In this document: positions 1 to 64,000 of the stretch, in pieces
Layout of the letters: each line of letters opens with the position of its first letter
Numbering within the stretch: the first letter of the stretch is position 1
DNA from: Myxococcota bacterium
GTDB lineage: Bacteria; Myxococcota_A; UBA9160; PR03
Direction: 5' to 3'
Length of the DNA: 64,000 nt
Assembly (NCBI GenBank): GCA_041611735.1
Contig: JBFIML010000002.1
Location: 91,402-155,401, forward strand
The notes under the pieces: generated by a model
Seen by the model: only the letters and a program-made list of their open reading frames with translations
Database searches by the model: none
Told to the model about the DNA's origin: nothing
Made by a program: the position numbers and the translations under genes

Positions 1-456
1 CTGGAAGGCGGCCAGGGAGGAGACGTTGATGACGGACCCGTGGCCGCGCTCGACGAAGCCGTCCAGGGCTGCGCGGGTGAGCCGCAGCAGGGCGATCACG
101 TTCAGCCGGACCTCTTCCTCTTCGCGATCCGGGTCGAGCTCCGCAAAGCGCCCGAGCGTGCCGAACCCGGCGTTGTTCACCAGCAGGTCGAGGGTGCGTT
201 CGGAGGCGATGCGCTCCTCGACGCGGCGCAGGTCCTCGGTCCGCGTCAAGTCCGCGGCGAGCACCGTCACGTCGTGGCCATGGGCCTCGCGCAGCCGCTT
301 GGCCAGCGCCTCCAGCCGCTCGCGGTTGCGGGCCACCAGGACGAGGTCGTAGAGGTCCCGGGCCAGGCGCTCGGCGAAGGCCTGGCCCAGGCCCGCCGAG
401 GCGCCCGTCACGAGCGCCGTGCGGCGCGGGCCCGGATGTTCGTGGGCTGCCGACAT
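1..456 (-). CDS. Short-chain dehydrogenase/reductase (SDR), runs off the left window edge
   Basis: Manual translation MSAAHEHPGPRRTALVTGASAGLG...LLVNNAGFG...INVSSLAAF shows TGxxxGxG and NNAG motifs; GGAGG upstream of ATG at 456; absent from the ORF track because no stop lies in the window. Confidence 0.9.
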   Translation of the reverse strand, partial: MSAAHEHPGPRRTALVTGASAGLGQAFAERLARDLYDLVLVARNRERLEALAKRLREAHGHDVTVLAADLTRTEDLRRVEERIASERTLDLLVNNAGFGTLGRFAELDPDREEEEVRLNVIALLRLTRAALDGFVERGHGSVINVSSLAAFQ

Positions 457-531
457 GACGGAACCTCCCCGGGCCGACGACGTGGGACGCGCCGCGGCGT
501 CGAGAGAGCATGACACCCGGGCGGGGTTGCG

Positions 532-909
532 TCAGCTCTCCTCCACCAGCTCCAGCACCCGCTCCGGCGGGCGCCCCACCACGGCCCGCCGGCCCCGCAC
601 CAGGATCGGCCGTTCCATCAGGATGGGATGGCGGGCCATGGCCTCGAGCAGCGCGTCCGGCGGCGAATCGACCGAGAGGCCCGCCTCCCGGAAGGCCCCC
701 TCCCCCCGCCGCACCCAGTCTCCCGGCGGACGGCCCAGCCGCCGCCCGAGCTCCTGGAGCTCCGGCCGCGAGAGCGGCTCCTCCAGGTAGCGTCGCTCGG
801 CGAAACGCACGCCTCGCTCCTGCAGCACGGCCCGCGCCGCCCGGCTCTTGGAGCAGCGGGGATTGTGAAGCAGGACGAGCTCCTGCTCGGATCGGGGCAG
901 GCCGGGCAC
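532..909 (-). CDS. ArsC-family arsenate reductase / ArsC-Spx-like protein
   Basis: HNPRCSKSR and ILMERPI...VVGRPPE motifs; GTG start at 909 with GAGGA upstream (C-terminal part of ORF 532..1797). Confidence 0.85.
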   Translation of the reverse strand: MPGLPRSEQELVLLHNPRCSKSRAARAVLQERGVRFAERRYLEEPLSRPELQELGRRLGRPPGDWVRRGEGAFREAGLSVDSPPDALLEAMARHPILMERPILVRGRRAVVGRPPERVLELVEES

Positions 910-975
910 CGTGGAGTCCTCTTCACCTATGCTACCCGACACGAAGGCGGGCGCGGACGCCTGCCGGGGGCCTGC

Positions 976-1533
976 ATGAGCTTCCTGCTTCGCTACCTGG
1001 GACTCGGCGACGAGAGGGCCCGCGCGGGCTCCGGCTCCGGCGCCGAGACCGCGACCGTGCGGGCGATCGCGGCGCGCCTCGAGCGCCTGCCGCCGGAGAC
1101 GGCGCGGCACCTGGCCGCCTTCGCGTACGTGCTGGCGCGCGTGGCCCACGCGGACCTCCGGATCACCGAGGTGGAGACGCGCGCCATGGAGCGCATCGTG
1201 GCGGAGCGGGCCGGCCTGCCTCCCGAGGAGGCCGCGCTGGCGGTGGAGATCGCCAAGTCCCAGGCGCGTCTGCTGGGCGGCACCGAGAACTACGTGGTGA
1301 CCCGGGAGTTCCGCCGCATCTCCGAGCGGGCCGAGCGGGCCCGTCTGCTCGAGTGCCTGTACGCGGTGGCCGCCGCGGACGGGACGATCTCCGCGGCCGA
1401 GAGCCGCGAGATCGCCCAGGTCGCCGACGAGCTGGGCTTCACCCGGGCCGAGGTGAATGCGCTGCGGGCCGCGCACCGGGACCAGCTCTCGGAGCTTCGT
1501 GACCTGCCCGGGGGTCCCGACCCCCCCGCTTGA
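976..1533 (+). CDS. TerB-family (tellurite resistance / DjlA N-terminal-like) protein
   Basis: Two TerB-like motifs, VAHADLRITEVE and VAAADGTISAAE; ATG at 976. Confidence 0.8.
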   Translation: MSFLLRYLGLGDERARAGSGSGAETATVRAIAARLERLPPETARHLAAFAYVLARVAHADLRITEVETRAMERIVAERAGLPPEEAALAVEIAKSQARLLGGTENYVVTREFRRISERAERARLLECLYAVAAADGTISAAESREIAQVADELGFTRAEVNALRAAHRDQLSELRDLPGGPDPPA

Positions 1534-1651
1534 CGGAAGGGCGGAGCGCACGCAGATTCCGGCGGCGGATCTGCCGGTCCCGCTGCGCTCGGTCCGCCAG
1601 GAGCCGGGGCGGCGGCGAGACGGAGCGGCCGGGAGGGAGGAACCAGATTCC

Positions 1652-1876
1652 ATGGCAGCACGAACCAAGAAGCGGGCGAAGAAGGCGGCGCGCAAGGCGC
1701 GGGCGGCCTCCTCGGCGCGGCGCGGCGCGGCCCGGCCGCGTGCCCGCGCAGCCAAGAAGAACCCGGCGCGCGGCAAGAAGGCGACCCGGACGGACACGGC
1801 TCCCGAGCGGGCCGGCGTGGTCTACACCGACGTCCTGCACCAGATGCGTTCGCGGCTGCTGGGCCGCCTCCAGTGA
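1652..1876 (+). CDS. Small Lys/Arg/Ala-rich basic protein (histone H1-like composition)
   Basis: MAARTKKRAKKAARKARAASS...; strong GGGAGGGAGG RBS upstream. Confidence 0.65.
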   Translation: MAARTKKRAKKAARKARAASSARRGAARPRARAAKKNPARGKKATRTDTAPERAGVVYTDVLHQMRSRLLGRLQ

Positions 1877-1900
1877 GGACGGCGGCCCGCCGTGACCGGC

Positions 1901-2590
1901 TCAGCTGCGCACGAGCAGCAGGGTGTTCGGATCCAGGGAGACGTGCAGCTCGCTCACGTCGGGGTTGTCGTGGTCCTTCAGGGCGCGTAGGCCCACCACG
2001 CCCTCCCCGGGCTCGAGAGCGAGGATCACGCCGAACACGGACTCGAGATCCCGGAGCGCAGCGGGAAGCGTGCCGATCTGCTCCTCCGGAGCATGCGCGG
2101 AGACCCAGAGCTCCACGTCCGCTTCCTCGGCGATGCGCTTCCAGGCCGCCAGCTCATCTCGCGAGGCGCTCGCCACGTCGAAGCCCTCCACCACCACCAG
2201 CGCGGGCTTCCCGCCCGCCTCGGTCTCGAGCTGGATGGCCTCGCGCAGCCGCTTGGCGTCGAACGCGGTGGGGGGGTAGGCGCGGATGCGGCGCAGGCGA
2301 TCCACCTGCGCATGCACTCGTGCCAGGTTCTCCAGGTGCGTGCTCGACGCGAGGTCGTCGAAGACGGTGTCGTAGTAGGCGCGCACGTGGGACACGGTGT
2401 GGTCCAGGCTCACGTGCAGCACGGTCTGGCCCCGCAGCAGGTCGTCGAGTGCGAGCCCGATCAGGAACGAGGTCTTCCCCACGCCGGGCCCCGCCAGCAC
2501 CAGCCCGAGGTTGCCACGCCCGAGGCCGCCGTGGAGTCCCTTCTCCAGCAGCCGCAGCGGACTGCGGGCGTTCAGGAAGCGGCTGTCCAT
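1901..2590 (-). CDS. RecA/KaiC/DnaB-like P-loop ATPase domain protein
   Basis: GGLGRGNLGLVLAGPGVGKTS Walker A; LVVVEG Walker-B-like strand; lies 22 bp downstream of fusA. Confidence 0.75.
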   Translation of the reverse strand: MDSRFLNARSPLRLLEKGLHGGLGRGNLGLVLAGPGVGKTSFLIGLALDDLLRGQTVLHVSLDHTVSHVRAYYDTVFDDLASSTHLENLARVHAQVDRLRRIRAYPPTAFDAKRLREAIQLETEAGGKPALVVVEGFDVASASRDELAAWKRIAEEADVELWVSAHAPEEQIGTLPAALRDLESVFGVILALEPGEGVVGLRALKDHDNPDVSELHVSLDPNTLLLVRS

Positions 2591-2612
2591 CGGGGGCCTC
2601 CGGGCTGCGGAC

Positions 2613-4709
<2,097 letters not shown>

Positions 4710-4774
4710 GATGGCGAGGCAAGGTAGCGGCCGCCCCGGGCAGACGCGAGCCCCGAGGGGCGCTGGCGCGGCGC

Positions 4775-4957
4775 TCAGGCGGCGAGGATCTCGTCGATCC
4801 CCTCCAGGATGCGGGCGAGCTCCTGGAAGCCCGCCATGACCTGGCGCGCGCGGCCCGGATGGCCGGCGCGTACGAGCCGTGCGCGCTCGCGCTCCAGCTC
4901 CTCGAGGCGCCCCACCACCAGTCGGCGGATGCGGCGCAGACGGTCTCGGTCCGTCAC
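4775..4957 (-). CDS. Small hypothetical helical protein (~60 aa)
   Basis: GTG start, high GC3 codons, amphipathic helical sequence ending [15 protein letters not shown]. Confidence 0.5.
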
Positions 4958-5092
4958 CCTTTCGGCTCCGGGGGGATGACCCCCCCGTCTCGGCCGCCGG
5001 AGCGCTTCGATTGAGTGGCAACATTGGCGAGGCAACGGAAACCAGGCAGAAGCTGGAGCCCGGCCGGACGGCGGGCCCGGCCGGTGCGGGTT

Positions 5093-6022
5093 CTATGCGA
5101 AGCGGTCCCCGGGCGAAAGCCCGGCCTCGGACGCGGGGATCTTCGGGCCCTGGCCCCGGCGCACCTTGCCTACGGTCAGGAGCCCGCCCCGCGCCGCGAT
5201 TTGCAGTCGTCCCTCCTCGATGCCCAGCACCGTCCCCGGAGGCTCGGGGGTCTCGGAAGCAATCCGGCGGGCGTCGAACAGGCGCACCCGCTCGCCCTTC
5301 CACTCGGCATGGGCACCGGGCTGGGGGTCGCAGCCGCGGATCCAACGGTCCAGCTCCAGGGCCGGCCGCGACCAGTCCAGGCGCGCCACCGCGTCGGTCA
5401 CCAGGCCCTGGGTGGTGGCCCGGGACTCGTCCTGGCGGAGGAAGCGCGCGCTGCCGCGGGTGACCGCCTCGACCGCCTCGAGCATGGCCTCGAGGCCCAG
5501 CGGGTAGAGCTTCTGGAAGTAGAGTGTGGCGGCCGTGTCGGTGGGCTCGATGGCCACCCCGCCGCGCTGAACCACGATGGGCCCGCTGTCCACGCCGGCG
5601 TCCGGGCGGAAGATGGTGACCCCCGTCTCGTGCTCGCCCAGCATGATCTGCCAGGGGATGGCCGCGCCGCCCCGGTAGCGCGGAAGCAGCGAGGGATGGA
5701 AGCAGAGGGATCCGAGCCGGGGAGCCTCCACGATCTCCGGGGGCAGGATCACGGTCGTGAACGGCATCACGTTGAGGTCCGCGGCCGCCACCAGGAACTC
5801 CTCCACGCGCTCGGGAATGGCGGCCCCGCGGTGCCGATAGCTCCGATGTCGGTACAGGGGCAGGCGGCGGGCGGCGGCCTCCTCGGCCAGCGGGTCGGGT
5901 CGGCCGCGGTCGGGCGGGACGTGCACGGCCACCACCTCGTGACCGGCCTCGACGAGCCCCAGCAGCACCTCGCGGCCGAAGGCCGCCTGGCCGAAGATCG
6001 CGATGCGCTTCGCCGCCCCCAC
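5093..6022 (-). CDS. Formyltransferase-family protein (Fmt / 10-formyl-THF hydrolase-like), not the canonical fmt
   Basis: [22 protein letters not shown] and DAGVDSGPI motifs plus an Fmt C-terminal domain; GTG at 6022. Confidence 0.85.
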
Positions 6023-6038
6023 GAGAACCCAGGGTAGC

Positions 6039-6662
6039 TCAGCGTGCCGTCGAGCGATCCCCGACCTGGCCTCGCACGCTGGCGGGGCTGCCGAAGGCGA
6101 GGCTGTGGGGCGGCAGGTCGCGCGTGACCAGGGAGCGGGTTCCCACCACCGAGTGCTCGCCCACCGTGACTCCGCGCAGCACCGTGACGTCCGCCGCGAT
6201 CCAGGCGTGGTCGCCGATGGAAACCGCCCCCACCCGTTCGGGGGTGTCCGCATCGAAGTCGTGCTGGTCGGCGTCGAACACGCGGCAGCCGGGCCCCAGG
6301 AAGGCGCGGCGCCCCAGGGTGACGGCCTGCTTGGCGCTCACGTGGCAGCCGTTCAGGAACGCCTCGCGCCCGACATGCAGGCGCGCACCCTCGAAGACGG
6401 CGAGCACCAGGGGCCCGAGATCCGTGCGCAACCAGCAGCCCGCCTCGATCTCGATGTGGGCCCCCGCCGCCGCCAGGATCCGCAGGGCCCCGGCGCGGCG
6501 CTCGGTGACCACGTCCGGCCCGATCCGCACCCGCGCCCCCGGTCCGAGCTCGAAGTGGGCCCAGGCGAGGTTGCTGCTGGCGCGCGGGTGGATCTCGAGG
6601 CCCGGGTGGCGGCGCATGACGCGCCCCAGCCGCCACCGGTCCAGGCGCTGGATCGCGCGCAA
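6039..6662 (-). CDS. Hexapeptide-repeat (left-handed beta-helix) acyltransferase
   Basis: DADQHD...VSIGDHAWIAADVTVLRGVTVGEHSVVGTRSLVTRDLP...GSPA; start uncertain (TTG 6662 or ATG 6617). Confidence 0.85.
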   Translation of the reverse strand: MRAIQRLDRWRLGRVMRRHPGLEIHPRASSNLAWAHFELGPGARVRIGPDVVTERRAGALRILAAAGAHIEIEAGCWLRTDLGPLVLAVFEGARLHVGREAFLNGCHVSAKQAVTLGRRAFLGPGCRVFDADQHDFDADTPERVGAVSIGDHAWIAADVTVLRGVTVGEHSVVGTRSLVTRDLPPHSLAFGSPASVRGQVGDRSTAR

Positions 6663-6694
6663 GGCCAGGACCGCGGCGCGGGAGGGGGCCGCGG

Positions 6695-6943
6695 CTAGCT
6701 GCTCCGGCCCGGCGGAGACTGCCCCTCGCGCAAGCGGAAGGTGATGAAGCCGTGGGTCGGGTCGTAGGGAGAGAGCCCGACCTGCACGCGGTCGCCTGGA
6801 ATCACCCGGATGCGGAAGCGACGCATGCGCCCGGAGAGCTGGGCGGTCACGGTCTGGCCCGACTCGAGCTTGATCTGGTAGCGGCCGCCGCCCAGGATCT
6901 TCTCCACCGTGCCCGTCGCCTGGATCAGGTCGTCTCTCGCCAC
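6695..6943 (-). CDS. infA: Translation initiation factor IF-1
   Basis: ARDDLIQATGTV...AQLSGRMRRFRIRVIPGDRVQVGLSPYDPTHGFITFR; GTG start with GGGGAG RBS. Confidence 0.95.
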   Translation of the reverse strand: MARDDLIQATGTVEKILGGGRYQIKLESGQTVTAQLSGRMRRFRIRVIPGDRVQVGLSPYDPTHGFITFRLREGQSPPGRSS

Positions 6944-7109
6944 GCACTCCCCGTATCGTCCGCGCTGCCGAACCTCGTCCGCGCTGCCGACCACGCCGGC
7001 GCGTCCAGACGCGGGGATTGGTAGCACTTAGGCGTGGACGCGCGCGAGGCGCGACGCGTCCTGCACGGGATCCCGCCGGCCACGCGGGTGCTAGGCTGTT
7101 GCGCCCCGG

Positions 7110-7202
<93 letters not shown>

Positions 7203-7256
7203 CCCGTCTCCTCGACCGCGATGCCGTCCGCGCTTCGGCCCCGGGGGGCGAACGGG

Positions 7257-10200
7257 TCAGGAAGTACCCTGCGGCCCCTCCCGCGCGGAGAGCCGGGCCT
7301 CCACGCTGCGGATGCGGGAAGCGAGGACCCGGAAGATCTCGAAGGCGATGTCGGGCATCTCGTGCACCAGCTCGCGCAGGCGTTCGCCGTCCAGGGAGAG
7401 CAGCCGGGTGGGCGTCGTGGCCACCACCGTGGCGCTGCGCACGGCACTGTCGAGAACGGCCATCTCTCCGAAGTAGCCGCCCGGACCGAGGGTGTTGAGC
7501 TTCACCCCCTGCGGGGTTCCGTGCTCCTTGTACACGGTCACCTGGCCCTCCTCGATCAGGAAGAGCTCCTTGCCGGGCGTCCCCTCCGCGACGATCACCT
7601 CCCCCGGAACGAATTCGAGCTCCCGGGTCATGCCCTCGATGGCTTCGAGCTGCTCGAGGGTGAGGCCGGAGAAGAGTCCGACCCGGCGCAGGAAGAGCAG
7701 GCGTTCCATGGCGTTCCCTCCGGTGCCCGCCGCCGCGTCGACGGCCATGCGGATCCAACGCGAGGAGACCTTCCGGCTCCTCTCGATCACCTCGTCCATC
7801 CCGTGCGGCAGACCGCCGGGGAGCGACGGCAGGCTGCGCAGGCGCTCCTCCAGGGAGGAGCGCTCCAGGAGCACCGCCAGCCGCTGCGAGGCCGGAGCGT
7901 CGCCCAGGTCGGCGAGCACCTCGAGGGCGTCGGCGCGACCGCGCGCGGTGGCGAAACGCAACGTGCGCTCCACGCTTCGCACCACCGCCGGGTCCTCGAG
8001 GAGCGCCAGGATGGTGAAGGCCAGGCGGATCTCCCGGCCCAGCCGGTCACCCTGGGCGAGGCGCAGCAGGGCCACGGGTCCCTCTTCCTCCAGGGGCAGC
8101 GCATGCAGGCAGAGCTGGGCATCCCAGGCCGCATCCACGCGGCGCCGCTGCTCTGCCCGCAGCTGCTCCCGGACCTGACGCGTCCCGAGCATGCCGAGAA
8201 CGCGCAGGGCGGAGCGCACCGTCGGCTCGGAGTCCGCATCGAGCTGCCCGCGCGCCGCGGCGAGGCCCGCCTCTCCGCGTGCCGCCAGGGCGGTCACGGC
8301 CGCCCGTCGGACCTCGCGGGCCGGATCGCCCAGGGCGCTGGCCAGGTCCGCGTCGGCGACCGCCTCCGGGCGTCGGGCCAGGCACGCGACCGCGGCTCGC
8401 CGCACGCGCGGGCTGTCATGGCCGAGCTCCCCCACCAGGCGGGTGAGCGGCACCGCCGGCGGCTCCCGCAGGCGGGCCAGGCACTCGAGCGCCGCGGCGC
8501 GCACCTCCGGGTGCGCGTCGCCCAGGCGCCGGGCCGCCTCCGCCCCCAGCTCCTCGGGCAGGCGCTCGAGCGCCGCGGTCACCTCGCGCGGATCACTGCT
8601 GACGACCAGGGCGGCCAGCACGTCGCGTCCCTCCGTGCCGAGCCGGCTCGCGGCCGCGGCGCGCACCTGGGGATCGGCGTCGTCGAGCCGCTCGCGCAGC
8701 AGCGACTCCAGGGCCCCCCGCAAGGACTCCGGGAAGCTCTCCAGGGCTGCGAGCCGTACCGTCGGGTCCCGGTCGCGCAGGGCCGGCTCCCAGAGGGCGG
8801 GATCACCCCCCGCCTCGGTGGCGGCCAGCGCCTCGAGGGAGGCCCGGCGCACGGCCGGATGGGAGTGTCCCAGGGCTCCGCGCAGCGGCTCGAGAAAGCC
8901 GCGGGCCGCCAGCAACGGAGCCAGGTCGAGCAGGGCCGGCGATGGACGAGTGGTCACCTCGCGCAGCAGGTGCCCCCAGATGCGGGCGAGCTCCGACAGC
9001 TCGCGCCGACCCAGCTCGCCCCCGAGTTCGCCCAGATCGAGGCGACGCGCCCGCAGCTCCTCCACCAGCGCCCGGCGGTACTCGGCGCGCACCCGCAGGT
9101 TGGCGAGCAGGTACGCCAGGGCGAGGCCGCCCCCGGCCAGAGCGAGCCCGGAGGGCGGCAGGTCGCCGGTGACCAGCAGGATGGCTCCCGCCACGAACAT
9201 GCCGGCATACACCACGACCCCTTCCAGGAAGGCGCGACTGCGGGCCCGGAAGCGCAGCGGCAGGGCGTTGTAGACCAGCTGACGTACGGGACCGGCCAGG
9301 GCGTTCTCCAACATCTCCCGGTTCATGCGCGCAGCGAGGGCCGCCGGCAGGCGGAAGCTGGCCGCCAGGAGCAGGAAGCTCGCCACGGTCAGCACGGGGT
9401 GCATCAGGTTGGCGCGGGCCACGCCGGCGCGCTGGATCAGCCAGGGAACGAGGCCGAGCGCGATCACCACCTCGAACACGTTCGTGACGGCCAGGAAGAG
9501 GCCGAGGAAGGCGGCCAGCTCGGTCTCGTCGGGGAACTCCCGGGCCAGTACGTCGGAGTAGAGGTACTGGGCCACGAAGAGCGCCAGCACCATGGCGAGG
9601 GCCGAGGCCACCAGCCAGCGTCCGAGCGGGCTGCGCCGCAGGAAGCGGGTGGCCGCCCGCAGGCTCTCGACGGAGGTCTCGTCTTCCTCCTCGAACTCGA
9701 GTGCACCCCAGCGTCGCAGCGGACGTCGCGCGCTGCGCACCAGCACGGCCGCGACGGCCAGCGCGAGCGCCCACACCCAGAGGAGTGCCGGAGTCGACTC
9801 CCGCCCGAGCGCCACGGCGAGGCCACCGCCCACGGCCCCCCCCAGGCTCATGCCCACGCCGAGCAGGGGCGCCACGCGCTTGGCGGCGAGGGTGTCGAAG
9901 AGGTCTCCGGCCAGGGTCCAGAAGTGGTTGACGAGCACCGCCTGGGCCGCGAAGAAGAGACACAGGAGCGCCGGCAGGGCCGCCACGGAGCCGGCCGTGA
10001 CGGCAAGGGCCGCTCCACCCACGGCGAGGGCGCTCACGCTCAGCAGCTCCACGAAGACCCGGTCGTTGCGCGCCCGCCCGACGCGGAAGGCGTAGGCGAG
10101 GGTGGCGAAGACCGTGGCGGCCGCGGCGACCACGAAGGTGGCAGGCAGGCGGGCCGCCCCGAGCCGCGCCAGGAAGAGCGCTTCGGCGCCCGCGAGGCCC

Positions 10201-10313
10201 ACCGTCTGGGCCAGGGTGATCAGGGCCCCGAGGGCGACGAAGAAGCCCACGCGCCCCTGCTCGCCGCGCCGCAGGGCCGGCAGGATCCGGGGCCGGGAGG
10301 GGGCGCGGCTCAT
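7257..10313 (-). CDS. MFS/Npt1-like membrane domain + HEAT repeats + C-terminal cyclic-nucleotide-binding domain (~1018 aa)
   Basis: N-terminal multi-TM region (HFWTLAGDLFDTLAAKRVAP), repeated D-x-x-P-x-VR-x-AA HEAT motifs, FGEMAVLDSAVRSATV cNMP cassette; ATGA overlap with the upstream gene. Confidence 0.85.
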   Translation of the reverse strand: MSRAPSRPRILPALRRGEQGRVGFFVALGALITLAQTVGLAGAEALFLARLGAARLPATFVVAAAATVFATLAYAFRVGRARNDRVFVELLSVSALAVGGAALAVTAGSVAALPALLCLFFAAQAVLVNHFWTLAGDLFDTLAAKRVAPLLGVGMSLGGAVGGGLAVALGRESTPALLWVWALALAVAAVLVRSARRPLRRWGALEFEEEDETSVESLRAATRFLRRSPLGRWLVASALAMVLALFVAQYLYSDVLAREFPDETELAAFLGLFLAVTNVFEVVIALGLVPWLIQRAGVARANLMHPVLTVASFLLLAASFRLPAALAARMNREMLENALAGPVRQLVYNALPLRFRARSRAFLEGVVVYAGMFVAGAILLVTGDLPPSGLALAGGGLALAYLLANLRVRAEYRRALVEELRARRLDLGELGGELGRRELSELARIWGHLLREVTTRPSPALLDLAPLLAARGFLEPLRGALGHSHPAVRRASLEALAATEAGGDPALWEPALRDRDPTVRLAALESFPESLRGALESLLRERLDDADPQVRAAAASRLGTEGRDVLAALVVSSDPREVTAALERLPEELGAEAARRLGDAHPEVRAAALECLARLREPPAVPLTRLVGELGHDSPRVRRAAVACLARRPEAVADADLASALGDPAREVRRAAVTALAARGEAGLAAARGQLDADSEPTVRSALRVLGMLGTRQVREQLRAEQRRRVDAAWDAQLCLHALPLEEEGPVALLRLAQGDRLGREIRLAFTILALLEDPAVVRSVERTLRFATARGRADALEVLADLGDAPASQRLAVLLERSSLEERLRSLPSLPGGLPHGMDEVIERSRKVSSRWIRMAVDAAAGTGGNAMERLLFLRRVGLFSGLTLEQLEAIEGMTRELEFVPGEVIVAEGTPGKELFLIEEGQVTVYKEHGTPQGVKLNTLGPGGYFGEMAVLDSAVRSATVVATTPTRLLSLDGERLRELVHEMPDIAFEIFRVLASRIRSVEARLSAREGPQGTS

Positions 10314-13048
10314 CGGACGCGTCGCGTGGTGCGCACCAGACGCTCGGCCTGGATGCGGTTCAGGTTCAGGAAGACGTGCGCCGCGATGCGCGGATAGCGC
10401 CGCCGCAGCCGCTCCAGGTCGTCCGGATCGAAGGCGATCACCCTGGTGTCGCCGAGGGCGTCCACGTCGGCGGTGCGGTTCTCGGAAAACAGGCCGATCT
10501 CGCCGAAGCTGTCGCCCCGGGTCATGGTGGCGAGCTCGATGCGGCCGGACCCGCGCTGCAGGGAGCTGCGCAGGGTGCCGTCGAGGATCACGTAGAGGGT
10601 GCGTCCCTTGTCGCCCTCGCGGAAGAGGGTCGCGCCCGCCGGGACGGTCCGGATGTCGGACATCAGGGCGAAGACGCGCGCCTGCCGCTGGCTCAGTCCG
10701 GCGAAGAGGGGGATCGAGCGCTGGGGCTCCGGACCGAGATCGAGGGTCAGCAGGTCCCACAGGGTCACGATGCGCGAGCCCGCGCAGAGCGCCGGCGTGA
10801 GCGTCACGTCGGTGAGCCAGGCCACGCCCAGGGTGAAGGCCGCCAGGACGCCGAACTCCGCCTGGCTGCGCAGCTCGCTGGTCCACAGCACGAGGAAGCC
10901 GGCGCACAGCCCCACGCTCGTGAACGTGACGGGGCGGATCAGGCCGCGCAGGGCCGAGAGCGTGGCGCTCCGCTCGTCGGCCAGGCGTTTGGCGTCGCTG
11001 TTGAAGCGCGCGAAGTAGTGGATCGTGTCGTCCACGGCGATGCCGAGGGCCAGGCACCCCACCAGGCTGGTCCAGGGGTTCAGGGTGACGCCGGTCAGGC
11101 CCAGGGTGCCGAAGTAGACCGCGATGGGCAGAACGTTCGGGAAGAGCGCCCGCAGTCCCATGCGGAAGGACGTGAAGAGGACCGCCAGCACCAGGTAGAT
11201 CACGCCGAAGGCCAGCAGCAGGCTCGTCCACTGGCCGCGCGCCACTTCGTCGAGGCTGCGGTCCAGCAGCACCAGGCTCCCGGTCACGTGGCCGCGCAGG
11301 TGCTGGGGCAGCTCGGCCAGGCGCGCCTCGATACGCGCGACCAGGGACCCGGTCTGCTGCGAGTCGGTGGAGCGGGCACGCACGTGAACCTTGACGAACT
11401 GGTGACGGGCGTCGACCAGGCGCGCCGTCTCGGGGCTCGCCCCGAAGAAGAAGAGCTGCGTGACCAGGGACTTGCGCTCCGGGATCACGAAGAAGGCCGG
11501 ATCGTCGTCCTGCAGGGCCCGGTACAGCATCTTCACGTAGTCGACGACCGAGATGGCCTCGCCCACCTCGGGCTGGGCCCGCAGCCACTCCTGCAGCGCA
11601 TCGAGCTGGCGCAGGTTGGCCGGCTCCAGGAAGGCGTCCGGCACGTCGGACTCCACGAGCACCTGGATCTCGTTGGCGCCCCCCAGGCGCGCGTTGATCG
11701 CCTCGGCTGCGACGCGGACCGGCGCGTGCTCGGGAAAGTTGGTCACGAAGTGGGAAGCCACGCGGATGCGCGTGGTGCCCGCCAGGGCGACCGCCAGGGC
11801 GACCACGCCGGCGCTGATCACGAGGGTCCGGCGGCGGGTGGCGAAGTCGCCCAGGCGCTCCGCCAGGCGCTGGAGGCGCGCGCCTTCCGCGCGGGCGGGA
11901 AGGCGGGCGGGCCGCGGGAGCAGGGCCAGGACCGCCGGGGTGAAGGTCAGGGCCGCGGCCACCGTGTAGAGCACCCCGAGCACGGAGAACCAGCCGAACT
12001 CGCGGATCGCCAGGATCGGGCTCACGCCGAGGGCCAGGAAGCCCGCCGCGGTGGTGAGACCCGTCACCAGCACCGGGACGCCCACTTCGCCCAGGACTCC
12101 CTCCACCAGGGGCCGCGGCGCGCCCGACGCGTCCGGAGCGGACCGACCCAGCCACGCGTAGTACTCGGCCACCACGTGCATGGCGTAGCTGAAACCGATG
12201 GTGAGGATGAGGGGCGGCACGATCGTGGCCACCAGGTTGAGCTCGCGGCCGAGCCAGCCGAGCGTGCCGAGCGTCCAGACCTCGGCGATGCCGATGGTCG
12301 CCAGCGGGAGACACACGGCGCGCGCGGTGCGGAAGGCCACGAACAGCACCACGGCCAGGATCCCCACCACGGCCGGGAGGACGATGGAGAGGTCCCGGAG
12401 GATGGTCCGGCTGATCACCGTCTCCACGTGGGGGGAGCCACTGATCCAGACCTCGGCGTCTCCGGCCTCGGCCTGGGCGATCCCGGCGATCTCCGTGTCG
12501 ATCCCGCGCGCGACCACCTCCCGGCCCCCCAGGCGCTCGAGCTGCACCAGGAGCGCGGTGGTGCGGGCGTCCCGGGAGACCAGGGTTCCCGCGTAGATCG
12601 GGTTGGCGAGCGCCTCGCGGCGCAGCCGCGCCAGGGCCTCGGCGTCCGAGGGCACCTCGTCCACGAAGGGCGCCACCTCCACGTCGCCGTCCACGCTGCG
12701 CACGTTCAAGGCGCTGGAGAGGGAGAGGACGTTGTAGACGCCGTCCACCGCCGCCATGCGTTCGGTCATGCGCACCACGGCGCTGAGCACCTCCGGCGTG
12801 AAGACGTCCTGCACGCCGAGGGCGATGACGATGGTGTCGTCGCTCCCGAACTGGAGCCGCGCCCGCTCGTAGAGAGCGAGGTCGGGCCCGCTCGAGGGGA
12901 GCAGCGAGTCCACGGCCGGATTGACTGCGAGGCGCAACGCACCGCTGCGGGGATCGACCAGGCCCAGCAACGCCAGCGCCGTGAGAACTCCGACCGCCAG
13001 CAGCACCGGGATCGGATGCCGGGCGATGGGACGCAACCAGCGAGTCAC
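10310..13048 (-). CDS. MMPL/RND-family transporter with C-terminal cyclic-nucleotide-binding domain (~912 aa)
   Basis: Two RND TM repeats (TGLTTAAGFLAL; LGIAVDDTIHYF; TSVGLCAGFLVL) and C-terminal LFREGDKG...FGEIGLFSENRTADV; GTG at 13048. Confidence 0.88.
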   Translation of the reverse strand: MTRWLRPIARHPIPVLLAVGVLTALALLGLVDPRSGALRLAVNPAVDSLLPSSGPDLALYERARLQFGSDDTIVIALGVQDVFTPEVLSAVVRMTERMAAVDGVYNVLSLSSALNVRSVDGDVEVAPFVDEVPSDAEALARLRREALANPIYAGTLVSRDARTTALLVQLERLGGREVVARGIDTEIAGIAQAEAGDAEVWISGSPHVETVISRTILRDLSIVLPAVVGILAVVLFVAFRTARAVCLPLATIGIAEVWTLGTLGWLGRELNLVATIVPPLILTIGFSYAMHVVAEYYAWLGRSAPDASGAPRPLVEGVLGEVGVPVLVTGLTTAAGFLALGVSPILAIREFGWFSVLGVLYTVAAALTFTPAVLALLPRPARLPARAEGARLQRLAERLGDFATRRRTLVISAGVVALAVALAGTTRIRVASHFVTNFPEHAPVRVAAEAINARLGGANEIQVLVESDVPDAFLEPANLRQLDALQEWLRAQPEVGEAISVVDYVKMLYRALQDDDPAFFVIPERKSLVTQLFFFGASPETARLVDARHQFVKVHVRARSTDSQQTGSLVARIEARLAELPQHLRGHVTGSLVLLDRSLDEVARGQWTSLLLAFGVIYLVLAVLFTSFRMGLRALFPNVLPIAVYFGTLGLTGVTLNPWTSLVGCLALGIAVDDTIHYFARFNSDAKRLADERSATLSALRGLIRPVTFTSVGLCAGFLVLWTSELRSQAEFGVLAAFTLGVAWLTDVTLTPALCAGSRIVTLWDLLTLDLGPEPQRSIPLFAGLSQRQARVFALMSDIRTVPAGATLFREGDKGRTLYVILDGTLRSSLQRGSGRIELATMTRGDSFGEIGLFSENRTADVDALGDTRVIAFDPDDLERLRRRYPRIAAHVFLNLNRIQAERLVRTTRRVR

Positions 13049-13111
13049 CGTTCCCCGCTCTCCGCCCGCGCCCGCCGGCGGGCGGAACACCGCCCTCCCC
13101 GGGGCGGCGCT

Positions 13112-13900
13112 CTAGTGCCCGCGCGCCAGTGCCGAAGACGTGAACAGCCGATCGGGAAGCTCCGGATCCACCTCGATCCGCTCGACAGAGAGCCGGGTCT
13201 CCGTGTTCTCCTTGAGGTCTCGAACGCGGATGGCGTGCGGCATCCAGGAGCCTCCCTCCCGGGAGATCTGCGACGGATCCGCCGTCACCACCTTTCGGGG
13301 TTGCTCACCGCGCTCGTAGAACTCGATCTGGATCGGCACGCAGGTCTCCCGGTGCACGTGGGCCACGATGCGCTCGTAGACGGAGCGGTCCTCTGGCGGA
13401 GGCGTGATGGCGAGCACGTGGACCGGCTGGTCCGCGAGCGTCGCGTCGGGAAGCCGCTCGAGCTCCGCCCCCTTGGCCAGGCGCTGCAGGCGCCGGAAGT
13501 CCTCGTAGCTGAAGTCCGTGCCGAAGAGCGATCCGGACATGGCATGGGGGGCGACGCGGCGCACGCGCTTCAAGTCGGGCAGGTAGACGAAGACCTCCAC
13601 CGCGCCCTCCTGCTCCAGCAGCAGGTAGGAGGAGCCGCGCAGGTCCGGCGGCGCTTCGAGACGCAGGAGCACCTTGGAGCGATCCGCTTCACCCCGTTTC
13701 CAGTACAGGCTCCCCTTCAGGGTACGCTCGCCGCCGGTGCGGTCCACGGCCTGCAGCGTCAGCCGTTGGATGCTCCCCTTCTGCGGCAGGTTGTCCCGGA
13801 TGCAGCGCTCCACCTGCTCTTCCGCCGGGCCGGCCTCGACGGTCGGCGCCAGGAGTCCGAGCAGGGCGAACAGCAACCCCGACGTGCGAGCCCGATGCAT
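13112..13900 (-). CDS. Outer-membrane lipoprotein-sorting (LolA-like) periplasmic protein
   Basis: Signal peptide; PPDLRGSSYL, VYLPDLKRVRR, SLFGTDFSYEDF and C-terminal LPDRLFT motifs typical of this family. Confidence 0.85.
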   Translation of the reverse strand: MHRARTSGLLFALLGLLAPTVEAGPAEEQVERCIRDNLPQKGSIQRLTLQAVDRTGGERTLKGSLYWKRGEADRSKVLLRLEAPPDLRGSSYLLLEQEGAVEVFVYLPDLKRVRRVAPHAMSGSLFGTDFSYEDFRRLQRLAKGAELERLPDATLADQPVHVLAITPPPEDRSVYERIVAHVHRETCVPIQIEFYERGEQPRKVVTADPSQISREGGSWMPHAIRVRDLKENTETRLSVERIEVDPELPDRLFTSSALARGH

Positions 13901-13991
13901 GCCTCCTCACCTCCCTCCGGGGCGCCCGGTTCGCCCTCCATCCTACGAGGAAGCGGGCCCCGGCCGGAAGCCACTCCGGTAGGATTCGGCC

Positions 13992-14738
13992 GTGCAGGAC
14001 CGCTCCCCCCAGCGCTCGGGCCTTCGCCCCGCTTCCCGCCACCGGGCGACCGGTCTCGCCCTTCTGGGCCTCCTCGGGGCCGGGGAGGCCGCGGGCAGCG
14101 ACCCCTCCTGGGTGCTGCGCCGCCAGGAGGACGGCGTCACGGTGCACACCCGCGCCGTGCCCGGGTCGAGCCTGGAGGAGTTCCGGGGCGTGACGCGGAT
14201 CCGGGCCCCCCTGCGCGCCCTGGTGGAGATGCTCCTCGACGTGGACCGCTATCCGGAGTGGATGCACGACTGCCGCGAGGCCCGCGTCCTGGAGCGCCGG
14301 GGCATCGAGGGGGGGCTCACCTACACCGTGACCGACGCGCCCTGGCCGGTGCGCGACCGGGACGTGGTGGCGCGCTGGACCCTGACCCAGGACGCGGCGG
14401 GAGGAGTCACCATCGCCTTCGTCGCGGAGCCGGAGGCCCTCCCGCCCCGGGACGGCCACGTCCGCGTCCCACGGACCCGCGGGCTCTACCGCCTGACACC
14501 CGGGCAGGACGGCAGCACGGAGGTCCTCTACCAGCTCCACAGCGATTCGGGCGGGCTGCTGCCCGGCTGGCTGGCCCGCTCCTGGGTGGTCGCCATCCCG
14601 TTCCACTCGCTGCGCAACCTGCCGGGGCACCTGGCCCGGACCGGCTACACGGGCCGCGAGGAGGTCTACCGGGCCATCCGGGAGCCGCCGAAAACCGCGT
14701 CGGAGCGCGGGTTTGACCCGCCGCGGGGGGGCCGGTAG
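13992..14738 (+). CDS. Secreted START-domain (lipid-binding) protein
   Basis: Signal-like N terminus, W-x5-DGVTV, YPEWMHDC, APWPVRDRDVV, SGGLLPGWL motifs. Confidence 0.8.
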   Translation: MQDRSPQRSGLRPASRHRATGLALLGLLGAGEAAGSDPSWVLRRQEDGVTVHTRAVPGSSLEEFRGVTRIRAPLRALVEMLLDVDRYPEWMHDCREARVLERRGIEGGLTYTVTDAPWPVRDRDVVARWTLTQDAAGGVTIAFVAEPEALPPRDGHVRVPRTRGLYRLTPGQDGSTEVLYQLHSDSGGLLPGWLARSWVVAIPFHSLRNLPGHLARTGYTGREEVYRAIREPPKTASERGFDPPRGGR

Positions 14739-14741
14739 ATT
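14713..14741 (+). promoter_or_regulatory. Sigma70-type promoter for SRP RNA / dnaX
   Basis: TTGACC (14713-18), 17-nt spacer, TAGATT (14736-41). Confidence 0.7.
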
Positions 14742-14768
14742 CGCCGGGTCCGATCTGCGGCGAGGCGC

Positions 14769-14872
14769 GATCGCAGGGTCCCGCCCGGGTCCGAGGCTCC
14801 GCGAACCCCGTCAGGCCCGGAAGGGAGCAGCGGTAGTGGAGCGTCGACGGCGGGCGGGGGCGCCCTGCGATC
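14769..14872 (+). ncRNA. ffs: SRP RNA (4.5S); hairpin may extend to 14746-14895
   Basis: Conserved domain IV GTCAGGCCCGGAAGGGAGCAGC inside a long hairpin; typical position upstream of dnaX. Confidence 0.93.
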
Positions 14873-14912
14873 CTGCCTCGCCGCAGCGGCGACCCGAGGC
14901 GGTGCCCCCCGT

Positions 14913-16643
14913 TTGAGCTACCAGGTTCTCGCGCGCAAGTGGCGACCCGGGACCTTCGACGAGGTCACCGGCCAGCCCCACGTGACCGCCGCGCTGCGCA
15001 ACGCCATCCGCCTGGGCCGGGTGCCCCATGCGCTGCTCCTGGCGGGCCCTCGCGGCGTGGGGAAGACCACGCTGGCCCGCATCCTGGCCCGCTGCCTGAA
15101 CTGCGAGAAGGGTCCCACGGACACCCCGTGTGGCGAGTGCGCTCCCTGCCGCGAGATCGCCGCGGGCAGCTCCACGGACGTCCAGGAGATGGATGCGGCG
15201 AGCCGCACCGGCGTCGACGACGTGCGCGACCTGATCGAGTCGGTGCGCTACGCGCCATCCCCGGGCAAGTACCGCATCTTCGTCGTGGACGAGGTGCACA
15301 TGCTCTCCACGGCCGCCTTCAACGCGCTGCTGAAGACCCTGGAGGAGCCGCCGCCCCGCAGCCTGTTCGTGTTCGCCACCACGAACCCCGAGAAGATTCC
15401 GTACACGGTGCTCTCCCGCTGCCAGCGCTACGACCTGCGCCGCATTCCCACCGCCGAGGTGACGACCCGTCTGGGAGAGATCGCCCGCGCCGAGAAGATC
15501 GACATCTCTCCGGCCAGCCTCCAGGCCATCGCCCGGGAGGGCGAGGGCTCCCTGCGCGACGCGCTCACCCTCCTCGACCAGGCGGTGGCCTATGCCGGCG
15601 CCCAGGTGGACGATGCCCGGGTGGCCGAGGTGCTCGACCTGATCGATCGGCGCCTGCTGCTCGCCATCCTCGAGGCCTGCGTGGCCGGCGACCCGGCGCG
15701 CGCGCTCGAAGCCACGGGACGGGCGGCCGAGGCGGGGGTGGAGGCCCGGCGGCTCGGCAGTGCCCTGCTCGGACTGCTGCGGGACCTGGTGGTGCTGCGG
15801 GTCGCCCCCGAGGCCCCCGGGCTGGTGGAGGGAAGCGACAGCGAGGTGGCGGAGCTGCGCGCCCTGGCGGAGCGGGCGGAGCCCGCCCGGCTGCGGCGGA
15901 TGTTCCGGGCGCTCCTGCGCGAGCAGGAGGATCTGGCCTGGGCCCCCCAGCCCCTGACCGTTCTCGAGATGGCGCTGCTGCGGCTCGCGACCCTGGCGGA
16001 GGGCGACGACGTGCAGACCCTGCTGAACCGGCTCGAGGCCCTGGAGCGGAGGCTCGAGGGCGAGCCCCCCCCGCCCGGCGGCGCGGCGGGCGGGGGGGCG
16101 GCCCGAGCGCGGAGCGCCCGCTCCGCGGAGCGCCCCACCGGCGGCTCGCGGCGGAGCGACGCCGGAGCCGGCCCGGCCCGGGCCGCGGGGGACAATGGGG
16201 CGACCACCGAGACTCCGGTGCCAGCCCAGAGCGGGGCGGACGCACCCGAGGCGGAGGCTTCCCTGGGCACGGTCTTCGATCGCCTGCGCGCCCTGGCCCA
16301 GGGCGACGACCGCACCCTGGCGGGCGCCCTGGAGGGCGGTTGCCTGGTGGAGCGCGGCCCGGACCGGCTGCGGATCGCGCTTCCGAACCCCTTCGCAGCC
16401 CGCCGGCTGGAGCGCCGGGTGGCGGACCTCGAGGCCCTGGCCGCGCGGCTCTTCGGGCGTCCGGTGCGGATCGCGGTGGAGGGGCCCGCCGAGGAGGGGA
16501 ACGACGCCGCCCGCCGGGTCCAGGAGAGCGACCTGGCCCGACGTCGACGTCAGGAGGCCCTGGCGAACCCGGCCGTGAACGAGACCCTCCAGGTGCTGGG
16601 CGGCGAGGTGCTGGAGATCCGCCCGCTCGGACCTCCCCGATGA
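14913..16643 (+). CDS. dnaX: DNA polymerase III subunit gamma/tau
   Basis: SYQVLARKWRP, GPRGVGKTT, Zn cysteines, DEVHML, SRC; TTG start. Confidence 0.97.
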   Translation: MSYQVLARKWRPGTFDEVTGQPHVTAALRNAIRLGRVPHALLLAGPRGVGKTTLARILARCLNCEKGPTDTPCGECAPCREIAAGSSTDVQEMDAASRTGVDDVRDLIESVRYAPSPGKYRIFVVDEVHMLSTAAFNALLKTLEEPPPRSLFVFATTNPEKIPYTVLSRCQRYDLRRIPTAEVTTRLGEIARAEKIDISPASLQAIAREGEGSLRDALTLLDQAVAYAGAQVDDARVAEVLDLIDRRLLLAILEACVAGDPARALEATGRAAEAGVEARRLGSALLGLLRDLVVLRVAPEAPGLVEGSDSEVAELRALAERAEPARLRRMFRALLREQEDLAWAPQPLTVLEMALLRLATLAEGDDVQTLLNRLEALERRLEGEPPPPGGAAGGGAARARSARSAERPTGGSRRSDAGAGPARAAGDNGATTETPVPAQSGADAPEAEASLGTVFDRLRALAQGDDRTLAGALEGGCLVERGPDRLRIALPNPFAARRLERRVADLEALAARLFGRPVRIAVEGPAEEGNDAARRVQESDLARRRRQEALANPAVNETLQVLGGEVLEIRPLGPPR

Positions 16644-16993
16644 CGGCTGCGAACCTGGGCGAGCTGCTGAACCGTGCGCGCGAGGTCCAGGAACGCCTGG
16701 CACGCGTCCAGCGCGAGCTCGCCGGGCGCACGGTGGAGGGCTCCGCGGGCGGCGGACTGGTCACCGTGGTCGCCAGCGGCGAGCTGCGCATCCGCAGCGT
16801 CCGCATCGAACCCCAGCTCCTGGAAGGGGGGGATCGGGAGATGCTCGGAGACCTCCTGGCGGCGGCGGTGAATGCCGCGCTGGCGAACGCCCAGCGCATG
16901 ATCCAGGAGGAGATGCAGCGGGCCGCGGGTGGCCTGTCCCTGGGCGCCGGACCGCCCGGCGGAAGCGATCCAGGACCGGATCCGGGCCGCTAG
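16640..16993 (+). CDS. ybaB: YbaB/EbfC nucleoid-associated protein
   Basis: VEGSAGGGLVTV...DREMLGDLLAAAVNAA; ATGA overlap with dnaX; dnaX-ybaB-recR synteny. Confidence 0.93.
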   Translation: MTAANLGELLNRAREVQERLARVQRELAGRTVEGSAGGGLVTVVASGELRIRSVRIEPQLLEGGDREMLGDLLAAAVNAALANAQRMIQEEMQRAAGGLSLGAGPPGGSDPGPDPGR

Positions 16994-17023
16994 CGTCGCC
17001 CGCGAGCTGCTAGCCTCGCCCGC

Positions 17024-17623
17024 GTGCGCACCTCGCCCCCCATCGAGCGGCTCGTGGCGGGTCTGCGGCGTCTGCCCGGCATCGGCGAGAAGTCCGCGAC
17101 GCGGCTCGCGTTCCACCTGCTGTCGGCCCCGGAGGCACACGTGCGCGAGCTCGCCGAGGCGATGCTCCGGCTCAAGAAGGAGATCGTGCTCTGCGGCGAG
17201 TGCTTCGACCTGACCGAGTCCTCGCCCTGCCCGATCTGCCGGGACGAGCGACGCGACGCCGGCCTGCTTTGCGTGGTGGAGGAGCCCGCGGATCTGGCGG
17301 CCATCGAGCGCACGGGCCGCTTCCCGGGGCGCTACCACGTGCTGGGAGGCACCCTGGCCCCGATCGAGGGCATCGGCCCCGAGGACCTGCGCATCTCCGA
17401 GCTGGTGGGGCGGGTCCAGCGAGGGAGCGTGCGCGAGGTAGTGCTGGCCACGAACCCCACCGCGGAGGGCGATGCCACCGCCCACTACCTGGCCGACCGC
17501 CTGCGCGGCAGCGAAGTACGCCTCACCCGCATCGCCTGCGGCATGCCTCTGGGCGGCGATCTCGAGTACGCCGACCACGTGACCGTGGCCCGCTCCCTGG
17601 AGAACCGGCGGGAGATCGACTAA
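17024..17623 (+). CDS. recR: Recombination mediator RecR
   Basis: LPGIGEKSATRLA HhH, C4 zinc finger, Toprim VVEEPAD, ATNPTAEGDATA. Confidence 0.97.
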   Translation: MRTSPPIERLVAGLRRLPGIGEKSATRLAFHLLSAPEAHVRELAEAMLRLKKEIVLCGECFDLTESSPCPICRDERRDAGLLCVVEEPADLAAIERTGRFPGRYHVLGGTLAPIEGIGPEDLRISELVGRVQRGSVREVVLATNPTAEGDATAHYLADRLRGSEVRLTRIACGMPLGGDLEYADHVTVARSLENRREID

Positions 17624-17776
17624 AGCCCCGCCGGGCGGGCGCCGATCCACCCGGAGACCGGGGGACCGGGCGCCCGGGCCACGTGCCGGGCGGCTGCGCC
17701 TGCAGCTTGCCCCACTCGCGGCCCGCAGGGTAGAGTGCGGGCGTTTCCGTTCCCTCCCAGGCGGTTGCGAGCACGG

Positions 17777-18274
17777 ATGCCGATTCTCGACACCCAGCTG
17801 GTGATGTACGACGAGGACTACCGCAAGGTCCTCGCCGTATGCCAGCGGCTCGCCCAGGACGCCCATGCCAAGGGTGTTTTCGTGGTGGACAAGAACGGCC
17901 AGCTGCTGGCCGAGGCGGGCGACGTGCGGGGAATCGACACCACGAGCCTGGCCTCCCTCACGGCGGGAAGCGTCGCTGCCACCGGCGGCCTCGCCAAGAT
18001 CATCGGCGAGGAGGAGTTCCCGGTCCATTTCCACCAGGGGCAACGCGACAACCTGCACATCACGGTCGTCGCTCGACGCATGATCCTGGTGGTGATCTTC
18101 GACGAGAAGAGCTCGCTCGGCCTGGTTCGTTTGCGGGTCAAGAAGGCCGGGGCGGAGTTGGCGCGTCTGTTCGAGGAGATCCAGAAGAAATCGGAGCGTG
18201 CCGCGAGCACCGAGGGGGGAACTCCCTTCTCGGAGATCACGGACGACGACATCGACAACCTGTTCGCGGACTGA
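17777..18274 (+). CDS. mglB: Roadblock/LC7 protein MglB (GAP of MglA)
   Basis: TQLVMY...VDKNGQL...IDTTSLASLTAG...SLGLVRLRVKKA...PFSEITDDDIDNLF, closely resembling myxobacterial MglB. Confidence 0.95.
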   Translation: MPILDTQLVMYDEDYRKVLAVCQRLAQDAHAKGVFVVDKNGQLLAEAGDVRGIDTTSLASLTAGSVAATGGLAKIIGEEEFPVHFHQGQRDNLHITVVARRMILVVIFDEKSSLGLVRLRVKKAGAELARLFEEIQKKSERAASTEGGTPFSEITDDDIDNLFAD

Positions 18275-18283
18275 CGCGGGGCC

Positions 18284-18874
18284 ATGTCTTTCATCAACTA
18301 CTCTTCGCGCGAGATCAACTGCAAGATCGTGTACTACGGTCCGGGGTTGTGCGGGAAGACGACCAACCTCCAGTACATCTACAACAAGACCAACCCGGAC
18401 CTGAAGGGCAAGATGATCTCCCTGGCCACGGAGACCGAGCGCACGCTCTTCTTCGACTTCCTGCCGCTGGCGCTCGGGCAGATCCGCGGCTTCAAGACCC
18501 GCTTTCATCTCTATACGGTGCCGGGCCAGGTGTTCTACGACGCCAGCCGCAAGCTGATCCTCAAGGGCGTAGACGGCGTCGTGTTCGTGGCGGACAGCCA
18601 GATCGAGCGCATGGAGGCGAACATCGAGAGCCTCGACAACCTGCGCGTGAACCTGCGCGAGCAGGGCTACGAGCTCGACAAGCTGCCGTACGTGATCCAG
18701 TACAACAAGCGCGACCTGCCCAATTCGGCGCCCCTCGCAGAGATGCGTCGCGTGCTGAACCCGCGCAACGTGCCCGACTTCGAGGCGAGCGCCACCGTCG
18801 GCACCGGTGTCTTCGAGACCCTCAAGGCCATCGCCAAGTCCGTCCTCACCGACCTGCGCCGCATGGCCGGCTAG
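18284..18874 (+). CDS. mglA: Small Ras-like GTPase MglA
   Basis: [29 protein letters not shown]...TVPGQVFY...NKRD. Confidence 0.98.
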
Positions 18875-18968
18875 GGGCACGTGGTCGATTCGTTGCTTCG
18901 GGCGGCCCGGGGTCCTGCCGGGCCTGGAGTCCATTAGTCAACAACGTCCCCCACGCTAACCTCAGGGC

Positions 18969-19793
18969 GTGCCGCTCACCGGGGTCCGGGGCAAGAAGAC
19001 CTACTACGAGGTGCACGGCGACGCGGGGTCCCCCCCGCTCGTGCTCGTCATGGGCATGGGGGGCTCCTGCCGCGGCTGGCACGCGCTCCAGGTGCCCGAG
19101 TTCTCGAGGCAGCGGCGCACCGTCCTCTTCGACAACCGGGGGGTGGGCGAGAGCGAGGATCCGGGCGGGCCGTTCACGACCGCCGATTTGGCCGACGACA
19201 CCGTGGCCCTTCTCGACGCCCTCCACATCGAGCGTGCCGACGTGCTCGGCGCCTTCATGGGCGGCATGATCGCCCAAGAGCTGGCGCTGCGGCACCCCCG
19301 GCGCGTCGACCGGCTGGTGCTGGTGGGGACGTGGGCCCGGCCAGACGCCGCGCGGCGTCTGCTGCTGCGCAAGTGGCGCGATACCGTGCGGGCGGGCATT
19401 CCCTTCGAGATCCAGGTGCAGGAGCGGCTGTTGTGGACCCTGTCCGACGCCACCCTGGAGCAGACCGACCTGATCGACGCCATGGTGCGCTTCCACCTGC
19501 GCGACCAGGCGCCGCTCTCCGACGACCTGTTCGTGCGCCAGTGCGACGCCTGTCTGGCCCACGACACCCTGGAGCGCCTGGGCGACATCCCGCATCGGAC
19601 GCTCGTCGTGTGCGGGCAGCAGGACCGACTCACGCCCCCGCATCTGCACCGCCAGCTGGTGGCGGGCCTGCCCGACGCCCACCTGATGACGGTGCCCAAC
19701 GCCGCCCACCTGATCCTGGCCGAAGCCGCCCAGCGCTTCAACCACGCCGTCCTGCAGTTCCTGGCTGAGGACCGCAGGGACGCTCCTGACTGA
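18969..19793 (+). CDS. Alpha/beta-hydrolase fold protein (nucleophile Ser replaced by Phe)
   Basis: FDNRGVGES, LGAFMGGMIAQ, GQQDRLTP, AAHL. Confidence 0.85.
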   Translation: MPLTGVRGKKTYYEVHGDAGSPPLVLVMGMGGSCRGWHALQVPEFSRQRRTVLFDNRGVGESEDPGGPFTTADLADDTVALLDALHIERADVLGAFMGGMIAQELALRHPRRVDRLVLVGTWARPDAARRLLLRKWRDTVRAGIPFEIQVQERLLWTLSDATLEQTDLIDAMVRFHLRDQAPLSDDLFVRQCDACLAHDTLERLGDIPHRTLVVCGQQDRLTPPHLHRQLVAGLPDAHLMTVPNAAHLILAEAAQRFNHAVLQFLAEDRRDAPD

Positions 19794-19834
19794 TCGACTT
19801 CTTGGCCTGGCGCGTGGGCCGAAGAGTCGATGAG

Positions 19835-20545
19835 TCAAGAACGTCCCCGGAATCGCAGGCGCGGGAGGGTGGGTGCCAGGTGGGGATCGCGGGCTACGGC
19901 GGCACGCAGGCGCCGAGCGTCCAGATTCGGGCCGCCGGCGAGGATGCGGTTGTCGAAGTCGCGGTGCCGGATCTCCAGCCGCGACGGGGCGAGACCACCC
20001 AGCACGCGCGCCGAATGCGGAGCGTCGTCGAGCGTGTTGGTGACGATCACTCCCCCGTGCGCCAGGCGGCGGGCCGCCAGGCGCAGGCCGGGCTCGGGAA
20101 GCCAGTCGGGCTTGCGCACCGAAGGCCCCCGTCCGACGAACACGTCGTCGATCACGAGGTCATAGTGACGACGCTCGGTGGCCAGGAAGGCGCGCGCGTC
20201 CGCTTGCACCACCTGGACGCCGAGGGCATCCAGATCGAACCAACGCCGGGCCGCTGCCACGACGTCGGCATCGACCTCGACGCCCACCAGCCGCGCGCGG
20301 GGCGCCAGGGCGCGCAGGAGCCGGGCAGCGCTCCCCCCGCCGAGGCCGAGCAGCAGCACCGCGCGGCGCCGGGACGGGGGCAGCGCCAGCAGCGGCGCCG
20401 CCAGGGCGTCCCATACCGAGCCGGTGGCCGTCGAGCCCGGGGTCCACCAGGACGCGAAGGTCCCGTCGATCTCCAGCGCCCGGCCTCTTCGCCCGTCGCG
20501 CACCACGACGCGCGCCCTGCGGTCCGCCCGGTACACTGCCGCCAT
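19835..20545 (-). CDS. SAM-dependent methyltransferase, spermidine-synthase-like
   Basis: LLLGLGGGS, VGVEVD, ADARAFL, YDLVIDDVF. Confidence 0.8.
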   Translation of the reverse strand: MAAVYRADRRARVVVRDGRRGRALEIDGTFASWWTPGSTATGSVWDALAAPLLALPPSRRRAVLLLGLGGGSAARLLRALAPRARLVGVEVDADVVAAARRWFDLDALGVQVVQADARAFLATERRHYDLVIDDVFVGRGPSVRKPDWLPEPGLRLAARRLAHGGVIVTNTLDDAPHSARVLGGLAPSRLEIRHRDFDNRILAGGPNLDARRLRAAVARDPHLAPTLPRLRFRGRS

Positions 20546-23018
20546 GCCCTCTGCGCCCCCGGCGACCCGCGCCTGCGTGGTGGAGGTCGCCCTACCCGTC
20601 CCGGTCCACGCGCTCTTCGACTACCGTGTCCCGTCCTCCCTGGCCGCCCAGGCGGAGCCCGGCTGCCGGGTGCGCGTGCCGTTCGGCTCCCGACGCCTGG
20701 TGGGCGTGGTGGTGGCCCGCCGGGACCACGCGGCGGACGGACGCCGCCTGCGCAGCATCGAGCGGATCCTGGATGCAGAGCCGGCGCTATCCCCCTCGCT
20801 GCTGCGCATCCTACGCGAGACCGCGGAGGAGGTCCTGTGTCCGCCCGGCCTGGCCCTGGCCGCGGCGCTCCCCCCGGGCTCGGCCCCGCGTGCCGACGTG
20901 GGCTTCGCGCTCACGCCCCTGGCCCGGGAGGCCCTCTCGCGCGGCGCCCTGGAGCCGCGTGCCCGGGCGCTCCTGGCGGCCCTGGTGGAGGGCCCGCGCC
21001 CGCGCCGCGCCCTCGAGCGGCGCTTCGGCCCCGGCGTGGCGCGTCTGCGCGTGCTGGAGCGGGAGGGACTCGTGACGCGCGTGACGCTGGAGCGCGGACC
21101 CGCCGCCCGGGCCCCGCTGGAGCGGGTGGCGCTCCCGGCCGTCGACGCCCCCGCTCTCGAGGCAGCCCTGGCCGGGCCGCTGGTCCGGGCGCCGCGTCAG
21201 GCGGAGCTGCTGCGGCACCTGGCCGCGCAGGGCGCCGTCGGGGTGCCGGCCCTGACGAACCGTTTCCCGCGGGCGACGGCGCACGTGCGCGCCCTGGCCG
21301 CCCGGGGCCTGGTGCGCCTGGAGGAGCGGCCCGCCCCGCGGCCGCCTCCCGTCGCCGTGCCCCGCGACCGCGAGCCGCGCCTCGCGGCCGAGCAGCAGGA
21401 GGCCCTCGCTGCCGTGAGCGCTGCCGTCGAGGCCCGGCGCTTCGCCCGCTTCCTGCTCCACGGGGTGACGGGCAGTGGCAAGACCGAGGTCTACCTGCGG
21501 GCGATCGCGCGCGCCCTCGCCCTGGGCCGCCAGGCCCTCGTGCTGGTGCCCGAGATCGGCTTGACCCACCAGCTCGTGACCCGGCTGCGGGCGCGTTTCG
21601 GCGACCGACTGGCAATCCTCCACAGCGGCCTGCGCCCCGGCGAGCGGCTCGCCGAGTGGCATCGCCTGCGCGCGGGCGCGACCCCCATCGCGGTCGGGGC
21701 GCGCTCGGCGCTCTTCGCACCCCTCGACGACCTCGGCCTGGTCGTGATCGACGAGGAGCACGACTCCGCCTACAAGAACGAGGAGGGCTTCCGCTACCAC
21801 GCGCGCGACCTGGCCGCCCGACGCGCGGAGGCCGCCGGCTGTCCCCTGCTGCTGGGCACCGCCACCCCGTCCCTGGAGAGCCGCTTCGCGGCCGACCGCG
21901 GAGCGGCGCTTCGTCTCGTGCTGCCCCACCGCATCGGCGGTCGCCCCCTGCCCGCCGTGGAGATCGTCGATCTGGCCGCGGAGCGGGCGCTCGTGCCGCG
22001 CGGACGCCGGCTGGTGTTGTCGCGGACCCTGCGCCGGGCGCTGGCCGAAACTCTCGCCGAGGCCGGACAGGCGATCCTGTTCCTCAACCGACGCGGCTTC
22101 TCGACCCGGATCTTCTGCTTCGATTGCGGCCACGCGGAGCGCTGCAAGCATTGCGACATCTCGCTGGTCTTCCACGCCACGGAGGAGCGGCTGCGCTGTC
22201 ACTACTGCGACTTCTCGATCCCGCCCCCGGAGCTGTGCTCGGGCTGCAGCGCGGGCCCGGCAGCGCTGCTCGGGATCGGCACGCAGCGGCTCGAGGAGGA
22301 GGTGCGCGTGCACTTCCCGGACGCCCGCATTGCACGCCTGGACCGGGACACGGCGTCGCGCCGCGGCGCGGTGGAGGGCATGCTGCGCGACCTGGAGGCC
22401 GGCTGCCTGGACGTGCTGATCGGGACCCAGATGGTGGCCCTGGGCCACGACTACCCGGGCGTGCGGCTGGTGGGGCTGGTAGCCGCCGACCTCGGGCTGC
22501 ACCTGCCGGACTTCCGGGCCGCCGAGCGCACCTTCCAGCTGCTCACCCAGGCGGCGGGCCGCGCCGGGCGCGGTCACGTGCCGGGCCGGGTCATCGTGCA
22601 GACCTTCGTGCCCGATCACTACGCGATCCGTCCGGTTCGCGACCACGACTACGAAGCCTTCTACCGCGAGGAACTGCGTCATCGGGCTTCGCTCGGCTAC
22701 CCGCCCTTCGGCCGTCTGCTGCACGTGCTGGTCTCGGGCCCCGACGCGGCGGAGGCGCAGGCGGAGGCAGAGCGGATGGCATCGCGGGCCCGGCAGGCGG
22801 CGACCGCCGGCGGCGCCACGGAAGCCGGGGCGGTCGAGATCCTGGGTCCCGCTCCGGCGCCCATCGCGCGTCTGCGCGACCGCCACCGCGTGCAGCTCCT
22901 GGTGAAGGGGAGCGACGCGGCGCAGGTGCTGGAGATCGGGCGTGCTCTCGTGCGCGCGGAGCAGGGCCGCAGCGGCGCGCGGGTCCAGGTGGACCCGAAC
23001 CCCGTGAGCATGCTCTAG
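20544..23018 (+). CDS. priA: Primosomal protein N' (replication restart helicase)
   Basis: HGVTGSGKTEVY, DEEHDSAYK, NRRGFS, two Cys-rich Zn motifs, QAAGRAGR, VDPNPVSML. Confidence 0.97.
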   Translation: MPSAPPATRACVVEVALPVPVHALFDYRVPSSLAAQAEPGCRVRVPFGSRRLVGVVVARRDHAADGRRLRSIERILDAEPALSPSLLRILRETAEEVLCPPGLALAAALPPGSAPRADVGFALTPLAREALSRGALEPRARALLAALVEGPRPRRALERRFGPGVARLRVLEREGLVTRVTLERGPAARAPLERVALPAVDAPALEAALAGPLVRAPRQAELLRHLAAQGAVGVPALTNRFPRATAHVRALAARGLVRLEERPAPRPPPVAVPRDREPRLAAEQQEALAAVSAAVEARRFARFLLHGVTGSGKTEVYLRAIARALALGRQALVLVPEIGLTHQLVTRLRARFGDRLAILHSGLRPGERLAEWHRLRAGATPIAVGARSALFAPLDDLGLVVIDEEHDSAYKNEEGFRYHARDLAARRAEAAGCPLLLGTATPSLESRFAADRGAALRLVLPHRIGGRPLPAVEIVDLAAERALVPRGRRLVLSRTLRRALAETLAEAGQAILFLNRRGFSTRIFCFDCGHAERCKHCDISLVFHATEERLRCHYCDFSIPPPELCSGCSAGPAALLGIGTQRLEEEVRVHFPDARIARLDRDTASRRGAVEGMLRDLEAGCLDVLIGTQMVALGHDYPGVRLVGLVAADLGLHLPDFRAAERTFQLLTQAAGRAGRGHVPGRVIVQTFVPDHYAIRPVRDHDYEAFYREELRHRASLGYPPFGRLLHVLVSGPDAAEAQAEAERMASRARQAATAGGATEAGAVEILGPAPAPIARLRDRHRVQLLVKGSDAAQVLEIGRALVRAEQGRSGARVQVDPNPVSML

Positions 23019-23180
23019 GAGCCTGACCCAAGACTGGCGTGGGAAGGCCAGGGCGCCGATCCATCGCCGCGGCCAAGGCGCGCGACCGAGCCATAGCGGC
23101 GCTACGGCGCAGGGAGCGCAACGCGGGCAGCGGCGATGGATCGGCGTCCGGACGTCGCGCCCAGTCTTGGGTCAGGCTCC
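23018..23180. mobile_element. MITE-like non-autonomous element with 20-bp perfect terminal inverted repeats and nested internal palindromes
   Basis: GGAGCCTGACCCAAGACTGG (23018-37) is the exact reverse complement of CCAGTCTTGGGTCAGGCTCC (23161-80); internal 17-bp perfect IR at 23054-70/23130-46. Confidence 0.7.
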
Positions 23181-23211
23181 CAGGTCGGAGCTTCGCTATC
23201 CTGCTCGGGCC

Positions 23212-23778
23212 ATGCCGATCCTCGAGGTACTCGAATTCCCCGACCCCCGTCTGCGGCGCGTGTCCGAGCCCGTGGAGCAGATCACGTCGGATCTGCGTCG
23301 CCTGGCCACGGACATGCTGGAAACCATGTACGACGAGCCGGGGATCGGCCTCGCGGCGCCCCAGGTGGGAGAGCCGGTCCGGCTGATCGTGCTCGACACC
23401 GACTGGACCGAGGAAGGGGCCGACCGGAGCCCGCTCGTGCTGGTCAACCCGGAGATCGTCGAGCGTGCCGACAAGGTCGTCTGGACCGAGGGGTGCCTCT
23501 CGGTTCCGGAGTTCACGGCGGACGTGGAGCGCGCAGCGCGGGTGCGGGTGCGTGGCCTCGACCTGGACGGCCACGAGTTCGAAGAGCAGGCGGAGGGACT
23601 GCGGGCGGTGTGCTTCCAGCACGAGGTCGACCACCTGAACGGTGTTCTCTTCATCGACCGGTTGAGCCGGCTCAAGCGCAACCTCTACGTGTCGAAACGC
23701 AAGAAGGCCCTGCGGGCGGAGGGGGCCTCCTGGCCCTCGGCCGGCGAGCGCCCGCCCGCGGTGCCCGGGGCGTCCTGA
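23212..23778 (+). CDS. def: Peptide deformylase
   Basis: GIGLAAPQVG, EGCLS, QHEVDHLNG. Confidence 0.97.
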   Translation: MPILEVLEFPDPRLRRVSEPVEQITSDLRRLATDMLETMYDEPGIGLAAPQVGEPVRLIVLDTDWTEEGADRSPLVLVNPEIVERADKVVWTEGCLSVPEFTADVERAARVRVRGLDLDGHEFEEQAEGLRAVCFQHEVDHLNGVLFIDRLSRLKRNLYVSKRKKALRAEGASWPSAGERPPAVPGAS

Positions 23779-24752
23779 GCACCCGCCCGCTGCGCCTGAT
23801 CTTCTTCGGCACGCCCGAATTCGCGGTGCCGACCCTCGAGCGACTGCTGACGGGCCCGCATCCGGTGGTGGCGGTGGTCGCCCAGCCGGACCGACCGCGC
23901 GGACGCGGGCGCCGCCCCGCCCCCAGTCCGGTGGCCGCCGTGGCCCGGCGCGCCGGGGTGCCGCTGTTGCAGCCGGAGCAGGTGGCGGAGCCCGAGGTGA
24001 CGGCCCGTCTCGGCGCCTTCGCCCCGGACCTCGGCGTCGTGGTGGCCTTCGGCCAGTTCCTGCCGCGGCGCGTGCGCGAGCTGCCCGCCCTCGGCTTCCT
24101 GATCAACGCCCATGCGAGCCTCTTGCCGCGGCAGCGGGGGGCGGCGCCCGTGGCCCACGCGATCCTGGCCGGCGACGCGGAGACGGGCGTGAGCGTGATG
24201 CGGGTGGAGCGGGAGATGGACGCGGGTCCGGTGGCGCTGGTGCGGCGCACGCCGATCGGCGCCGACGAGACGGCCGGCGAGCTGACGGCGCGCCTGGCCC
24301 GGCTCGCCGCCGACGCGATCCAGGAGGCGGTGGAGCAGGCCGCCGCGGGTCGCCTGCGCTGGACGCCCCAGGACCCCGCCGCCGCCACCTTCGCCCCGAA
24401 GCTCGGTCCCGAGGACGGCCGCCTCGACTGGAGCGAGCCCGCCGCGGCGCTGGCCCGCCGGGTGCGTGCGCTGGCGCCCCGCCCCGGGGCGTGGACCGAG
24501 TGGCAGGGGGAGCGACTGCGGGTCCTGGCCGCCACGTCCTGCGACGCCGCCACGGAGCGCGCCGCCGGCGTGGTGCGGCGGGGCGGCGACGCGCCGCTCG
24601 CGGTGGCCACGGGCGCGGGCTGGCTCGTGCCGCGCGTGCTGCAGCGGGCCGGGGGACGAGCGCTGGACGCGGAGACGTTCCTACGGGGACGGCCGATTCC
24701 GGACGGGGCGCGCCTCGGCGGAGATTCCCCGGCTGCTACACTTGACTTCTGA
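23775..24752 (+). CDS. fmt: Methionyl-tRNA formyltransferase (probable CTG start)
   Basis: RLIFFGTPEFA, QPDRPRGRG, NAHASLLPR, MDAGP; follows def; start codon uncertain. Confidence 0.93.
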   Translation: MSTRPLRLIFFGTPEFAVPTLERLLTGPHPVVAVVAQPDRPRGRGRRPAPSPVAAVARRAGVPLLQPEQVAEPEVTARLGAFAPDLGVVVAFGQFLPRRVRELPALGFLINAHASLLPRQRGAAPVAHAILAGDAETGVSVMRVEREMDAGPVALVRRTPIGADETAGELTARLARLAADAIQEAVEQAAAGRLRWTPQDPAAATFAPKLGPEDGRLDWSEPAAALARRVRALAPRPGAWTEWQGERLRVLAATSCDAATERAAGVVRRGGDAPLAVATGAGWLVPRVLQRAGGRALDAETFLRGRPIPDGARLGGDSPAATLDF

Positions 24753-24811
24753 GTTTCGGGGATGACCTTGTTGCTCTCGCGGGGACAGGCCCGCGCAGAC
24801 AGGAACGAGCC

Positions 24812-25672
24812 ATGAACAACTTGAAGACCGGCTTCCTGCTCATCGCCCTCACGGCCGTCCTGGTCTGGGTGGGCGGTCTCTTCGGGGGCCGTGAAGGCGC
24901 GCTGATCGCCTTCGGTCTCGCGCTCGTGATGAACGCGGTGAGCTACTGGTTCAGCGACCGGCTGGTGCTTCGCATGTACCGGGCGCGCCCCGTGACGGAG
25001 GCCGAGGCACCCCAGCTCTACGGTCTCGTGGCGGACCTGGCCCAGGCCGCCCGCATGCCCATGCCCAAGGTCTACGTGATCCCGGGGCCCACGCCGAACG
25101 CCTTCGCCACCGGGCGGAGTCCGCGGCACGCGGCGGTGGCGGTGACCGAGGGGATCCTGCGCGTCCTGGAGCGTGACGAGCTGCGCGGCGTACTGGCCCA
25201 CGAGCTCTCCCACGTGGGGCACCGGGACATCCTGATCAGCAGCGTGGCCGCCACCATCGTGGGCGCCATCGGCGTGCTCTCGCGCATGGCCCAGTGGAGC
25301 GCCATCTTCGGGATGGGACGCCAGGACGGCGACCGGCCCAACCCGCTGGTGCTGCTGGCGGTCACCATGGTCGCGGCGCTCGGAGCCATGCTGATCCAGC
25401 TGTCCATCTCGCGCTCGCGGGAGTTCGAGGCGGACGCCGGCGGGGCGCGGCTGGTGGGCGACGGCGAGCCCCTGGCGCGCGCCCTGGAGAAGCTGGAGAT
25501 GGGCGCGCGCGCCATGCCCATGGACGCCAATCCGGCCACGGCGCACATGTTCATCGTGAGCCCGCTGGCGGGGGGCACCGGGGCGGCCGGCACTTTCGCG
25601 AAACTCTTCCGCACCCATCCCCCCACCGCGGAACGGGTGGAGCGTCTGCGCAGCCGCGCCTGGGCGCGCTAG
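24812..25672 (+). CDS. htpX: Zinc metalloprotease HtpX
   Basis: PNAFATGR, AHELSH, SRSREFEAD, THPPT. Confidence 0.95.
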   Translation: MNNLKTGFLLIALTAVLVWVGGLFGGREGALIAFGLALVMNAVSYWFSDRLVLRMYRARPVTEAEAPQLYGLVADLAQAARMPMPKVYVIPGPTPNAFATGRSPRHAAVAVTEGILRVLERDELRGVLAHELSHVGHRDILISSVAATIVGAIGVLSRMAQWSAIFGMGRQDGDRPNPLVLLAVTMVAALGAMLIQLSISRSREFEADAGGARLVGDGEPLARALEKLEMGARAMPMDANPATAHMFIVSPLAGGTGAAGTFAKLFRTHPPTAERVERLRSRAWAR

Positions 25673-25676
25673 GCCC

Positions 25677-27107
25677 TTGCCTCCCGACGAGGTCGGACGC
25701 CGCGCGCGGCGCGGTCCGCCTCCGCGCGGGCCCGCGGGCCGTCGGCGCACGGAAGCGCCGAACCAGGCGCGCCTGCTCGCCCTGCGCGTGCTCGAGCGCG
25801 TGGAGCGGGCGCGGGCGTACGCCGACCTGGCCCTGCACGCCGCCCTCGAGCGCAGCCGCCTGGCGGACCGCGACCGCGCCTTCGCCACCGAGCTGGTCTA
25901 CGGCACCCTGCGCTGGCGCGGACGGATCGACTTCCTGCTGGCCCACGTCCTCGACCGGGACCTCGGCAAGCTCCAGCCCCAGGTGCTGACGGTGCTGCGG
26001 CTGGGCGCCTACCAGCTGCTCTTCTGCGACCGGGTTCCGTCCCGGGCCGCCGTTTCCGAGTCGGTGCGGTGCGCGCGGGCGGCCGGGCTGGAGCGCGCCA
26101 CGGGCCTGGTGAACGCGGTGCTCCGGCGCCTGGCGGCGAGCCACACCACCACCGCCCTGCCCGACCTGGAACGCGACCCGCTGGGCCACCTGACCCATGC
26201 CCTGTCCCTGCCCGCCTGGCTGGCGGAGCGCTGGATCGCCCGGTACGGAGCCCCGGAAGCCGCCGCCCTGGCCTGCGCCTCCAACGAGGTGCCCCGGCGC
26301 ACGGTGCGGGCGAACCGACTCCGCGTCTCGCGCGAGGCCCTGCTGGCGGAGGTCCGGGAGCGCTTCCCCAACGCGGCAGCCTGCCGCTTCGCACCCGACG
26401 GCATCGTGCTGGGGCGCAAGGGCGACCCGGCCCGGGATCCGGCCTTCCTGGACGGGCGCTTCACGATCCAGGACGAGGCCTCGCAGCTGGTGGTCGAGCT
26501 GCTCGCTCCCCGCCCGGGAGAGCAGGTCCTCGACGCATGCGCTGCGCCGGGGACCAAGGCCACCGCCATCGCCGAGCGCATCGGCGCCTCCGGGTCCGTG
26601 GTCGGCCTGGACCGGCACCCGCGCCGCATCGGGCTGCTCGCCCGGGACGCTCGCCGCCTGGGCCTCGACAACGTGCGGACGATCACCGCCGATGCGTCCC
26701 GGCCGCTGGCGGAGCGGCTGCCCCTGGCCAGCTTCGATCGGGTGCTGGCCGACGTGCCCTGCTCGGGCCTCGGCACCCTGCGCCGGAATCCGGACCTGCG
26801 CTGGCGTCTGCGCCCGGAGGACCCGGCGCGCCTGGCGGTGGTGCAGCGGACGATCCTGGTGCACGTGGCGCCTTTCTTGAGGCCGGGCGGCGTGCTCGTC
26901 TACAGTACGTGTTCCTTTACGCCGGAGGAGACCGACGCGGTGGTGCAGGCGTTCCTGGACGACACCCCGGGTTTCCGGCGCACGCCCCGGGCCGAGCTGC
27001 CGCCCGGGCTGCACCCGGTGTGCGGCGCGGACGGCGCCCTGCGCTGCCTGCCCCATCGCCACGACACCGACGGGTTCTTCGCGGTCCGGCTGGAGCGGCT
27101 CTCGTGA
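25677..27107 (+). CDS. rsmB: 16S rRNA m5C967 methyltransferase RsmB/Sun
   Basis: NusB-like N terminus, QDEASQ, DACAAPGTK, DVPCSGLG, VYSTCS, DGFF. Confidence 0.93.
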   Translation: MPPDEVGRRARRGPPPRGPAGRRRTEAPNQARLLALRVLERVERARAYADLALHAALERSRLADRDRAFATELVYGTLRWRGRIDFLLAHVLDRDLGKLQPQVLTVLRLGAYQLLFCDRVPSRAAVSESVRCARAAGLERATGLVNAVLRRLAASHTTTALPDLERDPLGHLTHALSLPAWLAERWIARYGAPEAAALACASNEVPRRTVRANRLRVSREALLAEVRERFPNAAACRFAPDGIVLGRKGDPARDPAFLDGRFTIQDEASQLVVELLAPRPGEQVLDACAAPGTKATAIAERIGASGSVVGLDRHPRRIGLLARDARRLGLDNVRTITADASRPLAERLPLASFDRVLADVPCSGLGTLRRNPDLRWRLRPEDPARLAVVQRTILVHVAPFLRPGGVLVYSTCSFTPEETDAVVQAFLDDTPGFRRTPRAELPPGLHPVCGADGALRCLPHRHDTDGFFAVRLERLS

Positions 27108-27775
27108 GCCGGCGCGCCCCGCGCATCGCCCCCTCCATCCTCTCCGCGGACTTCGCGCGCCTGGGAGACGAGGTGCGGGCAGTCGAGCGCGCCGGCGCCG
27201 ACTGGATCCACGTGGACGTGATGGACGGCCACTTCGTGCCGAACCTCACCATCGGGCCGCTGGTGGTGGAGGCCGTGCGCCGCTGCACGGCGCTCCCCCT
27301 GGACGTGCACCTCATGATCGAGAGCCCCGAACGCTACGTGGAGGCCTTCGCCAAGGCAGGCGCCAGCACGATCGGGGTCCAAGTCGAGGCGTGCCCCCAC
27401 CTGCACCGGGTGCTGGGTCAGATCCGCGAGGCGGGCGCGCGCGCCTCGGTGGTGCTCAACCCCGGCACCCCGGCGGCGGCCGTGGAGCCGGTGCTCGGCG
27501 ACGTGGACCAGGTGCTGGTGATGACCGTCAACCCGGGCTTCGGCGGGCAACGCTTCATCGAGAGCATGTGCCCGAAGATCGAGCGCATCCGGAGCTGGAT
27601 CGATGCGGGCGGTCTCGACGTGGACCTGGAGGTCGACGGAGGGATCGCAGCGGGAAGCGTGGGCCTCGCCGCGCGCGCCGGCGCCGACGTCTTCGTGGCG
27701 GGGACGGCGGTGTTCGGTGCGCCGGACTACGCGGCGGCGATCCAGGCGCTGCGGCGAGCCGCACAGGCGGATTGA
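27104..27775 (+). CDS. rpe: Ribulose-phosphate 3-epimerase
   Basis: IAPSILSADF, HVDVMDGHFVPN, MTVNPGFGGQ, VDGG; GTGA overlap with rsmB. Confidence 0.97.
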   Translation: MSRRAPRIAPSILSADFARLGDEVRAVERAGADWIHVDVMDGHFVPNLTIGPLVVEAVRRCTALPLDVHLMIESPERYVEAFAKAGASTIGVQVEACPHLHRVLGQIREAGARASVVLNPGTPAAAVEPVLGDVDQVLVMTVNPGFGGQRFIESMCPKIERIRSWIDAGGLDVDLEVDGGIAAGSVGLAARAGADVFVAGTAVFGAPDYAAAIQALRRAAQAD

Positions 27776-28010
27776 AGCCGCGTCGTGCAGCCGCGGCGAG
27801 GGCCACGGCTCGCTCGACCACCTCCCGCGGGTCCTCGTCCCAGACGTAGAAGCCCGGCCCCTCGGCGGCGAAGCCCCGGCCGCGGCGGTGCAAGCAGACC
27901 CCGTTCCCGTCGATCTCGAGCATGGCTCCAGTATCGACTGGCGGCATGACGTTCCTGTGACCGGATCGAGGGGTCTGGGTGGGCAGGCGCCCGACCCCGG
28001 GGGCATCGCC

Positions 28011-28700
28011 TCAACCGGCGGTGCGGGCCAGCTTCTCCGCGTGCTTCACGTTGCGCCCCTCCACCACCAGGATCACGTCCTCGGCGATGTTGGTGGCGTG
28101 ATCGGCGACCCGCTCCAGGTTCTTGGCGATCAGGATCAGGTCCACCTCCTGGGCGGAGATGGCGGGATGGGCGGCGATCTCCCCCAGGGCCGCCTCGATC
28201 AGGCGGTCCTCGTCGAGATCCACCTCGTCGTCGCGCCGCAGCAAGGCGCCGGCGCGCTCGGCATCCCGGGCCACGAAGGCGTCGAGGGACTCGCGCAGCA
28301 TGGACTGCACCTCCTCGGCCAGGCTCTCCAGCCTGGAAGGCAGCGGGACCGGCTCGCGCGCCGCCAGGCGCTCCGCGCTCTTGGCGATGTTGCGCGCCAG
28401 GTCCCCCACCCGCTCCAGGTCCACGGCGATGCTCTTGACCGCCAGGATGCGGCGCAGGTCGCCCGCCACCGGCGCCTGCAGGGCGATGGCGCGCAAGACC
28501 GCCTCGTCCACCTCGATGTCGAGCCGGTCGATCTCGAGATCGTCCTGGGCCACCTGGCACGCCAGCTCGGCGTCGCGCTGCTGGACCGCTCGCAGGGCCT
28601 TGGCCAGGATCGCCTCGCAGGCGCCGCCCATGCGCAGGATCAGCTCGTTCACGTCGCGAAGCAGGGGGTCGAGCAGTCGCGTCATCCGGTCCTCCCCCAC
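28011..28700 (-). CDS. phoU: Phosphate signalling protein PhoU
   Basis: QAPVAGDLRRI...DLERVGDLARNIA and LERVADHATNIAEDV repeats. Confidence 0.95.
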   Translation of the reverse strand: MGEDRMTRLLDPLLRDVNELILRMGGACEAILAKALRAVQQRDAELACQVAQDDLEIDRLDIEVDEAVLRAIALQAPVAGDLRRILAVKSIAVDLERVGDLARNIAKSAERLAAREPVPLPSRLESLAEEVQSMLRESLDAFVARDAERAGALLRRDDEVDLDEDRLIEAALGEIAAHPAISAQEVDLILIAKNLERVADHATNIAEDVILVVEGRNVKHAEKLARTAG

Positions 28701-28790
28701 GCCGCTGCGGGACGACGCCCAGGTGCGAGGGTACCTCGTCCTGTGCGGGGCGTCCCGTCGGGGACGGCCCGGCGGCCGCCCCCGACGCTG

Positions 28791-30173
28791 CTAGAACTTG
28801 AACACGAGATCCGTCTGTAGCCGTAGCCGCTCTGCATCCGAGACGCTCTCCGCCTGGGCGACCAGATCGTCCTCGATCTCGTCGCTCCGGAAGAGCGTCA
28901 GGTTGAGCTCCGTATTGGCGAAGAGCTGGCGCGAGGCGTAGAAGGCCCAGCCCTTCCGGTTGGTCAACCCGTCGAAGAGATCGCTGTCGATGAGCTGGGA
29001 CGGAAAGGCGTTGGCCTCGATCTCCCAGTACCCGACCCCGAGCAGCGCCCACTTCTTCTTGTCGCCGATCTCGAGGCCGGCGCCCCAGGCCGTGTCCTCC
29101 GGATCGGCCCCCCCGGCCACTGCGCCGAAGGTACCGCTCACGGACTTCGCGTCCAGGTTCTGGGCCCAGTTCCCGTAGACGGTGATGGGGAACCACTCGC
29201 TCCCGCTCCAGCGCAGGTAGACACCACCCTCCACCACGTCCATGCCGCCCTTGCCGGTAGCGTTGCCCAGGAGACCGCTCACCCCCGCATCGCTCAGCAC
29301 GTTGCCCCCGGCGGAGGTGGCGCCGTCGGAGCCGTCGCAGTTGTCGCCGTCGAAGCCGCGGCAGAGGAAGTCCTCGTTGAGCGACCCGAACTGGTAGTAG
29401 GTGCCCCGGGCGCCGACCTGGACGACGTCGTTCAGCGCCAGCTCGCCCCCGAGCTGCGCGCCGAACAGGTGCGGGTCCTTGCCCGAGCTCGCTTCGTCCA
29501 GCAGGAAGTAACCGGTATTCAGGAACAGGATCAGGTTCTCGCCAGGAGTCGCCGTCAGGCCGAGGGCGACTCCCTCCGGGTTGATGTCTCCGTCCCAGAG
29601 CATGAAGTCCTTGCCCACCTTCCAGGTGAAGGGATTGCCCTGCTTGCCGAGAGCCAGGGACGCGGAGCCGCGCTCCCCGGCGATCCAGCTCTCGGGGGCC
29701 CGCAGCGCCACGTAGGCCCGGTCGATGAAGATGCCGTCCGGATCGAAGTCGGCCTCGTTGTTGCCGAAGCTCTGGTTGGTGCTGCGACTGTCGTCCTCGC
29801 CGGTGGCGAGCCGCAGGTGGACCGCGCTCCAGTCGTTCACGTCGAACTGGCCTGCCAGGCGGATGCGATAGCGGCCTCGATAGCGGTTGTCCCGCTCGCT
29901 CCCGAGCTCGTCGCGGTCGAACCAGAAGCTCTCGTGACGAGCCCGGAAGTCCCCGGAGAGCTGGAGGCGGTCCAGCCAGCCGTCCTTCTGCTGCGAGTCG
30001 GCGTAGCGCGCAGCCAGGCGGTTGTACTCCCCTTCGTCCACGATCCCCCGGTCCCTCAAGATGCCGAGGATCTCCTGAACCACCTCGCTCTCGGAGGCCG
30101 GCGCGGTGGCGGGAAGCACCAGGATTGCGAGGGCGAGCCCCAGGCCGGCGGCCCGCCAGATCCATCCCCTCAC
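28791..30173 (-). CDS. Putative outer-membrane porin (beta-barrel), likely phosphate-regulated
   Basis: Signal peptide, [28 protein letters not shown]-terminal LQTDLVFKF barrel signature; sits between phoR and phoU. Confidence 0.8.
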
Positions 30174-30221
30174 GAACGTCCCTCCTTGGCGTGCCGGGAC
30201 GGGTCCCCGAGCCGCGGCCGG

Positions 30222-30276
30222 ACGCTACGGAGCTGCGGTGGCGCCCCGGTGGAGCGCTCGTGACGGGAACGTGAAG
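30222..30276 (-). promoter_or_regulatory. Pho-box-like tandem array plus -10 element upstream of porin-phoU
   Basis: Minus-strand hexamers CTTCAC, CGTCAC, CTCCAC, CGCCAC at exact 11-bp period (plus-strand starts 30271, 30260, 30249, 30238), then 10 nt, then TAGCGT. Confidence 0.65.
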
Positions 30277-30305
30277 AACGGGGCGCGCCGGCGCGAAGGG
30301 TGCGA

Positions 30306-31664
30306 CTACGGCGCGCTTTCCGGTGCGACGGGGAGTGTCACCGTGAAGGTCGAACCGCGGCCCAGCTGGCTGCGCACGGTGATCTCCCCGCCCATGGCCT
30401 GGACCAAGTGCTTCACGATGGAGAGCCCGAGGCCCGTCCCCCCCAGGGCCCGGGAGCGGCCGGGGTCCACCCGGTAGAAGCGCTCGAACACGCGCGGGAG
30501 ATCGCGGGCGGGAATGCCGATCCCGCTGTCGGCGATCTCGATGCGCACGCGTCCCGTCTCGCTCCGCACGCCGACGAGGACCCGCCCGCCGGCTTCGGTG
30601 TACTTGATGGCGTTGTCGATCAGGTTCTGGAGCACCTGCTCCAGGGCCCGGCGGTTGGCGCGCAGGCGGCCGTCGCCCTCCACGTGGAGGTCCGACTCGA
30701 GGCTCGCCTGGGCCAGGCGCTCCTCCAGCTCCACCAGCAGGTGCGAGACCACCTCGGCCGCGTCCAGGGGCTCAGGCTCCAGGCGCAAGGCCCCGCTCTC
30801 GATGCGCGAGAGGTCCATCAGGTCGTCGAGCAGCGAAGCCAGACGCCGCGCGTTGGCCAGCACGATCTCGGCGGCCCGGAGCGCCTCCGGGTCGTCGAGC
30901 TTGCGTTCCACCAGGCGCTCCGCGAAGCCCCGGATGGCCGTGAGGGGGGTCTTCAGCTCATGGGAGGCGTTGGCCACGAAGTCGCGTCGCACGCGCTCCA
31001 GGTGGCGCACGTCGGTCACGTCGTGGACCACCGCCACCACCCCCGACGGCGGCGCTCCGCGCTGGAGGGGGGCGGCGTGCACCCGCAGGCGGCGGTCGGC
31101 CGCATCGCGCAGCTCCACCTCGCGCCCGGCCGGCCGGCCGCTGCGCAGGGCCTGCCGGATGGTGTCCACCACCTCCGGCTGGCGCACCGCCTCGAGCAGG
31201 ATCCGGCCGCCGGGAGGTCCGGGCGTGGCGAGCATCGCGCAGAGCTGCGGGTTGGCCACGAGCACCCGCTCTCCGGCGTCCACCACCAGGACACCCTCGG
31301 CCATGGCCTCGATCACCGCCTGGAGACGTCCGCTCTGCTCCTCCGCCTCCCGCACCCGGTCCGCCACTCGGGCCGCCAGGTCGTCGAGGGCGTTGGCCAG
31401 GGGACGCAGGTCCGCGGGCCAGGAGAGCGGCGCGGACGGGCCGCGAACGTCGCGGCCCAGCTCCTCGGTGAGGCGCCGCACCGCTTCGAGGGGCGCCCCC
31501 AGGCGGCGCGCCAGCCAGACCGCCGCCGCCAGGGCGAGGACGAGCCCCGCGCCCAGGGCGAAGGCCAGGGCGCGTCCCGAAGCCCCGCCCAGGGCGGCCC
31601 CCGCCGCCGTCCCCAGCAGCACCACTGCGACCGCGCTCGCGACTCTGCGTCGAATGCCCGACAA
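30306..31664 (-). CDS. phoR: Sensor histidine kinase PhoR-like (HAMP-PAS-HisKA-HATPase)
   Basis: [49 protein letters not shown]; pho gene context. Confidence 0.88.
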
Positions 31665-31698
31665 GGGGTCGGCCTCGTGCGAGGAAGGAGCGACCGGG

Positions 31699-32379
31699 CT
31701 ACTCGGTGAAACGGTAGCCCACCCCGCGCACGGTCTCGATCAGGGATCCCGCCTCCCCGAGCTTCTCCCGCAGCCGCTTCAGATGCGTGTCGATCGTACG
31801 CAGGGTCACGTGCACGTCGGACCCCCAGATCCGGTCCAGCAGGCGCTCGCGGGTCTGGACGCGGCCCGGACGCTCCATGAGCTGGACCAGGAGCTGGAAC
31901 TCCCTGGCGGTGAGCGTCACCTCGAGTCCGTTCACCGCGCAGCGGTGCCGGTCCAGGTCCACCTCGAGGGGCCCGCGCGCCAGGCGCCGCGTCTCGGGCA
32001 CGGCCCCGGTGCGCCGGCGCAGCAGCGCGCGAGCGCGCAGCACCAGCTCGCGGGCGCTGAAGGGCTTCGTCACGTAGTCGTCGGCGCCGAGCTCGAAGCC
32101 CACCACCCGGTCGACCTCGCCCGACCGGGCCGTGAGCATCACCACCGGGAGGTCCGCCGTCTCCGAACGGGCGCGGACGTGCCGGCAGACGTCGCTGCCG
32201 GGCAGGTCGGGCAGCATCCAGTCGAGCACCAGCAGGTCGGGCGGCGCCCGGCGCAGCCGCTCCAGGGCCTGCTGGCCGGTCTCGGCCGTCTCCACGTCGT
32301 AGCCCGCCTCCGCCAGGCTGGCCCGCACCAGCTCGAGAACGTCCGGCTCGTCGTCGACCACTAGGATGCGCTGGGCCAT
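31699..32379 (-). CDS. phoB: OmpR-family response regulator PhoB
   Basis: [54 protein letters not shown]. Confidence 0.9.
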
Positions 32380-32558
32380 GGCCCGCGACGTTACCGGCCG
32401 CCCGCGAGCGCCTCCAGCGGCGGCCGGGCTCGTCCCGGGAGCGCCACGAAATCCGGACGGCGTCGGGACTGGACGGCCTGGACGCGGGCCCGGCCGGGGA
32501 CGCTTGAGGCCCTCCGGACGAGCCGTCATACTCGGGAGGCTCTGGCAGGCGCAGGCGT

Positions 32559-32635
<77 letters not shown>

Positions 32636-32753
32636 CCCCGCGCCGGAGACGGCGGGCCGCCCGGCCCGCCGGCCACCCCCCCGGGCCCGGGTTGCGGCCC
32701 TCGACCGGGATGCGCGCCTCGGAGTAGGATGGAGCCTGCGAAAGGCTCCTCCC

Positions 32754-33413
32754 ATGACCCGACGCCTCCTGCTCCCGCTCGTCCTGCTCCTGCTCGGCGG
32801 CTGCGACCGCCCCCCCGGCGACGACCCCGCCGATGTCCGGGTGCGCGTGAGCTACGTGGGCGTCGACCCGAGGGCGGGAGCGCCCATCGTCATGCTCGAG
32901 GAGGAGAACGGCGGTGGACGTTTGCTTCCGATCTGGATCGGCTTCGCCGAGGCCCGCTCCATCGCCTCCGAGATCGAGCACCGCCGGTCGCCGCGCCCCA
33001 ACACCCACGACCTGGCCAAGCAGGTGCTCGTCCAGCTCGAGAGCCGTGTGGAGCGCGTCGTGGTGACCGAGCTGCGCGAGGGCACCTACTACGCGGTGCT
33101 CATGCTCAACCGCAACGGGCGACGGCTCGAGCTCGACGCCCGGCCGAGCGACGCCATCGCACTGGCGCTGCGCTTCGAAGCGCCGGTCTTCGTGCGCGCC
33201 TCGCTGTTCGAGGCCGAGCCGCTGCCGGTCCCCGACGGACCGGAGCGGCAAGCCAGCCGCGTCCCCGCCCACGTCCCGGCCGGATGGCGGAAGGCCGACG
33301 GCAACTGGCGGTCGGGAGTCCCGACGGCAATTCGAGAAACCGCCCTTCCCGTCGCGAATCGACCTGGCGTCGCAGGGGCGAAACTCTCCGAAGTTCACCT
33401 CCCTTCGCGTTGA
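32754..33413 (+). CDS. Bifunctional nuclease (DUF151)-family protein with predicted lipoprotein signal
   Basis: [35 protein letters not shown] terminus [17 protein letters not shown]. Confidence 0.85.
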
Positions 33414-33438
33414 CAAGCGGCATGGCCGCTGGCACGAT
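33410..33438 (+). promoter_or_regulatory. Sigma70-type promoter with palindromic spacer
   Basis: TTGACA (33410-15), 17-nt spacer containing AGCGGC-ATG-GCCGCT, CACGAT (33433-38). Confidence 0.55.
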
Positions 33439-33510
33439 CGGTCCGACCGTGCGTTGTCCCTCGACGGCACCTGATAGACGCGCGCGCTCGTTGCCCTACG
33501 CGGAGGGGAG

Positions 33511-33768
33511 ATGACGCACACGGAGCTCGCCTGGCAGTTCGCCGATATCTTCGACGAGCTCGGGGTCGAGCAGATCAACGAGATGCTCGCCAAGAACGTC
33601 CCGCTCGAGACGCTCGAGTTCTTTCGCACGTACGGAGAAGAGTTCGGCAGCGGGGAGGGCTTGAACGAGGCGGTGTCGAAGCGTCTGCCCAACCTGTTGC
33701 TGGTCGGCTACCTGATCCGCGTGCTGGAGGATCGGCTGTTACACGGCGAAGAGGAGCCGAGCGCCTGA
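33511..33768 (+). CDS. Acidic hypothetical protein (85 aa)
   Basis: Strong GGAGGGGAG RBS, high GC3, stop overlaps the next gene. Confidence 0.8.
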   Translation: MTHTELAWQFADIFDELGVEQINEMLAKNVPLETLEFFRTYGEEFGSGEGLNEAVSKRLPNLLLVGYLIRVLEDRLLHGEEEPSA

Positions 33769-34460
33769 ACGCGTTCCGCGCCTGCGAGCCGTGGCCCACC
33801 GGGCGCCGCCTGTTCCTGATGCGGCACGGGGAGACCTACGAGCCGCACCTCGACACGCCCATGGCCGGTCCCGACGAGGACCCGGCCCTGCCGCTCACCG
33901 CCCGCGGCCGCATGCAGCTGGAGGCGACGGCCCGGGCGCTGGCGAAGACGGGCCTCGAGGGCGTGTGCTCGTCGCCCTTCCGCCGCAGCCAGGAGACGGC
34001 GCGCGTCGTGGCCGAGCCGCTGGGCCTCGAGGTGACGGCGCTCGAGGCCCTCGGCGAGCTCGCCCTGCATCCCCCCGCCGGCGGCACGCTTCGGCACGTG
34101 GCGCGCCGCTACCTGGAGCTGGCGCGACGGCTCGCGGAGGAGGCTCCGGCCGCGATCCACCTCGACGACGGCCGCGACCTGCGCTCGGCGGTGGAGGAGG
34201 CCCTGGGAGCAGTACGGAGCGCCCTGGAGGAGCAGGGACCGCGCCTCCTGGTGGTGGCCCACGGCGGCCTGAACCGCTTCCTGCTCGCCCACTGGCTGGG
34301 CCTGCCACCGCGCGGCTTCCTCTCCCTGGATCAGGACTTCGGGTGCGTCAACGTGATCGACTTCGTGCGGGGGGGCCGGGCCTGGGTGCGCGCCGTGAAC
34401 GTGACGGTCCACGACCCGGTCAAGCTGGATGGCCTGCCCGGCGGGCTCGGCCGCGGGTGA
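33765..34460 (+). CDS. Histidine phosphatase (phosphoglycerate mutase superfamily), probable CTG start
   Basis: RLFLMRHGET, SSPFRRSQETA, VVAHGG; the ATG at 33819 would delete the strand before RHG. Confidence 0.85.
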   Translation: MNAFRACEPWPTGRRLFLMRHGETYEPHLDTPMAGPDEDPALPLTARGRMQLEATARALAKTGLEGVCSSPFRRSQETARVVAEPLGLEVTALEALGELALHPPAGGTLRHVARRYLELARRLAEEAPAAIHLDDGRDLRSAVEEALGAVRSALEEQGPRLLVVAHGGLNRFLLAHWLGLPPRGFLSLDQDFGCVNVIDFVRGGRAWVRAVNVTVHDPVKLDGLPGGLGRG

Positions 34461-34849
34461 GCGAGCGGGCCCGCGAAGTGCGGACCCCGGGGGCCCCGCA
34501 GCCGGTCGGCCCCTACTCCCAGGCCGTGGTGCACGACCGCCTGGTCTTCGTCTCCGGCCAGATCCCCCTGGATCCGGCCACCAAGCGGCTGGTGGAAGGG
34601 GACGTGGAGATCCAGACCGAGCGCGCGCTGGCGAACCTGGCGGCGGTGCTCGAGGCGGCCGGCTCGTCCCTCGAACGGGTGGTGCGCGTGACCGTCTATC
34701 TGACCGACCTGGGGCTCTTTCCGCGCGTGAACGAGGTCTATGCCCGTAGCTTCCGCTCGGACCCGAAGCCGGCCCGCACCACCGTGCAGGTGGTCCGCTT
34801 GCCGCTGGACGCCGTCGTCGAGATCGACGCCATCGCGACGCGCTCCTGA
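34457..34849 (+). CDS. RidA / YjgF / UK114 family deaminase
   Basis: VGPYSQAV, VSGQIPLDP, VNEVYA, PARTTVQV, VEIDAIA. Confidence 0.92.
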   Translation: MSERAREVRTPGAPQPVGPYSQAVVHDRLVFVSGQIPLDPATKRLVEGDVEIQTERALANLAAVLEAAGSSLERVVRVTVYLTDLGLFPRVNEVYARSFRSDPKPARTTVQVVRLPLDAVVEIDAIATRS

Positions 34850-34856
34850 GCGCGAA

Positions 34857-35459
34857 TCAGCGCACGACTCCCGAGCCGTAGGCGCGCACGATGCGCGGCA
34901 GGTTGACCGCGTTGATGCCGACGTGCGCCACCGTGGGGGCCAGCAGGTTTCCGGTGGCCTCGAACAGAAACCCGAGCAGCAGGCCTGCGGCCACGGAGAA
35001 GACGCTCCAGAGCGCCAGGTCGCGGCGCGGAACGAAGTGGGCCGCCCCGAAGAGCAGGCTCGCCGCCAGCAGCCCGACCCGAGGCTGCAGGGCGCCGCGG
35101 AAGAAGATCTCCTCCGCCACGCCGCTGGCCCCCGCCAGCACCAGGCACTGGCCGAGGCTCAAGGGACCCACCGCCCGGGCCAGGGCCCGCGCCAGGGCCT
35201 CGCCGGACCGGGTATGGCGGGTCAGGAAGTCCGAGAGCCCCACCATGGCGGCCGCGGCCAGGGTCCCGAGAGCCAGGTCGCGCAGCGGAGCGGCGCCTTG
35301 GGCGGCCGCCGCCGGGGCCGCATAGAACGGGCTCTCCCCGCAAAGCCCCAGCCGCCAGGCCAGGGCGAGGCCCGCCAGGACGGCGTAGAAGGCCAGCGCC
35401 AGGCGAACCAGACGCTGGCCGTCCATCCGGGCCCGCTCGTCGAACTGGGTGGCACCCAC
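34857..35459 (-). CDS. CPBP (CAAX protease-like) intramembrane metalloprotease
   Basis: AEEIFFRG, LFGAAH, AHVGIN motifs. Confidence 0.88.
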   Translation of the reverse strand: MGATQFDERARMDGQRLVRLALAFYAVLAGLALAWRLGLCGESPFYAAPAAAAQGAAPLRDLALGTLAAAAMVGLSDFLTRHTRSGEALARALARAVGPLSLGQCLVLAGASGVAEEIFFRGALQPRVGLLAASLLFGAAHFVPRRDLALWSVFSVAAGLLLGFLFEATGNLLAPTVAHVGINAVNLPRIVRAYGSGVVR

Positions 35460-35485
35460 GTCCCTCCTTCCGTCGCAGCCCTTCG

Positions 35486-35514
35486 TTGACCGGGGGGTTG
35501 GACCCGGGTAGCTT
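35486..35514 (+). promoter_or_regulatory. Sigma70-type promoter of greA
   Basis: TTGACC (35486-91), 17-nt spacer, TAGCTT (35509-14). Confidence 0.65.
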
Positions 35515-35525
35515 CCGGTTCGGCC

Positions 35526-35558
35526 CGACGCCCTCCCCCCGAGGGCGTCGTCTTGTTT
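35526..35558 (+). terminator. Intrinsic-terminator-like hairpin in the greA 5' leader
   Basis: CGACGCCCTC-CCCCC-GAGGGCGTCG 10-bp perfect stem followed by TCTTGTTT. Confidence 0.65.
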
Positions 35559-35587
35559 GGGCCCAGTCTACCCCGGGGGTCGAGTTC

Positions 35588-36070
35588 ATGTCGGACCGGA
35601 TCCCGATGACCGCCGCCGGCTATGCGAAGCTCGAGGCGGAGCTCAAGCGTCTCAAGGGCGAGGAGCGGCCGCGCATCGTCCGGGAGCTGGAGGCCGCGCG
35701 CGCCCACGGCGACATCTCCGAGAACGCGGAGTTCGAAGCCGCCAAGGAGAAGCAGGCCCACGTGGAGGGTCGCATCCGCCAGATCGAGGATCGGCTCGCC
35801 CGGGCCCAGGTCATCGATCCGACCGGTCAGAGCCCCGACGCGGTCCGCTTCGGAGCGACCGTGGTCCTGATGGACGGAGAGAGCGGGGAGGAGATCACGT
35901 ACACCATCGTGGGCGAGGACGAATCCGATGTGGGTGTGGGGCTCATTTCCATCACCTCGCCCGTCGCCCGGGCCCTGCTCGGTCAGCGCATCGAGGCCAC
36001 GGTGCGCGTTCGGGTCCCCCGGGGCATCCGCGAGTTCGAGATCCTCGCCATCCGTTATGAGGAGGAGTGA
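35588..36070 (+). CDS. greA: Transcription elongation factor GreA
   Basis: ARAHGDISENAEFEAAKE, VRFGATV, ISITSPVARALLG. Confidence 0.96.
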   Translation: MSDRIPMTAAGYAKLEAELKRLKGEERPRIVRELEAARAHGDISENAEFEAAKEKQAHVEGRIRQIEDRLARAQVIDPTGQSPDAVRFGATVVLMDGESGEEITYTIVGEDESDVGVGLISITSPVARALLGQRIEATVRVRVPRGIREFEILAIRYEEE

Positions 36071-36182
36071 GCGCTTGCGCAGTGCTTCGGGCAGTCCGGT
36101 TGCCAGCCGCGCGCGCCCTCGTGTAGCCTCGCGCGGAACGCGGGGACGTTCCCTCCCCCCATCCGATTCCCGGAAGCCACGC

Positions 36183-37559
36183 GTGCGCTCCCTCCAGGTC
36201 AAGTTCAGCTTCGTGGTCGTCTCGCTGCTCGCCACCGCGTGCATCGGTCTCGCGTGGATCGCGACCCAGCACGAGCGGCGCGCCCTGGAGGCGGAGATCG
36301 AGAAGCGTGGCCGCACCCTGGCCGGAAACCTGGCAGGCGTGGCCAAGGAGCCTCTGCTCGCCGAGGACGACCTCCTGCTGGCGAGCCTCGTGAAGCAGGC
36401 CGGTCGCGAGGAAGGAGTCGTGGCGGCGCGCCTGGTGGGCGGCCAGGGGAAGGTCGCAGCCTCCCTGGACCCGGAGGAGGTGGGTCGGCTGGCCGAGCCC
36501 CTGGAGCCCGAGGGCGCCGGGGAGCCCGGTGTGGAGCGCACCGGCCGTCTGCTGCGCGTCGCCTCGCCGGTGCTCTACAGCGGGCTGCGCGTCGGGGAGG
36601 CACAGCTGGAGTTCGACCTGGCCGCGCTGGTGGACCCCGTGGTGAGCGAGAGCGAGCGACAGCTCGCCCTGGTGGCTGCGGCCGTGATGCTGCTCGGCGT
36701 GGTGGCGGGGGTCGTGTTCGTGGCCTTCCTGGTCGAGCCCCTGCGGCGTCTGCGAGCCGGGGTGGAGCGACTCGCCGCGGGAGACCTGAGCGTGCGGGTG
36801 CCGCCCACGTCCAGCGACGAGGTGGGATCCCTGACGCGCGCGTTCAACGCCATGGGCGAGTCCCTGCAGCAGAAGGAGCGCATCCAGCGGGAGTTCGGCC
36901 GCTATGTGAGCGACTACGTGCTCGAACAACTGCTGCGCGCGCCCGAAGGCGACGAGCTGCGTGGGGCCGAACGGGAGATCACGATCCTGTTCGCCGACCT
37001 GCGCCAGTTCACGCGGCTCTCCGAGGGCATGAAGGCGCAGGAGGTCGTAGCCCTGCTCAACGAGTTCTTCCAGCTCGCTTCCGACTGCGTCCTCTCGAGC
37101 GGCGGCACCATCGACAAGTTCATCGGCGATTCGCTGATGGCGTACTTCGGCGCCCCGGTTTCCCAGCCCGACCATGCCGAGCGGGCCGTGGCGGCGGCCA
37201 TGGAGATCCAGCGCGTCGTGGCCGATCACAACGCTCGCCAGCGGAGCGTCGACGAGAATGCCGTCACGGTCCAGGTCGGCGTCGGCGTCCACACGGGGCT
37301 CGCGGTGGTGGGAAGCATCGGCTCCCAGCGCCGCGCGGACTTCACGGCCATCGGAGACGTGGTGAACGTGGCCCATCGCCTGGAGAAGCTGGCGCGCCCC
37401 GGTGAGATCCTGATCTCGGAGGCCGTGCAGCGTCGGGTTCGCGGGAGCTTCCGACTGCGTTTCGAGGGCGAGCGGCAGCTCTCGGGCCGCCAGGAGCCGG
37501 TCCACGTCTACGCCGTGGAGCCGTCACCGACGGGTCCGGCGTCGGCTCAACGCGGGTGA
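36183..37559 (+). CDS. Membrane class III adenylate cyclase (2 TM, periplasmic domain, HAMP)
   Basis: HAMP DEVGSLTRAFNAM; ILFADLRQFT, DKFIGDSLMAYFG, DFTAIGDVVNVAHRLE (Lys/Thr ATP-specifying residues); start uncertain. Confidence 0.9.
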   Translation: MRSLQVKFSFVVVSLLATACIGLAWIATQHERRALEAEIEKRGRTLAGNLAGVAKEPLLAEDDLLLASLVKQAGREEGVVAARLVGGQGKVAASLDPEEVGRLAEPLEPEGAGEPGVERTGRLLRVASPVLYSGLRVGEAQLEFDLAALVDPVVSESERQLALVAAAVMLLGVVAGVVFVAFLVEPLRRLRAGVERLAAGDLSVRVPPTSSDEVGSLTRAFNAMGESLQQKERIQREFGRYVSDYVLEQLLRAPEGDELRGAEREITILFADLRQFTRLSEGMKAQEVVALLNEFFQLASDCVLSSGGTIDKFIGDSLMAYFGAPVSQPDHAERAVAAAMEIQRVVADHNARQRSVDENAVTVQVGVGVHTGLAVVGSIGSQRRADFTAIGDVVNVAHRLEKLARPGEILISEAVQRRVRGSFRLRFEGERQLSGRQEPVHVYAVEPSPTGPASAQRG

Positions 37560-38647
37560 GTGGAGGCGGTTGGCTGCGGCGGGGACTCCTCGCCGCGCTG
37601 CTGGGGGGGCTGGCGTGCGCGAGCCCCATCCTGGAGGGCGAGAAGCACTACCGGGAAGGCGACCGCCTGGGGGCCCTGGAGATCTGGCGCTCGGTGCCGC
37701 CGGACAGCGGCGACTGGCAGGCCGCGCAGCGGCGCGTGGAGGCCCTCGAGGCCGAGTTCGAGCAGCTCATGGTCCGCTACCGGCAGCGGGGGCGCTACTT
37801 CGAGCGCGCGGGACGCCTGGCCGAGTCGATCCTGAACTATCGGCTCGCCCTGAAGCTCCAGCCCGACGACCGCGAGACCCTCCAGCGGGTGCAGCAGCTC
37901 GCGCGCCGCCTGGCGGAGCGCAAGGCGGAGCTCCAGGGCTCGTTGCAGGCGGCCCTGACCCAGCGCGACGTGGCGGCCGCCGCGCGCCACCTGGCCGACC
38001 TGCGGGAGCTCGACCCGTTCGACCCGGCTCTGGAGAGCGAGGAGCGCCGCCTCGATGCGAGCGTCCAGATCGAGGTGGAGGAGCAGGTGGCGGAGGGACG
38101 GCGCCGCTTCCAGGGCGGCGACCTGGCCGCAGCGTCCGGCGCGTTCGAGCGGGCCCTCGCCCTGGAGCCGGGCAACGAGACGGCGCGCGGCTACCAGTCG
38201 TACCTGGAGACCGTACGCCGGGAGCTGGACCGCTCGGGCTCCCCGCCCGGCGGCCTGCGCGCACCCGACGCCTTCGCCTCGGAGGCCCAGATCCGCGCCG
38301 AGGGGCTGCACCAGAATGCCCTGGCCGCGGATCGCGCGGGGGATCCCTGGTCCGCGATCCGCTACGAGCTCCAGGCCTTGCGGGTGGATGCGAAGCACGG
38401 GGGAGCTCGGCGCCACCTGACCGAGCTGCGCGCGCGGCTCGGCCCGTACGTGGAGGGGCTGATCGAATCCGGCCGGGCCTCCTTTCGCCAGGAGGATCTC
38501 CAGTCGGCCCTCGATCACTGGCGCCGGGCCCTGCTCGTCGAGCCGGACAACGAACGGGCACGCGAGTACGTGGTCCGCGCCGAGCGCATGCTCGAGAATC
38601 TGGAGCGGCTGAGGTCCGAGCCGACCCAGGGCCGCGGGCGACGCTAG
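37556..38647 (+). CDS. TPR-repeat lipoprotein
   Basis: Lipobox GGLAC; ALKLQPDD, ALALEPGN, ALLVEPDN TPR ends; GTGA overlap with the cyclase. Confidence 0.8.
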   Translation: MSGGGWLRRGLLAALLGGLACASPILEGEKHYREGDRLGALEIWRSVPPDSGDWQAAQRRVEALEAEFEQLMVRYRQRGRYFERAGRLAESILNYRLALKLQPDDRETLQRVQQLARRLAERKAELQGSLQAALTQRDVAAAARHLADLRELDPFDPALESEERRLDASVQIEVEEQVAEGRRRFQGGDLAAASGAFERALALEPGNETARGYQSYLETVRRELDRSGSPPGGLRAPDAFASEAQIRAEGLHQNALAADRAGDPWSAIRYELQALRVDAKHGGARRHLTELRARLGPYVEGLIESGRASFRQEDLQSALDHWRRALLVEPDNERAREYVVRAERMLENLERLRSEPTQGRGRR

Positions 38648-38648
38648 G

Positions 38649-39956
38649 GTGCCCGGGCGAACCGGCGCGCTCGCACCCCTGGTGCTCGTCCTGGCGCTCG
38701 GCTGCGCGGGCAGCCTCGGGACCGATCGCCTGCGGACCATGCTGAGCGATGCGGAGGAGCTCCCCGAGCTGGTCGAATCGCCTCCCGCGGAGGTTCCGCC
38801 CCCGGGCGGACTGCGCGCGGTGGGCAGCATGCTCCGCTCGGTGCCGCTGCGCTGGGACCCCGTGCTCGGGGAGGACGTGGTCGGCTACGTGGTGGAGCGC
38901 GCCGGGCCGGAGACCGCGGTCTTCGAGCGCATTGCGACGCTGCCGGGCCGCTTCCGCACCAGCCATGTGGACCGCGGGAGCGGCCAGAGTGGCGCTCCCT
39001 CCTCCGAATCGGGCGCGCTCGCGGACGGCGTCACCTACCGCTACCGGGTGCGGAGCTTCGATCGGAACGGGCGCATCGGCATCGCCAGCTCCGAGGAGGT
39101 CCAGGCGGCCACTGCCCCGCCGCCGGCGCCGCCCCAGGGGCTGCGGGCCTACAGCCATCTCCCGCGGCGCATCGCCGTCACCTGGTCGCCGGTAGAGGGG
39201 GCCGGCGAGTACGTGGTCTACCGCAGCCCGAGCGCGCGGGGGGACTTCGAGGCCATCGCCCGCGTGCGCGGGCGCTGGGCGAGCCACCATCTGGACGAGG
39301 GGCTCGGAGACCTGCGCGTGCTCTACTACCGCATCTCGGCGGTGAACGAAGCGGGAGGCGAAGGGCCGGCCTCGGAGCCCGTGCGCGCCGTGACCAAGGC
39401 GGAGCCGCTCGCCCCGGTGGGGCTGAGCGTCGCCGGGCGACGGCTCGGCGCCAACCGCCTGGCCTGGGAGCCCAACGTGGAGCGGGACGTGGCGGGCTAC
39501 CGGCTGCTGCGCTGGCGCACGGGCAGCCGGTCGGGGGAGCCGGTCGCGACGCTCGGACGGGAGACCACCGAGGCCTGGGACGAAGCGGTGGCCGCGGGCG
39601 AGCCGCTCACGTACCGGGTCGTGGCCTTCGACCAGGACGCTCTCGAGAGCGCCCCCTCCGAGGCCGTGGAGGTGGAGAGCGAGGACTACGGCCTGCGCGC
39701 GGAGCCCGCCCCGGGCGGCGTGCGGCTCACCTGGCGCGACCGTGCCAACGAGGGTTTCGTGGCCGCCCGGGTGCTGCGGCACGGGCTGCTGCGCGCGCGG
39801 GAGATCGCCCGGGTGGCGGGCTCCGAGTACCTGGACCGGGAGGTCCAGCCCGGGGGCCGCTACCACTACCAGGTGGTCCTGGAGCGCGGCGACGGCCAGG
39901 CGGCGCCGGCCTCCCGCACCGTCGAGGTGGCGCTGCCCCCCGGCGGATCGCGTTGA
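38649..39956 (+). CDS. Fibronectin type III repeat lipoprotein
   Basis: Lipobox ALGC; four W...Y.V.R...D....G..Y.Y.V FN3-like repeats. Confidence 0.8.
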   Translation: MPGRTGALAPLVLVLALGCAGSLGTDRLRTMLSDAEELPELVESPPAEVPPPGGLRAVGSMLRSVPLRWDPVLGEDVVGYVVERAGPETAVFERIATLPGRFRTSHVDRGSGQSGAPSSESGALADGVTYRYRVRSFDRNGRIGIASSEEVQAATAPPPAPPQGLRAYSHLPRRIAVTWSPVEGAGEYVVYRSPSARGDFEAIARVRGRWASHHLDEGLGDLRVLYYRISAVNEAGGEGPASEPVRAVTKAEPLAPVGLSVAGRRLGANRLAWEPNVERDVAGYRLLRWRTGSRSGEPVATLGRETTEAWDEAVAAGEPLTYRVVAFDQDALESAPSEAVEVESEDYGLRAEPAPGGVRLTWRDRANEGFVAARVLRHGLLRAREIARVAGSEYLDREVQPGGRYHYQVVLERGDGQAAPASRTVEVALPPGGSR

Positions 39957-39991
39957 TTTCTGCTCGCCGCTGCCTAGACTTGGCGGCGTTT

Positions 39992-40067
39992 TCCCCGGTA
40001 GCTCAGCTGGTAGAGCGATCGGCTGTTAACCGATTGGTCGCAGGTTCGAGTCCTGCCCGGGGAGCCA
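39992..40067 (+). tRNA. tRNA-Asn(GTT)
   Basis: TCCCCGG/CCGGGGA acceptor stem, ATCGG-CT GTT AA-CCGAT anticodon arm, GGTTCGAGTCC, CCA. Confidence 0.97.
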
Positions 40068-40129
40068 CTTCGCGCGGCGGCTTCTCCCCGCCGGGGCGCG
40101 GAACGAGGCGCAAGATGCGGGAGGGCAGC

Positions 40130-40693
40130 ATGACGGGACGCTTGCTCGGTCCGGCCGGAATCGCCGGGGTCCTGCTCCTCCTGGCGCTTCCCCTGCATGC
40201 CGCCCGGGGCGAATGGGTGCGCGGGGAGACCCGCTTCAACCTGCGGACGGGTCCCGGGGTCAACTACCGGATCACCGGCAACGTGGAGCGGGACGAGCCC
40301 GTGCAGGTGACGGCCCGCGAGTCCGGCTGGGCACAGGTGCGGAGCCGGACCGGCGCCGAGGGCTGGCTCCTGGCCCGCTACCTGCAGCAGACGCCGCCCG
40401 ATGCCCTGCGCATCGAGCGCAACGAGACCGAGCTCGCCTCGGTGCGGGAGGAGGCCGAGGGCCTCAAGCGGGACAACGAGCAGCTGCGCCAGGAGAACGA
40501 GCGCCTGCGTCAGCAGGAGACCGACCAGGGCGAGGAGGTCCGCCGCCTCACCGAAGAGAACCTGGATCTCAAGGCCGGCGAGCGCTGGCCCTATCTGATC
40601 ACCGGGGCCGCCATCCTGGTGACCGGCATGCTGGCGGGCGCGCTGTTCGCGCGGGCCGCGGGCCGTCGGCCCCAGCCGCGCATCCGCCTGTAG
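40130..40693 (+). CDS. SH3b domain + coiled coil + C-terminal TM protein (YgiM-like)
   Basis: Signal peptide, NLRTGPGVNYRI...GWAQVR...EGWL, coiled coil, TM followed by a basic tail. Confidence 0.8.
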   Translation: MTGRLLGPAGIAGVLLLLALPLHAARGEWVRGETRFNLRTGPGVNYRITGNVERDEPVQVTARESGWAQVRSRTGAEGWLLARYLQQTPPDALRIERNETELASVREEAEGLKRDNEQLRQENERLRQQETDQGEEVRRLTEENLDLKAGERWPYLITGAAILVTGMLAGALFARAAGRRPQPRIRL

Positions 40694-40699
40694 CCCGCC

Positions 40700-41644
40700 G
40701 TGGCGGACGGCCTGGAGCTCGAGCCGCAGGCGCGCTGCGGCCTGGTGCTGGCCGGAGAGGACGGCGCCGCGCTGGGGCAGCGGGCGCGGGCGGTCGAGGC
40801 CCTCGGCTTCGATTCCCTCTGGGTGGGAGACCACGTGGCCTTCCACGTGGCCATCCCCGACCCCCTGACCGTCCTCGCCTTTGCGGCGGCCACGACCCAG
40901 AGCGTGACGCTCGGGACGGCCGTCTACCTGTTGCCCTTGCGCCACCCGACGCTCACGGCCAAGAGCACCGCCACCCTCGACCGTCTCTCGGGCGGGCGTC
41001 TCGTGCTCGGCGTGGGGGTCGGCGGCGAGTTTCCGCCGGAGTTCGACGCGGTGGGCGTCCCGGTCCGGGAGCGGGGTACGCGGACCGACGAGGCGATCCC
41101 GCTGCTGCGGCGCCTGTGGCGCGAGGCGCGGGTGGCCCACCAGGGGCGACACTTCCGCTTCGGACCGGTGGCCCTCGAGCCGAAGCCCGCGCAGCCCGAG
41201 GGTCCCCCCATCTGGGTGGGGGGCCGGGCACCCGTGGCGATACGGCGCGCCGGGCGGCTGGGAGACGGCTACATCTCCCACATGGCGTCCATCGAGCACT
41301 ACCGGACGAATCTCGCGGCGATCGCCCGGCATGCCCGGGAGGGCGGTCGCGACGGGTTGCGCTTCGGGACGGCCGCCTTCCTGTTCACCGCCCTCGACAC
41401 GAGCTTCGAGTCCGCCCACCGCCGCGCGGCCGCCCTGCTGGGCCGGCTCTACGCGCGGCCCTTCGAGGACGCCGCCCGCAGGTACTGTCTGCTGGGCCGG
41501 GCCGCGGACTGCCTGGAGCAGATGCGCGGCTTCGGCGCGGCAGGAGCCCGCCACTTCATCCTGGCACCGCTCTCGGATCCCGATGCCTTCGCGGAGCAGG
41601 TGGCGGCGGAGATCCTTCCGGAGGTCCCGGGACTCGGCTCCTGA
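40700..41644 (+). CDS. LLM-class flavin-dependent oxidoreductase
   Basis: GFDSLWVGDH, TLDRLSGGRLVLGVGVG, PPIWVGG. Confidence 0.9.
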   Translation: MADGLELEPQARCGLVLAGEDGAALGQRARAVEALGFDSLWVGDHVAFHVAIPDPLTVLAFAAATTQSVTLGTAVYLLPLRHPTLTAKSTATLDRLSGGRLVLGVGVGGEFPPEFDAVGVPVRERGTRTDEAIPLLRRLWREARVAHQGRHFRFGPVALEPKPAQPEGPPIWVGGRAPVAIRRAGRLGDGYISHMASIEHYRTNLAAIARHAREGGRDGLRFGTAAFLFTALDTSFESAHRRAAALLGRLYARPFEDAARRYCLLGRAADCLEQMRGFGAAGARHFILAPLSDPDAFAEQVAAEILPEVPGLGS

Positions 41645-41653
41645 GGCCGAACG

Positions 41654-43105
41654 TCAGCGCCGCCAGAAGCCCGGCGACAGCAGGATCAGGATCGTGAACA
41701 CCTCGAGGCGCCCGGCCAGCATCCCGAAGCAGAGCGCGAGCTTCACGGTACCCGGGAAGTGCGCGAAGTTGTCGAAGGGGCCGACCGCCCCGAGTCCCGG
41801 CCCCACGTTGCCGACGGCGGTGAGGGCCGCCGAGATCGCCGTGAGCGGGTCGTAGCCGGCCATGGCCACCACGGCGGCCAGACCCGCGGCGAGCATTGCA
41901 TAGGCGGTGAAGAAGGCCCAGATCCCACCCAGCACGTCCGCGGGGACGGCACGGTCTGCGTACTTCACCGTGCTGACGGCGTGGGGATGAAGCAGGCGGG
42001 AGAAGGCCACCCGCAAGGCCCGGATTCCGAGCAGCACGCGCAGGCTCTTGACGCCTCCCGCCGTGGAACCGGCCATGCCGCCCAGGAACATGAGCTGAAG
42101 CAGCAGCAGCTGCCCGACACTCGGCCAGAGCTCGAAGTCCGCGGTGGCGTAGCCCGTGGTGGTGAGGATCGAGACCACCTGGAAGAGTGCCGCGCGCAGC
42201 GCCGCGGGCTCCTGCGGAGGCAGGCGGACCAGGAAGAGCGTGATCAAGGCCGTGGTCCCCACCACCATCCACGCGAAGTAGCGCAACTCCGCGTCCCGCC
42301 AGACGTCCAGGAAGCGCCGCTGCACCAGCCGGTAGTGCAGGACGAAGTTGATGCCGGCGCAGAGCATGAAGAAGATCAGGACCCATTCGACGAAGGGGGA
42401 CTGGAACGCGCCGACCGAGGCGTCCCGGGTGGAGAAGCCCCCCGTGGCCAAGGTGGTGAGCCCGTGGCAGACCGCGTCGAAGAGGGGGATGCCGCCGGGA
42501 CCCCAGAGCAGCAGGATCTCCGCGGCGGTGAGCACCACGTAGATCCCCCACAGGCGCCGGGCCGTCACGGCCACGCGCGGCTCCACCTTGTCCGAGATCG
42601 GGCCCGGCACCTCGGCCTTGAAGAGCTGCATGCCACCTACGGGCAGCAGCGGCAGGATCGCGATGGTGAACAGCACGATCCCCATGCCGCCCACCCACTG
42701 GGTGAGGGCTCGCCACAGCAGCAGCGCCCGGGAGCTGCCCTCGATGCGGGTCATGACGCTGGAGCCCGTCGTCGTGAAGCCCGCCACGGACTCGAAGATC
42801 GCATCCACCATGCCGAGCGTGTCGGTGAAGAAGTAGGGCAGCGCGCCGAACAGCGACACCAGCAGCCAGCCCACGCCGACCACCACGAACCCGTCGCGGG
42901 CACGCAGCCGCCAGCCAGCCCGTCCGCCCCGGGGCCGGGTGGAGCCGACCACCGAGGCACCCACCACCGCGGCGATGGCCGCGCTGAGCAGGAACGGCTC
43001 GAGGGCCTCGCCGCCCCCGAGCGCCAGGCCGAGGGGCAGGAGCTGGAGCGCCGCCAGCAGCAGCAGCAGCCAGCCGAGCAGGTGCGCGTCGACCAGGGCG
43101 TTCAT
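41654..43105 (-). CDS. trkH: Trk potassium uptake membrane protein
   Basis: FESVAGFTTTG, LATGGFS, LTTTGY, GSTAGG, GNVGPG, GRLE. Confidence 0.95.
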   Translation of the reverse strand: MNALVDAHLLGWLLLLLAALQLLPLGLALGGGEALEPFLLSAAIAAVVGASVVGSTRPRGGRAGWRLRARDGFVVVGVGWLLVSLFGALPYFFTDTLGMVDAIFESVAGFTTTGSSVMTRIEGSSRALLLWRALTQWVGGMGIVLFTIAILPLLPVGGMQLFKAEVPGPISDKVEPRVAVTARRLWGIYVVLTAAEILLLWGPGGIPLFDAVCHGLTTLATGGFSTRDASVGAFQSPFVEWVLIFFMLCAGINFVLHYRLVQRRFLDVWRDAELRYFAWMVVGTTALITLFLVRLPPQEPAALRAALFQVVSILTTTGYATADFELWPSVGQLLLLQLMFLGGMAGSTAGGVKSLRVLLGIRALRVAFSRLLHPHAVSTVKYADRAVPADVLGGIWAFFTAYAMLAAGLAAVVAMAGYDPLTAISAALTAVGNVGPGLGAVGPFDNFAHFPGTVKLALCFGMLAGRLEVFTILILLSPGFWRR

Positions 43106-43111
43106 CGAGGC

Positions 43112-44566
43112 TCAGGCGGCGGACAGCAGCCGGCCCACCCGGGCCACGTTCTCGTGGGTGGTGATGAGCACCACGTGGTCCCCGGGTGTGATGCGGAAGT
43201 CCCCGCGTGGCACCAGCAGTTCGCCGCCATGCCGAACGCCCACCACCAGGGCGCCCGGCAGGTGCTCGCCCAGCTGGCGGATCGTCCCGGAGCAGAGCAC
43301 GCTACCCGGGGCCACCTCCCCTTCGAAGGCCTCCATGCCCTCCTGCAGCAGGGTCGCCACGGACAGCACGCCCTTGCCACGCACGTAGCCGAGCACCATG
43401 TCGATCACCAGCTGGCGCGGGACGATCGGCGCGTCGATTCCGATCTCGGAAACGAGGCTGGCCACGGCGGGGTTGTCCACCAGGGCGAAGGTGCGGTGGG
43501 CGCCCAGCCGCCTGGCGAGCAGGGCCGCCACCAGGTTCGTCTCGTGGCTGTCGGTCGCGGCCACGAAGGTGGAGGCCTGCTCCACGTCCTCCTCCTCGAG
43601 CAACGCCTGGTCCGTGGCGCAGCCCCGCACGACCAGCGTCTGCTCCAGGTCGTCCTGGGCCTCCCGGGCACGCAGCTCGTCCTCCTCGATCAGCTTGACG
43701 CTCACGGGCCGCCGTCGGCGCAGCGACTCGTCGAAGCCGAGCTTGTCGCTGTCGAAATCGCTGCCGCGCTCCAAGCGCCGGGCCAGGCCCAGGCCCAGGG
43801 GCGTGGCGCCCGCGACGATGACGTTCTGCCGGCTCTCCCCGCGCGCACCGAGCAGGTTGAGCACGGGAGGCAGGTCGCGCTGGGCCACCGCGAAGTAGGC
43901 GATGTCCCCGGCCCGGATCTCGTCTTCGCCCCGCGGGATGAGCCACTCCCGTCCGCGCTCGATGGCGGCCACCAGCGTGGGCGTGTCCGCGAACATGAGG
44001 TCCACGTTCTTGACCAGCAGATCGGCGAAGTCGGAACTCTCCGGGATGCGGAAGCCCACCACGAGGAGCTCTCCACCGAAGAAGCTGCACACGTCCTGAG
44101 AGCCAGGGACCGCCAGCAGATTGGCGATCTTGTCCACGGCGGTCTCGATCGGGTTCACGCTCACGTACTCGTCGCCATGAGCGCCCTTCACGGCCTGGAA
44201 CGCCCGCGCGTGGTCCGGGTCCATCAGGCGGACGATGCAGCCCGGCACGCCGAACGAGGCGGCCAGCACCCCGACCACCAGGTTCGCCTCGTCGGAGCCC
44301 GTGGTGGCCAGCACGAGGCGCGCCTTCTCGATGCCGGCCCGCCGCAGCGTGGGCGCCGTGGCCCCGTTGCCGGACACGACCCGCACGTCTCCGAGCCGGA
44401 CGTCGAGATCCCGGGCCAGGTCGCGTTGGCGTTCTACCAAGGTGACGTCGTGGCCATCGCTGGCCAGACGCTCGGCCAGGGTGCCGCCCACCAGGCCGCC
44501 GCCCACCACCAGGATCGCCTGATGACGCCGGCTCGCCTCGCGGCGCGCCCGCTGGCGCTCGGCCAT
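43112..44566 (-). CDS. trkA: Trk regulatory subunit (two RCK domains)
   Basis: VVGGGLVG NAD-binding motif, duplicated RCK-N/C architecture, adjacent to trkH. Confidence 0.92.
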   Translation of the reverse strand: MAERQRARREASRRHQAILVVGGGLVGGTLAERLASDGHDVTLVERQRDLARDLDVRLGDVRVVSGNGATAPTLRRAGIEKARLVLATTGSDEANLVVGVLAASFGVPGCIVRLMDPDHARAFQAVKGAHGDEYVSVNPIETAVDKIANLLAVPGSQDVCSFFGGELLVVGFRIPESSDFADLLVKNVDLMFADTPTLVAAIERGREWLIPRGEDEIRAGDIAYFAVAQRDLPPVLNLLGARGESRQNVIVAGATPLGLGLARRLERGSDFDSDKLGFDESLRRRRPVSVKLIEEDELRAREAQDDLEQTLVVRGCATDQALLEEEDVEQASTFVAATDSHETNLVAALLARRLGAHRTFALVDNPAVASLVSEIGIDAPIVPRQLVIDMVLGYVRGKGVLSVATLLQEGMEAFEGEVAPGSVLCSGTIRQLGEHLPGALVVGVRHGGELLVPRGDFRITPGDHVVLITTHENVARVGRLLSAA

Positions 44567-44999
44567 GCCTCCTCCCCAGGTGCGACGGCGGCGGGAGGGT
44601 AAGGCATCCCGGGCGCCACTCCAGCGACCGGGCGGCTCACAGGAGCAGCGTCACCACCGACACGTCGAGCTCCGCTCGGGCGTCGAGGGTCCAGGCGGTG
44701 CGAAGCCGCGCGTCGCGATCGAGTGACCGAGCGGGGGGCCGATGAGGACGGCGGCCAGCAACAGCGAGCCGCGGAACGACTCGGTGCGGGCGCTCGGCGG
44801 CGAGCGCCACGGCCTGCAGCGGCCGCTCGGGATCCGGGACCGGCTGGCGTCCCTTCCGGAACCCGGGGCGCGAGCTCAGACACGCGTGGGCCGCCACCCC
44901 GGCGAGGGTGAAGGGCGTGGCCAGGGGGAGCAGCGTCCGACGCGTCCCCGCTCCAGGCCCGCACCGCTCCTCGGCGTCAGGATCCGGGCTTGCGCCCGG

Positions 45000-45034
45000 T
45001 TGAAGATTGAAGTGATTACTCCTAGAGTAATGAC
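45000..45034 (+). promoter_or_regulatory. Promoter and palindromic operator of the MerR-men operon
   Basis: AT-rich island: TTGAAG (45000-05), 17 nt, TAGAGT (45023-28), 6 nt, ATG; inverted repeat ATTACTC-CTA-GAGTAAT (45015-31). Confidence 0.7.
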
Positions 45035-45790
45035 ATGGATTATCGTGTGGAACAGCTGGCAGCCCGGGCGGGCGTCTCGGTGGATACGATCCGCTTCTAC
45101 CAGGGCAGGGGCCTGCTTCCGCCCCCGCGCCGGCGCGGCCGGGTGGCAGTCTACGGGGACGCCCACCTGGAGCGGCTGCGTCGCATCCGTGCCTGGGCCC
45201 GGCAAGGGCTTCCCCTCGCGGTGATCAAGCGGATGCTGGATCGCCCGTCCGACCCGGAGGCCGACGAGCGCCTGCTGGCCGCCGTGGCCGGCGAGCGCCT
45301 GGGCGCCCGCACGCTGTCGCGGCCCGAGCTCGCCGCGGAGTCGGGCGTGCCGGAGCCGCTGCTGCGCGCGGCCGAGTCGGCAGGACTGCTCGAGCCTCTG
45401 CGCGTGGACGGCGAGGAGCGCTTCAGCGAGGCCGACCTGGCCATGGCCCGGGCGGGGCTCGCGATCCTGAGCGCGGGCTTCCCGCTGGACGAGCTCCTGG
45501 AGCTCGCGGTCTCGCACGCGCGCGCCACCCAGACGCTGGCGGAGCGGGCCATCGCACTGTTCGACCGTCATGTGCGTCGGGGAGCGGGCGGGGGCCACAC
45601 CGACCCCGAGGCGGTGGCGCGCGCCTTCGAGCACCTGCTCCCGGAGTCCACACGCCTGGTGGCGTTGCACTTCCAGCGAACGCTGGTGGCGCGCGCCCTG
45701 GAGCGTCTGGCACGCAAGCGCGACGAGCGGGCGCTGCGGCGCGCCCTCGCTGCGGTGGAGTCCGGCCGCCTCGAGGTCGCATGGCGCTAG
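45035..45790 (+). CDS. MerR-family transcriptional regulator with a second HTH-like repeat
   Basis: YRVEQLAARAGVSVDTIRFYQGRGLL; second repeat LSRPELAAESGVPEPLLRAAESAGLL. Confidence 0.88.
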   Translation: MDYRVEQLAARAGVSVDTIRFYQGRGLLPPPRRRGRVAVYGDAHLERLRRIRAWARQGLPLAVIKRMLDRPSDPEADERLLAAVAGERLGARTLSRPELAAESGVPEPLLRAAESAGLLEPLRVDGEERFSEADLAMARAGLAILSAGFPLDELLELAVSHARATQTLAERAIALFDRHVRRGAGGGHTDPEAVARAFEHLLPESTRLVALHFQRTLVARALERLARKRDERALRRALAAVESGRLEVAWR

Positions 45791-46485
45791 CAGCCCTCCC
45801 CCACGGTGCGACCAAGCGCGAGCGCGTGCAGGCCATGTTCGACCGCATCGCTCCCCGCTACGACCTGCTGAACCGCATCCTCACCATCGGCCTCGACCAG
45901 CGCTGGCGCCGCGCCACCCTCGACCTGGCGGGGGTCGGTCCGGACGATCGCGTGTTGGACGTGGCCTGCGGCACCGGGGACCTGGCCCGGCTCGCTGTCG
46001 CGCGCGGCGCGAGGGTGTGCGGGCTCGACTTCGCCGGAGAGATGCTGCGCCGGGCGCAGGGACACGACCAGCGTGTGGCCTGGCTGCGCGCGGATGCCGC
46101 CGCCCTCCCGCTTCGGGACGGCTGGGCGAGCGTCATCGTGTGCGGATTCGCCCTGCGCAACTTCGTCTCGATCCCGCCCGTGCTCGACGAGATGGCGCGC
46201 GTGCTCGCCCCAGCCGGCCGCCTTGCGCTCCTGGAGGTGGACCGTCCCGAGCCGCGCTGGCTGCGGGCGGGGCACGGGCTGTACTTCGACCGGCTGGTGC
46301 CGCGCATCGGGGGCTGGCTCTCCGACCGTGCCGCCTACGACTACCTGCCGCGCTCCACCGCCTACCTGCCTCCGACTGCCGAGTTCCGGGGCTGGCTCGA
46401 GGCGGTGGGCTTCGAGACGCCGGTGCGCAGCCGGCGGCTCCTGGGCGCCGTCCAGATCTGGACCGCGCGGCGGCGGAGCGCCTGA
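45781..46485 (+). CDS. menG: Demethylmenaquinone methyltransferase (UbiE/MenG)
   Basis: VQAMFDRIAPRYDLLN, VLDVACGTGD, FALRN, AYDYLPRS. Confidence 0.9.
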   Translation: MALAALPHGATKRERVQAMFDRIAPRYDLLNRILTIGLDQRWRRATLDLAGVGPDDRVLDVACGTGDLARLAVARGARVCGLDFAGEMLRRAQGHDQRVAWLRADAAALPLRDGWASVIVCGFALRNFVSIPPVLDEMARVLAPAGRLALLEVDRPEPRWLRAGHGLYFDRLVPRIGGWLSDRAAYDYLPRSTAYLPPTAEFRGWLEAVGFETPVRSRRLLGAVQIWTARRRSA

Positions 46486-47873
46486 TGCGCGCCACGCTCC
46501 CGGACGCGGTGCGGCAGCGCGTGCGCCAGCTCCCCGACGCGATCACCCTGCTGCGCGTGCACCTGGAGCTACCCGCCGACCAGGCACCGCGGCCGCAGCT
46601 GCCCGTCTCGGCGGCACCCGCCTTCGCCTGGGCGGAGCCGGATCGGGACTTCGCGTTCGCCGGCTGGGGCGCCGCGGTCTCCCTCGAGGCGCAAGGTCCG
46701 GAGCGCTTCGCCGCGATCGCTGCGCGCGGCCGCCAGATCGCCACGCAGAGCGTGGAGCTCGGCGCCAAGCAGGTTCCGGGCGAGACGCCCTTCTGGGTGG
46801 GCGGCTTCGCCTTCGATCACGAGGGATGCCGGCGCGAGCCCTGGCACGGCTTCGCACCGGCACGCTGGTGGGTTCCGGAAGCGCTGCTGGTGCGACGCGA
46901 CGGTCGAACCTGGGCGATCGTCGCGACCCGCACCGAGGGTCGCGACCCGACGCGGTGGATCGCGCGGCTGGAGGCCCAGCTGCGCGCCCTGCTCGAGGAG
47001 GCGCCCGGCGCAGCCCGCGGGGCGACCCGCCCCAACGCTCCGGTCGCACCCTGGGACGGCGAGCGCAGTGCGTTCCTGGAGCGGGTGCGAAGCGCCCGGC
47101 AGGCCGTGCGGGAGGGGAAGCTGGAGAAGCTCGTCGTGGCGCGGGAGCTCGGCGTGCAGATCGCCGTCGACTCGCCGGCTGCGGCGCTCCTGGCCCGTCT
47201 GGGGCGAAGCCATCCCGGTTGCCGGGTTTTCGCAGTGCGTTGCGGCGACGGGCTCTTCCTGGGGAGCAGTCCCGAACGGCTGGTGTCGGTGCGGGGGCGG
47301 CGGCTGTGGGCGGACGCCCTGGCGGGCTCGGCGGCGCGGGGCGCCGACGCCCGCCGCGACGAGCAGCTGGCCCGCATGCTTCGGGAGAGCAAGAAGGAGC
47401 AGGAGGAGCACGCCGTCGTGGTGCGCGCGTTGTGGCAGGCGCTGGCGCCCGCGTGCCGCGTCCTCCAGCTTCCCGCGGCGCCGCGGGTGCGCCGTCTGGC
47501 CACGATCCAACACCTGCATACCCCGATCCGGGGCCTGCTGCGCGCGCCCCGTCCCTTTGCCGTGCTCGAGCTCGCCGGACGCGTCCACCCGACGCCGGCC
47601 GTGGCGGGAGCCCCGCGCGAGGCGGCCCTGGCGTGGCTGCGCCGACACGAGGGCATCGAGCGCGGCTGGTATGCGGGCCTGGTGGGCTGGCTCGACGCGC
47701 GCGGCGAGGGTGACCTGGCGGTGGCGTTGCGTTCGGCGCTGCTGCGCCCGGGCGCGGCGTGGCTCTACGCGGGCGCGGGGATCGTCGCCGGCTCCGAGCC
47801 CGAGACGGAGCTCGCGGAGACCGACCTCAAGCTGCGCACGGTCGGGGACGCGCTGGCGGGGGACGTCCCGTGA
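46485..47873 (+). CDS. menF: Isochorismate synthase
   Basis: KLVVAR, GSSPERL, ALAGS, KEQEEH, HPTPAVAG, RGWYAG, AGAGIV. Confidence 0.9.
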   Translation: MRATLPDAVRQRVRQLPDAITLLRVHLELPADQAPRPQLPVSAAPAFAWAEPDRDFAFAGWGAAVSLEAQGPERFAAIAARGRQIATQSVELGAKQVPGETPFWVGGFAFDHEGCRREPWHGFAPARWWVPEALLVRRDGRTWAIVATRTEGRDPTRWIARLEAQLRALLEEAPGAARGATRPNAPVAPWDGERSAFLERVRSARQAVREGKLEKLVVARELGVQIAVDSPAAALLARLGRSHPGCRVFAVRCGDGLFLGSSPERLVSVRGRRLWADALAGSAARGADARRDEQLARMLRESKKEQEEHAVVVRALWQALAPACRVLQLPAAPRVRRLATIQHLHTPIRGLLRAPRPFAVLELAGRVHPTPAVAGAPREAALAWLRRHEGIERGWYAGLVGWLDARGEGDLAVALRSALLRPGAAWLYAGAGIVAGSEPETELAETDLKLRTVGDALAGDVP

Positions 47874-49654
47874 GCACAGGGAGCGCCAACCAGGTCTTCG
47901 CCACCTCGTTCGTGGAAGGGCTGCTGTGCGCTGGCGTCACCGACCTGTGCGCGTGCCCGGGATCGCGCTCCACACCCGTGGTGGCCGCGGCGGTGGCCAC
48001 GCCGGGGCTGCGGCTGTGGTCGCACCTGGACGAGCGCGCGGCCGCGTACTTCGCATTGGGCCTGGCCAAGGCCCGCCACGGACCGGTGGCGATCCTCTCC
48101 ACCTCGGGCACGGCCGCCGCGAACTTCCTGCCGGCCGTGGCGGAGGCGTGGCATGCGCGCGTTCCCCTGGTCGTGCTCACCGCGGATCGCCCACCCGAGC
48201 TGCGTGGCTGGGGCGCGGGGCAGACGCTCGACCAGGTCAAGCTGTTCGGATCCCACGTGCGCTGGTTCGCCGAGACGCCGCCGCCCGAGGGCACCACCCC
48301 CGACGCGCGCTATGCGCGGGCACTGGCGAGCCGCGCGGTGGCGGTGGCCCGGGGCCGACCGGCGGGGCCCGTCCACCTGAACCTCCCCTTCCGGGAGCCC
48401 CTCGCGCCGGGCGACGGGCCCGTCGCAACCAGGGACGCGGTCGCTGCGCTCGGCCGACCCGCCGGACCCATGTGCCTGGCAGGCGCCCCTCCCGAGCCCG
48501 ATCCCGCGTGCGTCGAGCGGCTGCTCGGGCCCGCCCGCGTCGCACGCCACGGTGTGCTGGCCTGCGGTCCCCTGGACGCGGGCCCCGCCTTCGCCGAGGC
48601 GGCGGTGCGGCTGGCCCGGGCCGCGGGGTGGCCGCTCCTCGCCGACGCGCTGTCCAATCTGCGCGGGGGTCCGCACACCAAGGAGGCGCCCCTCGTGGCG
48701 GGCTTCGACGCGTTGCTGCGGGACGAAGCCTTCGCCGCCGGGCACGCACCGGACTTCGTGATTCGCTTCGGCGATCCGCCCACCAGCAAGGCGTGGCGGC
48801 TGTGGCTCGAGCGTCACCCGGAGGTCCACCTGGGGGTGGTGGACCCGGACGACGGCTGGGCGGACCCGAGCCACCTGGCGGCGCACGTGGTTCGCGCCGA
48901 GCCGACGGCGCTGGCGCGAGCGCTGGCCGAACGGCTCGAGCGTTCCGCCCCGCCCGGCGCGCCGGCGTGGCGCCGGGCATTCCTCGACGCAGAGCGTGCC
49001 GCCCAGGAGATCTTCGAGGCCTCGGGAAGCGAGGCGAGCCCGCTGCTGGAGCCGCGCCTGGTGCGTGAGATCGCGGCGGCGCTGCCGGACGGCGCGACGC
49101 TCTACGTCTCGAACAGCATGCCCGTGCGCGACGTGGATTCCTTCCTGCCCATCTCCGCGCGGCGACTGCGCATGCTGGGACAGCGCGGCGTGAACGGCAT
49201 CGACGGCATCGTCTCCGCCGCGCTGGGCGCCAGCGCGGGAAGCCCGGGGCCGGTCGTCTGCCTGATCGGTGACCTGGCCTTGCTGCACGATCTGGGCGGC
49301 CTGCTGGCCGCCCGGCGCCACGAGCTGCGCGTCACCTTCGTGGTCGTCAACAACGACGGGGGTGGGATCTTCTCCTACCTGCCGGTGGCGGACCTGGGCG
49401 CGCGGGTGGCCTTCACCGAGCAGTTCACGACCCCCCACGGTCTGGCGCTGCGGTCCGCGGCCCAGCTGTTCGGGCTGGGCTACGAGCGCGCCGGCACGGC
49501 GGCGGAGCTCCGTCCGGCGCTCGCGGCTGCCCTGGAGGCCCCCGGCAGCACGCTGCTCGAGGTGCCGCTGGATCGGATGGCGAGCGTCGCCGAGCACCGC
49601 GCGCTCTGGCAGCGCGTGGGCGCGGCGCTGCGCGCGCCGGAGCGCCCGGCGTGA
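47870..49654 (+). CDS. menD: SEPHCHC synthase (ThDP-dependent)
   Basis: PGSRSTP, DERAAAYFALG, TSGTAAANF, GPVHLNLPFREPL, RGVNGIDG, NNDGGGIF. Confidence 0.96.
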   Translation: MSTGSANQVFATSFVEGLLCAGVTDLCACPGSRSTPVVAAAVATPGLRLWSHLDERAAAYFALGLAKARHGPVAILSTSGTAAANFLPAVAEAWHARVPLVVLTADRPPELRGWGAGQTLDQVKLFGSHVRWFAETPPPEGTTPDARYARALASRAVAVARGRPAGPVHLNLPFREPLAPGDGPVATRDAVAALGRPAGPMCLAGAPPEPDPACVERLLGPARVARHGVLACGPLDAGPAFAEAAVRLARAAGWPLLADALSNLRGGPHTKEAPLVAGFDALLRDEAFAAGHAPDFVIRFGDPPTSKAWRLWLERHPEVHLGVVDPDDGWADPSHLAAHVVRAEPTALARALAERLERSAPPGAPAWRRAFLDAERAAQEIFEASGSEASPLLEPRLVREIAAALPDGATLYVSNSMPVRDVDSFLPISARRLRMLGQRGVNGIDGIVSAALGASAGSPGPVVCLIGDLALLHDLGGLLAARRHELRVTFVVVNNDGGGIFSYLPVADLGARVAFTEQFTTPHGLALRSAAQLFGLGYERAGTAAELRPALAAALEAPGSTLLEVPLDRMASVAEHRALWQRVGAALRAPERPA

Positions 49655-50568
49655 GCGATCGTTGCGAAGTGGGCGGGAGCCATCGCTTCCAGGTGGGTGG
49701 GCACGCGCTCCACGTGGAGGTGCGGGGAGCCGGGCCCCCGCTGCTGCTGTTGCACGGCTTCACCGGGTCGGTGCGCAGCTTCGACGGGATCATCGAAGGC
49801 CTGGCGACGCGCCACCGTACGATCGCCGTGGACCTGCTCGGGCACGGCTGCTCCGACGCCCCCGACGATCCGGCGGTGTGGAGCATGGCGCGCTGCGTCC
49901 GCGACCTGGTGCGCGTGCTCGAGCTCACCGACGCGGTTCCCGCGCACCTGCTGGGCTACTCCATGGGCGGTCGCGTCGCCCTCCAGCTGGCCGTGTCGCA
50001 CCCCGAATGGGTCGCGTCCCTGATCCTGGTGGGGGCCTCCGCCGGCCTGCAGGACGCCAGGGCACGCGCGGCCCGGCGACGCCAGGACGCCGCGTGGGCG
50101 GACCTGCTGCGGCGCGAAGGCCTGGAGCCCTTCGTCGAGCGTTGGACCGCCCAGGCGCTGTTCGCCAGCGAGCGTGGGCGGGGCACCGCCCACGCCGGTC
50201 GCCTGCGCGCCGAGCGGCTGGCCAACCGCCCCGAAGCCCTGGCCCGCAGCCTGGAAGGGCTGGGCACCGGCGCGCAGCGGCCCCTGCACGGGCAGCTGGC
50301 CCTGCTCCATCGCCCTGTGCTGCTGGTGGCCGGGGAGCACGACGCGAAGTTCCGGGCCATCGCCGCCGACCTGGCAGCACGGCTGCCCCGCGCGCGCACC
50401 GCCGTCGTCGCGGGCGCCGGCCACGCGGCGCACCGGGAATGCTCCCCGCGCTTCCTGGCCATCGCAAGCCGATTCCTGGCCGATCCGGAGCGGGCGGTAC
50501 GTGGGCCCCGACGGAGCAGGCCGTTCAACCCGATGCGAGAAGGAGACCCGATCCGTGAGCAGCCCTGA
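49651..50568 (+). CDS. menH: SHCHC synthase (alpha/beta hydrolase)
   Basis: [25 protein letters not shown]; men context. Confidence 0.9.
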
Positions 50569-51376
50569 CTGGAAGTCGGTTCGAGCCTACGAGGACATTC
50601 GCCTGGAGCGCGCCGAAGGCATCGCGAAGATCACCATCGCGCGCCCCGAGGTACGCAACGCCTTCCGCCCCCAGACGCTGTTCGAGCTCCTGGAAGCCTT
50701 CGCCTGGGCGCGCGAGGAGCCGGAGGTGGGCGTGATCCTGTTCACCGGGGAGGGTCCCGAGGCCTTCTGCTCCGGCGGGGACCAGCGCGTGCGCGGGGAC
50801 GCGGGCTACGTGGATCACCGTGGCGTCGCGCGGCTCAACGCTCTCGATCTCCAGCGCGCGATCCGGACGCTTCCCAAGCCGGTAATCGCCATGGTGGCCG
50901 GCTACGCGATCGGGGGCGGCCACGTGCTGCACCTGGTGTGCGATCTCACCATCGCGGCCGAGAACGCCCGCTTCGGGCAGACGGGGCCCCGGGTGGGAAG
51001 CTTCGACGCCGGCTTCGGAGCTGCCTATCTGGCGCGCGTGGTGGGACAGAAGAAGGCCCGGGAGATCTGGTACCTGTGTCGTCAGTACGACGCCCGCCAG
51101 GCGCTGGACATGGGACTCGTGAATGCCGTCGTGCCGCTGGCGGAGCTGGAATCGACGGCGGTGGACTGGGCCGGACAGATCCTCCGGCACAGCCCGCTCG
51201 CGATCCGCTGCCTGAAGGCCGCCTTCAACGCCGACTGCGATGGCCAGGCCGGGCTCCAGGAACTGGCCGGCAACGCGACCCTTCTGTTCTACATGAGCGA
51301 GGAGGCCCGGGAGGGTCGGGACGCTTTCCTGGAGAAGCGGGAGCCCGACTTCAGGCGCTTCCCATGGCGTCCCTAG
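50555..51376 (+). CDS. menB: 1,4-dihydroxy-2-naphthoyl-CoA synthase
   Basis: [38 protein letters not shown]. Confidence 0.97.
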
Positions 51377-52269
51377 CCCCCGCTCCCGCCGCCCGCGAGC
51401 GGGTCGCGACATGGATCGAGGCGGCGCGGCCGCGCACGCTCCCGGCGGCGGTGGCGCCGGTGGCGGTGGGGAGCTCCCTGGCCGCGGCCGAGGGCGCGGC
51501 CCACCCGGGCTATGCCGCGCTCGCCGGGCTGACGGCGCTGCTGCTCCAGATCGGTGCGAACTTCGCCAACGACGTCTTCGACTTCGAACGAGGAGCCGAC
51601 GCCGCGGATCGCCTCGGTCCGCGGCGAGCCGTGGCGGCGGGCCGGGTCTCGCCGCGGGCGATGCGCCTCGCGACCACCCTCGCCTTCGCCCTCGCCGCCA
51701 CCACGGGACTCGCGCTGGTGATGCGGGGCGGCTGGCCGATTGCCCTGGTTGGCCTGGCTGCCCTGGCCGCGGGTTTGGCCTACACCGGAGGGCCCTGGCC
51801 GCTCGGCTACCACGGTCTGGGCGAGCCCCTGGTGTTCGTGTTCTTCGGCGTGGTCGGCGTGGCCGGAACGCACTACGTCCAGGCCCTGGCCACCTCACCG
51901 CTGGCGTTCGGGCTCTCGGTTCCCGTCGGCCTGCTGGCCACCGCGATCCTCGTGGTCAACAACCTGCGTGACCGGATCGGCGACGAACGCGCCGGCAAGC
52001 GCACCCTGGCGGTGCGTCTCGGCGCGGGCCCGACGCGCGCCACCTACGGCGCGCTGGTGCTGGGCGCCTACGGACTGGTGGCGGTCGGGGTCGGGGTCGG
52101 CGCGCTGGGCACGGGCGTCCTGCTGGTCTTCGCGTCTGCGCCCTACGCGGTCGGACTGGTACGCCGTCTGGCACGGACGGACGGACGGGCGCTGAACCCC
52201 TGCCTCGGCGCCACGGCGCGCCTGGAGGCCGGCTTTGCCGGTCTGCTGGCGCTGGGACTGCTGTGGTGA
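51364..52269 (+). CDS. menA: DHNA polyprenyltransferase
   Basis: [35 protein letters not shown]. Confidence 0.95.
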
Positions 52270-53390
52270 AGCTCGAGCGGGCCCGCCTGCTGCCCTTCCG
52301 CCTGCCGCTCGCGCGTCCCCTGGGCCGGAGGGCGCCGCTGCTCCAGCGCGACGGCGTACTCCTTTCCCTCGAGGCCCAGGACGGGACGCCGGGCTTCGGG
52401 GAGGGCACGCCGACGCCCGGCTTCGGCGCGGACGGCGTCGAAGCCGTGGAGCAGGCGCTCCGGGATACCGTCCCCGCCCTGCTGGGAGCCGACGCCGACG
52501 ATCCGCGGCGGGCGCTCGCAATCCTGGACGACGTGGGTCTCGGCGGGGCAGCCCGGGCGGCGGCCGAGACGGCGCTGCTGGATCTCGCCACCCGGCGCGG
52601 GGGTCGCAGCCTGGCGTCCTGGCTGGGGACGCGACTCCGCGCGCTGCCGCGCGCCACGGTTCCGGTGAACGCGCTGCTCGCCGCCGAGGATCCCGAGAGG
52701 CTCGCCCACGAGACGCGCGCCCTCGTCCGGGGCGGCTTCGGGACCGTGAAGCTCAAGGTGGGCGGACGTCCCCTGGCGCGCGAGTCCGAGCGCGTGGGCG
52801 CGACCCGGCGCGCGGCCGGCGGCCGCGTCCGCATCCGCCTGGATGCGAACGGCGCGTGGAGCGAGGACGAGGCCCGCGAGGCCCTGGCGCGGCTCGAGCC
52901 CTTCGCGATCGAGTTCCTGGAGCAGCCCGTGGCCGCCGACGATCTCGACGCGCTGGCCCGACTGCGAGGGCGCACGCGGGTGCCCATCGCCGCGGACGAG
53001 GCGGCCGCCAGCCCGGAGCGGGCTCGCCGCGTGATCCAGTCCGGCGCCGCGGACCTGCTGGTGGTGAAGCCGAGCGTGGTGGGCGGACCGGCCACGGCGG
53101 CCGCGATCGTGCGCCTCGCGCACGATGCGGGGCTCGGCGTCGTGGTCACCTCCGCGCTGGACGGGGCGGTGGGCGTCGCCTGCGCGCTGCAGCTGGCCGC
53201 GACCCTGCCCGACGCGGGCAGGGCCTGCGGGCTCGCCACCGCCGGGTGGCTGGCGGACGACCTGGCTGCCCTGCCGGCACCCCGTGGCGGAACCCTGGCC
53301 CTGCCGCGAGCCCCGGGCCTGGGCGTCGCCCCGGATCCGGACGCCCTGGCGCGCCTGGCCCGGGGCCGCCCGCAGGATCTCGGCTCGTGA
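52266..53390 (+). CDS. menC: o-Succinylbenzoate synthase (enolase superfamily)
   Basis: KLKVG, RLDANG, EQP, ADE, VKPS motifs; men context. Confidence 0.9.
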   Translation: MKLERARLLPFRLPLARPLGRRAPLLQRDGVLLSLEAQDGTPGFGEGTPTPGFGADGVEAVEQALRDTVPALLGADADDPRRALAILDDVGLGGAARAAAETALLDLATRRGGRSLASWLGTRLRALPRATVPVNALLAAEDPERLAHETRALVRGGFGTVKLKVGGRPLARESERVGATRRAAGGRVRIRLDANGAWSEDEAREALARLEPFAIEFLEQPVAADDLDALARLRGRTRVPIAADEAAASPERARRVIQSGAADLLVVKPSVVGGPATAAAIVRLAHDAGLGVVVTSALDGAVGVACALQLAATLPDAGRACGLATAGWLADDLAALPAPRGGTLALPRAPGLGVAPDPDALARLARGRPQDLGS

Positions 53391-54868
53391 TCCCCGGGCT
53401 GCCCTGGCTCCCGGGCCGCGCCGCCGCCACACCGTGCCAGGTCGCGCTGCGCGTGGGGCGCGAGACCCTCGACTGGCAGGCGTTGGCGGCGGCGGTGGGG
53501 CGGCGCGCCGCGCACTGGCAGGCGGCGGGAGTCCTTCCGGGCGACGCGGTGGCCGCGCTGCTCCCCAACGGACGCGTCTTCCTGGAGGGCTTGCACGCAG
53601 CGGCGGCCCGTCGGGCGGTCTGGCTGCCGCTCAACGTGCGCCTCGCGGTTCCGGAGCTGGCCGCGCAGCTCCGGGACGCCGGCGCGCGCTGGCTGCTGCA
53701 CGACGACCCGCGCCGCGACCCACGCGTGCCCGAGCTGGTCCGCCACTTGCCCGAGCTGCGCCTCCTCGAGGCAGATTCGCCGCTGTCGGATCGCGGCCCG
53801 GGAGGCGCTCCCACGCCCGGCGCGCAGCCGGATGCCGTCCGCGTGCTGCTCTACACGTCCGGGACCACGGGGCGACCGAAGGGCGTCGAGCTGACCCACG
53901 CCAACTTCCACGCCAACGCCGTGGCCACCCGGCGTCGTCTGGGCCGGGCGTGCGGGCAGCGCTGGCTCGCGTGCCTGCCCCTCTTCCACGTGGGCGGGCT
54001 CGCCATCCTGACCCGCAGCGTGCTGCTGGGCGGCAGCGTCGTCGTGCACGAGCGCTTCGATGCCGAGGCGGTGAGCCGCGCCCTCGACGTGGAGGGGATC
54101 ACGGGCACGTCCCTGGTGCCCACGATGCTGGCCCGACTGCTGGAGGCTCGCGGCGACGCTTCCGCTCCGGCGACGCTACGTGTGGTGTTGCTGGGTGGCG
54201 GGCCCGTGGCCCCGGAACTCCTGGCGCGCGCCTGGCGCGGCGGCTGGCCCGTCGCGCCGAGTTACGGGCTCACCGAGGCCACCTCCCAGGTGGCGACGCT
54301 GCCCCGCAGCGCCTTCGGCGCCCGAACCGACGTGGCCGGTCGCGCGCTGCCCGGCCTCACCCTTCGCATCGCCGACGGCGACGGACGCCCCCTCCCGGCA
54401 GGGCGCGAAGGGGAGATCCTGGTGCGCGGCCCGACGGTGATGGCGGGCTACCGCAACCGGCCCGAGGAGACGGCGCGGGTGCTGCGGAGCGGCTGGCTGC
54501 GCACGGGCGACGTGGGCGTGTTGGACCGGGAGGGCTGGCTGCGCGTGCTGGCGCGACGTCGCGACCTGATCGTGACCGGCGGCGAGAACGTCTACCCGGC
54601 CGAGGTCGAGGCGGCGCTCCTGGCGCACCCCGAGGTGCGCGAAGCGGGCGTCGCACCTGCACCAGACCGGGAGTTCGGCCAGCGCGTGGAGGCCTGGGTG
54701 GTGCTGCGCCCCGGTGCCCGGGCGAACGTCGAGGGGATCCGCGCCTTCTGTCGCACCCGGCTGGCGGGCTACAAGGTGCCGCGGGCGGTGCATCTCGTCT
54801 CGGAGCTGCCGCGCACGGCCGCGGGGAAGCTGCTGCGGCGCGCGCTCCCGGAGCGACCGGGCGCCTAG
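53387..54868 (+). CDS. menE: o-Succinylbenzoate-CoA ligase
   Basis: YTSGTTGRPKG, LPLFHVGGL, SYGLTEATSQ, TGD, GGENVYP. Confidence 0.92.
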   Translation: MIPGLPWLPGRAAATPCQVALRVGRETLDWQALAAAVGRRAAHWQAAGVLPGDAVAALLPNGRVFLEGLHAAAARRAVWLPLNVRLAVPELAAQLRDAGARWLLHDDPRRDPRVPELVRHLPELRLLEADSPLSDRGPGGAPTPGAQPDAVRVLLYTSGTTGRPKGVELTHANFHANAVATRRRLGRACGQRWLACLPLFHVGGLAILTRSVLLGGSVVVHERFDAEAVSRALDVEGITGTSLVPTMLARLLEARGDASAPATLRVVLLGGGPVAPELLARAWRGGWPVAPSYGLTEATSQVATLPRSAFGARTDVAGRALPGLTLRIADGDGRPLPAGREGEILVRGPTVMAGYRNRPEETARVLRSGWLRTGDVGVLDREGWLRVLARRRDLIVTGGENVYPAEVEAALLAHPEVREAGVAPAPDREFGQRVEAWVVLRPGARANVEGIRAFCRTRLAGYKVPRAVHLVSELPRTAAGKLLRRALPERPGA

Positions 54869-54886
54869 CGGCCCTCTCATGAATCC

Positions 54887-56194
54887 CTAGTCGATCTCGT
54901 GACTCAGGCTCTCCAACTCCCGCCGACGCGTCTCGGGCAAAAGGAACAGCACGAGGCCCGCCGGGATCATGAAAAGGGCGCACCAGCTGACGCTGGCCGC
55001 CAGCCCGCCCACCAGCTGGGCCGCCGCCCCCACCAGGGCGAGGCCGGCGGCGGCCCCGAGCGTGTCCAGGAGCTCGAGCCAGCCGGCGGCGGTGCTGCGT
55101 TGCGAGGTGGGGAACAGCTCCGCCGAGAGCGCGCGGAGGATCACGTGGCCGCCCGTCGCGCAGAAGACGAAGCCGATCCAGCCCAGGGGGATCGCGAGGC
55201 CGCCACCCCGGTAGAGCAGCCAGCCGAAGGCCGGGGCCAGGGCGAGCAGGGCGCAGCCCGCCAGGCGCCGGCCGTGTCGGTCCCCCAGATGGCCCGCCGC
55301 CACGTTGCCCACGATGCCGAACGCGCCTCCGCCCGCCACCAACAGCGAGTACTGCCACGGCGCCCAGGCGCGCCCTTCCAGCAGGTGGTAGCCGGTGAAG
55401 GCGTAGACCGGCATGCGGCCCAGGGCCGAGAGCCAGCCGAGGGCGGCCAGGCCGCCCGCCCGCCCGGGGTGCGTGCGCAGCAGGGCCACGAACGGCAGGA
55501 GCCACGCCAGGCGTCCGCCCGGGCTGGCTCCCCGGGCCAGCTCGCTCTCCCGATGGCGGCGGAAGCGAGCGGTCTCCGGAACGTTGCGGCGGAAGCGGGG
55601 CAGCAGCAGCAGCGGCACCAGGCCCACCGCGTACAGGGCGCGCCAGCCGTAGGGAAGCACGTCCACCGCGGCGAAGATCAGCGCGCCGAGCCCCACTCCG
55701 GCGGCGCCCAGGGCACCGAGCATGCCCACCCCCCAGCCGCGGTGGCGGGCCGGGAACTCCTCGGCCACCACCACGATCGCCACCGCAAAGCCCGCGATCA
55801 GGAACGAGCGGGTCAGCATCTGGAGGATCACGAACTGCCCGGGCGTCTGGACGAAGGCGGTGAGGAACGTGCCGACCCCGGAGCCCGTCACCGCCAGCAG
55901 GAAGAGCCGCCGCCGTCCGATCCGGTCCGCCAGCGCCACCAGCAGGAAGCCGCCCACCGCGCCGAGCCGGACCAGGCTCAGGTAGCCGCCCAGCTCCGAC
56001 TCGGCCATGCCGAGATCCCGGGCGATGTGCTTGAGCGCCGCCGTGATCATGGAGATGTCGTAGTGCTCGAAGAGCAGCGCCAGGGCCACGAAGCCGAGCA
56101 GCCGCAGATGGGCCGGGTCGAGATCGGGCACCCGACCCAGGAAGGGCGGGATCCACCAGGGATTGCGGCGTCGAGCCGGCGGGGTCTGCGTCAC
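54887..56194 (-). CDS. MFS transporter
   Basis: LADRIGRR and LGDRHGRR loop motifs, EEFP..RG, ELFPT..R; probable GTG at 56194. Confidence 0.9.
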   Translation of the reverse strand: MTQTPPARRRNPWWIPPFLGRVPDLDPAHLRLLGFVALALLFEHYDISMITAALKHIARDLGMAESELGGYLSLVRLGAVGGFLLVALADRIGRRRLFLLAVTGSGVGTFLTAFVQTPGQFVILQMLTRSFLIAGFAVAIVVVAEEFPARHRGWGVGMLGALGAAGVGLGALIFAAVDVLPYGWRALYAVGLVPLLLLPRFRRNVPETARFRRHRESELARGASPGGRLAWLLPFVALLRTHPGRAGGLAALGWLSALGRMPVYAFTGYHLLEGRAWAPWQYSLLVAGGGAFGIVGNVAAGHLGDRHGRRLAGCALLALAPAFGWLLYRGGGLAIPLGWIGFVFCATGGHVILRALSAELFPTSQRSTAAGWLELLDTLGAAAGLALVGAAAQLVGGLAASVSWCALFMIPAGLVLFLLPETRRRELESLSHEID

Positions 56195-56214
56195 GAGCGC
56201 CGGGGGCGGGGCGC

Positions 56215-57450
56215 TCAGCGCAGCGGCGCGTAGCGCTGGCGCGCCTGCTCCGGCGTCAGCTTCGCGGCGGCGGCGATCGCGCGGAGACGCTCCGGATCCT
56301 CGAGATCCTCGGGCTCCACCCGCTCCTGGAGGGCTCGCGCCGTGCGCCACACGTCGCTGGTGAGGTCCACCAGACGCACGCGGGTGCGGCCGGTGCGGGC
56401 GTCCATCAGGTCCGTGAAGGGGACGGGGACGATGCGGCCTCCCTGGCGGGTGATGAGCACGTCGCGCTGCCCCTCCAGCAGGGTCCGCACCGCGCCCACG
56501 CCGAGCGAGCGGGTGTACTCGCGGTCGAAGGCCCCCGGCTTGCCGCAGCGCAGCTCGTAGCCCACGTCCTTGTCGCCGAAGGCGACCTTGACCCCGCGCG
56601 CCTCGAGGGCGGCCGCCACTGCCTGACGCAGCACCCGACCGAGGGGCACCTCGGCCAGCCGGATGTGGCCGTGCTCGTCCCGCTCCACGTCCTTCAGCAT
56701 CTCCAGGTCGTTCGGGTCCAGCCGCTCGCCCATGCCTTCGGCGATCACCGCCACGCCGTCGTTGCGTCCGCGGGCCAGCCGCTTGACGATGGACCCTTCC
56801 AGGGTCCGCACCACGTCCTCCAGGCGGATGGGCTCGCGGGGGAACTCCTCGGCGATCAGGGTGATGGGCGCGCCGGCCGCCATCCCGGCACCCAGGGCCA
56901 GGGAGCCGGCCTTGCGGCCCATCATCACCACGAAGAACCAGCGCCCCGTGGTGCGGCAGTCCTCGAGCAGGTTCTCCACCACCACGGCCGCATGCTCGCG
57001 GGCGGTCTCGTAGCCAAAGGTCGGGATTCCGGGCGGCAGCGGCAGGTCGTTGTCGATCGTCTTCGGCACGTGCGCCACGCGCAGGCGGCCGCCCGCGGCG
57101 TCGGAGACCTTCTTGGCCGAGAAGGCGGTGTCATCGCCTCCGATCGTGATCAAATGGTCCACGCCGAGCTGCTCGAGCGCTTTGGCCACCGCGGCCAGCT
57201 GCTCGGGCTTCCGGGTGGGGTTCGCCCGCGACGTGTGGAGGATCGAGCCGCCCCGCAGGTGGATGTCGGCCACAGCGTCGGCGCCGAGCTCCACCACGTG
57301 GCTCGTGTCGCCCTCCATCAGCCACTTGAAGCCGTGCAGGCAGCCGAGCACCCGCGCTCCGCGCTGGCCGGCGGCGAGCGCCGCCGCACCGATCACGCCG
57401 TTGATGCCCGGCGCGGGCCCACCGCCCACCAGGATGCCGAACGTCGCCAT
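56215..57450 (-). CDS. pfp: Pyrophosphate-dependent phosphofructokinase
   Basis: GGGPAPGIN, GGDD and PKTIDND (Asp/Lys pair diagnostic of PPi use), MGR, GYELR. Confidence 0.9.
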   Translation of the reverse strand: MATFGILVGGGPAPGINGVIGAAALAAGQRGARVLGCLHGFKWLMEGDTSHVVELGADAVADIHLRGGSILHTSRANPTRKPEQLAAVAKALEQLGVDHLITIGGDDTAFSAKKVSDAAGGRLRVAHVPKTIDNDLPLPPGIPTFGYETAREHAAVVVENLLEDCRTTGRWFFVVMMGRKAGSLALGAGMAAGAPITLIAEEFPREPIRLEDVVRTLEGSIVKRLARGRNDGVAVIAEGMGERLDPNDLEMLKDVERDEHGHIRLAEVPLGRVLRQAVAAALEARGVKVAFGDKDVGYELRCGKPGAFDREYTRSLGVGAVRTLLEGQRDVLITRQGGRIVPVPFTDLMDARTGRTRVRLVDLTSDVWRTARALQERVEPEDLEDPERLRAIAAAAKLTPEQARQRYAPLR

Positions 57451-57479
57451 CGCCCTTCCTCCGCCTCGCGCCGTTGCCG

Positions 57480-58373
57480 TCAGGAGCGGCGCCAGCCCCG
57501 CAGCAGCGCCGCCTTGAGACCGCCCGCCATGGGAAGCGCCGCCTCGGGCGCAGGCACCAGCCGGCGCCGCGCCGGCGGCTCGAGTCCGAGCTCCTCGGCC
57601 AGCTCCTCGGCGAGCGCCTGCATCTCCCGGTGGATCTGGGTGCCCCGGGCCTCGTGCAGGATCGAGAGCGGACGCGCGTCGGGCGCCGAGTTCAACGCCT
57701 CGACGCGGGGACTGCGCGAGAGTACGCCCCGAAACAGCGGCCAGCCCCGGCGCCGCACCTCGTCGCGCAGGTGTTCCGCCAGGTCGCCGCCCGCGACGTC
57801 GATGCGGGTGCGGCGATCCACCAGCGTGAGCAGCACCCGCCCGCGCCCGGCGCGGCCTCCCGCCCGCTCGAGCAGCTCGAAGGCCTTGGCGGCCTCTTCC
57901 AGGGAGGCCCGATCGGAGACCGGAAGGATGGCGAGGTCCGCGGCCCACAGGGCGTTGCGGGTCAGCGCCTCGAGGTCGCTCTTGGTGTCCAGCACGATCG
58001 GACCCCGCCAGGCCGTGCGGTCCAGCATGCGCCGCAGCACCAGCGGATCCTCGGCGCGGGCCTTGAGCAGCGCCGTGTCCGGGGACGACGGCACGAAGTG
58101 GATCCCGTACTGGCCGAGCTGGATCACGCGTTCGAAGCTGCGCTCGGCCCAGGCGTGCTTCAGGTTGCCCTCGCCGGGACCCGGGGCGCGCAGGCGCAGC
58201 ATGCGGTCCACGATGCCCTGGTCGTCCAGGGAGAGCAGCAGGATGGGCAGGTCCTCCTGAAAGGCCCGCAGATAGATGCCCAGGTTCGTGGCCAGGGTGG
58301 TCTTGCCGACCCCGCCCTTGTTGGAGGCGACGGTGATCACGAAGCCGGCAGCGGAAGCGGGGGGCTCGGGCAC
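57480..58373 (-). CDS. ParA/MinD-family ATPase (no adjacent parB)
   Basis: Deviant Walker A SNKGGVGKTT, IVLDT, ADLAILPV. Confidence 0.85.
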   Translation of the reverse strand: MPEPPASAAGFVITVASNKGGVGKTTLATNLGIYLRAFQEDLPILLLSLDDQGIVDRMLRLRAPGPGEGNLKHAWAERSFERVIQLGQYGIHFVPSSPDTALLKARAEDPLVLRRMLDRTAWRGPIVLDTKSDLEALTRNALWAADLAILPVSDRASLEEAAKAFELLERAGGRAGRGRVLLTLVDRRTRIDVAGGDLAEHLRDEVRRRGWPLFRGVLSRSPRVEALNSAPDARPLSILHEARGTQIHREMQALAEELAEELGLEPPARRRLVPAPEAALPMAGGLKAALLRGWRRS

Positions 58374-58407
58374 GCGGGGAATCTACCCATCGGCTAGGAT
58401 CAGCGCC

Positions 58408-59145
58408 ATGACGGCCGCAGGCGTCATCCCGGCACGCTGGGGTGCGAGGCGCTTTCCCGGCAAGCCGCTGGCTCCCGTCGGGGGCGTCCCCCTGGTGCGA
58501 CGCGTGTGGCAGGGCGCCGTCGGCGCCAAACGCCTGTCGCGCCTCGTGGTGGCGACCGACGACGCACGCATCGCCGAGGCCTGTCGCGGCTTCGGCGCCG
58601 AGGTGGCGCTCACGAGCCCGGACCATTTCAGCGGGACGGACCGCGTGGCCGAGGTAGCCGCCCGCCTCGACGAGGAGATCGTGGTCAACGTGCAGGGCGA
58701 CGAAGCCCTGATCGAGGGGCACGTGGTGGACGCGGCGGTGGCGGTCCTGGAGCAGGACCCGGAGGCTCCCATGGCGACGCTCGTCCATCGTGCCGAGCCG
58801 GATGCCCTCGACGACCCGAACCGCGTCAAGGTGGTGCTCGACCGGCGCGGGAACGCGCTCTACTTCTCCCGCAGCCGGATTCCCTTCGCGCGGGATGCGG
58901 GAGAACGGGTGGCCTACTGGCAGCACGTGGGCCTGTATGCCTACCGTCGTCCCTTCCTGCTGCGCTTCGTCGCGCTTCCGACGACCCCGGCGGAGCGGGC
59001 CGAAGGACTCGAGCAGCTGCGCGCGCTGGAGCACGGACACCGCATCCGCGTGGCGGTCGTCGAGGGCTGGCAGAGCCTGCCCGTGGACGTGCCCGGGGAC
59101 GTGGCTCGCGTCGAGGCCCGGCTGCGGGAGCTCGGCCGGTGCTGA
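58408..59145 (+). CDS. kdsB: 3-deoxy-manno-octulosonate cytidylyltransferase
   Basis: IPARWGARRFPGKPL, SGTDR, NVQGDE, LYFSR, LEQLRALE. Confidence 0.96.
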   Translation: MTAAGVIPARWGARRFPGKPLAPVGGVPLVRRVWQGAVGAKRLSRLVVATDDARIAEACRGFGAEVALTSPDHFSGTDRVAEVAARLDEEIVVNVQGDEALIEGHVVDAAVAVLEQDPEAPMATLVHRAEPDALDDPNRVKVVLDRRGNALYFSRSRIPFARDAGERVAYWQHVGLYAYRRPFLLRFVALPTTPAERAEGLEQLRALEHGHRIRVAVVEGWQSLPVDVPGDVARVEARLRELGRC

Positions 59146-59774
59146 CGCCGGTGCTGCTCGGCTGCCTGCTCGGCCTGCGGCACGCCAGCGACCCGGATCA
59201 CGTGGCTGCCATCGGGGCGATCGTGACCCGTCATCGTCGCCCGGGGACGGCGGCCTGGATCGGCGCGGCCTGGGGGCTGGGACACGGCGTCACGCTGCTC
59301 GCGGTCGGCGCGGTGGTGGTGGCCCTGCGGGGCCGCTTCTCACCGGACCTGGTCCTCGCCTTCGAGGGCCTGGTGGCGGCCGTGCTGGTGCTGCTCGGGG
59401 CGACGAACCTGGTCCAGGCGGGTCGCGGCGACGCGACCGCGGACGGCCCGGGCGGCTCCGAGCGGATCCCGGCCCAGCTCGCCCGCTCCTGCGCCGTCGG
59501 CGTCGCCCACGGCCTGGCGGGCAGCGCCGCGGTGGCCCTGCTCGCCCTGGCGGCCATGCCCACGCCGGCCGCCGCCGTGCTCTACCTCGGCGCCTTCGGC
59601 TTCGGCACCGTCGCCGCCATGACGGCGATCTCGCTCGGCCTGGGCGTGCCGTTCGCCTGGGCGGGACGGGTGCCCGCGCTGCGACGCGGCCTGGTGGCCG
59701 GAAGCGGCGCCCTGGCCATCGGGGTCGGGCTGTACCTGGCCTGGGAGATCGGCCGGGCCGGCATGGCGCTCTAG
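59139..59774 (+). CDS. NiCoT/UreH-like nickel/cobalt transporter-family membrane protein
   Basis: GLRHASDPDHVAAI, WGLGH, GVAHGLAGS. Confidence 0.8.
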   Translation: MLTPVLLGCLLGLRHASDPDHVAAIGAIVTRHRRPGTAAWIGAAWGLGHGVTLLAVGAVVVALRGRFSPDLVLAFEGLVAAVLVLLGATNLVQAGRGDATADGPGGSERIPAQLARSCAVGVAHGLAGSAAVALLALAAMPTPAAAVLYLGAFGFGTVAAMTAISLGLGVPFAWAGRVPALRRGLVAGSGALAIGVGLYLAWEIGRAGMAL

Positions 59775-59790
59775 GCAGGGGGCCACGGCG

Positions 59791-60747
59791 ATGTCCACGC
59801 GACTCGATGCCCGCACGGTTCGCGAGTGGGGCGAGCGCTACTCCAACTGGGGTCGCTGGGGGAACGAGGACCAGCGGGGCACGCTGAACTTCGTGACGCC
59901 GGAGCGCGTGCTGATGGCCTGCAGCCTGCCGCGGCGCGGCCTGGTGGTCTCCTGCGCGCTGCCCTTCGATCAGAACGGGCCACAGAGTGGCCTCGCCGGA
60001 CGCCACAACCCGATCCACGTCATGCTGGCCGACGGCGGGGATGCGTTGTCGGGGGCCCAGGACTTCCTGGCCGGCGGGTTCCGCTATGCGGACGACGCCG
60101 TCACCATGCCCCTGCAGTGCGGGACCCAGTGGGACGCCCTCGCCCACGTGTTCTACGACGGCAGGATGTACAACGACCGCGACGTGCGCTGGGTGACCAG
60201 CCGAGGTGCGCTGTTCAACTCGATCGACCAGATCCGGGACGGCGTGTGCGGGCGTGGCGTGCTGCTCGACCTGCCGCGCTTCCGCCGCCTGCCCTGGCTC
60301 GAGGACGGGACGGCCATCCTCCCGGAGCACCTGGACACGTGCGCCGAGGCGCAGGGGGTGACGGTCGAGTCCGGAGACATCGTGCTGGTGCGCACGGGCA
60401 TGATGAAGCGCTGCCTGGAGCAGAAGTCGTGGCAGGGCTACTGCGGCGGACCGGCGCCGGGGCTCTCGCTGCACTGCGCACGCTGGATCTACGAACGCTG
60501 CGTGGCAGCCGTGGCCACCGATACCTGGGGGGTCGAGGTGATCCCCAACGAGACGCCGGACTGCTTCCAACCCCTGCACATGGTCTCGATCCGCAACACC
60601 GGGATCCTGTTCGGCGAGATCTTCGCCCTGGACGCGCTCGCCGACGCCTGCGCCGAGGATGGCGAGTACGCCTTCCTGTTCGTCGCTCCCCCGCTGCCCA
60701 TCACCGGCGCGGTGGGATCCCCCATCAACCCGCTCGCGATCAAGTAG
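59791..60747 (+). CDS. Cyclase-family (kynurenine formamidase-like) metal-dependent hydrolase
   Basis: NWGRWG..DQRGTLN, TQWDALAH, GRGVLLD, GDIVLVRTG, GSPINPLAI. Confidence 0.9.
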   Translation: MSTRLDARTVREWGERYSNWGRWGNEDQRGTLNFVTPERVLMACSLPRRGLVVSCALPFDQNGPQSGLAGRHNPIHVMLADGGDALSGAQDFLAGGFRYADDAVTMPLQCGTQWDALAHVFYDGRMYNDRDVRWVTSRGALFNSIDQIRDGVCGRGVLLDLPRFRRLPWLEDGTAILPEHLDTCAEAQGVTVESGDIVLVRTGMMKRCLEQKSWQGYCGGPAPGLSLHCARWIYERCVAAVATDTWGVEVIPNETPDCFQPLHMVSIRNTGILFGEIFALDALADACAEDGEYAFLFVAPPLPITGAVGSPINPLAIK

Positions 60748-60777
60748 CTGGTCGCGACCGACCTGCGAGGAGATCCC

Positions 60778-61593
60778 ATGCCCTCCGAAGGCTTCCTGGT
60801 GGAGCGGGATGGCGGTGTCGCCACCGTCGTCGTGAACCGCCCGGACCGCATGAACACCTTCACCAACGAGATGTTCGCCGAGCTGCCCGGACTCCTGCGC
60901 GAGCTGGCCCACGACCCGGAAGTGCGCTGCGTGGTGCTGACGGGCAGCGGGGAGCGCGCCTTCTCGGCCGGCCTCGATCTGGCCACGGCGGGGTCCGCCG
61001 CGCCGGAGCCGACGGGCGGGCCCGCCAAGGATCTCCTGGAGACCGCCATCGACCGCTTGCAGCGCTATCAGGAGGCCGCCTGGCTGCTGCATACCATGAC
61101 CAAGCCCACCCTGGCGTCGGTGAACGGGGCGGTGGCGGGGGCCTCGCTCTCCCTGGCCGCCGCCTGCGACCTGCGCATCGCGTCCGAGAATGCGATCTTT
61201 CGCACCGCCTTCGCCCAGGTCGGCTTCTCCGGCGACTTCGGCGGCTCCTACTTCCTGACCCGCATCCTGGGCACCGCCAAGGCCCGGGAGCTGTTCTTCC
61301 TGGCCGATCGCGTGGATGCGGCGGAAGCCCTGCGCATCGGGCTGGTGAACCGGGTGGTAGCGCGGCAGCGGCTGCGCGAGGAGACGCGCGGGCTGGCCCG
61401 GCGGCTCGCCGCCGGACCGCCCCTGGCCTTCCGCTACATGAAGCGCAATCTGAACCTCGCGCTCAGCACCCACGCGCGGGACCTCTTCGACCTGGAAGCC
61501 GAGGCCATGATGCGGACCGGCGCGACCGAGGACTTCCGCGAGGCGGCGCGCGCCTTCCTGGAGAAGCGGAACCCGACCTTCCGCGGACGCTGA
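60778..61593 (+). CDS. Enoyl-CoA hydratase/isomerase family protein
   Basis: NRPDRMN, AFSAGLDL, VNGAVAGA, CDLRIAS, AFLEKRNPTFRGR. Confidence 0.93.
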   Translation: MPSEGFLVERDGGVATVVVNRPDRMNTFTNEMFAELPGLLRELAHDPEVRCVVLTGSGERAFSAGLDLATAGSAAPEPTGGPAKDLLETAIDRLQRYQEAAWLLHTMTKPTLASVNGAVAGASLSLAAACDLRIASENAIFRTAFAQVGFSGDFGGSYFLTRILGTAKARELFFLADRVDAAEALRIGLVNRVVARQRLREETRGLARRLAAGPPLAFRYMKRNLNLALSTHARDLFDLEAEAMMRTGATEDFREAARAFLEKRNPTFRGR

Positions 61594-61612
61594 GCGCCGG
61601 CGGCGCGGCTCC

Positions 61613-64000
61613 GTGTGGCACCTCGGCCTGCTCTACCTGGTCTCGGGCCTGGCGGCCCTGGCCGCGGAGACGGTCTGGCTGCGCTGGCTGCGGCTGCTGC
61701 TCGGCGCCACGGCGCCGGCAGCCTCCGCCACGCTGGTGGCCTTCTTCACCGGCCACGCGCTCGGCGCCGCCTGGGCGGCGCGCCGGGTGCGGGTGTGGCG
61801 GAGCCCGCTGCGCGCCTGGGCGGGGCTCGAGCTGGCGGCCGCCGCCTGCGCGCTCGCGGTTCCCGTCCTGCTGGCTGGCGTGGAGCGCGGGTTGCTGCCC
61901 CTCTACGAGGCCCTGCACACGAGCCCCGTGGCCCTCGCCGGTGTGCGCTACGCGGGCGCGCTGCTCGCCACCCTGCCCGCTTCGTTCTGCTTCGGCGCGA
62001 CCTTCCCGGCCGTGGGCGCCGCGGCCCTGGGGTCGCTGCGCGGCCTGGGTGCCGTGGGCGCCTCCCTCTACGCCCTGAACACCCTGGGCGCCGCGGCGGG
62101 CGCCGCACTCGCCGCCTTCGTCCTCCTGGAGCGGATCGGCGTGCCCGGCACCTACGGACTGGCGGTGGGACTGTCCGCCGGGGTCGGCCTCGGCGCCCTA
62201 GTCCTGTCCCGGCGCCCCTCCCTCCCGCGGGCGGCCCCTGCGGCCGGAGGACCGCCGCGCAGGGGCGGGCGCGAGGCCCCGCCCGCCTCCCTCGACGCCC
62301 GCGCCCTGCTCGCCCTGGCCGCCTTCTCCGGGGCCGGCGCCCTGGCCCTGCAGGTGCTGCTGGTGCAGGCCCTGGCCCTGGTCCTGAACCAGTCCGTGTA
62401 CGCGTTTGGCGCCGTGGTGGTGGTGGTGCTGCTGGCCGGCGCCGGCGCTGCCGCCGTCGTGGCCTGGCTCGAAAGACACGAGCGGGTGGACCCGCGTACC
62501 CTGCTCGGGGTGGCGCTGGCGGGCGCTGCCCTGGCCGTGGCGACCTTCCCGGTCTGGCTCGATCGCGTGACTGGAGGCCTCGCCTATGTGGGAGGCGCCG
62601 GCGGCGGCCTCGCCTACCTGGCCGCCGCTGTCGGGACCACCGCCCTGGCCGCCGGCCCGGCGCTTCTGCTGGTCTCGGGCGTCCTCCCGATCACGTTCGC
62701 CCTGGCGGCGCGCGGCACGCCGACGGGGCCGGGGGCGGCTTTCGGCGGGGCCGTCCTGGGGCGGCTCGTGGCCGCCAACACCGCCGGCGCCGTGGTGGGC
62801 GCGCTGGCCGCCCCCTACGGGCTGCTGGCCTACGTGGGCCTCTGGCCCGCCTTCGCCGTCCTCGCCGTGCTGTACGGGGTCGTCGCCGTGGCGGTGCCGG
62901 ATGCGACGCCGCGGCGGCGCCTGCGGCGCGACCTCGTGCTGGCCGTGGGCTGGGTGGTGCTGCTGCTGCGCGCCAGCCCGCTCGGAGTTCCGGAGGTGCG
63001 CCTCGCCGCCGGCGAGCGCCTGCTGCACGCCCGCTCCACGCCGGCCGGGCTGGTGGCGGTGGTCGAGCGCGACGGCCAGCGCCTGATCCGGCTCGACAAC
63101 CACTACGTGCTGGGCGGCACCGCCGAGCAGGTGCACGAGGAGCGCCAGGGGCACCTGCCCCTGCTGCTCCACCCGGCGCCGCGGCGCGTGGTGTTCGTGG
63201 GCCCGGCCACGGGCATCAGCGCGGGAGCGGCCCTGGCGCATGGCGTGCAGCAGGTGCATCTGGTGGAGCTCGTCCCGGAGGTCGGACGGGCGGGAGCGCG
63301 CTTCTTCGCCGCGGCCAACCGCGGCGTCTACGCCGACCCGCGTGCCCGCGTGATCCTGGACGACGCCCGCAACTACCTGCGCTCCACCCGGGAGCGCTTC
63401 GACGTGGTGGTGGCCGACCTCTTCGTGCCCTGGCAGGCGGGCGCTGGATCCCTGTACACGCGCGAGCACTTCGCGACGGTCCGCGAGCGGCTGGCCCCGG
63501 ACGGCCTCTTCTGCCAGTGGCTGCCGCTGTATCAGCTCTCGGAGCGCGAGCTGCGCGTGCTGCTGCGCACGTTCCTCGACGTCTTCCCGCGTGCGGCGCT
63601 CTTCCGCGGTGACTTCTACGGCTCCTTCCCGATCGTGGCGGCCGTCGGCTGGAAGGGCCACGTGCCCTCGGCCGAGACGCTGGGTCGCTCCGCGACGCGT
63701 CTCGCCGCGGGCGGCGAGAGCGACCGTTGGGTGAGCGATCCGCTGGGCTTCTGGACCCTGTACGTGGCGCCGCTGGCGGCGTCCGTGCCGGCGCTCGCGG
63801 ACGTTCCGCTCAACACGGATGCGCGCCCGCGCATCGAGTTCCTGGCCGCGCGCAGCCATGCGGGGGGGCGCCGCGGCAAGCAGGATGCCCTGGTGGGCCT
63901 GGAATGGGTCGCCTTCGCGGAACGCCTCGCCGCGGCCGCGGCGGGGTCCGGCGACCCGCTCTTCCCGGAGCTTGCCGGCGAGGCCCGGCGCGCCGTGGCG
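61613..64000 (+). CDS. Fused membrane (MFS-like) / spermidine-synthase-like protein, runs off the right window edge
   Basis: Manual translation: SGLAALAAETVWLR...LYALNTLGA...HPAPRRVVFVGPATGISA...DDARNYL...FDVVVADLFVPW...LYTREHF; absent from the ORF track because no stop lies in the window. Confidence 0.85.
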   Translation, partial: MWHLGLLYLVSGLAALAAETVWLRWLRLLLGATAPAASATLVAFFTGHALGAAWAARRVRVWRSPLRAWAGLELAAAACALAVPVLLAGVERGLLPLYEALHTSPVALAGVRYAGALLATLPASFCFGATFPAVGAAALGSLRGLGAVGASLYALNTLGAAAGAALAAFVLLERIGVPGTYGLAVGLSAGVGLGALVLSRRPSLPRAAPAAGGPPRRGGREAPPASLDARALLALAAFSGAGALALQVLLVQALALVLNQSVYAFGAVVVVVLLAGAGAAAVVAWLERHERVDPRTLLGVALAGAALAVATFPVWLDRVTGGLAYVGGAGGGLAYLAAAVGTTALAAGPALLLVSGVLPITFALAARGTPTGPGAAFGGAVLGRLVAANTAGAVVGALAAPYGLLAYVGLWPAFAVLAVLYGVVAVAVPDATPRRRLRRDLVLAVGWVVLLLRASPLGVPEVRLAAGERLLHARSTPAGLVAVVERDGQRLIRLDNHYVLGGTAEQVHEERQGHLPLLLHPAPRRVVFVGPATGISAGAALAHGVQQVHLVELVPEVGRAGARFFAAANRGVYADPRARVILDDARNYLRSTRERFDVVVADLFVPWQAGAGSLYTREHFATVRERLAPDGLFCQWLPLYQLSERELRVLLRTFLDVFPRAALFRGDFYGSFPIVAAVGWKGHVPSAETLGRSATRLAAGGESDRWVSDPLGFWTLYVAPLAASVPALADVPLNTDARPRIEFLAARSHAGGRRGKQDALVGLEWVAFAERLAAAAAGSGDPLFPELAGEARRAVA

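Follow-up and report, generated by a model that had tools for sequence, protein, structure and literature searches.

An RND/MMPL-type transporter that ends in a domain of the cyclic-nucleotide-binding type (cNBD) and a LolA_like protein form a conserved unit, encoded by a co-oriented gene pair. In the window analyzed here, a stretch of 64,000 nucleotides, the pair (P0001, LolA_like; P0002, MMPL-cNBD) is followed by a gene that codes for a second membrane protein with a cNBD (P0003). On balance we lean towards a two-gene core, in which an RND exporter and its LolA_like carrier are tuned by cAMP or cGMP, P0003 being a separate, co-transcribed transporter.

What the analysis shows is how the genes are arranged, which domains and folds they encode, how far the pair and the phosphate-binding cassettes are conserved, and the cyclase neighborhood; in this reading we infer the direction of transport, the hand-over to the carrier, the identity of the ligand and its allosteric effect. 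Most likely, P0002 would draw on the proton gradient to extract a molecule of hydrophobic or amphiphilic nature from the inner membrane and transfer it to the putatively secreted P0001, which would ferry it across the periplasm; the cargo may be a lipid of the envelope or a hydrophobe of exogenous origin. By analogy with channels and with SLC9C1, the C-terminal cytoplasmic domain of P0002 would bind cAMP or cGMP and tune transport allosterically. P0003, directly downstream and translationally coupled, would be a second cNMP-responsive transporter co-transcribed in this lineage.

Organization of the locus

The codon-position GC profile indicates three minus-strand genes between positions 7257 and 13900 and one plus-strand gene between 13992 and 14738 (Table 1). 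An earlier reading of the DNA, made from the sequence only, had described three co-oriented genes, the last two coupled by an ATGA overlap, and a START gene diverging across 91 bp; direct reading of the sequence confirmed this arrangement. A Pfam scan of the four proteins matched LolA_like in P0001, MMPL and cNMP_binding in P0002, which had been taken for an RND/MMPL transporter with a C-terminal cNMP domain, TLC, HEAT_2 and cNMP_binding in P0003, and START in P0004. According to the coordinates, a spacer of 21 nt lies between the stop codon of the LolA_like gene and the start of the MMPL gene. The divergent intergenic region is bounded by the ATG of the LolA_like gene (13900) and the GTG of the START gene (13992), and includes a GGAGG upstream of that ATG. 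It is poorly conserved in L001, a locus of a close relative, and a consensus scan found no promoter-like site within it. The organism is a myxobacterium, and the genes neighboring the operon are housekeeping genes.

Table 1. Features of the operon and of the divergent START gene (positions in the window).
Feature	Position	Strand	Details
P0001, LolA_like periplasmic carrier candidate	13112..13900	-	262 aa; Pfam PF17131
P0002, MMPL/HAE3-type RND with C-terminal cytoplasmic cNMP-binding domain	10310..13090	-	926 aa; Pfam
Membrane motif LALGIAVDDTIHY of P0002, candidate proton-relay site	11027..11065	-	residues 676-688 by coordinates; D687, D688
cNMP-binding domain of P0002	10394..10651	-	residues 814-899; PF00027, E 1e-18
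Phosphate-binding cassette FGEIGLFSENRTA of P0002	10469-10507	-	residues 862-874
ATGA overlap, P0002 stop codon/P0003 start codon	10310..10313	-	read directly
P0003, NTT(TLC)-like membrane domain, HEAT solenoid and cNMP-binding domain	7257..10313	-	1018 aa
cNMP-binding domain of P0003, cassette FGEMAVLDSAVRSA	7362..7616	-	residues 900-984; PF00027, E 7e-21
Divergent intergenic region, LolA_like versus START	13901..13991	.	91 bp; read directly
P0004, START/SRPBCC protein	13992..14738	+	248 aa from GTG start; PF01852

The RND transporter and its LolA_like partner

The MMPL model PF03176 matched P0002 in two stretches (E 4.7e-33; 115 bits, cut-off 20.5). The top NCBIfam match, TIGR00921 (HAE3), scored 224.8 bits, under its curated cut-off of 351.9. 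P0002 was rejected as an HpnN hopanoid transporter, as the HpnN models scored far under their cut-offs (TIGR03480, 100 versus 751.85; NF052374, 42.3 versus 1100). The AF2 model of P0002 (pLDDT 89.6, pTM 0.83) has the 12 helices and two large periplasmic loops of the RND/MMPL fold, and Foldseek comparison with solved structures placed MmpL5, MmpL4 and MmpL3 on top (target-normalised TM-score 0.73-0.79, E down to 1e-27), followed by HpnN, NPC1L1 and Patched. The modeled fold of P0002 resembles that of MmpL, HpnN and NPC1, which are lipid-moving proteins. In an alignment, its motif LALGIAVDDTIHY, a putative proton-relay site, falls on the 'LAIGILVDDAI' stretch found in RND pumps of the HAE1 type, which we take to be the D407/D408 proton relay of AcrB. 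D687 and H691 are invariant among 50 homologues, and D688 is present in P0002; the equivalent motif in the first half of the protein (GFSYAMH) has Ser in place of Asp.

The LolA_like model PF17131 matched P0001 with an E value of 1.7e-40 (139.1 bits, cut-off 30). The N-terminus resembles by eye a Sec signal peptide and has no lipobox cysteine, which makes P0001 a candidate for a periplasmic location. Its relatives by sequence in the PDB (9tp6, 3bk5, 4z48; E 3e-13 to 4e-10) have been annotated as proteins that sort outer membrane lipoproteins. We rejected P0001 as LolA proper of the Lol pathway, since it matched no NCBIfam model, LolA included, at E <= 0.01 and no Lol gene (LolCDE/LolB context) was found among the neighbors of the operon in the window.

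For conservation analysis, 80 species-level loci around relatives of the MMPL-cNBD protein were compared. Pseudomonadota contribute 34 and Myxococcota 26, at least seven other phyla are represented as well, and the match to P0002 extends into the cNBD in 77 of the loci. LolA_like genes were counted in those 70 loci whose upstream sequence measures 900 nt or more: the gene is directly upstream and co-oriented in 51, it occupies another place in the locus in 4, and tblastn did not find it as a neighbor in the other 15. When 116 RND cores were placed in a FastTree tree, the 92 that carry a cNBD clustered (6 label changes, versus 22 in shuffles). In Kordiimonas, both partners are fused in a single MMPL-LolA_like protein (P0124). 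The claim that no characterized system has this architecture holds for the MMPL-cNBD protein: a literature search for MMPL or RND proteins that carry a cyclic-nucleotide domain found no paper, nor any on the pairing of such a protein with LolA_like. The fusion itself, however, is common in databases and already bears an automatic name.

Rather than building the envelope, the pair might be associated with tolerance to, or uptake of, exogenous hydrophobes (alkanes, terpenes), like AmeABCD or TOL_3187; we regard this as unlikely, albeit deserving serious consideration. Many carriers belong to the Nevskiales, the Salinisphaerales, Oceanococcus or Polycyclovorans, which presumably are hydrocarbon or lipid degraders. 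TOL_3187 is described as a similar MMPL-LolA-like fusion, and such a fused protein was up 42-fold on the alkane n-C28 (PMC6304351). AmeABCD of Castellaniella defragrans resembles the pair in that a HAE3-type pump with a hydrophobic substrate lies beside a periplasmic protein of the LolA superfamily (DUF1329), and it confers monoterpene tolerance (PMC6394551). It differs from our operon in being made of four parts, including DUF1302 outer-membrane and COG4447 proteins, and in having no cNBD. We rejected the operon as an AmeABCD-type HAE3 cassette because the DUF1302, DUF1329 and COG4447 partners were found neither among its neighbors in the window nor among the clusters conserved across the 80 loci, and the absence of DUF1302 and COG4447 partners from the window and from most loci also speaks against the exogenous-hydrophobe reading. 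So do the myxobacterial host, the housekeeping genes around the operon and the fact that the characterized lipid exporters HpnN and MmpL3 match the fold of P0002 equally well.

Cyclic-nucleotide-binding domains and neighboring cyclase genes

The C-terminal domains of P0002 and P0003 matched the cNMP model PF00027 strongly (67.5 and 74.4 bits, respectively; cut-off 27.5), and both carry the Gly-Glu/Arg-Thr/Ser-Ala cassette of the family. The translations contain both cassettes that had been called intact (FGEI..RTA and FGEM..RSA), and the residues of these cassettes are conserved family-wide. Among 50 homologues of P0002, G863 never varies, and at least 90% retain E864, R872 and A874; among 50 homologues of P0003, the residues that never vary are G949 and R959, and at least 90% retain E950, S960 and A961. 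The closest PDB relatives of the domains by sequence are the nucleotide-binding domains of PKA, PKG, CRP and MloK1 (E 1e-11 to 1e-27).

Class III cyclase domains were detected in 24 ORFs from 20 of the 80 loci, all of them upstream of the pair; none was found downstream, where 589 kb were searched versus 522 kb upstream. A gene combining Zn-ribbon, cyclase and AAA_16 domains lies upstream of the pair in 15 loci, co-oriented with it in 14. This STAND-type cyclase occurs in 14 of 25 Pseudomonadota loci versus 1 of 17 Myxococcota loci; as the adjacency is concentrated in one gammaproteobacterial group, it represents few independent events. In the window, no cyclase gene adjoins the operon, the closest being a HAMP-cyclase gene (36183-37559) located 22 kb away.

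At the sequence level, cassette conservation and the upstream cyclase genes provide new support for cyclic-nucleotide control. In our estimation, the chance that the MMPL-cNBD protein represents the first case of an RND transporter under direct cyclic-nucleotide gating, its dedicated cyclase being encoded alongside in many Gammaproteobacteria, is slightly short of even. CRP/FNR-type domains can also bind other ligands or none, many members of that superfamily responding to other effectors, and the modules might accordingly bind something else or serve assembly only, with no gating by a second messenger. The lack of a cyclase gene beside the operon in the window fits such a role. We assign it a small probability, considering that the cassette is kept in both families, that the best PDB sequence relatives are PKA, PKG, CRP and MloK1 domains, and that cyclase genes accompany the pair on its upstream side in 20 of the 80 loci and on its downstream side in none.

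P0003 and the START gene

In P0003, a 12-helix NTT(TLC)-like domain (residues ~16-421) is followed by HEAT repeats (~436-870) and the cNMP-binding domain. The Pfam match to TLC (PF03219) was marginal (21.5 bits, cut-off 21), that to MFS_1 weak and that to HEAT_2 clear (E 3e-20); among 30 homologues, TLC was matched at E <= 0.01 in 19 and reached the cut-off in 8. In the AF2 model (pLDDT 88.7), the membrane domain superimposes on AtNTT1 (9j3l_A; target-normalised TM-score 0.73, rmsd 4.0 over 477 columns) and on NTT1 of C. pneumoniae (TM-score 0.65). AtNTT1 was also the only PDB sequence match of residues 1-438, a marginal one (E 0.049).

The three domains united in P0003, the marginal TLC match included, and their order are those of the NTT-HEAT-cNBD fusions described in 2017 by Major, Embley and Williams (PMC5381601), whose study sampled Deltaproteobacteria among its taxa. 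P0003 adjoins P0002; the passages of that article covered here say nothing of an MMPL-cNBD gene beside such fusions. The sequence-only reading had made P0003 an MFS/Npt1-like component of lipid transport with HEAT repeats and a cNMP domain. The HEAT_2 and cNMP domains stand, together with an NTT fold; the lipid-transport role was rejected, as P0003 belongs to a known family and its membrane domain matches ATP/ADP translocators. Relying on the modeled fold, we read P0003 as a second transporter, which would move a polar, nucleotide-like solute and answer to the same messenger as P0002. It belongs to a separate, widespread family (267 matches in our search) and came to adjoin P0002 downstream in one lineage.

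The START model PF01852 matched P0004 with an E value of 2.3e-14 (53.7 bits, cut-off 22). Its family is small (24 matches). The start codon of P0004 is uncertain, because the homologues are mostly of about 200 aa and span 52-83% of the query, and because residue 40 is where the L001 match sets in. A signal-peptide-like N-terminus, judged by eye, makes P0004 a candidate for secretion. The relevance of this neighbor to the operon is unproven.

The four genes had been proposed to form one cyclic-nucleotide-gated envelope lipid-trafficking apparatus, a proposal to be refuted should they fail to co-occur in related genomes, as they largely do; in this apparatus P0003 would be a scaffold or subunit of the MMPL protein and START a further carrier. 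Of that apparatus the LolA_like/MMPL-cNBD pair endures; we hold the whole to be very improbable. Lipid binding by START and LolA folds speaks for it, as do the three co-oriented genes with their ATGA overlap, the cNBD on both membrane proteins and the recurrence of the same four genes in L001. L001, however, is the only one of the 80 loci with the NTT-HEAT-cNBD and START genes next to the pair, relatives of both being absent from the other 79, and its synteny with the window covers the full 16 kb of the locus, including housekeeping genes (dnaX, EF-G and fmt-like genes), so that the four-gene agreement is inherited and is not independent evidence. Further points against the apparatus are the resemblance of the membrane domain of P0003 to nucleotide translocators, a P0003 family far larger than the adjacency accounts for, and cNMP domains of P0002 and P0003 that are just 31% identical; moreover, no homologue in the small START family shares a longest contig of equal size with a protein of the MMPL list. 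Two further MMPL/NTT-HEAT-cNBD pairs do have longest contigs of equal size (P0021/P0131, 10862; P0025/P0143, 12292), which favors the apparatus and, together with the P0002/P0003 coupling, of which L001 keeps only the adjacency, with a gap of ~24 nt, could mean a tighter functional link between these two proteins than we allow here. The NTT-HEAT-cNBD and START genes look like lineage-specific neighbors. To a self-contained second-messenger circuit, in which P0003 would move a nucleotide (cyclic, or an ATP/GTP precursor) across the inner membrane and set the signal for both cNBDs, thereby switching lipid export to LolA_like and perhaps on to START, we give hardly any credit.

Significance and comparison with known systems

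RND/MMPL transporters build and defend bacterial envelopes, and their known control is mostly transcriptional or exerted through partner proteins. If our preferred reading of the two-gene core is true, a built-in sensor would let a second messenger switch the export of envelope lipids or hydrophobes post-translationally. The MMPL-cNBD subfamily occurs in no fewer than 77 species-level genomes of at least nine phyla, usually with a LolA-like carrier and sometimes with its own cyclase adjoining, and in one lineage of myxobacteria it supplies the NTT-HEAT-cNBD family with a concrete partner in the genome. As several carriers are cultured (Solimonas sp. SE-A11, two Spectribacter species and Salinisphaera sp. 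PC39), the idea is open to ordinary genetics and binding assays.

Among characterized transporters, the HAE3 RND protein HpnN shares broad branch and fold with P0002 (5khn at Foldseek rank 29). It is an inner-membrane RND protein that hands lipid to a periplasmic shuttle, proposed to be HpnM or HpnT (PMC12324291), which is the same concept as that proposed here for P0002 and P0001. HpnN has no cNBD, and its proposed shuttles are MlaC-like or lipocalin-like, whereas P0001 is LolA_like. Aryl-polyene clusters offer another likeness: LolA-like ApeL adjoins the RND protein ApeM, and lipid transfer to the outer membrane is predicted for them (PMC8253772). These genes lie within a biosynthetic cluster, with LolB-like ApeN as a partner and no cNBD, and no such genes are near the operon in the window. 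With regard to regulation, the sperm Na+/H+ exchanger SLC9C1 and the MloK1/HCN channels, which are found among the whole-length and domain matches of P0003, are membrane transport proteins with a cytoplasmic C-terminal cNBD that gates them. Their transport domains are unrelated to that of P0003 (whole-length TM-score 0.12-0.13), and they illustrate how such a module might work rather than membership in a common family.

Gene Organization of the Operon and Its Surroundings

As long spurious ORFs are common at the G+C content of the window (about 74%), genes were assigned by means of codon-position GC. Three genes lie on the minus strand, from position 13900 down to 7257, and a fourth one is located on the plus strand. 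At the gene level, the sequence-only reading was borne out: the ATGA overlap (10310-10313), the 91-bp divergent gap and both cyclic nucleotide-binding cassette motifs that it quoted are all present. The terms "periplasmic" for the LolA_like protein (P0001) and "secreted" for the START protein (P0004) are putative, since they are based on N-termini judged by eye. P0002 also matches sterol-sensing/Patched and AcrB-type models in Pfam/NCBIfam; its top NCBIfam match is HAE3 (TIGR00921), yet with a score under the cut-off. Upon scanning the 91-bp divergent region for regulatory elements, no sigma-70-like site was found. A 7-bp inverted repeat present in it (ATCCTAC/GTAGGAT) was dropped as a regulatory element, as it is not conserved in L001, the 16-kb locus of a close relative, where the region aligns poorly.

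Features of the operon and of its surroundings in the window
Feature	Coordinates	Strand	Evidence or position
P0001, LolA_like	13112-13900	-	Pfam, E 1.7e-40
P0002, MMPL with cNMP-binding domain (cNBD)	10310-13090	-	Pfam MMPL, 115 bits; cNMP_binding at residues 814-899, E 1e-18
P0003, TLC-HEAT-cNBD	7257-10313	-	TLC (ATP/ADP transporter family) marginal; HEAT strong; cNMP_binding at residues 900-984, E 7e-21
P0004, START	13992-14738	+	Pfam, E 2.3e-14
Hexapeptide acetyltransferase-like gene, fmt-like formyltransferase gene	5093-7190	-	Downstream of the operon
EF-G		-	Downstream of the operon
dnaX, recR			Other side of the operon
Roadblock/LC7 gene, then small Arf-like GTPase gene	17735-18874	+	Downstream of dnaX and recR
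fmt-like gene adjoining def	23212-24752		
Membrane HAMP/class III cyclase gene	36183-37559	+	Followed by TPR and fibronectin-III genes
Gene run resembling a menaquinone biosynthesis operon	45826-54868	+	

Housekeeping genes flank the operon on both sides. The Roadblock/LC7 and small GTPase genes, which we take to be mglB and mglA, are consistent with a myxobacterial (Myxococcota) origin, and the locus nearest to the window is from a Myxococcota MAG. Two genes follow P0003 after a 66-nt gap. The product of the first (383 aa) resembles hexapeptide acetyltransferases of the WcaF/WbbJ type in its C-terminal region, with scores far under the cut-offs, and the second encodes a fmt/ArnA-like formyltransferase paralogue scoring under the fmt cut-off; the fmt-like gene next to def scores better, also just under that cut-off. 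The two genes that follow P0003 may be on the operon's transcript and may be sugar- or lipid-modifying. The run resembling a menaquinone operon comprises genes for a UbiE-type methyltransferase, isochorismate synthase, a MenD-like TPP enzyme, an alpha/beta hydrolase, a MenB-like enoyl-CoA hydratase, a UbiA prenyltransferase, a MenC-like enolase and an AMP-binding ligase.

The LolA_like/MMPL-cNBD Pair Is the Conserved Feature

Using a profile (A1) of MMPL-cNBD relatives, we retrieved 80 loci from species-representative genomes. They belong to Pseudomonadota (34, mostly Nevskiales, Salinisphaerales and Oceanococcus), Myxococcota (26), Spirochaetota and Binatota (3 each), Thermodesulfobacteriota (2), and Verrucomicrobiota, Omnitrophota, Margulisiibacteriota and Methylomirabilota (1 each), 8 being without assignment. 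The P0002 match extends into the cNBD in 77 of the 80. Of the 70 loci whose upstream sequence spans 900 nt or more, 51 have a LolA_like gene immediately upstream of the MMPL-cNBD gene in the same orientation and 4 have one at another place in the locus; none was found in the other 15.

The four genes had been proposed to form one envelope lipid-trafficking apparatus gated by cyclic nucleotides. The LolA_like/MMPL-cNBD part of this proposal stands as a widespread, conserved pair, whereas the NTT-HEAT-cNBD gene (P0003) and the START gene are lineage-specific: full-length relatives of both occur in only one of the 80 loci, L001. As L001 matches the window gene for gene across its whole 16 kb, from an SDR gene through EF-G to dnaX, its agreement represents inherited synteny and not an independent case. 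The expected co-occurrence of the four genes in related genomes was thus not found beyond this syntenic locus. The P0002-P0003 adjacency may reach a somewhat wider clade, as two MMPL-cNBD proteins 54–55% identical to P0002 (P0021 and P0025) and two NTT-HEAT-cNBD proteins (P0131 and P0143) have longest contigs of equal size (10862 for P0021/P0131 and 12292 for P0025/P0143). No such coincidences with MMPL-cNBD proteins were found in the small START family (24 matches). The conserved, real feature is hence the pairing of a LolA_like carrier with an RND/MMPL transporter that has a putative cyclic-nucleotide sensor built in; the four-gene apparatus is an arrangement specific to one lineage, in which the START gene may be no more than a neighbour of the operon.

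Other genes were also observed around the pair. An SDR gene lies near the MMPL-cNBD gene in 23 of the 80 loci (raw count), mostly downstream (e.g., L047:12774-13595 and L031:12913-13869); it was set aside as a system member because its strand and distance vary and its family is very common. In seven gammaproteobacterial loci (L019, L035, L036, L043, L044, L045 and L048), a conserved run downstream of the MMPL-cNBD gene includes DUF3450, two MotA/ExbB-family genes, a conserved ORF of about 136 aa, a TonB_C gene and a gene of about 900 aa in which TPR is fused to the LolA-superfamily domain DUF1329. The run may represent an energised outer-membrane partner.

P0002 Is an RND Transporter Carrying a cNBD

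The predicted structure of P0002 is confident (pLDDT 89.6, pTM 0.83). Its best structural matches are MmpL5, MmpL4 and MmpL3, followed by HpnN, NPC1L1, Patched and Dispatched, all of them movers of lipids or sterols. Residues D687 and H691, invariant in 50 homologues, belong to a motif whose counterpart in HAE1 pumps is the membrane stretch "VDD", presumably a proton relay; P0002 is thus consistent with a working proton-driven transporter.

When the linker and cNBD of P0002 alone were searched against 1.84 billion representatives, 75 matches at E <= 1e-30 were obtained. The top 150 include 59 proteins of 854–1113 aa, putatively of the MMPL type, whose C-terminus is matched end to end. Relatives of about 1150–1290 aa contain two cNBD stretches. 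P0054, P0062 and P0038 (about 1085–1110 aa) carry about 200 extra residues C-terminal of the cNBD, in which no clear Pfam family was found, one showing a weak DUF533 match. In an unrooted FastTree tree of 116 RND cores, the 92 from cNBD-bearing proteins cluster (6 label changes vs. 22 in shuffles), a distribution which is consistent with one old MMPL-cNBD fusion and a few losses or truncated entries.

P0003 Belongs to a Known Fusion Family

The predicted structure of P0003 (pLDDT 88.7) includes a membrane domain of 12 helices that matches ATP/ADP translocators (TM-score, normalised to the target, of 0.73 for AtNTT1 and 0.65 for Chlamydia NTT1). The sole PDB sequence match of residues 1-438 is likewise AtNTT1 (E 0.049). 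A Pfam scan of 30 of the 49 homologues in alignment A3 detected TLC at E <= 0.01 in 19, with the cut-off being reached in 8. The third gene thus encodes a member, with a nucleotide-transporter fold, of the NTT-HEAT-cNBD fusion family that Major, Embley and Williams described in 2017 (PMC5381601). This family is large (267 matches); in the window and the 80 loci, it was found next to an MMPL-cNBD gene in the window and L001 only. At 31% identity between the cNBDs of P0002 and P0003, a recent duplication is unlikely to have given rise to them.

Proposed Cyclic-Nucleotide Control

Control by cyclic nucleotides is supported by two lines of evidence, the conserved cassette residues and the cyclase neighbourhood. 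All 50 sequences of the MMPL family have G863, and 90% or more retain E864, R872 and A874. The NTT family shows no variation at G949 and R959, while conservation of E950, S960 and A961 is at least 90%.

With respect to the neighbourhood, 15 loci, mainly of Nevskiales and Salinisphaerales, have a STAND-type cyclase gene upstream of the pair, about 0.8–4.3 kb from the MMPL match. Its product, of about 1080 aa, combines a zinc ribbon with a class III adenylate/guanylate cyclase domain and an AAA_16 (STAND-like) ATPase domain. The gene is co-oriented in 14 (L012, L014, L016, L018, L024, L026, L027, L029, L030, L031, L035, L036, L043 and L044) and on the opposite strand in L023. Two of these loci belong to cultured organisms, Solimonas sp. 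SE-A11 (L031) and Spectribacter hydrogenoxidans (L035), where the cyclase gene is followed by the LolA_like and MMPL-cNBD genes. An HMM built from residues 1-330 of the product, cyclase domain included, detected 24 ORFs in 20 loci, every one of them upstream of the pair (522 kb searched), and none in 589 kb downstream. Considering loci with room to see the gene, it is present in 14 of 25 from Pseudomonadota vs. 1 of 17 from Myxococcota, and its adjacency therefore represents few independent events. This neighbourhood evidence cannot be extended to the window, where no cyclase gene is adjacent to the operon; the closest possible cyclic-nucleotide source is the HAMP/class III cyclase, 22 kb away. 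The substrate, transport direction, ligand and allosteric effect of the LolA_like/MMPL-cNBD system are all four what we infer.

Comparison With Known Systems

Membership of P0002 in the HpnN family was rejected on score, and Ame-type and APE-type cassettes because their partner genes are missing. A LolA-superfamily gene next to an RND gene is known from AmeABCD (PMC6394551) and from the aryl-polyene cluster (PMC8253772). Fusions also exist: TOL_3187, reported to be induced 42-fold on a C28 alkane (PMC6304351), and P0124 of Kordiimonas, an MMPL-LolA_like protein. A full-text literature search, covering only a minority of subscription journals, returned no paper on a fusion of MMPL/RND with a cyclic nucleotide-binding domain; in JGI's automatic annotation, proteins of this kind are already labelled "RND superfamily exporter/CRP-like cAMP-binding protein". 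The nearest characterised lipid case is HpnN with its proposed periplasmic shuttles (PMC12324291). The cNBD is absent from AmeABCD, the aryl-polyene cluster, TOL_3187, P0124 and HpnN, but present in P0002.

Follow-up and report, generated by a model that had tools for sequence, protein, structure and literature searches.

Regulation of quinone levels in microbes is described as poorly understood in the abstract of a 2025 mBio paper (PMC12421875). The pathway-specific control of menaquinone synthesis that is known acts on an enzyme, namely the allosteric feedback inhibition of MenD by DHNA in M. tuberculosis and S. aureus (PMC9835592; bioRxiv 10.1101/841569). The locus described here raises the question of whether the pathway can also have a transcription factor of its own. 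It lies in a window of 64,000 nucleotides (the whole stretch of DNA that was analysed) from an uncultured marine Myxococcota metagenome-assembled genome (MAG). In this window a merR-like gene heads a run of menaquinone genes:

Upstream flank (-), trkH-trkA
45035-45790 (+), merR-like regulator gene, 251 aa (Pfam MerR_1, 95.9 bits)
45781-46485 (+), menG/ubiE, demethylmenaquinone methyltransferase (TIGR01934, 188.8 bits, cut-off 158)
46485-47873 (+), menF, isochorismate synthase (TIGR00543, 299 bits, cut-off 225)
47870-49654 (+), menD, SEPHCHC synthase (TIGR00173, 450 bits)
49651-50568 (+), menH, SHCHC synthase (TIGR03695, 237 bits)
50555-51376 (+), menB, DHNA-CoA synthase (NF005637, 488 bits)
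51364-52269 (+), menA, DHNA polyprenyltransferase (NF004751, 303 bits)
52266-53390 (+), menC, o-succinylbenzoate synthase of the enolase superfamily (TIGR01927, 134 bits, cut-off 131; MR_MLE_C, 180 bits)
53387-54868 (+), menE, o-succinylbenzoate-CoA ligase (TIGR01923, 336 bits, cut-off 330)
Downstream flank (-), MFS transporter gene

The gene identities between 45035 and 54868 come from profile matches to Pfam and NCBIfam. These bear out the order merR-menG-menF-menD-menH-menB-menA-menC-menE given in the initial annotation. The operon holds the complete set for the classical o-succinylbenzoate pathway (menF, menD, menH, menC, menE, menB, menA and menG). Six of the eight Men enzymes reach an NCBIfam equivalog cut-off, and MenG and MenF are assigned at the subfamily level only (TIGR01934 and TIGR00543). 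The cluster was also correctly said to lack menI. Its nine genes fill the region and none encodes a thioesterase by Pfam or NCBIfam, and a Pfam scan found no hotdog/4HBT thioesterase in the 12 flanking ORFs.

All eight junctions overlap by 1 to 14 nt, as had been claimed, which the start and stop positions confirm (in operon order 10, 1, 4, 4, 14, 13, 4 or 7, and 4 nt). These lengths use the start codon closest to each upstream stop, and the starts are model-based; menG, for instance, could also start in frame at 45826 or 45835. The start of menB is a GTG preceded by AAGGAG. The merR/menG overlap is kept in 57 of 70 loci (with an extrapolated menG start) and its commonest length is 10 nt, as in the window. 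We count this conserved overlap as putative translational coupling, in favour of an autoregulator specific to the men genes.

The linkage on which a men-specific role depends was found in the neighbourhoods of the orthologues. In 79 of 80 loci, one per species and picked from a genome collection solely by similarity to the regulator, the orthologue lies directly upstream of menG (70 loci) or menF (9 loci) on the same strand. The remaining locus ends at the regulator gene itself. Strong homologues (E <= 1e-35) also occur in 48 of 301 sampled Actinomycetota genomes, about one sixth; five of these 48 carriers are unpublished genomes. Among the 30 best Actinomycetota loci menG is the next gene in every case (28 of 28 without the unpublished genomes L149 and L159). 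Given such linkage in 80 and 30 other species, the arrangement is not a product of chance.

The region in front of the regulator gene contains the following elements:

45000-45005 (+), -35 element TTGAAG, 17 bp before the -10 element (TTGAC or TCGAC in orthologues)
45007-45024 (+), predicted operator T-N2-GAGY-N4-ACTC-N2-A, an 18-bp dyad in the 17-bp spacer
45010-45013 and 45018-45021, predicted operator half-sites
45016-45032 (+), a second perfect palindrome read from the sequence, ATTACTC-CTA-GAGTAAT, in which the ACTC half-site is paired with the GAGT within the -10 element
45023-45028 (+), -10 element TAGAGT

The promoter is strongly conserved across 79 upstream regions. Position-specific counts for the -35 core are T 67, G 76, A 72 and C 70, and those for the -10 element are T 69, A 76, G 70, A 78, G/A 51/27 and T 78. 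Both the window and essentially all 79 aligned orthologues have a 17-bp spacer. GAGY-N4-RCTC is found in 75 of the 79 readable Myxococcota-type regions, with up to 1.99 bits of information per column; the left half-site in the window is AAGT, with one mismatch. ACTC stands 13 nt from the start codon in 62 of the 79 regions, 14 nt in 2 and 15 nt in 14.

The two phyla share one layout, which consists of a -35 element, a 17-bp spacer with the dyad, TAGAGT or TAGAAT, and a start codon 6-8 nt further on. The ATG in the window follows the -10 element by 6 nt. All 30 Actinomycetota loci have TAGAGT and then a start codon after 6-8 nt. The full dyad with the -10 element is present in 20 of these 30 and RCTC-N-TAGAGT in 29; in 10 the left half-site is degenerate. 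Because the start codon is only 6-8 nt past the -10 element, the merR-men mRNA is probably leaderless. Among the sequencing runs on record, none listed as RNA contains this stretch. The third half-site, which completes the second palindrome, reads GAGT in no more than roughly two thirds of the orthologues (G 51 and A 27 of 79) and is thus probably for the most part just the -10 element. The right half-site of the dyad abuts the -10 element, and its conservation may in part reflect the promoter rather than an operator. The centre of the dyad, at about -19.5, is also off the spacer centre by about 1.5 bp.

A weight-matrix scan across all 4.09 Mb of the assembly, which is 95% complete, scored the men promoter at 35.2 bits and the next unrelated site at 14.4. 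The exact 19-nt pattern occurs once in each of five other genomes, at the merR-men promoter. Three further matches with one mismatch in those five genomes have no men homologue beside them, and they are no more numerous than in a reversed-pattern control. The predicted regulon is a single operon. This operon does not always hold the whole pathway. In the neighbourhood table 56 loci extend to menA, and 24 of these have menB elsewhere than in the cluster. Five genomes of this kind yielded no second copy of the motif, so that the factor would there miss part of the pathway rather than control all of it.

The dyad in the regulator's own promoter, as the sole such site in the genome, fits a pathway-specific and autoregulated factor. 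Together with the linkage in 79 of 80 and 30 of 30 loci, it supports the pathway-specific regulator within the operon that the initial annotation had proposed. We therefore regard it as likely, on comparative genomic evidence, that the operon opens with the gene of a menaquinone-specific transcription factor, which would control this same operon.

The protein has the features that had been read from its sequence. Pfam, an AlphaFold model and the sequence agree on a MerR helix-turn-helix, a second such repeat, a helical C-terminus and the absence of cysteine (a count of 0). The N-terminal winged helix-turn-helix (wHTH) is of MerR type (PF13411, 95.9 bits against a cut-off of 21.6; PF00376, 48 bits), and MerR_1 aligns to the protein in two stretches. 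In the model (pLDDT 86.6) a wHTH at 1-69 is followed by a short helix at 74-87, a second wHTH at 94-146 and long helices at 151-181, 191-227 and 231-243. The domain order is a MerR wHTH, an HTH_Rv1828 domain (PF28507) and a helical hairpin. PF28507 is precomputed for the regulator's own cluster and for all 120 homologues listed.

The N-terminal wHTH matches DNA-bound MerR-family structures at Z 10-11.7. In the recognition region D17, T18, R20, Y22, Q23, R36, Y40 and H44 are at least 90% conserved in 74 sequences. This region is nearly identical in both phyla and in fusions to MenF, so that the operator shared by the phyla is matched by a near-identical DNA-recognition region. The C-terminal module (residues ~90-245) has its own conserved motif residues (P150, F176, F198, P203 and H212-F-x-R215).

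We propose that a dimer would sit on the predicted dyad through its strongly conserved N-terminal wHTH. The bound protein would repress the leaderless merR-men transcript instead of activating it by the DNA untwisting of classical MerR proteins. Within this autoregulator reading repression is probable, with a modest preference over activation, because the two hexamers and the distance between them are close to ideal as they stand and the dyad extends into the -10 element. The HTH_Rv1828 and helical module would be the sensing or dimerising part. The signal may be one of the pathway's carboxylates (chorismate, isochorismate, OSB or DHNA) or the quinone, or else it may be the state of MenF, an enzyme to which the module is fused in other lineages. 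Such control would be pathway-specific, like the inhibition of MenD by DHNA, but transcriptional and exerted by a dedicated DNA-binding protein rather than at the level of an enzyme.

A classical MerR switch would work differently. The protein would always be bound to the promoter, repressing without signal, and its ligand would untwist the spacer and activate the men genes, as in MerR, CueR, SoxR and BmrR. The N-terminal domain is indeed a bona fide MerR wHTH, with the fold of MerR, CueR, SoxR, BmrR, TipAL and MtaN (Z 9-11.7; phmmer matches to classical sensors reach an E of 8e-9), and the dyad is placed between the -35 and -10 elements as in that family. Classical MerR promoters, however, have a spacer of 19-20 bp and hence depend on distortion, whereas essentially all orthologues here have one of 17 bp, between hexamers near consensus. 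The protein also lacks the cysteines of those sensors and has a second, degenerate wHTH inserted ahead of the long helices, with no long dimerisation helix right after the first wHTH. The classical sensors control stress and efflux genes, and the predicted target here is a biosynthetic operon. We consider such a switch unlikely. HspR offers another comparison within the family, as a plain repressor of heat-shock genes. Its HAIR operator consensus has a GAGT...ACTC core with half-sites 7 nt apart, in contrast to 4 nt in the predicted operator. The N-terminal NCBIfam match to HspR is weak (42 bits against a cut-off of 105), and the C-terminal modules are unlike.

The protein could instead serve mainly as a regulatory subunit partnering MenF, through which isochorismate synthase would be tuned or sensed, with transcriptional control secondary or absent. 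Natural fusions of the whole regulator to the N-terminus of MenF occur in 7 of the 150 best representative clusters and are common in MAGs labelled Acidimicrobiia. Most of the 120 clusters listed for the fusion family (90% identity) carry MerR, PF28507 and Chorismate_bind. Proteins of 150-200 aa with only the HTH_Rv1828 and helical module stand directly 5' of menF in four Actinomycetota genomes (L115, L123, L125 and L131). The module also has a structural match in the autoinhibitory N-domain of the adenylyl cyclase Rv1264, although a modest one (Z 8.3, rmsd 6.2, 152 aligned; Foldseek TM 0.36-0.46) and within the range that this aligner gives unrelated helical proteins. A role of this kind leaves the near-invariant DNA-recognition helix and the conserved promoter dyad unexplained, and menG separates the regulator from menF in 70 of 79 loci. 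We think it quite improbable as the main function. The fusions and the copies without the first HTH nonetheless make it clear that the module plays a part linked to the men genes, one for which DNA binding may be dispensable.

The architecture itself is known from the ftsZ regulators FtsR (Corynebacterium glutamicum Cg1631) and Rv1828 (Mycobacterium tuberculosis), in which a MerR_1 wHTH is likewise joined by a linker of variable length to HTH_Rv1828 (PF28507); the FtsR linker is described as variable in PMC6683498. The Rv1828 C-domain (5ydc) aligns with residues 92-217 of the model (Z 8.6, rmsd 5.3, 118 aligned), and SCO5550 (2dg6) aligns over 3-236 (Z 8.6). The target of FtsR is ftsZ and that predicted here is the men operon, and fusion to MenF is a feature of the present family. 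That the protein is an FtsR-like global or cell-division regulator, beside men genes by accident, is scarcely credible despite the shared domains and a best NCBIfam match to FtsR_Actino (residues 14-221), because that match is below the equivalog cut-off (63.4 against 150 bits), the men linkage is invariant across two phyla, the sole site in the genome is the men promoter, and the conserved 18-bp dyad within the promoter spacer is unlike the FtsR site that PMC6683498 gives for C. glutamicum, an inverted repeat of 25 bp with its centre at -73.

To return to the autoregulated men-specific factor, the fusions suggest where its signal originates. One tentative and somewhat doubtful extension is that the HTH_Rv1828/helical module docks on MenF, or senses its catalytic state, and that pathway flux then sets transcription of the whole men operon. 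The Acidimicrobiia would then have a DNA-binding isochorismate synthase, and other Actinomycetota a head-less, pure MenF partner. BirA, PutA and NadR are bifunctional enzyme-regulators, or trigger enzymes. The Acidimicrobiia-type fusions likewise join a DNA-binding regulator to the first enzyme of the pathway, whereas the window has separate regulator and menF genes with menG between them. If the extension holds, vitamin K2 synthesis would have a trigger-enzyme circuit common to two phyla.

A literature search found no earlier description of such a men-operon regulator and no MerR-isochorismate synthase fusion. Its occurrence in two phyla, its FtsR/Rv1828 architecture and its fusion to MenF go beyond the initial annotation. 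The regulator appears to be an undescribed switch for the menaquinone pathway in two unrelated phyla. With it the men genes gain a candidate transcription factor of their own, whose operator is precisely predicted, whose promoter is predicted to be leaderless and whose putative regulon is one operon. If it is ligand-responsive, the protein-operator pair would be usable as a biosensor of men intermediates in vitamin K2 production strains. The factor is found conserved both in an uncultured class of Myxococcota and in roughly one sixth of the Actinomycetota genomes sampled, and it would give the FtsR/Rv1828 (HTH_Rv1828) architecture, until now known from ftsZ control, a second physiological role.

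Nine consecutive genes are called on the plus strand between window positions 45035 and 54868, with the following Pfam and NCBIfam assignments.

45035-45790, plus strand, MerR-type protein (the regulator, merR)
45781-46485, plus strand, MenG/UbiE
46485-47873, plus strand, MenF
47870-49654, plus strand, MenD
49651-50568, plus strand, MenH
50555-51376, plus strand, MenB
51364-52269, plus strand, MenA
52266-53390, plus strand, MenC
53387-54868, plus strand, MenE

The NCBIfam equivalog cut-off is passed by six of the eight men enzymes, while MenG and MenF pass subfamily-level cut-offs only. Computed with the start codon closest to each upstream stop, the overlaps at the successive junctions from merR to menE are 10, 1, 4, 4, 14, 13, 4 (or 7) and 4 nt. 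The block is bordered upstream by trkH-trkA on the minus strand and downstream by a convergent MFS transporter. No thioesterase was found within or beside it by Pfam and NCBIfam searches of the block and flanking ORFs, and the regulator contains 0 cysteines. The gene calls, the overlaps, the missing thioesterase and the cysteine count thus confirm in every point the initial annotation, which had described a nine-gene merR-men order with junctions overlapping by 1-14 nt, a cysteine-free regulator and a cluster lacking menI.

The window has a G+C content of about 74% and belongs to a 4.09-Mb assembly that is 95% complete. Within the genome collection it is closest to MAGs carrying a Myxococcota or Deltaproteobacteria label. 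The sequencing runs containing window 44700-47900 are marine and sediment DNA metagenomes only (four of them possibly the source sample), and no RNA run is among them. The trkH-trkA potassium uptake pair (41654-44566, minus strand) is transcribed away from the men promoter, with about 470 bp separating the trkA start (44566) from that of merR. Three ORFs in this region (44742-45224, 44876-45670 and 44434-44964) lack a family match in Pfam and NCBIfam scans. A run of signalling and surface genes at 35928-40693 (plus strand) encodes a HAMP-adenylate/guanylate cyclase, a TPR protein, an fn3-domain protein and an SH3_3 protein, and is followed by a luciferase-like monooxygenase at 40700-41644. Elsewhere on the minus strand, a 941-aa ORF with a phosphofructokinase domain (56215-59040) and a ParA/MinD-like ORF (57480-58373) overlap; one or other model is probably incorrect.

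The neighborhood of the regulator was compared by tblastn, using the nine window proteins, with 80 loci from 80 species genomes that were picked solely by regulator similarity (47-89% identity). The next gene on the same strand is menG in 70 loci and menF in nine, and the remaining locus (L049) stops at the regulator gene. Because the species are kin, these counts describe conservation and are not independent trials. Regulator orthologues adjoin men genes in 79 of 80 loci, which supports the pathway-specific regulator proposed in the initial annotation. Gene order through menE is the same as in the window in most long loci. Conservation extends to the 10-nt overlap of merR and menG: in 57 of 70 loci the menG start, placed by extrapolation, overlaps the stop of merR. 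The nine loci (of 79) that lack an intervening menG (L022, L033, L034, L036, L038, L046, L050, L062 and L078) have the direct regulator-menF adjacency that a regulator-MenF fusion would require. Among the 56 loci that reach menA, menB is absent from the cluster in 24 (L025, L026, L029, L033, L036, L038 and 18 others). Strong orthologues (E < 1e-60) were limited, in 401 sampled Myxococcota genomes, to the order of the window and one more family of its class; the remaining genomes gave weak matches only (1e-21 to 1e-26).

An AT-rich island lies immediately upstream of the merR ATG. We aligned 79 upstream regions, comprising the window and 78 loci (L034 was left out as masked and L092 as too short). 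They share one promoter architecture: a -35 element T[C/T]GAC, a 17-bp spacer and a -10 element TAGA[G/A]T. The -10 element is 6 nt from the start codon in 62 regions, 7 nt in two and 8 nt in 14, with L045 as an outlier; because of this short spacing the merR-men mRNA is likely to be leaderless or nearly so. Inside the spacer GAGY-N4-ACTC is exact in 71 of 79 regions, and in 75 when RCTC is allowed. A T three bases upstream and an A three bases downstream, each in 76 of 79 regions, extend it to a dyad of 18 bp. The corresponding window positions are as follows.

45000-45005, plus strand, -35 element
45007-45024, plus strand, predicted operator dyad (left half AAGT, one mismatch)
45023-45028, plus strand, -10 element
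45035, plus strand, merR ATG

The window operator departs from the GAGY consensus because the second copy of a direct repeat, TTGAAG-A-TTGAAG (45000-45012), forms the AAGT left half-site. This half-site is window-specific, and the nearest relative (L013) keeps the consensus. A consensus promoter scan of 44400-55400 returned 0 sites at a threshold of 9 matches; the men promoter has 8 of 12. The two terminator-like sites in the same interval are no more numerous than in shuffles.

The site appears to be unique. A weight matrix scores 35.2 bits at the men promoter versus 14.4 at the next unrelated site in the whole 4.09-Mb assembly. In five related genomes without clustered menB, the exact 19-nt pattern occurs once per genome, at the merR-men promoter, and no second exact copy was found at the unlinked men genes. 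Three 1-mismatch matches in these genomes do not exceed a reversed-pattern control, and no men homologue was found beside them within the retrieved loci (L099 is AT-rich). With one site per genome the predicted regulon is the operon itself, and in genomes without clustered menB that gene would escape the regulator, since no second operator copy was found in the five searched.

The same arrangement was found in another phylum. Among the 80 loci, L089 carries an Actinomycetota label, and 301 Actinomycetota genomes were sampled around its genome. A strong regulator homologue (E <= 1e-35) is present in 48 of the 301, five of the 48 being unpublished. In the 30 best Actinomycetota loci menG is always the next gene (28 of 28 without the unpublished L149 and L159), and menF is also present wherever the 1.5-kb flank extends far enough. 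All 30 have TAGAGT 6-8 nt before the start codon, 29 have RCTC-N-TAGAGT, and 20 have the full dyad (19 of 28 among the published). Longer stretches, of which L127 and L134 come from unpublished genomes, read merR-menG-menF with menD, menA and menB on the opposite strand. Regulator-profile matches in eight Actinomycetota genomes run through one in-frame stop near the end (TGA in G433, G437, G539, G619, G639, G688 and G722; TAG in G452), where the profile is probably reading past the stop.

When 40 Myxococcota-type, 28 Actinomycetota and six MenF-fusion sequences are aligned together (74 in all), identity is at least 90% at D17, T18, R20, Y22, Q23, R36, Y40 and H44 of the recognition region and at P150, F176, F198, P203, H212, F213 and R215 of the C-terminal module. 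A common DNA-reading head together with a common site is the pattern that a conserved regulator-operator pair should leave.

An AlphaFold model built on 40 orthologues (mean pLDDT 86.6) begins with a canonical MerR wHTH at residues 1-69. A linker whose length varies, with a short helix at 74-87, leads to a degenerate second wHTH (94-146), a long-helix hairpin (151-181 and 191-227) and one final helix (231-243). DNA-bound MerR-family structures align with the N-terminal domain at Z 10-11.7, and the remainder of the model matches the Rv1828 C-terminal domain (5ydc; Z 8.6 over 118 residues) and SCO5550 (2dg6; Z 8.6). A weaker match to the regulatory N-domain of the adenylyl cyclase Rv1264 (Z 8.3, rmsd 6.2) was rejected as too weak a basis for homology or lipid binding. 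PF28507, the HTH_Rv1828 family in the Atlas listing, is annotated by precomputed Pfam on the regulator's own cluster and all 120 listed homologues. The top NCBIfam model is FtsR_Actino at 63.4 bits, below its cut-off of 150, and the database name is 'MerR family transcriptional regulator' only. Because the Rv1828-type domain is matched and the FtsR_Actino cut-off is not reached, the regulator shares the architecture of FtsR/Rv1828 without being FtsR itself. According to PMC6683498, FtsR binds an inverted repeat of 25 bp at ftsZ, whose centre lies at -73 in C. glutamicum; this site differs from the conserved men-promoter site found here.

Some relatives are joined to the enzyme. A profile search of 1.84 billion representatives returned 163 proteins with E <= 1e-30. 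Among the top 150 are seven of 644-761 aa with an N-terminal MerR_1 and a C-terminal Chorismate_bind domain, the regulator part (profile positions 1-227) being joined to full-length MenF. The family of one such protein, P0041, has at least 120 clusters at 90% identity, most of those listed annotated MerR + PF28507 + Chorismate_bind. Where names are given, they are isochorismate synthase from Acidimicrobiales, Acidimicrobiaceae or Actinomycetota MAGs. No close relative of P0041 was found in the 301 sampled Actinomycetota genomes (best identity 37-49%). In Actinomycetota loci L115, L123, L125 and L131, proteins of 150-200 aa with HTH_Rv1828 and the helical module only lie directly upstream of menF; in these proteins the module may affect MenF independently of DNA binding. 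Together, the fusions and these forms without the first HTH tie the C-terminal module to MenF itself, not merely to the operon. Proteins of about 615 aa with PF28507 and Chorismate_bind (e.g. P0250) were not counted as fusions lacking the first HTH. The P0250 alignment begins at residue 2, facing regulator residue 94, so a mis-called start is possible. An uncontrolled complex prediction of MenF with the regulator scored 0.00 in two runs, a value that counts neither for nor against an interaction.

At the level of sequence comparison, these results show invariant linkage and co-orientation, a conserved dyad in the regulator's own promoter, a single site per genome, a conserved recognition domain and fusion to MenF in other lineages. 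We infer autoregulation of the merR-men transcript by a regulator dimer bound to the dyad. Against this reading, the left half-site is degenerate in one third of actinobacterial loci and the unlinked menB genes carry no second site in the five genomes searched; conservation of the right half-site may be partly due to the promoter. Classical MerR activation by distortion relies on 19-20-bp spacers. The men promoter combines near-consensus hexamers, an optimal 17-bp spacer and a dyad reaching into the -10 element, so repression by the bound regulator is somewhat favored over such activation. Candidate signals are a pathway carboxylate or the state of MenF, given the conserved Arg and His residues and the occurrence of MenF fusions; a naphthoate or quinone, suggested in the initial annotation, is possible.

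Known pathway-specific control of menaquinone synthesis, according to PMC9835592 and 10.1101/841569, is allosteric inhibition of MenD by DHNA. Regulation of quinone levels is described as poorly understood in PMC12421875, and no transcription factor came up when its text was searched by term. We found no published account of a MerR-type men regulator or a MerR-MenF fusion in a literature search that excluded subscription journals. On comparative evidence, a MerR protein of FtsR/Rv1828 architecture would have been recruited as a dedicated, autoregulated factor of the men operon with enzyme-fused relatives, and would represent a regulator of vitamin K2 synthesis that is clearly defined, testable and, it appears, not previously described.
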